A stretch of 32,000 nt of DNA from Candidatus Iainarchaeum sp. (GTDB taxonomy: Archaea > Iainarchaeota > Iainarchaeia > Iainarchaeales > CSSED10-239), in the NCBI GenBank assembly GCA_028700905.1, contig JAQVRT010000002.1:1-32000 (forward strand), written 5' to 3'. Within the stretch, counting starts at the first letter, position 1, and each line of letters opens with the position of its first letter. Below the pieces are notes generated by a model, which was not told the origin of the DNA, searched no databases, and worked only from the letters and a program-made list of their open reading frames with translations. Shown one piece after another: positions 1-32,000 of this stretch. Position numbers and translations under genes: made by a program.

Positions 1-53
1 AAAATGAAAAACTATATAAACCTAAACCTATAATATATTATTAGAAGGAAAGA

Positions 54-1124
54 ATGAATATGACAATTAATTTTGCACAGATTTTAATAATAATTTTTAT
101 ATTTTTGTCATTTGGTACAATTATAGCTATAGTTAATTTAAGAGTTAAGAAAAAAGACCCTATTAACAAAGAACAAAAAACATGGCAAATAATTGAAACA
201 TTAAATACTAAGAAAAAAGAGATTCTAGAACAAAAAAAAGAACTTTCTTATAGATATACCGCAAAAAGTATTGATGAATCAGTATATTCAAAAACTTTAA
301 AAGAAATTAATGAAGAACTTAAAAAAATAGAAAATAAAATTAATTTAGAAGTTTCAAACCTTACAAAAATACAAAAAGATGACTCTCCTGAAGAAGAACT
401 TAGATTTAAAAACCTAAAGATTAAAGGAGATGTTAGTGAACTTGAAGTTGAAAATTTAAATTTAAAAGAAAGAATTAAAGAACTTGAAGAATTTATTAAA
501 AATATTAAAAAAAATACAGAAACAAAAGCTAGCGAAGAAGATATTAATAAAATAAAATATTATTCAATAATTATTAATAAGTACAAAGACATAATAAACG
601 AAGATGAAAGAAAAACAATTTCTCAATTAAAAGAAATGATAAAACCAAACGATTTAACAATAAAAAGTATAATTTCAAAATTCACACCAATTGCTTATGA
701 TTATAATAAAGATTATTTAACAACACTTAGAAAAATATATAATTATCTAAGAACAGAAATTGATGTTATTGAAAACGATTTAAAAGTTATTTTTTGGATG
801 GATTTTTCAAAAATTATTTCTGAAAAAATTTGTGATGAACAAACAATATCTGTAATTCTTTGTTCAGTGATGCAAGGAATGCAAGATAATTTATCAAGCA
901 TAGAAGTAGTTTTACTTGAAGATGACAAAGTACATTCTTTTGTAAGCACAAAGATTAAAGAAACTTATTATATTTTAGATATTGTTCAAAACATACCTAT
1001 AGATACTTATAAAAATACAGATGTTAATAAACTTTATGAAGAATATAGGTACAACAACAAGAAAATTGTTAAAAAAATATATTCTTATAACAACCTAGAA
1101 TATACAGATTATAGTAATGAATAA
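54..1124 (+). CDS. membrane-anchored coiled-coil protein with a possible C-terminal transglutaminase-like Cys-His-Asp core; function unknown
   Basis: ATG ORF of 356 aa. It has an N-terminal hydrophobic helix (ILIIIFIFLSFGTIIAIV) followed by KKK, then a K/E/N-rich heptad-like middle. The C-terminal part reads EKICDEQTISVILCSV, about 35 aa, KVHSFV, about 15 aa, YYILD. This spacing resembles the Cys/His/Asp core of transglutaminase-like proteases (pattern match from memory, not searched). Confidence 0.6.
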   Translation: MNMTINFAQILIIIFIFLSFGTIIAIVNLRVKKKDPINKEQKTWQIIETLNTKKKEILEQKKELSYRYTAKSIDESVYSKTLKEINEELKKIENKINLEVSNLTKIQKDDSPEEELRFKNLKIKGDVSELEVENLNLKERIKELEEFIKNIKKNTETKASEEDINKIKYYSIIINKYKDIINEDERKTISQLKEMIKPNDLTIKSIISKFTPIAYDYNKDYLTTLRKIYNYLRTEIDVIENDLKVIFWMDFSKIISEKICDEQTISVILCSVMQGMQDNLSSIEVVLLEDDKVHSFVSTKIKETYYILDIVQNIPIDTYKNTDVNKLYEEYRYNNKKIVKKIYSYNNLEYTDYSNE

Positions 1125-1127
1125 TTT

Positions 1128-2183
1128 ATGGAAAATATACAAACCACTAGTACTGTTTTTTTTTATATAGCTAAAAAATTAAAAGAAGAATTTAATTTAG
1201 GGTATATTAATAATGTACAGACTATTGATAACAAAATTTGGAAAATTAAAATACATTCTAAAAAAACAAAAGAACTAATTATAACACCAGAAATTTGTTT
1301 TTTACCAAAACATACTTTTCCAGTTTCAGAAATATTAGGTTTTGAAAAATATCTTAAAAAAAAATTATATAATCAAAGAATACATGCTATTTATCAAGAC
1401 AAAAATAACAAAGTAATTTGTTTTAAATTAGATAAATATTATTTAATATTTGAATTCTTTTCAAAATCAAATGTAATCTTAACAGATGAAAATTTAGAAA
1501 TAATAACCTCTAGACAAAAAGAAGAATGGAAAGATAGAATCATTCAGAAAGGAGAAACTTATAATTTCCCTTCTGGAGAAGATATTAAACTTAAAAATAA
1601 AAAAGAAATTGAAGAAGAATTAAAAGATTTAACAGATATTGAAAAAATAAGAGTGCTTTCTAAAAAATATAATGTCGCACCAATGGAAATTAACGATATC
1701 ATAGATTCTAAAAAACCATTAATTGAAACACTATATAAAAATTATGAACTTAAAGAACCAAAAGTAAAAAAAATTATAAAGAATAATAAAAATAGTTTTA
1801 TAATTTCAAGAGATGGAGAAGATATATTTAATTCTTTTGAAAACGAATTTAAAAATTTCTTTGAACAAAAAGAAGAAGTTAAAGAGACTATTAAAAAAAA
1901 TAAAGTTTCAGAAATATTAAAAGCACAAGAAGATAAAAAAGAAGAATTTGAAAATAAAATAAAAACTCTTGAAAAAGAAGGAGAATTTATTTATTCTAAT
2001 TTTACATTAATTGATCAACTTAATTCAATTATTGAAAAAGCTACTTTAAAAAAAATAGAGTCTAAAGATATTATTTTAAAAATTAATAATTATCTTGAAG
2101 AAAAAAATATTGAATTATATATTACAGAAATTAATCAAAAGAAAAAGACTTATACAATAGAGAAGAAGATAAAGAATAAATAA
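1128..2183 (+). CDS. NFACT-N domain protein (Rqc2/RqcH/FbpA-like), short form lacking the NFACT-R part
   Basis: 351-aa ORF starting 4 nt after the previous stop. The N-terminal ~150 aa fit the NFACT-N pattern (ELIITPEICFLPKHTFP, FEKYLKKKLYNQRIHAIYQ, KVICFKLD, YLIFEFFSKSNVILTDEN), followed by a K/E coiled coil. The protein ends inside the coiled-coil/middle region, and no DUF814/NFACT-R-like segment follows. Confidence 0.65.
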   Translation: MENIQTTSTVFFYIAKKLKEEFNLGYINNVQTIDNKIWKIKIHSKKTKELIITPEICFLPKHTFPVSEILGFEKYLKKKLYNQRIHAIYQDKNNKVICFKLDKYYLIFEFFSKSNVILTDENLEIITSRQKEEWKDRIIQKGETYNFPSGEDIKLKNKKEIEEELKDLTDIEKIRVLSKKYNVAPMEINDIIDSKKPLIETLYKNYELKEPKVKKIIKNNKNSFIISRDGEDIFNSFENEFKNFFEQKEEVKETIKKNKVSEILKAQEDKKEEFENKIKTLEKEGEFIYSNFTLIDQLNSIIEKATLKKIESKDIILKINNYLEEKNIELYITEINQKKKTYTIEKKIKNK

Positions 2184-2187
2184 AAAT

Positions 2188-2448
2188 TTATTCTTTTTGT
2201 ACTTGACCTTCATCTACTATAAAAACATCACTTACAGCTAAAACACTCTTATAAGGTATCTCAAGCATATTACCTTGTAAACTTAATTTTTGTATAAATG
2301 CAGATGCAGGATCTACTTCAACTAAAATAGATTCAATTTCTCCTGATTGTTCATTTACCATTAAATCAATTAAACGTCCGATATTGTCTCCTCTGTTTGT
2401 AATTAATTTTTTTGTAGCAAGTTGTCTTGCAATAGCATATTTGTACAT
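2188..2448 (-). CDS. PRC-barrel domain protein
   Basis: 86-aa ORF. The pattern LITNRGDNIGRLIDLMVNEQSGEIESILV ... IPYKSVLAVSDVFIV is typical of small archaeal PRC-barrel proteins. GAGG lies 9-12 nt upstream of the ATG (gtgaggaattaactATG on the coding strand). Confidence 0.7.
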   Translation of the reverse strand: MYKYAIARQLATKKLITNRGDNIGRLIDLMVNEQSGEIESILVEVDPASAFIQKLSLQGNMLEIPYKSVLAVSDVFIVDEGQVQKE

Positions 2449-2630
2449 AGTTAATTCCTCACTTTAATTTTAAATATAAAAATTATATTAATATGTTAGT
2501 AATTAGATTTATAAATGCATCGGTTTAGATTAACTAACCTAGATAAATTTATTGTTAAGAATACAAACTAATAAATAAAACAAGGTTTTTAAAAACATAC
2601 CCTCTAAATAATATTTAAATGTGAAACTTT

Positions 2631-2855
2631 ATGGATTCTGAAAAATATTCAAAAAACACTATTATTATTGTTGTAATTAGCCTAATTATAGGATTTATAC
2701 TTGGTGCAATTGTATTTTCAGGAAATGTTTTTACAAAAAACAAAGAAAACGTAAGTTTTAATGAAATACAAATATTAAACAAAGAAATAAATAATTGTAT
2801 AGATCAACTAAATATTTGTGAAAATCAACTTGTAAAAGATGTTAATTTAGATTAG
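2631..2855 (+). CDS. small single-pass membrane protein, unknown function
   Basis: 74-aa ORF with one hydrophobic helix (IIIVVISLIIGFILGAIVF) and a short polar tail containing 2 Cys. It overlaps the converging DUF373 gene by 9 nt. Support is only ORF plus TM-like composition. Confidence 0.4.
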   Translation: MDSEKYSKNTIIIVVISLIIGFILGAIVFSGNVFTKNKENVSFNEIQILNKEINNCIDQLNICENQLVKDVNLD

Positions 2856-4142
2856 AATAGTACCATTTTCTAAAACAAAGTTCTTTTCTGAAATAGTTTT
2901 TACTTTTTCAGTGTTCTTTTCCTTATATCTTAATATTTTTCTCTTATCATCAACACCAGTTACTTCTCCTAAAAATAAACCATATTTAGAATAAACTGGA
3001 AGACCAACTAAAAGAGGACTTACCTTAAAATTAACATCAAATAAAACAGTAAATCTACTTACTAAAACTAAAAGGATTGATCCAAAGATTACCACTAATA
3101 AAAAGAATGAAATATTTATATCTTGAATTATGAATTGCAAAGCAAAATCAACAATAATTGAAAAAATAACTATAAAAAATAAAGCAAAAATATTTTTACC
3201 TAAATTATACATTTTTTTCAAATAGAATAAATCAATTATTGAACCTATTACTAAAAGAACAAAAGCAATTACAATTTGTAAAAGCACAGACCTAATTGAA
3301 GAAACAATAATAAACAAATAATCAAAATATTGATTTTGATAATATAGATTTAATCCTTTAATTATTGCAAAGATTAAAAAGAATATAAAAGCAAGATAAA
3401 AAGGAAGGCTTATCCTGTATATTGAAAATTTTTTAATAATATTGTTATAAAAATTATTAATTCTTTTATCAAGACTAAAACCCTTTACTAAAAAATACAT
3501 TCCTAATAAAAATGCAACAATTTGCAAAGCATAAGCCCTAAAGAAAACAAACAACAATAAAGCAATTGCAGGAACACCATAAACAACTCTTGCAAAAAAA
3601 GGATCTTTTAATGCTCTTTTAATTGTATAAAAAGTACTTTCAAGACTCTTTGATTGTCTTACAATTACTGTTTCTTTAGAAATTATCGGAACAAAATTTT
3701 GAATTAATGGAATAACTTGATCATCTTCTGCTCCATCACTTACAAAAACAACACCAGTTGCAGGATAAACAGACAAAACTTGTTTTAATTGATTTGCAAT
3801 ATTTTTATCAGAAAATAAAACATTTTCTTTTGAGTGGCCTGTTAAAGTTACAATTTCAACATCTGTATTTGACTCAAGTTTTTTATAAACTTTAAGACCT
3901 CCAAAAATACAATTGGCATCTGAGTCTTCTGGATCTGCAATCCCAAAATTAGTTACAACTTTTAAATTGTTTTTAAAACCAATAATTGGTCCTGTTACAT
4001 TTATTTTTTGACCAATATCATTATCCCTATCTACACACACGACTAATATTTTTTCTTGATCTAAAATCTCATCAGAGATTGTTTGTGAAACTATTTTTAC
4101 ATCTTTTGTTTTATTAGTTTCTTTTTTTTTAGATTTAGCCAT
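2847..4142 (-). CDS. DUF373-family archaeal integral membrane protein
   Basis: The ORF track extends to 4184, but the ATG at 4142 (MAKSKKKE...) is the more plausible start. The soluble N-domain carries LVVCVDRDNDIG, ADPEDSDANC and VSDGAEDDQVIPLI, followed by about 7 hydrophobic helices. This matches my recollection of the DUF373 alignment. Confidence 0.7.
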   Translation of the reverse strand: MAKSKKKETNKTKDVKIVSQTISDEILDQEKILVVCVDRDNDIGQKINVTGPIIGFKNNLKVVTNFGIADPEDSDANCIFGGLKVYKKLESNTDVEIVTLTGHSKENVLFSDKNIANQLKQVLSVYPATGVVFVSDGAEDDQVIPLIQNFVPIISKETVIVRQSKSLESTFYTIKRALKDPFFARVVYGVPAIALLLFVFFRAYALQIVAFLLGMYFLVKGFSLDKRINNFYNNIIKKFSIYRISLPFYLAFIFFLIFAIIKGLNLYYQNQYFDYLFIIVSSIRSVLLQIVIAFVLLVIGSIIDLFYLKKMYNLGKNIFALFFIVIFSIIVDFALQFIIQDINISFFLLVVIFGSILLVLVSRFTVLFDVNFKVSPLLVGLPVYSKYGLFLGEVTGVDDKRKILRYKEKNTEKVKTISEKNFVLENGTILI

Positions 4143-4229
4143 GGTTACTCCAAAATATATAATATAGAAAAATATATAAAACAATTGTAATTTAATTTAT
4201 TTAAATAAACATATAAAAATGAATTTTCT

Positions 4230-5189
4230 ATGGACGAATCTAAATTTAAAAATTTTATATTTACAATATTGACACTTTTTGTTTTAGGAGCATTAATTGC
4301 TGTTTTTTATTTAAGCCAAAAAATACAGACAAGTATACTTTGGTTTTTAGGAATTGTATTTTTTATATTTCTAATATTTAAATTTAAAATAATCCTTACT
4401 CTTAAAGATTATGAAAGAACTGTAATATTCAGATTTGGAAAAGTTAGAAGAGTTGGAGGGCCTGGTTGGACTTTTGTATGGCCATTAATTGAAAAACCAA
4501 ATATTGTGACCTTAAGAGTTGAAACAATAGATATCCCTCCACAAAATGTATTAACAAAAGATAATATTCAACTAAGAGTAGATGGGGTATTATTTATTTC
4601 AGTAAAACCAGATAAAGAAAGTGTAGTAAATTCAATTGTAAATGTTGAAGATTATAGAAAAGCATCTACTATGTATGTTATTGCTGTATTAAGAGATATA
4701 ATTGGTGAATTTGAATTAACTGAAGTTGTTACAAATGTAGAAGACATTAATACCAGGATAAAAAAAGCATTAGAAAATGTTTCAAAAGAATGGGGTATTA
4801 AAGTTACTTCTGTAGAACTTACAGATATTAAAATACCAGAAGACATTTTAATGGCAATGCACGAACAAAAAGCAGCAGTTCAAAAGAAACTTGCAGTTTA
4901 TGAACTTGCAGAGTCTGAAAAAGCAAAGATTTTAGCTGTTAAAGATGCAACAGATCAATTATCTGAAAAAACAGTTATCTATTATTACTTAAAGGCTTTA
5001 GAAAAAATGGCAGAAGGACAATCTTCTAAAATTATTTTTCCAATGGAGCTTACATCTTTATTAAACAAAGTTACAGACACTATTAGTAAAACTAAAGATG
5101 TTAAAAAAGTTGCAAATAAAGTTGACACAGAAGATTTAAAAAATTATTTGCCATTTATTAAAGCTTATTTAAAAGATGAAAAAAAATAA
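4230..5189 (+). CDS. SPFH/Band-7 stomatin-like protein
   Basis: 319 aa with N-terminal hydrophobic hairpin helices, then YERTVIFRFGKVRRVGGPGWTFVWPLIEK...ETIDIPPQNVLTKDNIQLRVDGVLF, and an EA-rich C-terminal coiled coil. This is the classic stomatin/prohibitin-homology signature. Confidence 0.85.
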   Translation: MDESKFKNFIFTILTLFVLGALIAVFYLSQKIQTSILWFLGIVFFIFLIFKFKIILTLKDYERTVIFRFGKVRRVGGPGWTFVWPLIEKPNIVTLRVETIDIPPQNVLTKDNIQLRVDGVLFISVKPDKESVVNSIVNVEDYRKASTMYVIAVLRDIIGEFELTEVVTNVEDINTRIKKALENVSKEWGIKVTSVELTDIKIPEDILMAMHEQKAAVQKKLAVYELAESEKAKILAVKDATDQLSEKTVIYYYLKALEKMAEGQSSKIIFPMELTSLLNKVTDTISKTKDVKKVANKVDTEDLKNYLPFIKAYLKDEKK

Positions 5190-5502
5190 AAAGGATGTGG
5201 TTAAAATTAAACAAAAAAATAATACCAAAAACATATTAGTTTATGGGTTAGTTGGATTATTAATAGGACTTATTTTAGGAATATTATTATCAAGCTCATT
5301 TACAACAAGTGGAAATGCAACAAGCATAATGTCAAAAAACAACACTTTATTAATTGACCAAATATATACTGGAAATGCAAGTGAGTGTGGTTTAAGTCCT
5401 CCAAATTTAGAATATTGTACAGGAAACGTAACTTGTTGTAATGGTGGAAGACCTGGTTGTTGTGCAAGAGCAGGACAAAAAGAAATTACCAAAACTAATT
5501 AA
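5176..5502 (+). CDS. small membrane-anchored Cys-rich protein with N-glycosylation sequons, unknown function
   Basis: 108-aa ORF overlapping the stomatin stop by 14 nt. It has a basic N-terminus, one TM helix (ILVYGLVGLLIGLILGILL), four N-x-S/T sequons, and a tail ECGLSPPNLEYCTGNVTCCNGGRPGCCARAG with 6 Cys. The region is locally G+C-richer than its surroundings. Confidence 0.5.
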   Translation: MKKNKKDVVKIKQKNNTKNILVYGLVGLLIGLILGILLSSSFTTSGNATSIMSKNNTLLIDQIYTGNASECGLSPPNLEYCTGNVTCCNGGRPGCCARAGQKEITKTN

Positions 5503-5505
5503 CTT

Positions 5506-6105
5506 TCAAGAAAATCTTTCTAAAAATAACTTTGAAAACTTCTCAAGTCTTTCAAAGTTCTTTTCTATTTTTTTATTTGCTCTATCAACTATAAATTTTA
5601 AATAATCATCAGTAACTAACATTTTACCATTTTCCTTTAAAGGTAAAGCCATGTACTGTGTGCTTGTTACCTCTAAGATGTACTTTCCATCATGAGCAGT
5701 TATTATACCTGCTTTTTTAAGCCCAAATTCTTGAGAAAAAGAAAGTAGTTCTTTTGCCTTTTCATAATCTTTACATCCAAAATGAAAAATAAAAGGTTCC
5801 ATCTTAAACCAAAGCTCAGATTCATTAAAATCATCAGTATCTTGTTTAAGTTCTTCAAAAGTGGTTTTTCTATGATATTTTTTATGAAAAGAAGAGACTT
5901 TCTTATTTTCATATTCATCTGTAGATAAAAGCATTATTCTTCCAGCACAAGAAGAAGAAGTAAAGACGTCTGGAATTTTTGTAACTTCTAAAAGAAAAGG
6001 AATTAATATTTCATCAACTTTTTTTGTATCTATTGCTTCCATTAAAGTTTCTGTATGATGTTTTTTTATCATTTCATATTTATTATCAATTGTATTTTGA
6101 TTCAT
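5506..6105 (-). CDS. taw3: tRNA wyosine-derivative biosynthesis methyltransferase Taw3 (TYW3 family)
   Basis: The TYW3 hallmark TSSSCAGRI (family consensus S-SCSGRI) is preceded by VDEILIPFLLEV. Length is about 200 aa. The track ORF starts at a TTG (6117); the ATG at 6105 is preferred. Confidence 0.75.
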   Translation of the reverse strand: MNQNTIDNKYEMIKKHHTETLMEAIDTKKVDEILIPFLLEVTKIPDVFTSSSCAGRIMLLSTDEYENKKVSSFHKKYHRKTTFEELKQDTDDFNESELWFKMEPFIFHFGCKDYEKAKELLSFSQEFGLKKAGIITAHDGKYILEVTSTQYMALPLKENGKMLVTDDYLKFIVDRANKKIEKNFERLEKFSKLFLERFS

Positions 6106-6209
6106 AAGTATTTCCAACCTTTTTAATTTTAAAAAGCTTTTTATATTTGTTTAGCTATAATATATATAGATAAAAAATATTTAATAAAGGATAGGATAAA
6201 AGAAAATTT

Positions 6210-7004
6210 ATGAAAAAATATTTAATAATAATTATTTTTATGATAGTGATTAGTACTAATTTATTTTCATTAGAATTATTAGAACCAATCTCTAAAGATT
6301 TAACTTATAATGACACTGTAGAATTAGGATTTTTTTCTCCAGGGGAATTTTTTATGATAAGCTTTCTTTTAGAAGAAAATGAAAATTACAACAACATTTC
6401 TATTAGTCCAAATCAAATAAACGACGTTATTGTAGAAAAAACAAGACAAACAAGAGAAAGTATTTTTACAGAAATTAAACTTGCAGAAAATTTATCTGGT
6501 CCTTATTCATTAAAATTAATTTTAAGCTCTGAAAACCAAAAGAGAGAAATTATTTTAAATATGGAAATTACAGATCAAGTAATTCATTCAAAATTAATTA
6601 ATTATAATCCTTATGTTAAATATGAACAAAAAGAAACAATAACCTTAAGTATTATTAATAAGTCAAACACTACTAAAAAAATAATGATTACTTCAGATAT
6701 TTCTGACAAATGGTTTTTAGATAAAAAAGAAAGACTTTCAAAAGAAAAAAAAATTATTCTTCAACCAAATAGTGTAACAGAACAAATATATCAATATTAT
6801 CCTAAAGAAATTGGAGAGAAAAATTTTACTTTGAAAATATATCCTAAAGAAGAGGATTTAACAAACAGTATTAATTATAATCTTAAAATAAATACTGCAA
6901 AAGATCTTAAATCAATATATGGTTCAAAAGAACATTTTTATCCATTATTTAACTCAAACTTAATACCTATTTACTTTTTAAACAAAATAATTAAAATCAT
7001 ATAA
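6210..7004 (+). CDS. secreted or surface protein with a CARDB/Ig-like segment, unknown function
   Basis: 264 aa with an N-terminal signal-like helix (KKYLIIIIFMIVISTNLFS). The beta-rich segment ETITLSIINKSNTTKKIMITSD...FTLKIY resembles CARDB/S-layer-type domains. Confidence 0.6.
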   Translation: MKKYLIIIIFMIVISTNLFSLELLEPISKDLTYNDTVELGFFSPGEFFMISFLLEENENYNNISISPNQINDVIVEKTRQTRESIFTEIKLAENLSGPYSLKLILSSENQKREIILNMEITDQVIHSKLINYNPYVKYEQKETITLSIINKSNTTKKIMITSDISDKWFLDKKERLSKEKKIILQPNSVTEQIYQYYPKEIGEKNFTLKIYPKEEDLTNSINYNLKINTAKDLKSIYGSKEHFYPLFNSNLIPIYFLNKIIKII

Positions 7005-7008
7005 ATAC

Positions 7009-8565
7009 ATGAACAAAGAAAAGAAAAAACAAATAAAAGATTTTTTTAAAAATATAAATCTTGAAAAAATAAAATACAAAGAACTTCAAGGACTAAAAGC
7101 AAGTTTTGCAAAAAAATATAATTTATCTAAATTACCATTAACTTCAGATATTTTATATGCCCTTGATATTCAACACCCAACTTCTACATTTATAACTAAA
7201 CCTTCAAGAACCCTTTCTGGAGTTACAATACTTTCTGTAATGACAAAACCGCATGTGTGTCCAGGAAACTGTATTTTTTGTCCAAGCTTTAAAGATACAC
7301 CTAAAAGTTATACTGGTTTTGAACCTGCAAGTATGAGAGGTAAATTAAATGATTTTGATCCTGCAAAACAAATTACAGATAGGATAAAACAACTTGAAGC
7401 AATAGGTCACCCTACAAACAAATTAGAACTTATTGTTATGGGAGGAACATTCCCTTCAACTGATTATAAATACCAAAAAGAATTTATGGTTAAAACATTT
7501 CAAGCAATCTCAAATTCTAAAAGTAAAGATATAAATAATCTTAAAAAAATATTAATGAAAACAAAAAGAAGAATAGTTGGACTTACCTTTGAAACAAGAC
7601 CAGATTATTGTGATAGAAAAATAATTAGAAGACTTTTAGATTTTGGAGGGACAAGAGTTGAACTTGGAGTACAAACAACTTATGACGATGTTCATGTTTT
7701 TGTAAAAAGAGGACATGGAATTAAAGAAGTTATTCAAGCAACAAAAGAACTTAAAGATTCTGGATTTAAAGTATTATATCATATGATGATTGGACTTCCT
7801 GGAAGTGATATTAAAAGAGATTTTGAAAGTTTTAAAGAAATTTTTTCAAATCCAGATTATTGTCCTGACATGATAAAAATATATCCTTGTCTTGTAACAG
7901 AACATACTGTTCTTGAAAAAATGTATTATTCTCAAAAATATATTCCTTATACTGAAAAAGAAGTCATTAATTTAATTGCAGATATAAAAGAAATTGTCCC
8001 AAAATGGGTTAGAATAATGAGAGTTCAAAGAGATATACCTGCAACAAAAATACTTGCAGGAATCACAAAAAGCAATTTAAGAGAACTTGTATTTAAAGAA
8101 CTTGAAAAAAGAAAAACAAAATGTAACTGTATTAGATGTTGTGAACCTAAACATAAAATTGAAAACATAAAAAGTTATTCTATTAAAAAAATTAAATATT
8201 CTGCATCTGGAGGTACAGAATATTTTATATATGCTGAAAAACAAGAATATTTATTAGGTTTTATAAGACTTAGAATACCAGATAAACCTTTTGTTAAAGA
8301 AATAAATGAAAATACCTCAATTGTAAGAGAATTACATGTTTATGGACAAGCAACAGAGTTTAAAAATAAAAACATACAACATATCGGTATTGGAAAAAAA
8401 TTATTGAAATTAGCAGAAACAATTTCACTTAAAGAAAATAAAACAAAAGTTGCAGTAATTAGTGGAATTGGAGTTAGAGAATATTATAAAAAACAAGGCT
8501 ATAAACTTGAAGGCGCATACATGGTAAAAGTGATTAAAAATGATAGAAAAAGAAAAATTAATTGA
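7009..8565 (+). CDS. elp3: Elp3: radical-SAM/GNAT tRNA U34 carboxymethyl-modification enzyme
   Basis: 518 aa. It has a radical-SAM cluster motif CPGNCIFC (CX3CX2C), an Elp3-type core (GGTF, RVELGVQT, MIGLPG, IYP) and a C-terminal GNAT part (VRELHVYG...GIGKKLL). Length and order match archaeal Elp3. Confidence 0.9.
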   Translation: MNKEKKKQIKDFFKNINLEKIKYKELQGLKASFAKKYNLSKLPLTSDILYALDIQHPTSTFITKPSRTLSGVTILSVMTKPHVCPGNCIFCPSFKDTPKSYTGFEPASMRGKLNDFDPAKQITDRIKQLEAIGHPTNKLELIVMGGTFPSTDYKYQKEFMVKTFQAISNSKSKDINNLKKILMKTKRRIVGLTFETRPDYCDRKIIRRLLDFGGTRVELGVQTTYDDVHVFVKRGHGIKEVIQATKELKDSGFKVLYHMMIGLPGSDIKRDFESFKEIFSNPDYCPDMIKIYPCLVTEHTVLEKMYYSQKYIPYTEKEVINLIADIKEIVPKWVRIMRVQRDIPATKILAGITKSNLRELVFKELEKRKTKCNCIRCCEPKHKIENIKSYSIKKIKYSASGGTEYFIYAEKQEYLLGFIRLRIPDKPFVKEINENTSIVRELHVYGQATEFKNKNIQHIGIGKKLLKLAETISLKENKTKVAVISGIGVREYYKKQGYKLEGAYMVKVIKNDRKRKIN

Positions 8566-8857
8566 AATGGTTGAAAAAGAACCTGAATTATTAAAAATCA
8601 TACAATCTAAAGAACATATGGCAGTTTTAGTTGAAATTAACAAAAAACCACCTAAAATTGAAGAATTAAAGGCAAATATATATTTTAAAAATGTATCTAT
8701 TCTATATAATATATTAGATACACTAATACAAACAAAATTAATTAAAAAAATACAACTAGATGAAGAAGAAGTTTATTATCTTACAGATAAAGGAAAAGAT
8801 TTTGTTAGTATCTATATAGAATCTAAAGAAAAATTTGATTTAAACGGTGGTGAATAA
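8540..8857 (+). CDS. small winged-helix (wHTH) DNA-binding protein
   Basis: 105-aa ORF overlapping the elp3 3' end by 26 nt. The helix-turn-helix-wing pattern is MAVLVEI..IEELKANI..VSILYNILDTLIQTKLIKKIQLDEEEVYYLTDKGKDFV (ArsR/MarR-like topology). Confidence 0.55.
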   Translation: MIEKEKLIEMVEKEPELLKIIQSKEHMAVLVEINKKPPKIEELKANIYFKNVSILYNILDTLIQTKLIKKIQLDEEEVYYLTDKGKDFVSIYIESKEKFDLNGGE

Positions 8858-9208
8858 ATGAAAATGTTTTTAGGAATACTAAGTACAGGAAAAGGAACTT
8901 GGGGACAAGTAGCTCACATTATCGATAACACTGATTATGATAAAGTTTATTTAATCTCAAATGAATGGGCACAAGATAAATTTACTTGTTCAAAAAAAGT
9001 AAACTGGATAATTATTGATCCAAGAAAAGGTTTTTCAGAAATTGTTGATGATATTGAAAATCAAATGCCTAAAGATTTAAAAGATATTGAACTGAACATA
9101 CATTCTGGAAGCGGAAAAGAACATAGTGCAATATTATCTATTCTTTTAAAAAGTAACATAAAATTTAAAATAGTAACAATAAATGCAGAAGGAATCGTAA
9201 GATATTAG
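8858..9208 (+). CDS. mini Rossmann-like alpha/beta protein with weak CARF-like signatures
   Basis: 116-aa ORF whose ATG directly abuts the stop of the wHTH gene (TAAATG). It shows an alternating beta/alpha pattern. An N-terminal FLGILSTGKGTWGQV resembles the CARF first-strand motif (..S.LGTS..). NIHSGSGKEHSAIL sits where CARF proteins carry D-x-T-x-G-x-[RK]. Confidence 0.55.
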   Translation: MKMFLGILSTGKGTWGQVAHIIDNTDYDKVYLISNEWAQDKFTCSKKVNWIIIDPRKGFSEIVDDIENQMPKDLKDIELNIHSGSGKEHSAILSILLKSNIKFKIVTINAEGIVRY

Positions 9209-9220
9209 GAGATACAAAAG

Positions 9221-12200
9221 TTGATTGATAAAAAAATATACATATATTTTTTATTGATTTTACTAGTAAGCCTTTCAGGTTGCCTTGAATTTATTACCAC
9301 TAGAGAAAAGCAAGCTTGTCTTGCTTTAACTCACTATTCATCTACTTCTATAGACGATTGTACGTCTCAAAATAAATGCTTTTTAGAAATTGAAAAATTA
9401 TCTATTGAAAAAAATAACAAATTACCTCTTTCCTTAAGTCAAAATATAGACACTTATAAAAACTATCTTGCCTCTAGTCATTACTATTATACACTTACAA
9501 AAGAAGAATTAGATTTATTACATGAAGGGTGTGAAAAAGAAGAGGTAAAAACTATTTTAGGACATTATAATAAAACAATGGACCTTTTTTCTAAAACATT
9601 TGCATATGTTAATAATGCAACTAAAAAAAGCATGTATCTTATTATTGATTATACCTTATTTCTAGAAAAACAAGAAGTTAATTTAATTCCAGAAGAAGAA
9701 ATATTTCAAGATTATATATTATTAAATGATAATATTAATTTTATGAAAAAACAAATAGAAAATGAAAGTTATTTATCAAAAGTGGATCAAGAGATTAAAA
9801 AATTACACACTTATTCTAAAGAATTAGGTTTTAATGAAACTTATCTTTCAAAAGAAAATGTTTCTGACCTTACATTATATTATCTTGAAATATACGAAAA
9901 AGAAATTAATTCACAAGAAATTAATCTTCCAGAAATATTAAGAATAAATAGTTTTGTATATAAAAAATTATCAAATATAGAAGATTTAAGAAATATAAAT
10001 TATAATTTAAATAAACTAGATGGTTATAACTTTTATATTTTAATGGATAAATTAGTTGGTAAAGAAAAATCTTTAGTCACAGAATTTATTATACTTAATA
10101 ATAAAGTAAATGATAGTCTAAACATAGTTTATGAAAAAATAAATAACTATCAAATAGAAATTGAAAAAAATAAAAATTATCTTACAACTGAAAAATATAA
10201 TTATTACCTTAAAGAAAAAAATAATTTTGAAAATAAAACAATTACATTTGGAAGATATTTATCTGAATTAAAAGAAATAAATTTAGAAATTTTACAAAAC
10301 CAAGAAATTATTGAACAAGAAAAGTTAGAAAATTCAGAATTGTTTGCATGTGATATTTTAGTTGAAAATTTAGAAAATCAAAGTAACTTGTATATATCTA
10401 AACTAATTACAGATTATAAAGAAAGTAATAACCTTGTTGAAAAAATAAATTATTGTGAAAAAATAAAAAATGCTATTGAAATTAAAAATTGTCAAGAAAT
10501 AATGTATGCTATAATTGATAGTGGAATTGAAGAAATAAAAGATTATGAACTATATGTGTATTCTACAGAAAATGATTGTTTAGAACACATAAATAACATA
10601 AATTATAAACTTGAAAGTAATACTCAAATAATAGAGTTAAGGAAAAACATACAAGATATAGAGAGAAAACTTAGTGAAATATATATAGAAAACAAGCAAG
10701 AAGAAAATTACGCACTAATTAGCGAAATTGAAAAAGATATAAAAAATATAACCTCAAAAACAAATGTAGAACTTATTTTAAACATTAGTAGTAATTTTGA
10801 AAAAATAAATAAAATAAATACAGAACTAGATAAATTAATTAAAAAAATAATTGCAGAAAATAAAAATTACACTATTAAAAAAATAAATGAAGAATATTAT
10901 TTAGAAATTGAAAATAAATTTTCTCAAGTCATATTAAATTTAGAATTTAATAACCCATATATTAATTTAATCTCAAAAGATCCAGAGTTAAATGTTAATA
11001 AAAGTAAAATAAAGGTACTTAAAGTAAATCCTGGAAAAAATTATTTTTTAGTAGAGTATGAAAATAATAAGAAAATAAATTACGAAATAATATATCTTGC
11101 ATTAAATGAAAGTATTGTAAAAATAACTATTGAAAATGAGGTAGAAGGAATATATGATTCATTGAATTTCATACCGGGATTTACAGTTAAAAACAAAGAT
11201 GTAGAAATTAAAGATGACAAAATATATTATTATACAAAAAATATAAATGAATTTTATGTTTACGGACCTTTATTTGAAACAAATATAAATAAAAAAATAG
11301 AAGAAATAAATACAGAAAAATTTATACTAACAACAAACATCACAATTAAAAATAATTTCTTTGAAAAAATAAATCACAAATTAATTATTAAAGAACATAA
11401 AGAAAATGAAGTAAATAGCTTTTATAAAAATAACAAAGAATTAAATTTAATTGAAGAAAATAATATGTTACTCTACAATATTGAAATAAAAGAAAAAGAG
11501 GTTATTGATTTTATATTAAAAACATTAGTTGAAAAAGAAAATGTGTATAAAGAAATTAGAGAAATGATATTAGCTGCAGAAAAATTAAAAAACACAAGAT
11601 ATTTAGACATACAAAACCAAGCTCAAAAAGACGTGAAATATTTGTTGGACACAACATATTCTGAAAACTACACTATTGAAGACATTGAAAAAATATATTC
11701 TTACTATAACCTTTTACAACAATTATTAGAAAAAAACAATAATTATGAAGTTATTGAAGAAAATTATTTACTTACTCTTAATGAGATATTAAAATATGAA
11801 CTAACTTTAACTGAAGAGAATAAATTGCAAAAAATAGAATTAAATAAATATGAAAACATGATTTTAGCAGAAAAAGAAATTACTAAATTACTAATAGATA
11901 TTAAAAAAAGGAACGAAAATTTAGAAGAAAAAAATAAAAGTTTAGAAATTGCAGAATTTAAGGAACTAAATGAAATTATTTATGAAAATAATTTAGAAAA
12001 TATTGATTTAGATTTATTAAGTAAAGATAAAAATATCACTGAAATTAAAGACATAATAAATCAAAAATTAAAAGAAAAAGCAGAAGAACTTTATTATTAT
12101 ATAAACCCAATTACAAATAATTTAGAAGAAGATAAAATTACAGAAATTATTAATAAAACTTATTTATTGTACGAAACATATAGTTTAACAGACCTTTATT

Positions 12201-12709
12201 CAATAGGATATTTTTCAGGAATTACAGAAAATGATGCAAAAAGATTAGAAAAAAACTATTCTTTTTTAGAAAGTGTGCTTTTTAATAAAGAACTTTCAAA
12301 TTTTGATGAAAAATACAATGAAAAAGATTATAAAGGTGCACTTAATTCTATTTCATTAGAAACAATTAACAGAATAGATAAAATAAAATCTGATTATGAT
12401 AATTTAACATCTGGTTTAATTGAAATTAAAAATGATGCAAAAAAAGAAATTATTGAATATCAAAAAAAAGAATATGATCTAGAAACATTGAATTTTGCAA
12501 AAACCAATTATGATGACGAAAAATATCTTGATGTAATATATGTACTTAAACAAAAAGGTCCAATTACAAAAAATTCAACAAAAACACAATATTTGTTAAT
12601 TACAATAGTTGTGATTTTATTTATTAGTTTATACGCTTATTTAAGGTTAGGTAATAAAAAGAAAGAAAAAACCATTGCTGAGAAAAAGAAAAAAATATTA
12701 AGACATTAA
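9221..12709 (+). CDS. giant coiled-coil surface lipoprotein with C-terminal membrane anchor
   Basis: 1162-aa ORF with a TTG start, and GGAG 9-12 nt upstream (taggagatacaaaagTTG). It has a signal peptide ending in the lipobox-like LSGC, more than 1000 aa of N/K/E/I-rich heptad-like sequence, and a C-terminal TM (YLLITIVVILFISLYAYL) plus a basic tail. Confidence 0.75.
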   Translation: MIDKKIYIYFLLILLVSLSGCLEFITTREKQACLALTHYSSTSIDDCTSQNKCFLEIEKLSIEKNNKLPLSLSQNIDTYKNYLASSHYYYTLTKEELDLLHEGCEKEEVKTILGHYNKTMDLFSKTFAYVNNATKKSMYLIIDYTLFLEKQEVNLIPEEEIFQDYILLNDNINFMKKQIENESYLSKVDQEIKKLHTYSKELGFNETYLSKENVSDLTLYYLEIYEKEINSQEINLPEILRINSFVYKKLSNIEDLRNINYNLNKLDGYNFYILMDKLVGKEKSLVTEFIILNNKVNDSLNIVYEKINNYQIEIEKNKNYLTTEKYNYYLKEKNNFENKTITFGRYLSELKEINLEILQNQEIIEQEKLENSELFACDILVENLENQSNLYISKLITDYKESNNLVEKINYCEKIKNAIEIKNCQEIMYAIIDSGIEEIKDYELYVYSTENDCLEHINNINYKLESNTQIIELRKNIQDIERKLSEIYIENKQEENYALISEIEKDIKNITSKTNVELILNISSNFEKINKINTELDKLIKKIIAENKNYTIKKINEEYYLEIENKFSQVILNLEFNNPYINLISKDPELNVNKSKIKVLKVNPGKNYFLVEYENNKKINYEIIYLALNESIVKITIENEVEGIYDSLNFIPGFTVKNKDVEIKDDKIYYYTKNINEFYVYGPLFETNINKKIEEINTEKFILTTNITIKNNFFEKINHKLIIKEHKENEVNSFYKNNKELNLIEENNMLLYNIEIKEKEVIDFILKTLVEKENVYKEIREMILAAEKLKNTRYLDIQNQAQKDVKYLLDTTYSENYTIEDIEKIYSYYNLLQQLLEKNNNYEVIEENYLLTLNEILKYELTLTEENKLQKIELNKYENMILAEKEITKLLIDIKKRNENLEEKNKSLEIAEFKELNEIIYENNLENIDLDLLSKDKNITEIKDIINQKLKEKAEELYYYINPITNNLEEDKITEIINKTYLLYETYSLTDLYSIGYFSGITENDAKRLEKNYSFLESVLFNKELSNFDEKYNEKDYKGALNSISLETINRIDKIKSDYDNLTSGLIEIKNDAKKEIIEYQKKEYDLETLNFAKTNYDDEKYLDVIYVLKQKGPITKNSTKTQYLLITIVVILFISLYAYLRLGNKKKEKTIAEKKKKILRH

Positions 12710-12758
12710 AGATAAGAATATAAATTAATTGATAGATATAATATATTGTGAAGTATAT

Positions 12759-13922
12759 ATGAATTATAAGTATTTTCTATTAATTATTGGAATAATATTA
12801 GTTTCAAATCTATTGTTTGCAACAACAATCGATGAAACCACTTTAAATATATTAAATAAAGGCGATATTGTTGTTGAAAAAGGAAATAGTTTTTGTAAAG
12901 ATTATTCTTTTAATCTAAAAACTGATGAATTTACAGAAACCTATCTTCAATTAATGCTAAAAAACTACATACCTATATCTAAAGGTGTTGCAATTAATAT
13001 AAAGGTAAATGATAAAAACATTACAGAAATAATTGATAAGGATATTAAGGAAAAAAATATAGTTTATTTAGGAAAATTAGAATCTATTAATAACAAATTA
13101 GAAATTTGTGTTGAAAATAATTTTTTACCAAGATTAATTATAGATTCAGATAGTTTAATTGGAACATATTATAACTCAAAAATAACTGATGATGATTTTT
13201 ATCAAGATGCACCTTCTATAGCATATGTAAATACCTTAATACCTATAACCATACATGTAAGAAATAGTGGTTATGCAGATACTTATATTGAGCTTGAAAA
13301 TGCATCGAATTTATTTATATACAATTCAAATTTAGAAAATGTTTCAGGAGAAACAAGTTTTCAAGGAATTCTTAAAGCACAAAGTGAAATTAAAATAGAT
13401 TATTTTGTAAAAACAGATTCAAATAATACTTTTGCAACCCCTATTGCAAATTTAAAATATAAAGATGTTTTTGATCAAGAAATTACAAAAAAAATTAAAC
13501 AAAAAATAATAAATATTTCAGAAAAAGAAAATGCATTAGAAAATCACATTGATATTCAAAAAATTATTACTCCTAAAGAAGAACAAACAGGGCACTTAAT
13601 AATAATTAATAATTCTGAAAAAGAAGTTACAGATCTTTATATTAAACCTTATTTTAATGGAGAAATAATTCTTTCTCAAGAAAAAATAAATTTAATTAAA
13701 GCAAAAGATGTAGTTGAAATACCATTTATTATTAAAACCTATAAAGAAGGAGAACACACCTTAAATTTTAATCTTAATTATTTAGAAAATGAGGTTGTAA
13801 AAAATATTGGAACTCAGACAATAATTGTTAATTCAAAAAATCCAGATACTTCTGAAAATACAGCAATAACTATTTTATTAATAATTACTGTGTTTTTATT
13901 CATATGGATTGTAAAGATTTAA
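12759..13922 (+). CDS. surface protein with two CARDB/S-layer-like (COG1361-type) domains and a C-terminal TM anchor
   Basis: The track ORF starts at TTG 12729. The ATG at 12759 gives a clean signal peptide (MNYKYFLLIIGIILVSNLLFA). The segments IPITIHVRNSGYADTYIELENAS and GHLIIINNSEKEVTDLYIKP resemble CARDB-type repeats. The C-terminal helix is AITILLIITVFLFIWIV. Confidence 0.7.
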   Translation: MNYKYFLLIIGIILVSNLLFATTIDETTLNILNKGDIVVEKGNSFCKDYSFNLKTDEFTETYLQLMLKNYIPISKGVAINIKVNDKNITEIIDKDIKEKNIVYLGKLESINNKLEICVENNFLPRLIIDSDSLIGTYYNSKITDDDFYQDAPSIAYVNTLIPITIHVRNSGYADTYIELENASNLFIYNSNLENVSGETSFQGILKAQSEIKIDYFVKTDSNNTFATPIANLKYKDVFDQEITKKIKQKIINISEKENALENHIDIQKIITPKEEQTGHLIIINNSEKEVTDLYIKPYFNGEIILSQEKINLIKAKDVVEIPFIIKTYKEGEHTLNFNLNYLENEVVKNIGTQTIIVNSKNPDTSENTAITILLIITVFLFIWIVKI

Positions 13923-15673
13923 ACAATTCTTTTAAATAATATTTCAAGATCTTTTATAGATAAAAATATAATTGTTGGTCTTCCATGAGCACAAATACCT
14001 TTATCTTTACAAAGATTTAATTTTTTAATAAGTTCTATTTGTTCATGTATGCTTAGATAATCATTAGCTTTAATTGATTCTTTACAAGATCTTAATTTTA
14101 AAAGACTATCTTTAAGTTTTAAAACTTCATTATTACCTTCTTCTATATCTTTTAAAAGATTTAAAAATAAATTCTTATCAAAATATTTATTTAAAAATAA
14201 AGGAATTGTCTTTAAAAAATAGACCTCGTTTTTTAGATAATATTCAAAACCAATTTTTTTAAAAATTTCAATATTATTATTTAAAATTTCTTTATGTGAT
14301 TCAGATATAAAATCTAAAGAAATTTCTGAAATTAAATTTTGTTTTTCAACATAATCTGAATACTTCAATCTATTTTTTTCTAAATTTATTCTTTCATCAG
14401 CAGCATGTTGATCAATTAATATCATACCTTTGTCAGTTTCACAAATAATAAAGGTATTTTTTATTTGACCGAGTATTTTTGTAATATTGTGTTCAAATAA
14501 AGTTAAATTATCTGTATTATTAAATGAATTATTGTTTTCATAAAGTGGTTTTTGAAGATCACTTCTAAAAAATGGAACCTCTCTATTACTTGAAAAATTA
14601 TTATTTGAATAATTATATTGAACTGGTTTTTCAAAAGAAGAATTATTAGAAGGCTTAGAAGAAATAAAATCTTTTAATGAATTATGTTCTAAAGCAGGTG
14701 CGAATTTACCTAAGGAGGCATCTAATTTATTTGATAATTCTCTTTTAAACTCAGATAAAAACAACATTTCATTCTGTAATTTAACCACTCTTTTTTTAGG
14801 ATGTACATTTACATCAATTGTTCTTGGATCTAGTTCAATAAAAAGAATAAAAAATGGTTTTTGTTGTATCATTAAATAATCTTTATAAGAATCTATGATT
14901 GCTTTATAAATCTGAGGTGAAAACACAAATCTCTTATTAATAAATAAAAAATTTGAAGGAAAATAAACTGGATTTTGAGGATTTGTTAAAATCCCTTTAA
15001 CTTTAAATAATTCAGTGTCAATATTAAGATTTATAGTTTTTGTTTTAATTTCAGAACCATATATTTGAACTAACCTATTTTCAAAATCTGTTTTTGGAAA
15101 TATTATATTTTTCTTTTCAGAAATAAATTTAAAAGTGATGTTTGGGTTTAATAAAGCATTTGCAAGAAAAACTTCATATAATTTTGAATATTCAAAACTT
15201 TTTGATTTTAGAAATTTTTTTCTCACAGGAACATTATAAAATAAATCTTGAACTGTTATAGTGGTCCCTTTATTTGAAGATACTTGAGAAATATTGTTGT
15301 TTTCTAAAAGATATCCTTTTCCATCATTTGTTGTAGAAGAAACAATTTTAAATTTTGAAACAGCAGCAATTGTAGATAAAGCCTCACCTCTAAAGCCAAA
15401 ACTATCAATAGAGTAAAGGTCATCAATTTTTTCAAGTTTACTTGTAGTATATTTTTCAAGACAAATTTCTAAATCTTCTTTTAAAATACCAGTTCCATCA
15501 TCTTTTATTTTTATTAAATCTAAACCAGAAGATTTTATTTCAACAACTATTTCTGTTGCTTTAGCATCAACTGAATTTTCTAAAAGCTCTTTTAAAATAT
15601 CGCTTGGCCCTTCAATTACTTCTCCCGCACTTATTAGATTTATTGTTTCTTGAGATAATTTTTTAATAAACAT
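13919..15673 (-). CDS. mutL: DNA mismatch repair protein MutL (endonuclease-type)
   Basis: 584 aa. It has a GHKL ATPase N-terminus (ISAGEVIEGPSDILKELLENSVDA, FGFRGEAL), a C-terminal endonuclease motif DQHAADERINLE and CAHGRPT. Confidence 0.9.
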   Translation of the reverse strand: MFIKKLSQETINLISAGEVIEGPSDILKELLENSVDAKATEIVVEIKSSGLDLIKIKDDGTGILKEDLEICLEKYTTSKLEKIDDLYSIDSFGFRGEALSTIAAVSKFKIVSSTTNDGKGYLLENNNISQVSSNKGTTITVQDLFYNVPVRKKFLKSKSFEYSKLYEVFLANALLNPNITFKFISEKKNIIFPKTDFENRLVQIYGSEIKTKTINLNIDTELFKVKGILTNPQNPVYFPSNFLFINKRFVFSPQIYKAIIDSYKDYLMIQQKPFFILFIELDPRTIDVNVHPKKRVVKLQNEMLFLSEFKRELSNKLDASLGKFAPALEHNSLKDFISSKPSNNSSFEKPVQYNYSNNNFSSNREVPFFRSDLQKPLYENNNSFNNTDNLTLFEHNITKILGQIKNTFIICETDKGMILIDQHAADERINLEKNRLKYSDYVEKQNLISEISLDFISESHKEILNNNIEIFKKIGFEYYLKNEVYFLKTIPLFLNKYFDKNLFLNLLKDIEEGNNEVLKLKDSLLKLRSCKESIKANDYLSIHEQIELIKKLNLCKDKGICAHGRPTIIFLSIKDLEILFKRIV

Positions 15674-15683
15674 ATATTTTCAC

Positions 15684-18203
15684 TTATTTTTTATAATCTT
15701 CTAATTTTTTTTGTTCTTTTTTAAAAAGAATTCTTTTTTCATCTTGATTATTTTTTTTAACTTCTTGCAAATTAGTAGAAGATTTATTTTGTTTTAAAAA
15801 AACATCTTCTTCTAAATCCCTTTGAATTAATAATGCTTTTTCAATAATTTCTTCTGGAAGACCAGCAATTTTAGCAACTTGAATTCCATAACTTTTATTA
15901 ATTCCACCTTTAATAAGTTTATGATAAAAAACTAAATTATTATCTTCTTCTTTTGCAGTAACATGGTAATTACTAATTCCTTCAAATAATTCTTCCATTT
16001 TATTTAGTTGATGATAATGGGTTGCAACTAAAGTTTTTGATTTAACTATATTATTTAAATAATCTGTAATTGACCAAGCAAGACTTAATCCATCATAAGT
16101 ACTTGTACCTCTTCCAACTTCATCTAGAATAATAAAACTATTATTTGTACAATGATTTAAAATATAAGAAATTTCAGACATCTCAACTAAAAAAGTACTT
16201 TGACCATGTAAAATATCATCAGAAGCACCAATTCTTGTGAAAATTCCATCAATTAAACCAATTTCAGCATCTGTTGCAGGAACAAAGCAACCAACATGTC
16301 CAAGAATAATTGCAAGACAAACACTTCTCATATAACTACTTTTACCAGACATATTCGGACCAGTAATTATCATTGTTCTTTCTAAGTTATCTAAAGTACA
16401 ATCATTTGGTATAAATTCAATATTTTTTTCAATAATTGGATGTCTTAAATTTTTAAATGTTAATTTATTAGAATCATTTATAATTGGTCTTGAATAATTA
16501 TTATATAAAGATACATTTGCAAATGAATAATAAACATCAAGTTCTGAAATTAAACTTGCAACTAAACTTATTTCTTCTCTATAGGTATTGATCTCTTTAC
16601 AAATTTCTAAAAAAATATTATATTCTAGTTCAATTCTTTTTTCTTGAGCATTTAAAACAATTATTTCTTTTTCAGATAATTCTTTTGTTGTAAATCTTTC
16701 TGCGTTTACAAGTGTTTGTTTTCTCTCAAAATAAGAAGGCACTTCTTTTGATTGTGCTTTTGGAATTTCTATATAATATCCAAATACTTTATTAAATTTT
16801 ACTTTTAAAGATTTAATATTTGTTTCATTTTTTAATCTTGCTTCAAATTCAACTAACCAAGAATTAATATTTTTAGAAGTATAAATTAAATCACTTAATT
16901 CTTTTGAATAACCTGGTTTTATAAATTTACCTTCTCTAACTGTAAAAGGAGGTTCTTCAACAATTGAAATATTAATTAATTCATGTAATTTATCTAAAGT
17001 AATTAACTCACTGTTTAATATTTTTAAATTTTTAGAAGAAGTACTCTCTAAAATCATTTTTATTTTTGGAAGTATTGAAAGACTTTGTTTTAAAGAAATT
17101 AAATCTCTTGGATTTGCATTACCAAAACCAATTTTACTAATTATTTTTTCAATATCTCCAATATACGATAAATTAAAAGAAATCTCTTGCATTAAATGTT
17201 GATTATTAATTAATTCTTCAACAGAATCATAAATATCATTTAATTTTTCTTTATCTAGTATAGGGTGTAATAAATCAAAATATAATTTTCTATAACCCAT
17301 AGGTGTTTTTGTATGATTAATTAAATGGAATAAAGAGTTTTTTATTGAAAAATCTTGAAGATTATAAACTAATTCTAAATTTCTAACAGTTTTTCGATCT
17401 AATTTTAAATATTTGTTTAATGAATATTCTTTTATAGTTGTAATATAGCTTAAATTTGAAAATTGAGTTTCTTTTAAATATTTAATAGCATTATATGCTG
17501 ATAAAATAATTTCTGATGATTGGTTACTTGAAATCATCCCAAAAGGAGTTAAAGATTTCATGTTGAAGTGATTTAGTAGCTCTTGATAGGCAAATTCAAC
17601 ATCTAAATTTTCTGTATAGTTTATAATGGTGCTCGGTATTGCTTTTTTAATAAGATTAAGTTGATCTATATTTTTTAAAATATTCTTTGTTAATAATATT
17701 TCTTTTGGTTTATTTAATATAAGTTCATTTAAAAGATTTGAAAAATCATTAAAAGAAGTAATTTTAAATTCACCTGTAGTAATATCAACTAAAGAAAATC
17801 CAAATTTATCTTTATAATTTGTAATAGAGCATAAAAAATTATTATCATAGGAATCATTAAAAAAAGTACTAGGAGTAATTATTCTTGTAACTGCTCTTTT
17901 AACCAGACCTTTTGCAAATTTAGGATTTTCTATTTGATCGCAAATTACTACTTTTTTTCCAGATTTAATTAATTTTGCAATATAAGGATCAATTGAATGG
18001 TAAGGTATACCTGCAAGAGGAGCTTCAGTTGCCCCTTTACCTCTTTTGGTTAAAGTTATGTTTAGGATACTCGATGCTTCTTTTGCATCATCAAAAAACA
18101 TTTCATAAAAATCTCCCGCTCTAAAAAGTAAAATACCTTCAGGGTATTGCTTTTTAGTTTCAACATATTGTTTCATCATAGGAGTATATGTTTTATCATC
18201 CAT
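15684..18203 (-). CDS. mutS: DNA mismatch repair protein MutS (MutS1 type)
   Basis: TPMMKQY..K...P..ILLFRAGDFYEMF is the mismatch-binding Phe-x-Glu motif. It also has Walker A GPNMSGKS, DEVGRGTSTYDG and a THYH motif. The ATG at 18203 (MDDKTYTPMM) is preferred over the track start at 18227. Confidence 0.92.
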   Translation of the reverse strand: MDDKTYTPMMKQYVETKKQYPEGILLFRAGDFYEMFFDDAKEASSILNITLTKRGKGATEAPLAGIPYHSIDPYIAKLIKSGKKVVICDQIENPKFAKGLVKRAVTRIITPSTFFNDSYDNNFLCSITNYKDKFGFSLVDITTGEFKITSFNDFSNLLNELILNKPKEILLTKNILKNIDQLNLIKKAIPSTIINYTENLDVEFAYQELLNHFNMKSLTPFGMISSNQSSEIILSAYNAIKYLKETQFSNLSYITTIKEYSLNKYLKLDRKTVRNLELVYNLQDFSIKNSLFHLINHTKTPMGYRKLYFDLLHPILDKEKLNDIYDSVEELINNQHLMQEISFNLSYIGDIEKIISKIGFGNANPRDLISLKQSLSILPKIKMILESTSSKNLKILNSELITLDKLHELINISIVEEPPFTVREGKFIKPGYSKELSDLIYTSKNINSWLVEFEARLKNETNIKSLKVKFNKVFGYYIEIPKAQSKEVPSYFERKQTLVNAERFTTKELSEKEIIVLNAQEKRIELEYNIFLEICKEINTYREEISLVASLISELDVYYSFANVSLYNNYSRPIINDSNKLTFKNLRHPIIEKNIEFIPNDCTLDNLERTMIITGPNMSGKSSYMRSVCLAIILGHVGCFVPATDAEIGLIDGIFTRIGASDDILHGQSTFLVEMSEISYILNHCTNNSFIILDEVGRGTSTYDGLSLAWSITDYLNNIVKSKTLVATHYHQLNKMEELFEGISNYHVTAKEEDNNLVFYHKLIKGGINKSYGIQVAKIAGLPEEIIEKALLIQRDLEEDVFLKQNKSSTNLQEVKKNNQDEKRILFKKEQKKLEDYKK

Positions 18204-18263
18204 AATATAATATATAATAGAAAACAATTAAAAATAGTAATTTTAAATTTAAATAAAGATAAA

Positions 18264-18337
18264 TGGCTCCGGTGGGATTTGAACCCACGACACATAGGTC
18301 TTCAGCCTATTGCTCTCCCAGGCTGAGCTACGGAACC
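18264..18337 (-). tRNA. tRNA-Phe (GAA)
   Basis: Hand-folded cloverleaf on the minus strand: GGTTCCG/TA/GCTC-loop-GAGC/A/ATAGG-CTGAAGA-CCTAT/GTGTC/GTGGG-TTCAAAT-CCCAC/CGGAGCC/A. All stems pair (one G-U), the anticodon is GAA, length is 74 nt, and no CCA is encoded. Confidence 0.9.
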
Positions 18338-18363
18338 ATTATTTTTTTAAAATATTAAGGAAG

Positions 18364-18438
18364 TGAGCTCGGTGGGATTTGAACCCACGACACCTGGATT
18401 AAGAGTCCAGTGCTCTTACCAGACTGAGCTACGAGCCC
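18364..18438 (-). tRNA. tRNA-Lys (CUU)
   Basis: Cloverleaf: GGGCTCG/TA/GCTC-loop-GAGC/A/CTGGA-CTCTTAA-TCCAG/GTGTC/GTGGG-TTCAAAT-CCCAC/CGAGCTC/A. The anticodon is CTT, length is 75 nt, and no CCA is encoded. Confidence 0.9.
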
Positions 18439-18473
18439 TAATAATTATTTTAAAATAAAAAAATAATAGAAAG

Positions 18474-18547
18474 TGAATCCGGTGGGATTTGAACCCACGA
18501 CACCTGGATTAAAAGTCCAGTGCTCTGCCAGACTGAGCTACGGATCC
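18474..18547 (-). tRNA. tRNA-Lys (UUU)
   Basis: Cloverleaf: GGATCCG/TA/GCTC-loop-GAGC/A/CTGGA-CTTTTAA-TCCAG/GTGTC/GTGGG-TTCAAAT-CCCAC/CGGATTC/A. The anticodon is TTT, length is 74 nt, and no CCA is encoded. Confidence 0.9.
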
Positions 18548-18667
18548 TTTTTTATATTGTACAAACCTAATATATAAAAAGATTATACTATATAATATAT
18601 ATACTAAACATTTATAAATAATTTCTATTTTATTTGTAAATTAAACATAACGAAAAAGTAAGAAAAA

Positions 18668-19192
18668 ATGATTAAAATATTAAAATTAGATCACAGACCC
18701 CTTAGAGATAAAAGGATTACAACACATTGTGCTTTAGTTTCTAGGGCATTTAATGCAGATGAATTTTATTACTCAGGGATAGAAGATAATGTTTTTGAAA
18801 AAAATATAATTTCTATTAGTGATCAATGGGGTGGTAAATTTAATGCTAAATATATTGAATTACCAGAAACTTTTGTTGATGAATTTAAAGGAGTAATCAT
18901 ACATTTAACAATGTATGGAGAACAAATTGTTGAAAAAATAGAATTTATAAAAAAAGATTTTAAAACTAAAGATTTATTGATTATTGTTGGTGGTCCTAAA
19001 GTAGATAAATTTTATTATCAAAAAGCTAATTATAATATTTCTGTAACAAACCAACCACATAGTGAAGTTGCAGCTCTTGCAATTATTTTAAATTTTTTAA
19101 ACCCAACTGCGTTATATGTGGATAAATTTAAAAATAATAAGATAAAACTAGAACCTGCAGAAAAAGGTAAAAAAGTAATCTCCTTAAAATAG
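18668..19192 (+). CDS. trm56: tRNA (cytidine56-2'-O)-methyltransferase aTrm56 (SPOUT family)
   Basis: 174 aa. The N-terminal LKLDHRPLRDKRITTHCALVSRAFNADEF matches the archaeal Trm56 signature (RLGHRPERDKR.TTHVAL.ARAFGA). The C-terminal part SVTNQPHSEVAALAIIL is also as in the family. Confidence 0.8.
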   Translation: MIKILKLDHRPLRDKRITTHCALVSRAFNADEFYYSGIEDNVFEKNIISISDQWGGKFNAKYIELPETFVDEFKGVIIHLTMYGEQIVEKIEFIKKDFKTKDLLIIVGGPKVDKFYYQKANYNISVTNQPHSEVAALAIILNFLNPTALYVDKFKNNKIKLEPAEKGKKVISLK

Positions 19193-19233
19193 TTTTGTAA
19201 CATAATTATATTGTACAAGGAAGTGGTGCTATA

Positions 19234-19806
19234 ATGAATAAATTGAAAAAAGACCTATTATCTGATAAATCAACAGCTATTTTTTTAGAACAAATTGCAG
19301 GACCTATGGCAATTAATGTTATAAAATTATTTAATAACGATGGATTATCTCCTGAAGATATTTCTAAAAAATTAAATGAAAAAATTACTGTTGTAAGATC
19401 TACATTAAATAGTCTTCACTTCAGAGGAATTGCATGTTATAAAAAACAAAGAAATGAAAATAATTTATATGAATTTATATGGGAAATAAAATATAAAAAA
19501 ATAGTAGATGTTTTATTATTACAAGAAATTAAAAAATTCAAAAAATTAGAATATGAATTAACACAAAAAGAAGGACATGATTATTTTTTCTGTCCTAAAA
19601 AATGTAATGTAGAAGTTATATTTGAAGTTGCTGCAGCTTATAATTTTAAATGCCCTAATTGTAGTGCTAATTTAGAAATATTAAATAGTAAAAATAAAAT
19701 TAATAAACTTAAAAGAGAAAAAAAGATTGTTGAAAAAAATATTAAAAAATTAGAAGAATTATTAAAAAAGATTAATGATAATACTTCTGGATATCATTGT
19801 GAATGA
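19234..19806 (+). CDS. tfe: transcription factor E (TFE alpha, TFIIE-alpha homologue)
   Basis: 190 aa. It has an N-terminal extended winged helix (AINVIKLF...LSPEDISKKLNEKITVVRSTLNSLHFRGIACYKK) followed by a zinc ribbon (CPKKC...17 aa...CPNC). A purine-rich GGAAGTGGTG lies just upstream of the ATG. Confidence 0.8.
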   Translation: MNKLKKDLLSDKSTAIFLEQIAGPMAINVIKLFNNDGLSPEDISKKLNEKITVVRSTLNSLHFRGIACYKKQRNENNLYEFIWEIKYKKIVDVLLLQEIKKFKKLEYELTQKEGHDYFFCPKKCNVEVIFEVAAAYNFKCPNCSANLEILNSKNKINKLKREKKIVEKNIKKLEELLKKINDNTSGYHCE

Positions 19807-19886
19807 TATTTATTGTTTTAAGTAGGTTTATATATATTTTGGTATATTAAAATATATATTAAGACTATTTTTATTAATTTAAAAAA

Positions 19887-19961
<75 letters not shown>

Positions 19962-20153
19962 CTTAAAATTATGGTTAAATTACTACTTTTCTTGGACATA
20001 TTTTCACATTATAAATAACCTTATTTTAAATTAAAAAAAAGAAATTATAACCCTTATAAATAAAATAAAGGCTAAAAAAACCTCTATTATTAATAAAAAC
20101 AAATAATAGATTTATTTTTTAAAAAATAACCTTAAATTAAGTATATTTTAATT

Positions 20154-20380
20154 GTAATTACCATGGTAATTACGATAAAAAACACTGATTATTATATAAA
20201 AATAGATAATAATTCATTATACTACATAATTATATATTAAGAATTATTAATTATATTTTTTAATAAATAAAATAATTAGTAATTACCATCAAATTAATCA
20301 AATAATTACGGTAATTACGATAAATAGGACTATATAATTACTGTAATTACCAATCTATTTAAAATAATTACGGTAATTAC
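20154..20380. repeat. array of GTAATTAC palindromes upstream of CDS 20388 (putative operator, iteron or centromere-like sites)
   Basis: There is a perfect 20-bp palindrome GTAATTAC-CATG-GTAATTAC at 20154-20173. Tandem units ATAATTA(C)-N0-1-GTAATTAC sit at 20272-20286, 20302-20318, 20334-20350 and 20364-20380, with GTAATTAC starts spaced 32, 32 and 30 bp apart. The last unit ends 8 nt before the ATG at 20388. Confidence 0.85.
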
Positions 20381-20387
20381 TATATAT

Positions 20388-20957
20388 ATGGGCTTACTAA
20401 AATTTATTAAAAAAATGTTTTCAAAAGAAAAAAATAATGAAAACAACACAACTACAAATAATAATACAAATATAGCTATAGAAAAAAACACAATAAATAG
20501 TGCAAATACTATACCCTATTCTTCTGAAAATATTAATAAAAATATTAACCAAAATAATAATATTAATGAAAATTTAAGTAATGAAAAATATTTAGAACAA
20601 GAAAAATTATTACAATTAAAATATCTTAATAATAAAAATAATATAATTGAAGATAATGTTCAAACAGCAGATGTTGAAAATATTTCAATAAAACAATTAA
20701 ATACAATTTGGGATATTTTAAAAATTAAAGAAAACACTCAAGCAGAACATATTATTAATTCTATACCAACAGATAAATGGGTAACTATGGATGAAATAAG
20801 ACATAACATAAAACTTAATTTTAATGTAGAATATTCTAATGAAAAAAGTCTTTATCCTTATTTAAAAACACTAACAGATATAAATTTAATAAAATTAAAC
20901 AACACAGGTAAAAAAAGAACTTGGAAAAAAAATATTATATTTATTAAAGAAAATTAA
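20388..20957 (+). CDS. hypothetical protein: Asn-rich low-complexity N-terminus, winged-helix-like C-terminal domain
   Basis: 189-aa ATG ORF. Residues ~15-65 are N/T/I low complexity. The C-terminal ~90 aa have HTH-plus-wing character (WVTMDEIRHNIKL...SLYPYLKTLTDINLIKLNNTGKKRTWKK). The gene is bracketed on both sides by GTAATTAC repeats. Confidence 0.6.
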   Translation: MGLLKFIKKMFSKEKNNENNTTTNNNTNIAIEKNTINSANTIPYSSENINKNINQNNNINENLSNEKYLEQEKLLQLKYLNNKNNIIEDNVQTADVENISIKQLNTIWDILKIKENTQAEHIINSIPTDKWVTMDEIRHNIKLNFNVEYSNEKSLYPYLKTLTDINLIKLNNTGKKRTWKKNIIFIKEN

Positions 20958-21007
20958 GTAATTACTAAAAAATAATAGTAATTACTAAAAAAAATATAGT
21001 AATTACT
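20957..21007. repeat. three phased 10-bp palindromes AGTAATTACT in the convergent gap between CDS 20388-20957 and 21016-21615
   Basis: AGTAATTACT occurs at 20957-20966, 20977-20986 and 20998-21007 (20- and 21-bp spacing), separated by A-runs. The first copy overlaps the stop codon of the upstream gene. Confidence 0.85.
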
Positions 21008-21015
21008 TTACAAAA

Positions 21016-21615
21016 CTAAATTTTATTTTTAATTTCTAAATAGTTATTATAAAATTTAATTAATTTTTCAGATTCTTCTTTAACTTCTTTAAACCATTCA
21101 AAATTAATTATATTTTCTACAATTTTAGAAATATTTGCTAAATGTGTTTTATCATAAATATTATTTTCAGTAATATATTTTAATTCATCATAAATATTTG
21201 TTTCTTTATTATTAAGATTAATTATCTTATAATTATATATATAATCTTCCATAATTTTAATAATATTTGAAGAATCTAAATCAATTTCATCAACAGTATA
21301 TTTAACATCCCATTCACCTTTACTTTTCCAATTATGTGCTGGATTAATTCCTGTTGAAAAATAATCTATAATTTTATTTTCATAACCTTTAGGAATAATT
21401 ACTGCGTTTCTTCCTGGTTTATAATGAGGTATGTCTGTTAAAATTCCTTTTCTAATATATAAATATGGTTTATTATTTTTTTTAGTTACATTTTGTTGAT
21501 AACCATAAATAGATCTAAATACTTTTTGATAAAGATAAGAAGATCTATTAATATCATCTTTAAAAATAAATTTATATTTTATATATATTGATTTTATTTT
21601 ACTCAAGAGAGACAC
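21016..21615 (-). CDS. hypothetical protein (no family recognised)
   Basis: 199-aa ORF with a GTG start at 21615, preceded on its strand by AGGAAGT (SD-like). Both the start codon and the SD-like motif lie inside the left 20-bp inverted repeat. The N-terminal half has a beta-alpha-beta-beta pattern (YKFIFK / SYLYQKVFRSIYGY / YLYIRKG / AVIIP), and the C-terminal half is helical. Confidence 0.55.
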   Translation of the reverse strand: MSLLSKIKSIYIKYKFIFKDDINRSSYLYQKVFRSIYGYQQNVTKKNNKPYLYIRKGILTDIPHYKPGRNAVIIPKGYENKIIDYFSTGINPAHNWKSKGEWDVKYTVDEIDLDSSNIIKIMEDYIYNYKIINLNNKETNIYDELKYITENNIYDKTHLANISKIVENIINFEWFKEVKEESEKLIKFYNNYLEIKNKI

Positions 21616-21630
21616 CCCGTACTTCCTGTA
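21611..21630. repeat. left arm of G+C-rich 20-bp inverted repeat (GACACCCCGTACTTCCTGTA)
   Basis: Its reverse complement TACAGGAAGTACGGGGTGTC matches TACAGGAAGTGTGGGGTCTT at 22280-22299 in 16 of 20 positions. This includes a perfect 10-mer TACAGGAAGT plus GGGGT, in a locus that is otherwise almost pure A+T. Confidence 0.7.
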
Positions 21631-21758
21631 TTAAACATTTATTAAAAAAATAAATGTATTATGTATATATTTTATATATATATAATAATATATAATATAT
21701 ATAAATATATCTTAAAAATTAGATAAAAAATTAATTAAGAAAGTAATTTTATTAAAAA

Positions 21759-22121
21759 TTACCTTCTTGCTGAATATTTACTCTTATAACCTATATATTT
21801 TTTTCTTATTGCTGCATCTTTACTTTTAGCAGGATCCACTACTTCTTCATCAACCATTTTAACTTCTTTTTTGTTAGTTGGTACGTTTCCTGCATTAATT
21901 AAAATAATATCATCAGCAGATATAACTTTATTATAAGGTATACTGTGTTCAGTTATTATTTTTTTAGCTTCAATTTTAGAATTTACTTTTAAAGGTTGAG
22001 TTGTTATTGTTTCAATAACACCTTGTTCAATATTTACTATTAAATCATGAACTTTTCCTCTATAAGTAGCATCTGTTTGGTAAATATCCATACCAAATAA
22101 TTTTGAAATTCTTGTTGTCAT
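21759..22121 (-). CDS. PRC-barrel domain protein (second paralogue in window)
   Basis: 120 aa. LFGMDIYQTDATYRGKVHDLIVNIEQGVIETI...IPYNKVISADDIILI is a PRC-barrel pattern, followed by a basic C-terminal tail. GGAGG lies 9-13 nt upstream of the ATG (tggaggaattataaATG), and this leader resembles that of the 2188-2448 paralogue. Confidence 0.75.
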   Translation of the reverse strand: MTTRISKLFGMDIYQTDATYRGKVHDLIVNIEQGVIETITTQPLKVNSKIEAKKIITEHSIPYNKVISADDIILINAGNVPTNKKEVKMVDEEVVDPAKSKDAAIRKKYIGYKSKYSARR

Positions 22122-22279
22122 TTATAATTCCTCCAATAAAATAAATATTAATTATAATATGTGTTATACAAAAGATTTATATATCTATTTATTTAATTAA
22201 TAGACTTTATGTTTAATAATTAGTTTACTTTCCAAATAGTATTTTTTTAACTAAATTTTCATAAAATTATAATAATTAT

Positions 22280-22299
22280 TACAGGAAGTGTGGGGTCTT
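22280..22299. repeat. right arm of G+C-rich 20-bp inverted repeat (TACAGGAAGTGTGGGGTCTT)
   Basis: It pairs with 21611-21630 (see that entry) and lies 8 nt beyond the stop codon of the recombinase gene. It is also part of a local dyad AGGAAG-N12-CTTCCT (22283-22306). Confidence 0.7.
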
Positions 22300-22306
22300 G
22301 CTTCCT

Positions 22307-23152
22307 TTATAGATCATCTAATGGATTTTTTATAATTTTTAATTTATTTGTATTAACTTTAGTGTATATTTGGGTTGTATTTAGGTTAGCATGCCCTAGT
22401 AATTGTTGTATGTATCTTATATTCACATCATTTTCAAGCAGATTAGTTGCAAAAGAATGTCTTAAGGTGTGTGGAGATACTTTTTTATCAATTCCTGCTC
22501 TTTTAGCTGCTATTTTTAAAAATTTTTGAACAGTATCTACAGATAATGGTTTTCCAATACTATTACAAAATAAATATTCTGATGATATTTGTCTATTTTC
22601 AAGATATTTTTTATATTCTTCAACCCATTTTTTAGAAAGTATTATTATTCTATCTTTATTTCCTTTACCAGAAACAACTTTTCCAGTATATTCATTAAAA
22701 TCTAAATCTTTATACTTCATTTCCATACATTCAGAAATTCTAACTCCTGTTGAAAAAATAAATTGTGTAATTAATTTATTTCTCAAATCTGTTATATTTT
22801 CTAAAAGTAAAATTATTTCTTTAGAGGTTAAAACCACAGGTATTTTTTTAGCTTTTTTTGGTAATTTAATTTTAAGTTCTAGATCAATTTTTAAAAAATT
22901 TGAATAAAAATGCTTAATTGCAGAAAGCACTAAGTTCATTGTAGTACTTTCAGCTTTTTTTTCTTGTTTTAAATAAGATAAATATTCAATAACATCATCA
23001 CTATTTATAGTAATTAAATCTTTTTTAATAAATTTTGAAAATAATGTTATATACATTGAATACATATCAATAGTTTTATCACTATAACCTTCAATATTTA
23101 ATTCATTTTTAAATTTATTAATTAATTTAAGGTTGTTTTCTAAAATATCCAT
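22307..23152 (-). CDS. tyrosine recombinase, XerA/XerC/XerD-like
   Basis: 281 aa. It has an N-terminal SAM-like core-binding domain (GYSDKTIDMYSMYITLFSKF) and the catalytic signature R (TGVRISE), K (GKGNKDR), HTLRHSFAT and LGHANLNTTQIYT (H/Y). It is full length with no sign of disruption. Confidence 0.88.
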   Translation of the reverse strand: MDILENNLKLINKFKNELNIEGYSDKTIDMYSMYITLFSKFIKKDLITINSDDVIEYLSYLKQEKKAESTTMNLVLSAIKHFYSNFLKIDLELKIKLPKKAKKIPVVLTSKEIILLLENITDLRNKLITQFIFSTGVRISECMEMKYKDLDFNEYTGKVVSGKGNKDRIIILSKKWVEEYKKYLENRQISSEYLFCNSIGKPLSVDTVQKFLKIAAKRAGIDKKVSPHTLRHSFATNLLENDVNIRYIQQLLGHANLNTTQIYTKVNTNKLKIIKNPLDDL

Positions 23153-23383
23153 GTAATAATCATTTTTTCTATATAATGTTATATTTTATAATATTATACA
23201 GAATATTATTTATATGTTTTTAATTATTACTACATAATTTTTAATATTATTAAACATAAACTTGTTTTATCTAAAAAAAACCTTCCATATATTTTGTAAT
23301 TTTAACCAAACACTATAAAAACAAAATACCCTATTATATTTCAAACACAAAACATTTTTATAAAAAATAAGGGGTTTATAAAA

Positions 23384-23902
23384 ATGAGTTATGGTAAATT
23401 TCAAATTTATACAGGTGATGGAAAAGGAAAAACCACTGCTGCTATAGGTTTATCTATTAGAGCTGCCGGAAGAGGTGCTAAAGTTTATTTTGTTCAATTT
23501 TTAAAAAATCAAAAAACTGGAGAACAAAACACCTTACCTTTAATTAAAAACATTACTTTCAAAAGATTTGGATTTAAGGAATTTATAATTAATAATAAAA
23601 TATTAAAAGAACATATAGAAACAACAAAAAAAGCAATATTATATGTTGATAAAATTTTAAAAAAAGAAAAAATAGATGTTTTAATTTTAGATGAATTGAA
23701 TATTATTCTTTATTATAATTTAATAACAATAGAAAAAGTTAAAGAAATTATTAATATTTGTAAACAAAAAAATATTGAACTTATAATAACTGGCAGAAAA
23801 CCAAACAAAGAATTAATTAAAATTGCAGATCTTGTAACTGAAATGAAAGAAATTAAACATTATTTTAAAACAACTTATGCAAGAAAAGGAATTGAATTTT
23901 AA
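23384..23902 (+). CDS. cobA: ATP:cob(I)alamin adenosyltransferase, CobA/CobO/BtuR type
   Basis: 172 aa. The N-terminal IYTGDGKGKTTAAIGLSIRAAGRGAKVYFVQFLK and later ILDELN ... ITGR fit the CobA-type P-loop adenosyltransferase. GGGG lies about 10 nt upstream of the ATG. Confidence 0.85.
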   Translation: MSYGKFQIYTGDGKGKTTAAIGLSIRAAGRGAKVYFVQFLKNQKTGEQNTLPLIKNITFKRFGFKEFIINNKILKEHIETTKKAILYVDKILKKEKIDVLILDELNIILYYNLITIEKVKEIINICKQKNIELIITGRKPNKELIKIADLVTEMKEIKHYFKTTYARKGIEF

Positions 23903-23925
23903 AAAAAGCAAAAGAGGGATTTTTT

Positions 23926-26526
23926 ATGAACATGGTTTTAAAAATAAAAAAAATTACACAAATTAAAAAAAGAACAGGTGAAGTTGTAGATTTTAATAAA
24001 CTAAAAATTAAATCTGCTATTTTAAAAGCAATGAAATCTGTTGATCAAGTTAATGAATCTTTATTAGAGACATTAGTTGAAAAAGTAATTTTAGTTTTAG
24101 AATCTAAATTTGTAAATAAAGTTCCTTCTGTTGAAGATGTTTCAGATACTATAGAATATGTTTTAATTGCAACTGAACAAACTGAAGCTGCAAAATCATT
24201 TATTCTTTATAGAGAAGAAAAAAGAAAATTAAGAGAAAATAAAGAAATTATTGAAGATAAAGAAATTGTTAAAAAATTAAAAGATGCTAAAGTTTCTCTT
24301 TCAAAACAAGCAATTAATGTTTTAAATAATTCAGATGCTTTTAAAGATTTAGGTTTAATTATTTTTTTAGATAGGTATTCTTTAAAATCTAAAAGAGATC
24401 AAATAGAAGTAGGTGATCTTGTAATCACTATTACAAAAGAAGATCCTAAATACCCTAAAAAAGATATTGGTATTGTAAAAGATATTGTTAATAATAAATT
24501 ACATTTACACATGATTACTGGTGTTTATGCAGACCAATATTATAATTATGAATTTATTCAAGATCAAAGTAAATCAGAAAAACCATCAGAATCTGTTTTT
24601 GATACTTATAAAAGAGTTGCAAAAGCTGTTGCAAGAGTTGAAAAAGATGAATATCTTAAAAATAAATGGTTTGAAGAATTTTATGAACAATTAAAAAATA
24701 ACCATATTTCTCCTGGAGGAAGAATTCTTTCTGGTGCATCAGTTGATGATTTAGGTTATACTTCAAATTTAACATTATATAATTGTTATGTGATACCTTC
24801 TGCTAAAGATTCTAGAAGTTCAATTATAAAAGATGCAGCTCACCAAATGACTGAAATTTTTTCAAGAGGTGGTGGTGTTGGAACTTCTCTTTCAAGTTTA
24901 AGACCAGCTTATGCATATGTAAGAGGAGTACATGGTAGATCTTCTGGAGCTGTTTCTTGGGGTGGTTTATTTTCTTTTATAACTGGTTTAATTGAACAAG
25001 GTGGATCAAGAAGAGGTGCTCTAATGCTTATGCTTGATGATTGGCATCCAGATATTTATTCTTTTATTGATTCAAAAACTAAATCTGGTGTTTTAGAACA
25101 TGCAAACATTTCAGTAAAAGTTTCTGATTCATTAATGGAAGCTGTAAAAAATGATGATGATTGGTATTTAGAATTCCCAGATTATGAAAATGCAACTTAT
25201 TCTGAAGTTTATGATCAAGAATGGGATGGAGATTTAAAAGGTTGGAAAGAAAAAGGATATCCTACAAAAATTTATGAAAAAGTAAAAGCTAGAGAACTTT
25301 GGAAAAAAATAATTCAATCTGCATGGAAATCAGCAGAACCAGGTGTTGTTTTCATGGAAAGGTATAATAAATTAAGTAATAGTTATTATTTTAATAAAAT
25401 AGTTGCAACAAATCCATGTGGTGAACAAGGTCTTCCTCCATGGGGTGTTTGTAATCTTGGACACCTTTATTTAGCTTCTTTTGCTGAAAAAGTTGGGGAA
25501 GATGAAATTGGTCCTCTTTATGAATTTAATTGGGATAAATTAAAAAAATCTGCAAGAGTATTAACTAGATTTTTAGATAATATAATTGATTTAACACCAT
25601 ATTTCTTTTCAGAAAATGAAAAAGTTCAAAAATCAGAAAGAAGAATTGGTGGAGGAACTTTAGGTCTTGCAGAATTATTAATAAGATTAAGAATTAAATA
25701 TGGTTCTAAAGAAAGTATAAATTTTATTGATAAATTGTATAAAACAATAACTTGTGAAATGTATTCTACTTCTGCTCTTTTAGCTGAAGAAAAAGGATTC
25801 TTCCCAAAGTTTGATAAAGAAAAATACTTAAATAGTAATTTTATTAAAGAACTTCCTTTAGAAATTCAAGAAAAAATTAAAGAAAAAGGAATTAGAAATG
25901 TAACTTTAATAACTCAAGCACCTACAGGTTCTACTGGAACAATGATTGGAACTTCTACAGGAATAGAACCTTATTTTGCTTTTAAGTTTTATAGACAATC
26001 AAGACTTGGTTTCCACGAAGTAAATGTTCCTTTAGCACAAGATTATATTAAAGATGGAAAACTTCCTGATTTCTTTATTTCAGCAATGGAATTATCTCCT
26101 GATGATCACATTACAGTTCAAGCAGCAATACAAAAATGGACAGATTCTTCTATAAGTAAGACTGCTAATGTTCCTGCAAATTTTACAGTTGAGCAAACTG
26201 AAGAACTTTATATTAAAGCTTATGAACTTGGATGTAAAGGAGTTACAATTTATAGAGATTCTTCAAGAGATGAACAAGCTTTATCAACTGATAAAAATTT
26301 AGAACAAAAGAATGCAAAATCTATTAAAAAACAACTTGATGAAAAAACAAAAAAAGTAAAAGTTCAAGAACCAGTTGTTGAAGAAGAAAAAGAAGATGTA
26401 GTTTATGGTTCTGAAGCTGGAGAAACTTGCCCTTCATGTAGAAAAGGTGTTATGATTAAACTTGGTGGTTGTACAGAGTGTTCTGCAGGTTGTGGATTTA
26501 AAGGTTCTTGTGATATGAAAAATTAA
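23926..26526 (+). CDS. nrdJ: adenosylcobalamin-dependent ribonucleotide reductase (class II, NrdJ) with N-terminal ATP-cone and C-terminal Cys-rich zinc-ribbon tail
   Basis: 866 aa. It has an ATP-cone (KKRTGEVVDFNKLKIKSAILKA), an RNR core (LYNCYV, SRGGGVG, SRRGA) and the active-site finger loop NPCGEQGLPPWGVCNLGH. The tail is TCPSCRKG...GGCTECSAGCGFKGSC. Confidence 0.9.
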   Translation: MNMVLKIKKITQIKKRTGEVVDFNKLKIKSAILKAMKSVDQVNESLLETLVEKVILVLESKFVNKVPSVEDVSDTIEYVLIATEQTEAAKSFILYREEKRKLRENKEIIEDKEIVKKLKDAKVSLSKQAINVLNNSDAFKDLGLIIFLDRYSLKSKRDQIEVGDLVITITKEDPKYPKKDIGIVKDIVNNKLHLHMITGVYADQYYNYEFIQDQSKSEKPSESVFDTYKRVAKAVARVEKDEYLKNKWFEEFYEQLKNNHISPGGRILSGASVDDLGYTSNLTLYNCYVIPSAKDSRSSIIKDAAHQMTEIFSRGGGVGTSLSSLRPAYAYVRGVHGRSSGAVSWGGLFSFITGLIEQGGSRRGALMLMLDDWHPDIYSFIDSKTKSGVLEHANISVKVSDSLMEAVKNDDDWYLEFPDYENATYSEVYDQEWDGDLKGWKEKGYPTKIYEKVKARELWKKIIQSAWKSAEPGVVFMERYNKLSNSYYFNKIVATNPCGEQGLPPWGVCNLGHLYLASFAEKVGEDEIGPLYEFNWDKLKKSARVLTRFLDNIIDLTPYFFSENEKVQKSERRIGGGTLGLAELLIRLRIKYGSKESINFIDKLYKTITCEMYSTSALLAEEKGFFPKFDKEKYLNSNFIKELPLEIQEKIKEKGIRNVTLITQAPTGSTGTMIGTSTGIEPYFAFKFYRQSRLGFHEVNVPLAQDYIKDGKLPDFFISAMELSPDDHITVQAAIQKWTDSSISKTANVPANFTVEQTEELYIKAYELGCKGVTIYRDSSRDEQALSTDKNLEQKNAKSIKKQLDEKTKKVKVQEPVVEEEKEDVVYGSEAGETCPSCRKGVMIKLGGCTECSAGCGFKGSCDMKN

Positions 26527-26544
26527 AAAAGAGGTTTTTTTAAA

Positions 26545-26979
26545 ATGATTAATGTAAAAAAATTAACTGAAACTGCAAAATTACCAGAAAGAGCACATGA
26601 TGATGATGCAGGATTTGATTTATTTTCTGATGAGGATGTTGTTATTCCTGCAATGGAAAGAAAAGTTATAAAGACAGGAATCTCTGTTTCAATTAATTTT
26701 GAATCAACTGATTATAGTTGTTATTTAAGGATTGCTCCAAGATCTGGACTTTCTGTTAAAAAAGGAATTGATGTTTTTGCAGGTGTTGTTGATTTAGGGT
26801 ATAGAGGAGAAATCATGATCTGTTTATTTAATTCTTCAAAAGAAGATTTTGAAATTAAGAAAGGAGATAAGATAGCTCAAATGATACCTACATTAATTTT
26901 AAAAACAAATATACAAGAAGTAAATTCTCTTGAAGACACTTCTAGAGGAGAAAAAGGTTTTGGATCTTCTGGAAATTAA
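26545..26979 (+). CDS. dut: dUTP diphosphatase (trimeric dUTPase)
   Basis: 144 aa with all dUTPase motifs: AGFDL, PRSGL, GVVDLGYRGE and RGEKGFGSSG. Confidence 0.92.
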   Translation: MINVKKLTETAKLPERAHDDDAGFDLFSDEDVVIPAMERKVIKTGISVSINFESTDYSCYLRIAPRSGLSVKKGIDVFAGVVDLGYRGEIMICLFNSSKEDFEIKKGDKIAQMIPTLILKTNIQEVNSLEDTSRGEKGFGSSGN

Positions 26980-27035
26980 ATATGTTTTTAAATTTATTAG
27001 TTTAATTATATTTATTTTACAAAAAAAATAAAAAA

Positions 27036-27245
27036 GTGATATGGAAAATGATTGAAAATATATCTTGGATTTTACCTTTAGTAATAGGTATTGCAATTTG
27101 GGAAATGGTTTGGAAAGGTATTGCTTTATGGAAAGCAGGTACAAGAAAAGAACTTGGTTGGTTTATTTGTATTTTTATAATTAATACAGCAGGAATTTTA
27201 CCAATAGTTTATTTACTTTTCTTTTCAAAAAAAAATAAAAAATAG
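27036..27245 (+). CDS. small two-helix membrane protein (reminiscent of the DUF5652 type)
   Basis: 69-aa ORF with two hydrophobic helices and W-rich connecting sequence (IWEMVWKGIALWKAGTRKELGWFICIFIINTAGILPIVYLLFF). Assignment to the DUF family is from memory only. Confidence 0.5.
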   Translation: MIWKMIENISWILPLVIGIAIWEMVWKGIALWKAGTRKELGWFICIFIINTAGILPIVYLLFFSKKNKK

Positions 27246-27247
27246 AA

Positions 27248-29428
27248 TTATATAACACCTTTTTCTAAATTATTTTTTTTATTTTTTCCTTTTTCTTTTT
27301 CTATATTTTTTATTTCTTTAATTGCTTTTTTAATATGTTTTTCAGTTATTAAAAGATTTTTTTCATTTCCAACTATGTTTTCTCTTAAAACATCCATACC
27401 AGCTTCTCTAACAACAGCTTCAATTTCAGCACCTGAAAAGCCATCTGTTATTTTTGAAAGTTCTTTAATATTTATATTTTTATCAGTATTCATTTTATTT
27501 AAATAAACTTCAAATATTTTTTCTCTTGATTTTAAGTCTGGATTTGGAATTTCTAATTTTAAATCAAATCTTCCTGGTCTTAAAAATGCTGCATCCACTA
27601 TATCTAATCTATTTGTAGCACCAATAATAACAATATCTTTTAATTTTGAAACACCATCCATTTCTGTTAATAATTGTGCTACAACATTATTAGATGCACC
27701 TGATAAATTTTCAGAAGATTTTCTAGAAACTGTAATTGCATCAATTTCATCAAAGAAAATAATTGCTGGTGCAAGTTGTCTGGCTTTTTTAAAAACATCT
27801 CTAATTTTTTTTTCAGATTCTCCAACCCATTTATTAAAAATTTCAGGCCCTTTTATTGATATAAAATTTGCAGAGCTTTCATTTGCTATTGCTTTTGCAA
27901 TTAATGTTTTTCCAGTACCAGGTGGTCCATAAAGTAAAACGCCTGCAGGAGGTGTTAATTTTAATTCTTTAAATTTATCAGGATATTTTAAAGGCCATTC
28001 AATCATTTCTTTTAATTTTTGTTTTTGCTCATCAAGCCCACCAATATCTTCCCAAGTAGTTGTAGGTATTTGAACTTGCACTTCTCTTAATGCAGAAGGT
28101 TCTACAACATTTAGCGCGTCCAAGAAATCTTGGTGTGTTATAATTAATTTATCTAATATCTCTCTCGATAAATGTTTCCCACTTTCTTTATTAATTAAAG
28201 GCATTAATCTTTTTATTGCTTTTAATGCAGCTTCTTTACAGAGTGCTGAAATATCAGCTCCAGAAAATCCATTTGTAATTTCTATAATTTCATCTATGTT
28301 AAGATCTTTAATAGGCATTCCTCTAATATGAACTTGTAATATTTCTTTTCTTGCTTCTTTATCAGGAACATTAATTTCAAGTTCTCTATCAAATCTTCCA
28401 GGTCTTCTTAATGCAGGATCAATTGAATCTGGTATATTTGTTGCAGCAATAACAACAACTTGTCCTCTTGCTGTAAGACCATCCATTAATGTTAAAAGTT
28501 GTGCAACAACACGTTTTTCAGTTTCTCCATGAATGTTTTCTCTTTTTGGAGCAATAGCATCAATTTCATCAATAAAAATAATTGCAGGTGCATTTTCTTC
28601 TGCATCTTTAAAAATATCTCTTAAATTTTCTTCTGATTTTCCATAAACTCCTGAAACAATTTCAGGACCATTAATAGTTATAAATTTTGCATCAGTTTCA
28701 GATGCTACTGCTTTTGCAAGTAAAGTTTTTCCTGTTCCTGGAGGTCCATAAAGTAAAACTCCTTTAGGAGGAGATATACCTAACTTTTTAAAAATCTCTG
28801 GTCTTTTAATAGGAAGTTCAACCATTTCTCTTATAGCTTCAATTTCTTTTTTAAGCCCACCAATATCATCATAAGTCATAGAAGGGGTCTTTGAATCTTC
28901 TGCCTTTTCTGAAATAATTACTTTTGTATTTTCAGTAATCCTTACAGCATTTTTAGGAATTGTTTTATTTACAATTAATTGTAAGTCTCTATAACCATCT
29001 TCTGTTAGAATAGGAAGCCCTGGGATTTTAACAATGTTTTTTTCAACAATATTAATATTTAATAATTTTTCTTTAATTAAACTTTCAACATCTTTAGTTA
29101 AATTTATTTTTTTATTTTTTTCAATAATAGGTGCAAGGTTAATTGTTTCACAAGGCAATACATTTGCTTTTTCTATAAAAACAGAATCATCTATTGATGC
29201 ACCAGAGTTATGTCTTACAATACCATCTATTTTTATTTGATTTAAACCAGCATCAAGTTCTGTGCCTCTAGTTGCATAAGCTAATGCTCTTTTAGATCCT
29301 TCAATTAATATTACATCTCCAATAGTTAATTTCATTTTATCAAAAACAAGTGGATCTAATTTTGCAATACCTTTTAAAGCATCTTTAATATCTGTTTCTT
29401 TAACAGTTAATATTATTTTTTCAACCAT
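27248..29428 (-). CDS. cdc48: Cdc48/VCP-like AAA+ ATPase (two AAA domains)
   Basis: 726 aa. It has a Cdc48 N-domain ([21 protein letters not shown]), two Walker A motifs GPPGTGKT, two Walker B motifs ([16 protein letters not shown]) and SRH regions ([38 protein letters not shown]). Confidence 0.93.
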
Positions 29429-29557
29429 ATTTTTTTACACCTTTAAAATAAATTATATATAGTAAGAAACTACTTAAAAATATATTTGTTTTTTTATTAA
29501 ATTAGTTAATTTGTTTTTTTATAATTGTTTTAAACAAATGTCCAAGAAATATAGTGT

Positions 29558-31684
29558 TTATTTTTTCTTTTTGTAAACTCTTTTTTTAGGTGGTGTGCTC
29601 TCTTTTTTATCATTAGACAAATCTTCTTCTTTAGACTCAAGAGCATCGTCTTCTTTCATCTTTTTTAAAAATTCTTCTTTTGTAGGGCATTTATGGTTTA
29701 AACACATTTCATAACTTTTTCCTCTCTTAGAAGAAACTTTTATCATTGGAAATCCACAACTTTCACAATATGCGTCTTCAATAGGAGTTACAATTTTGTT
29801 TTGAGGTAATGGAAATGTATTTTTACATGCAGGATATCCTGAACACGCAACAAATTGTTTACCGGTTTTTCCATGTCTTATAATTAAATTTTTTCCACAC
29901 TTATTACATTTCCCAATGTAATTTTGTTCAGCAATTCCCCCTCTAAGTTCTTTTGCAATTGCATCTTTTTCTTTTAAAAGTATTTTTATAATTTCATGAA
30001 GTATTTTTCTAGATTCATCAACAACATCTTCTTTAGTTTTTTTACCAGATGCTACTTTTTCCATTTCGTTTTCAATATCAGCTGTAAGTTTAGGTTTTGT
30101 AATTGCATCTGAATGTTTATTTAAAACACTACAAACAGATATTGCAATTGGAGTTGGTTCAATTTGTTTTTCAGGTTTAATATATCCTCTATCTTTTAAT
30201 TTTTGTATAATTGCAGGTCTTGTAGATTTAGTCCCTAAGTTTTGATCTTCCATTAATTTAATAAGTCCACCTTCAGTATATCTTGGTGGAGGTGTTGTAA
30301 CTTTTTTATCTAAAAATTTATCTTTAATATTTACAATATTTCCTTTTTCTAAAAATGGTAAAATCACTTCATTTAATTTTGAGAAAATATATATTTTTTT
30401 CCAACCAGGGTCAATTATCCTTTGTCCATTAACAACAAAAGGTTCTTTTAACACATCAATTAAAACTGATAAATTCTCTGTTTTTGCATCTGTTGAAAGA
30501 GTTGCAAGAAATCTTCTAACTACAAGATCATAAATTCTTTTTTCAGTTCCTGATAAATCTACAGCAATATCTACAGGGTAGATAGGAGGGTGATCAGTTG
30601 TTTCTTTATTACCTCTAGATGGTTTTATTGGTTTTTTTAAAATTTCTTTTACATCTTTTTCATATTCTTTAAGACCACTTAGTTTTTCTAAAATACCTTT
30701 AAAATCTAGACTTGCAGGATATACCGTGTTATCTGTTCTAGGATAACTGATTATTCCTTTTTGATATAAACTTTCAGCTGTATTCATTGCAGTTGTTGTT
30801 CCAATACCTAAAGAACTTGCACTTCTTAAAAAATTAGTTGTATTAAAAGGAGTAGGTTTTTTAAGTGTTTTTTCACTTTTTGAAACAGATATGACAGTGC
30901 CTTCTTTTGCATCTTTAATTTTTTCATATATTAAATCTGCTTTTTCAATATCAAACATTTTATTAAGTTTATGAGTACCTTCAAACTTAATTTTATCTTT
31001 TTCAAATAAAATCCTAATCACTCTATATTTTTCTTCAACAAACTTATTTCTTTCAAGTTCTTTTTCTACAATTAAATTTAATAAAGGTGTTTGTACTCTA
31101 CCTGCTGATAAAAACAATTTTCCTTTTCTGTTTGCAATTACTGATAAATATCTAGTTAATATAGCACCCCATAAAAGATCTATTTCTTGTCTTGTAAAAA
31201 CAGAATAAGCGTAGTTAAAATCAAGTTCTCTAAGTTCTTTAAAAGCAGTACTTACTTCTTTTTCAATTAAAGCACTAAAATAAGCTCTTTTTAATGTTGC
31301 TGAAGAATTTTTAATTTTTACATATTCATATGCTTCAAGACCAATGGCTTCTCCTTCTCTATCCGCATCTGTTGCAATTATTATTTCATTTAAATCTTTT
31401 CTTTTTTCTTTTAAAAGAGAAATAATTCTTTTTTCAACTTCTTTATATGTGAATTTTTTGTCAGCTAAAAGATCTAAATTAAATATACTCCAATAACCTT
31501 CTGGATTTTCAAAATCAACAGTATTTATATGTCCTCTTAAAGGTATCAGTAAATAATCTTCTCCATCTTTTTTAAAAGAAAAAGTATCTATACCTTTATC
31601 TTTAACTGTCGTAAATTTGTTTTTAGAAAGTATAGATGCAATTTTTTTTCCTGCAATTGCTTTTTCAGAAATAATTAGTTTCAT
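29558..31684 (-). CDS. topA: type IA DNA topoisomerase (TopA / topoisomerase III-like)
   Basis: 708 aa. It has a Toprim domain (LIISEK...ATDADREGEAIG), the active-site Tyr motif ISYPRTDN and two C-terminal zinc ribbons (CNKCGKNL...CSGYPAC; CESCGFPM...CLNHKC). Confidence 0.9.
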   Translation of the reverse strand: MKLIISEKAIAGKKIASILSKNKFTTVKDKGIDTFSFKKDGEDYLLIPLRGHINTVDFENPEGYWSIFNLDLLADKKFTYKEVEKRIISLLKEKRKDLNEIIIATDADREGEAIGLEAYEYVKIKNSSATLKRAYFSALIEKEVSTAFKELRELDFNYAYSVFTRQEIDLLWGAILTRYLSVIANRKGKLFLSAGRVQTPLLNLIVEKELERNKFVEEKYRVIRILFEKDKIKFEGTHKLNKMFDIEKADLIYEKIKDAKEGTVISVSKSEKTLKKPTPFNTTNFLRSASSLGIGTTTAMNTAESLYQKGIISYPRTDNTVYPASLDFKGILEKLSGLKEYEKDVKEILKKPIKPSRGNKETTDHPPIYPVDIAVDLSGTEKRIYDLVVRRFLATLSTDAKTENLSVLIDVLKEPFVVNGQRIIDPGWKKIYIFSKLNEVILPFLEKGNIVNIKDKFLDKKVTTPPPRYTEGGLIKLMEDQNLGTKSTRPAIIQKLKDRGYIKPEKQIEPTPIAISVCSVLNKHSDAITKPKLTADIENEMEKVASGKKTKEDVVDESRKILHEIIKILLKEKDAIAKELRGGIAEQNYIGKCNKCGKNLIIRHGKTGKQFVACSGYPACKNTFPLPQNKIVTPIEDAYCESCGFPMIKVSSKRGKSYEMCLNHKCPTKEEFLKKMKEDDALESKEEDLSNDKKESTPPKKRVYKKKK

Positions 31685-31699
31685 TAATTAACAGCTCTT

Positions 31700-32000
31700 T
31701 TAAAAAGTTGTTTGTAATATTTTGCTTGGTAGGCTTTTACTGTTTTTATGTTCTTTTAAAATAGTTAAAACATTTACTTTAATTATTCCGTCTACAGAAT
31801 AAATATTATCTAAAACTATTTTAAGATCAGGTTTATCTTGAGCGATTATTTTACAAATTAAGTTATATTCTCCTGTAACTTCACTTATATTTAATATATC
31901 TTCATTTTCTTTTAATTTTTTTATAATTTCATTTTTTTTAGAAGGATCTAAACAAATTAAAAGTTCAATAATTTCATTATAACCTATAATATTATAATCA
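31700..32000 (-). CDS. Lrp/AsnC-family regulator, C-terminal (RAM/ligand-binding) part; 5' end lies outside the window
   Basis: This ORF is not in the supplied track because it is open at the window edge. My minus-strand translation reads ...DYNIIGYNEIIELLICLDPSKKNEIIKKLKENEDILNISEVTGEYNLICKIIAQDKPDLKIVLDNIYSVDGIIKVNVLTILKEHKNSKSLPSKILQTTF, with the stop at 31700-31702. The V.G.Y.L...I.A.D ... I..I.GI pattern is typical of the Lrp/AsnC RAM domain. Confidence 0.55.
   Translation of the reverse strand, partial: DYNIIGYNEIIELLICLDPSKKNEIIKKLKENEDILNISEVTGEYNLICKIIAQDKPDLKIVLDNIYSVDGIIKVNVLTILKEHKNSKSLPSKILQTTF

Follow-up and report, generated by a model that had tools for sequence, protein, structure and literature searches.

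Archaeal repressors such as MDR1 of Archaeoglobus and LrpA and Phr of Pyrococcus bind at the TATA box of the promoter of their own gene, or downstream of it. Centromere-binding autorepressors include ParR–parC of plasmid R1 and omega with its heptad repeats on pSM19035, both ribbon-helix-helix, plasmid-borne systems with an adjacent partner NTPase (ParM for ParR; delta, a ParA, for omega), and AspA, a PadR-like centromere binder of the Sulfolobus plasmid pNOB8. Iteron initiators of the RepE, pi and TrfA type carry two winged-helix domains and are located at the replication origin, and in Bacillus subtilis the ParB-family CTPase Noc, which has dozens of chromosomal sites, tethers DNA to the membrane. 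To our knowledge, DPANN archaea are almost all uncultivated, and their gene regulation and chromosome handling are essentially unstudied.

The DNA analysed here (the window, 32,000 nucleotides) comes from a DPANN archaeon close to Candidatus Forterrea multitransposorum, and was found to carry 10 exact copies of the octamer GTAATTAC, nine of them packed into 853 bp surrounding a single gene for a 189-residue protein, ORF189 (Table 1). In 100 dinucleotide-preserving shuffles of the 32 kb, the mean was 0.73 copies and the maximum 3, with none of the shuffles reaching 10. An earlier note on this DNA had given starts for the nine exact sites (20154, 20166, 20279, 20311, 20343, 20373, 20958, 20978 and 20999) and for ATAATTAC variants (20302, 20334 and 20364), and had described a perfect 20-bp palindrome (20154–20173), all of which proved correct, as did its degenerate site, which is ATAATTAG at 20272–20279, its G also forming part of the exact site at 20279. 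Its statement that the other 31 kb held no further exact copy was off by one, a tenth lying at 15966 within the mutS reading frame. Since a single stray copy is the chance expectation, the word is not, within the window, a generic repeat of an AT-rich genome, and the 4.5 kb past the right end of the window contained no GTAATTAC site. Spacings between the four proximal double sites were 32, 32 and 30 bp, with the last one ending 8 bp short of the ATG at 20388, and the three downstream AGTAATTACT sites, spaced by 20 and 21 bp, filled the 58 bp that separate the ORF189 stop (20957) from the end of the convergent ORF (21016).

Table 1. Features at the ORF189 locus, in positions of the window.
Feature	Position	Strand	Basis or remark
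Distal operator (putative), perfect 20-bp palindrome GTAATTAC-CATG-GTAATTAC	20154..20173	.	Two sites, 12 bp start to start
Proximal double site 1, degenerate: ATAATTAG overlapping GTAATTAC	20272..20286	+	Sequence
Proximal double site 2: ATAATTAC-g-GTAATTAC	20302..20318	+	Block kept in eight-relative alignment
Proximal double site 3: ATAATTAC-t-GTAATTAC	20334..20350	+	Sequence and eight-relative alignment
TATA-like box TTTAAAATA (putative promoter)	20358..20366	+	Columns invariant in alignment of relatives; promoter assignment inferred
Proximal double site 4: ATAATTAC-g-GTAATTAC, between TATA-like box and start codon	20364..20380	+	Sequence
ORF189, 189 aa	20388..20957	+	ORF, homologues and AlphaFold2 model
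Three downstream AGTAATTACT sites, starts 20958, 20978, 20999	20958..21006	.	Gap between convergent ORF189 and ORF199
ORF199, convergent neighbour kept phylum-wide	21016..21615	-	Synteny; system membership only candidate

The centre of the TATA-like box TTTAAAATA lies 26 bp upstream of the A of the ATG, implying that the ORF189 mRNA would be leaderless, and the 3' end of the box reaches into the first half of double site 4. The sites had been proposed to cover the promoter, and the composite site at 20364–20380 does overlap TTTAAAATA, the operator position of self-regulated archaeal repressors, in an arrangement that is kept in relatives. In an alignment of eight relatives, the only alignable intergenic part was the proximal ~95 bp, containing three double sites and TTTAAAATA, with the last site directly before the ATG. 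A TATA-like stretch equivalent to TTTAAAATA preceded the last site in GC-richer relatives too, and in 29 of 37 loci the start of an exact GTAATTAC preceded the assigned ATG by 10–24 nt. For analysis of helical phasing, 131 neighbour spacings of ≤200 bp were pooled across 37 genomes, giving a best period of 10.4–10.5 bp (R = 0.71; unique spacings only, R = 0.59 against a null 99.9th percentile of 0.40), and the same-face phasing suggested earlier for this array holds statistically over these genomes.

The array is probably a device for cooperative autorepression, through which the ORF189 product would silence its own gene. GTAATTAC would be the recognition word of ORF189 and the array its own operator set, with ORF189 itself, rather than another factor, as the likely binder. 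The composite site ATAATTACnGTAATTAC reaches into the 3' end of the TATA-like box and occupies the space up to the start of the predicted leaderless mRNA, so bound protein would block assembly of TBP/TFB and RNA polymerase, and binding is accordingly expected to repress transcription, as negative autoregulation. The remaining sites, placed on the same helix face at whole turns, would be bound cooperatively by many copies of the protein, and the distal pair (here perhaps also the downstream triplet) would loop onto the promoter, with cooperativity and looping sharpening and stabilising repression. Among the three options put forward in the earlier note, the best supported is that of a repressor regulating its own gene through an unusually large operator set; enrichment of the word, its conservation alongside the gene, the promoter-covering sites, the phasing, and the winged helix and core chromosomal location described below all speak for it.

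With MDR1, LrpA and Phr, the locus shares a protein of the helix-turn-helix/winged-helix class and operators lying between the TATA box and the protein's own transcription start, several of them predicted to be bound cooperatively. Unlike these repressors, to which it is unrelated in sequence (no Pfam, NCBIfam or PDB match), ORF189 lacks an evident ligand-binding domain and combines an N-terminal amphipathic helix with a long disordered linker, and its array consists of an 8-bp palindrome in up to 12 phased copies, some of them downstream or intragenic. An 8-bp palindrome is short for a classical winged-helix dimer, and another factor could recognise the motif; both points weigh against autorepression, and the 9–12 sites at this locus exceed the need of simple autorepression, which GC-richer relatives manage with one to three.

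The ORF189 protein is three-part, with a cationic amphipathic N-terminal helix (residues 4–11 in the model), a low-complexity disordered linker (about 13–95) and a C-terminal winged helix (about 105–185). An AlphaFold2 model built on 85 sequences gave 10-residue block-mean pLDDT values of 86–95 for residues 111–180, with the topology H-S-H-H-S-S, corresponding to the winged-helix order H1-S1-H2-H3-S2-wing-S3 (helix 118–125, strand 132–133, helices 134–145 and 156–164, strands 168–173 and 176–181). Foldseek searches of the PDB returned Fur, BlaI, MecI, PerR, PadR, MarR/ZitR and STIV F93 as top matches, DNA-bound winged-helix repressors among them (probability 1.0, rmsd 2–4 Å over ~70 residues), with E-values of only 3e-3 or weaker, so that no specific winged-helix family can be assigned; the structure prediction supports the wHTH-like C-terminus noticed earlier from the letters. 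Pfam returned 0 families for the full-length protein, the PadR profile stayed sub-threshold on the C-terminal domain (E = 0.12, 12.9 bits against a cut-off of 27), and neither NCBIfam nor a PDB sequence profile gave a relevant or meaningful match. An exhaustive profile search with ORF189 returned only 37 clusters, all members of its own family, and these results are best explained by an undescribed winged-helix DNA-binding family confined to Iainarchaeota. Across the phylum, identity over the C-terminal 85 residues is 50–80%, with near-invariant residues in both the basic wing NNTGKKRTWKK and the predicted recognition helix KSLYPYLKTLTD, a near-invariance that matches the invariant DNA word.

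An ORF189 homologue is encoded at 38 genome loci, and the gene order Trm56–TFE–tRNA-Met–array–ORF189–ORF199–PRC-barrel–XerA was syntenic in 38 Iainarchaeota genomes of 20–47% GC. GTAATTAC was present within 450 bp upstream of the homologue in every locus with more than ~100 bp of upstream DNA, the 5'-truncated L029 being the only locus with less upstream DNA than that. The count in related genomes that the earlier note had proposed showed the word to be concentrated upstream of the homologues, with 152 sites in 16.9 kb (9.0/kb) against 0.16/kb in 408 kb elsewhere. In most AT-rich relatives, a distal pair of sites, 12 or 20–22 bp apart, lies at about −165 to −270, separated from the proximal sites by a non-conserved AT-rich spacer of 110–180 bp, and GC-richer relatives have only one to three GTAATTAC sites, all at the promoter. 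The description of the sites as bracketing the gene stands for this genome but not generally, since downstream sites are limited to the Forterrea-like clade and a few others; they are found in L001 and L002 (31-bp spacing in L002), as one site in L003 and as two in L018, and most other loci have none.

Co-conservation of a gene and a motif does not identify the binder, and GTAATTAC might instead serve as operator for some other, unlinked transcription factor, with ORF189 only its most conserved target. This is quite unlikely, given that ORF189 itself has a predicted DNA-binding fold, with a recognition helix and wing that are near-invariant like the word, that the sites concentrate at one locus (in the 32 kb here and in ~360 kb of relatives' flanks), as self-regulation predicts, and that the syntenic block includes no further conserved regulator gene. 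A metagenome scan for the composite site TAATTACNGTAATTAC gave at least 120 stretches, with no ORF189 relative encoded among the matches listed, and these were regarded as chance or unrelated matches with no bearing on a regulon. Viral contigs scanned for three phased copies yielded 54 contigs, all of them ordinary tandem repeats containing the word, with no ORF189 homologue. In full-text literature, GTAATTAC was found only in primers and unrelated sequences, and searches combining these phylum names with winged-helix or operator terms found nothing relevant.

The first site follows the end of the tRNA-Met gene by 192 bp, and a gene for a tyrosine recombinase is found 1.35 kb past ORF189, an arrangement that would suit a small plasmid or virus integrated at tRNA-Met with its own repressor or partition site. 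The recombinase, however, scored as the chromosomal XerA equivalog (277 bits, the cut-off being 220), no second copy of the final 25 nt of tRNA-Met occurred in the window with ≤3 mismatches allowed, GC content showed no island-like boundary apart from AT-rich intergenic DNA, PHROGs and PADLOC gave no match for ORF189 or ORF199, and relatives of ORF189 were not found on IMG/VR viral contigs. Because 38 genomes from across the phylum share one gene order here, the recombinase is a XerA equivalog, and no att duplicate and no viral relatives were found, the ORF189 locus is core chromosomal and not a mobile element; an integrated element, which the earlier note had listed among its options, is refuted on these grounds and hardly conceivable. 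Within the locus, ORF189 is monocistronic and followed by the convergent ORF199, which has 56 homologues and no Pfam domain, and whose model is confident (pLDDT 90), yet without a significant fold match in the PDB or BFVD. An Rfam search over 19700–21200 returned the tRNA only. The conserved TTGGACA element after the tRNA was considered as a dif site, by comparison with that of Pyrococcus abyssi, ATTGGATATAATCGGCCTTATATCTAAA (PMC2958812), and was rejected, its conserved part lying 5' of TTGGAC and having no inverted-repeat arms.

The directional 17-bp composite repeats with their 30–32 bp period, together with inverted repeats at the gene's own promoter, resemble the whole-turn phased repeats and promoter inverted repeats of RepE, pi and TrfA, and the AT-rich non-conserved spacer between distal and proximal sites could serve as the easily unwound DNA of a secondary, iteron-type chromosomal origin with ORF189 as its dedicated initiator. 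Such an origin, also raised in the earlier note, is very improbable. Unlike the iteron initiators, ORF189 has one winged helix rather than two, with the rest disordered and no ATPase or helicase-loading domain, GC-richer relatives have only their one to three promoter-operator sites, and relatives on viral contigs were not found. Furthermore, Forterrea has a single origin, defined by skew and Z-curve, adjoining cdc6 and set as position 1 (PMC5905446), and in this closest complete genome the locus maps to 764–777 kb of 839.6 kb, ~70 kb (8%) from the origin. GC skew within the window follows gene orientation and is uninformative on an origin.

Not all of the sites are at promoters. In four genomes, recoded sites occur 1.65 kb upstream, in the coding region of Trm56, where IIEVLSK becomes IITVITK and GDF becomes GNY, producing a composite site and a single site 31 bp further on; in relatives' loci, additional GTAATTAC sites occur inside the 5' coding part of ORF189 and inside ABCE1, and in L006 a five-site cluster with ~21-bp spacing lies upstream of mutS. 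These sites go beyond promoter occlusion alone, and outside the core region 30 sites were counted against 6.4 expected. Together with the downstream triplets of the clade, whose spacing shifts by whole turns (20/21 bp here, 31/31 bp in L002), they argue for a dual-role complex, in which ORF189 would regulate itself and also coat phased sites over 1–4 kb in a centromere- or tether-like manner, while its conserved cationic amphipathic N-terminal helix, carried by the long flexible linker, would attach to the membrane or to a partner ATPase encoded elsewhere. The N-terminal 11-mers of the family have a median hydrophobic moment of 0.69 (0.51 when shuffled) and a net charge of +3, in keeping with such a helix but equally compatible with oligomerisation, and the locus lies close to the Forterrea origin, a proximity ~17% likely from position alone. 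The neighbouring XerA and PRC-barrel genes, the latter of a family implicated in archaeal cell division, would also fit. Against this, a Pfam scan of 26 ORFs (all ≥100 aa) in the 32 kb found no ParA, MinD, ParB, SMC-type or actin-like ATPase gene, the adjacent partner NTPase of partition cassettes (ParABS, AspA-ParBA, SegAB, ParMRC) being absent from the scanned ORFs, and in GC-richer relatives all of the one to three sites are promoter-placed. The dual role is on balance unlikely, and an equally low likelihood is given to a ParA-independent or unlinked chromosome-organising module, in which ORF189 would polymerise along one helix face of an origin-proximal group of sites, its N-terminal helix would tether the locus to the membrane or division machinery, and autorepression would be the housekeeping side only.

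Like ParR–parC and omega, the locus has short-repeat arrays, one or few per helical turn, around the binder's own promoter, and a small binder with a flexible N-terminal tail that is predicted to bind cooperatively on one face, but ORF189 is a winged-helix protein and chromosomal, with no NTPase gene within 32 kb. AspA is likewise an archaeal winged helix with a palindromic site upstream of its own gene, and PadR-type structures are among the Foldseek matches of ORF189; it differs in that the PadR profile is sub-threshold on ORF189, no aspA-parB-parA operon is present, the ORF189 locus is chromosomal and phylum-wide rather than plasmid-borne, and many short sites take the place of AspA's single 23-bp nucleation site. 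With Noc, ORF189 would share an N-terminal amphipathic helix and a sequence-specific DNA-binding domain acting on palindromic sites, whereas it has no ParB domain, and GTAATTAC sites are known only at one locus.

If the recoded intragenic sites and the amphipathic N-terminus are structural, ORF189 would represent a new kind of archaeal chromosome-organising factor; otherwise, as favoured here under cooperative autorepression, it would still exemplify a well-defined orphan family of self-regulating transcription factors in genomes poor in regulators. The pairing of protein and DNA word was drawn from comparative sequence alone (an 85-residue domain, the octamer GTAATTAC, helical phasing and promoter position) and is directly testable with recombinant protein and synthetic DNA, and it provides a search key for a regulon or a centromere-like site set in Iainarchaeota genomes. 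The unit bound may be the 8-mer, the 17-bp composite or the 15-bp palindrome TAATTACnGTAATTA.

The region 19900–21300 was read directly, and copies of GTAATTAC were counted across the 32-kb window on either strand. By these two routes, all nine positions that the earlier note had assigned to this 8-bp palindrome proved exact; three ATAATTAC variants (20302, 20334 and 20364) and a degenerate ATAATTAG (20272) were confirmed, and the 20-bp palindrome, four composite sites and downstream triplet are all present as described. The word is not absent from the rest of the window, as had been claimed: an extra exact copy lies at 15966, within the mutS reading frame. Ten copies were observed, whereas 100 dinucleotide-preserving shuffles gave 0.73 per 32 kb and never more than 3; the stray copy corresponds to chance expectation, the other nine, within 853 bp, do not, and the clustered array is confirmed as far above chance.

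Sites and genes of the window, with site-bearing aTrm56 stretches of four related loci (positions in the respective locus)
Feature	Position	Detail
PRC-barrel protein, first gene	2188–2448
1162-aa ORF	9221–12709	+ strand
MutL, MutS	13919–18227
Three tRNAs	18263–18547
aTrm56	18668–19192
TFE-alpha	19234–19806
tRNA-Met	19887–19962
Perfect 20-bp palindrome	20154–20173
Four composite sites ATAATTAC-n-GTAATTAC		first degenerate; spacing 32, 32, 30 bp; end 8 bp 5′ of ATG at 20388
TATA-like box	20358–20366
ORF189	20388–20957	+ strand
Three AGTAATTACT sites		spacing 20 and 21 bp; fill 58-bp gap up to convergent ORF ending at 21016
ORF199, convergent orphan	21016–21615	− strand
PRC-barrel protein, second gene	21759–22121
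XerA equivalog (tyrosine recombinase)	22307–23152
Corrinoid adenosyltransferase	23384–23902
Ribonucleotide reductase	23926–26526
dUTPase	26545–26979
Cdc48	27248–29428
Topoisomerase	29558–31684
aTrm56 stretch, L010	4101–4148
aTrm56 stretch, L015	4055–4102
aTrm56 stretch, L017	4101–4117
aTrm56 stretch, L019	4105–4152

The window has ~23% GC, and every gene identified in it has a housekeeping role, archaeal or universal. The nearest genome is the complete chromosome of Candidatus Forterrea multitransposorum (CP045477.1; ORF189 92% identical, neighbours 94–99%). A comparative scan using one genome per GTDB species gave 38 loci encoding an ORF189 relative (L001–L038; genomes of 20–47% GC), essentially all of which retain the order Trm56-TFE-(tRNA-Met)-ORF189-ORF199-PRC-XerA; the ORF189 locus is a core chromosomal block. 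GTAATTAC was found directly 5′ of the ORF189 homologue in every locus with upstream DNA, at 152 copies per 16.9 kb of upstream sequence (9.0/kb) versus 0.16/kb in the other 408 kb, with 5–10 copies per locus in AT-rich genomes and 1–3 in GC-richer ones. Throughout the phylum Iainarchaeota, the pairing of this protein with this word is a core feature, which is a new finding. Two of the loci are filed as bacterial, L006 (NZ_JAEDAM010000051.1, 'Candidatus Vampirococcus lugosii') and L007 (JAQUUM010000105.1, 'Bacilli bacterium'); both have the archaeal MutS-Trm56-TFE-ORF189 block and the array, and are probably mis-binned Iainarchaeota contigs.

Conserved gene order, together with the tRNA, recombinase and viral-contig results, refutes the integrated plasmid or virus that had been proposed as a source of the array: the core block is syntenic, the recombinase near ORF189 scores as XerA, a second copy of the tRNA-Met 3′ end is absent from the window, and no ORF189 relatives were found on IMG/VR contigs. 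Among the matches listed in a metagenome scan for the composite site, only unrelated chance ones were present, and a viral-contig scan for three sites gave unrelated tandem repeats only. Three IMG/VR contigs contain GTAATTAC within long, regular tandem repeats (L048 721–2308, L067 4347–4725, L074 5933–8957; periods of 33 bp, 42 bp and multiples of 36 bp), which were rejected as part of the system, there being no ORF189 relative on these contigs.

ORF189 had no match among Pfam, NCBIfam, PHROG and PADLOC families or PDB sequences. A word-indexed search returned 86 homologues, and the source labels of those with names are, a few evident mislabels excepted, hypothetical, archaeon, Iainarchaeum or ainarchaeum. 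Some homologues (rows P0024, P0063, P0073 and P0079 of the homologue table) were named by JGI as, for instance, 'transposase' or 'DNA mismatch repair ATPase MutL'; these names are probably annotation errors, the sequences giving them no support. When the C-terminal domain was run as a profile in an exhaustive search of 1.84 billion cluster representatives, only 37 clusters came back, all at E ≤ 1.8e-9 and with an empty twilight zone, so the family is narrow and sharply bounded; it is an orphan. Alignments show three parts, a short conserved N-terminus (e.g. MGLLKFIKKMFSK or MSNIFQKLLTKLGLLKK), a low-complexity linker of highly variable length, and a C-terminal region, with 50–80% identity across the phylum in the last ~85 residues. 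In an AlphaFold2 model (85 sequences), residues 111–180 form a canonical winged helix (block-mean pLDDT 86–95), and the first 100 residues are mostly disordered, with low-confidence helices at 4–11 and 68–80. Foldseek against the PDB agreed with this model, and with the C-terminal winged helix suspected in the earlier note, in returning winged-helix DNA binders only (Fur, PerR, BlaI, MecI, PadR, MarR/ZitR, STIV F93; probability 1.0); since E-values were no better than 3e-3, the winged helix is generic, with no assignable family. Near-invariant residues cluster in the predicted recognition helix (KSLYPYLKTLTD) and basic wing (NNTGKKRTWKK), and this invariance fits the lack of drift of the GTAATTAC word across the phylum.

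The tRNA-Met-to-start-codon region was aligned for eight AT-rich relatives, and only the proximal ~95 bp proved alignable, comprising three composite sites and an invariant TTTA(A/T)AATA; the last composite site has its first half in the 3′ end of this element. In the window the centre of this TATA-like box is 26 bp 5′ of the A of the ATG, so by the usual archaeal TATA-to-start geometry transcription would start at the ORF189 start codon and yield a leaderless mRNA. GC-richer relatives have a matching promoter logic (...CGTAATTATTTTAA-GTAATTAC-about 14 nt-ATG), and an exact GTAATTAC starts 10–24 nt 5′ of the assigned ATG in 29 of 37 loci. Protein on the proximal site would occupy the TATA-to-start interval, and because characterised archaeal repressors at that position block TBP/TFB or RNA polymerase assembly, an autorepression model is proposed.

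Spacings between neighbouring sites in 37 loci peak at 9–13, 18–22, 30–33, 41–42, 50–51 and 61–62 bp. A Rayleigh scan over periods of 8–14 bp gave a best period of 10.4–10.5 bp with R = 0.71 (131 spacings ≤200 bp), a value inflated by genome relatedness; counting each distinct spacing once gave the conservative figure of R = 0.59, versus 0.40 for the 99.9th percentile of random spacings. Gaps between distal and proximal operators are near whole turns (75, 84, 92, 95–96, 113, 116, 125 and 177 bp), and the downstream triplet is spaced 31/31 bp in L002 versus 20/21 bp in the window; what is conserved is helical phase, not exact site position. The same-face phasing proposed from the window thus holds over 37 loci and is quantitatively exact, a new finding that argues for cooperative binding on one helix face and looping between site sets. 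From promoter position, phasing and fold, the best-supported explanation, and a fairly probable one, is that already put forward in the earlier note, a winged-helix repressor regulating itself through an unusually large, phased, multi-operator array.

Other sites and features are left unaccounted for by simple autorepression; jointly they keep in view a structural role, centromere-like or tethering, which would liken the system to ParR-parC, omega and its heptads, or Noc. The bracketing of the gene, real in the window, is lineage-specific, the downstream triplet being limited to the Forterrea-like clade (triplet in L001 and L002, one site in L003, two in L018). Sites are also written into neighbouring coding sequences, a new finding. 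The Trm56 coding sequence, 1.65 kb upstream in L010, L015, L017 and L019, has ATAATTACnGTAATTAC and then GTAATTAC 31 bp on, mirroring the promoter architecture within a gene body; this stretch encodes IITVITK...GNY in those four loci versus IIEVLSK...GDF in relatives, and flanking silent positions vary among the four. The Trm56 protein has been changed to fit the DNA word. In several lineages, sites also lie within ORF189 itself, in its low-complexity 5′ part, where they are read as Ser-Asn-Tyr codons; L036–L038 have sites in ABCE1. L006 has five exact AGTAATTACT-type sites and one GTAATTAT variant (2090–2190, spacing 18–23 bp, ~21), intergenic between the mutS start and a tRNA-Phe/Lys cluster, 2.3 kb upstream of its ORF189 homologue. 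Outside a −700/+800 bp core, 30 copies were counted versus 6.4 expected. These sites would be compatible with a structural role, as would the cationic amphipathic helix of the N-terminal peptide throughout the family (median hydrophobic moment 0.69 versus 0.51 for shuffled N-termini; net charge +3).

The Forterrea origin was placed at position 1, adjoining cdc6, by GC skew and Z-curve (PMC5905446), and the ORF189 locus lies at 764–777 kb of 839.6 kb. At ~70 kb (8% of the chromosome) from position 1, the array is not the mapped origin, which makes the iteron origin that had been suggested unlikely, yet it is origin-proximal. This proximity is consistent with a structural role. The conserved neighbours, as context only, include XerA and the PRC-barrel protein, whose family has been shown to act in archaeal cell division (bioRxiv 10.1101/2023.03.28.534520); against a structural role, the 32 kb contain no partner ATPase gene. 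The structural role stays under consideration, and it is improbable that the ORF189 system is, beyond a self-regulating repressor, a new type of archaeal chromosome-organising module.

ORF199 has 56 homologues, is conserved across the phylum, and had no match in Pfam, NCBIfam, PHROG or PADLOC. Its confident AlphaFold2 model (pLDDT 90, pTM 0.84) has a beta-alpha N-terminal half and a helical C-terminal half and found nothing significant in the PDB and BFVD, with weak ferredoxin-like and Cas2-like matches only; on this model, ORF199 may be a new fold. A second conserved non-coding element, with the consensus ACACwAAATyTTGGACA, occupies the TFE-to-ORF189 interval in most loci (L002–L038), before or after tRNA-Met by clade; the window holds only a remnant, cTTGGACa (19990–19998), with no match elsewhere in it. 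Its identification as dif was rejected, the element not being dif-like.

Besides its two PRC-barrel genes, the window has a gene for a Cdc48 ATPase; the literature on archaeal cell division discusses both families. The 1162-aa ORF has no Pfam match and sits where the coding DNA of the window is richest in AT (18–20% GC); the paper on Forterrea notes several very large proteins anchored in the membrane. In L034 (2575–2663), where other loci have tRNA-Phe/Lys genes, ARAGORN called an 89-nt 'tRNA-Stop' with anticodon TTA, which may be a long-arm tRNA called wrongly, or else a suppressor-like gene.
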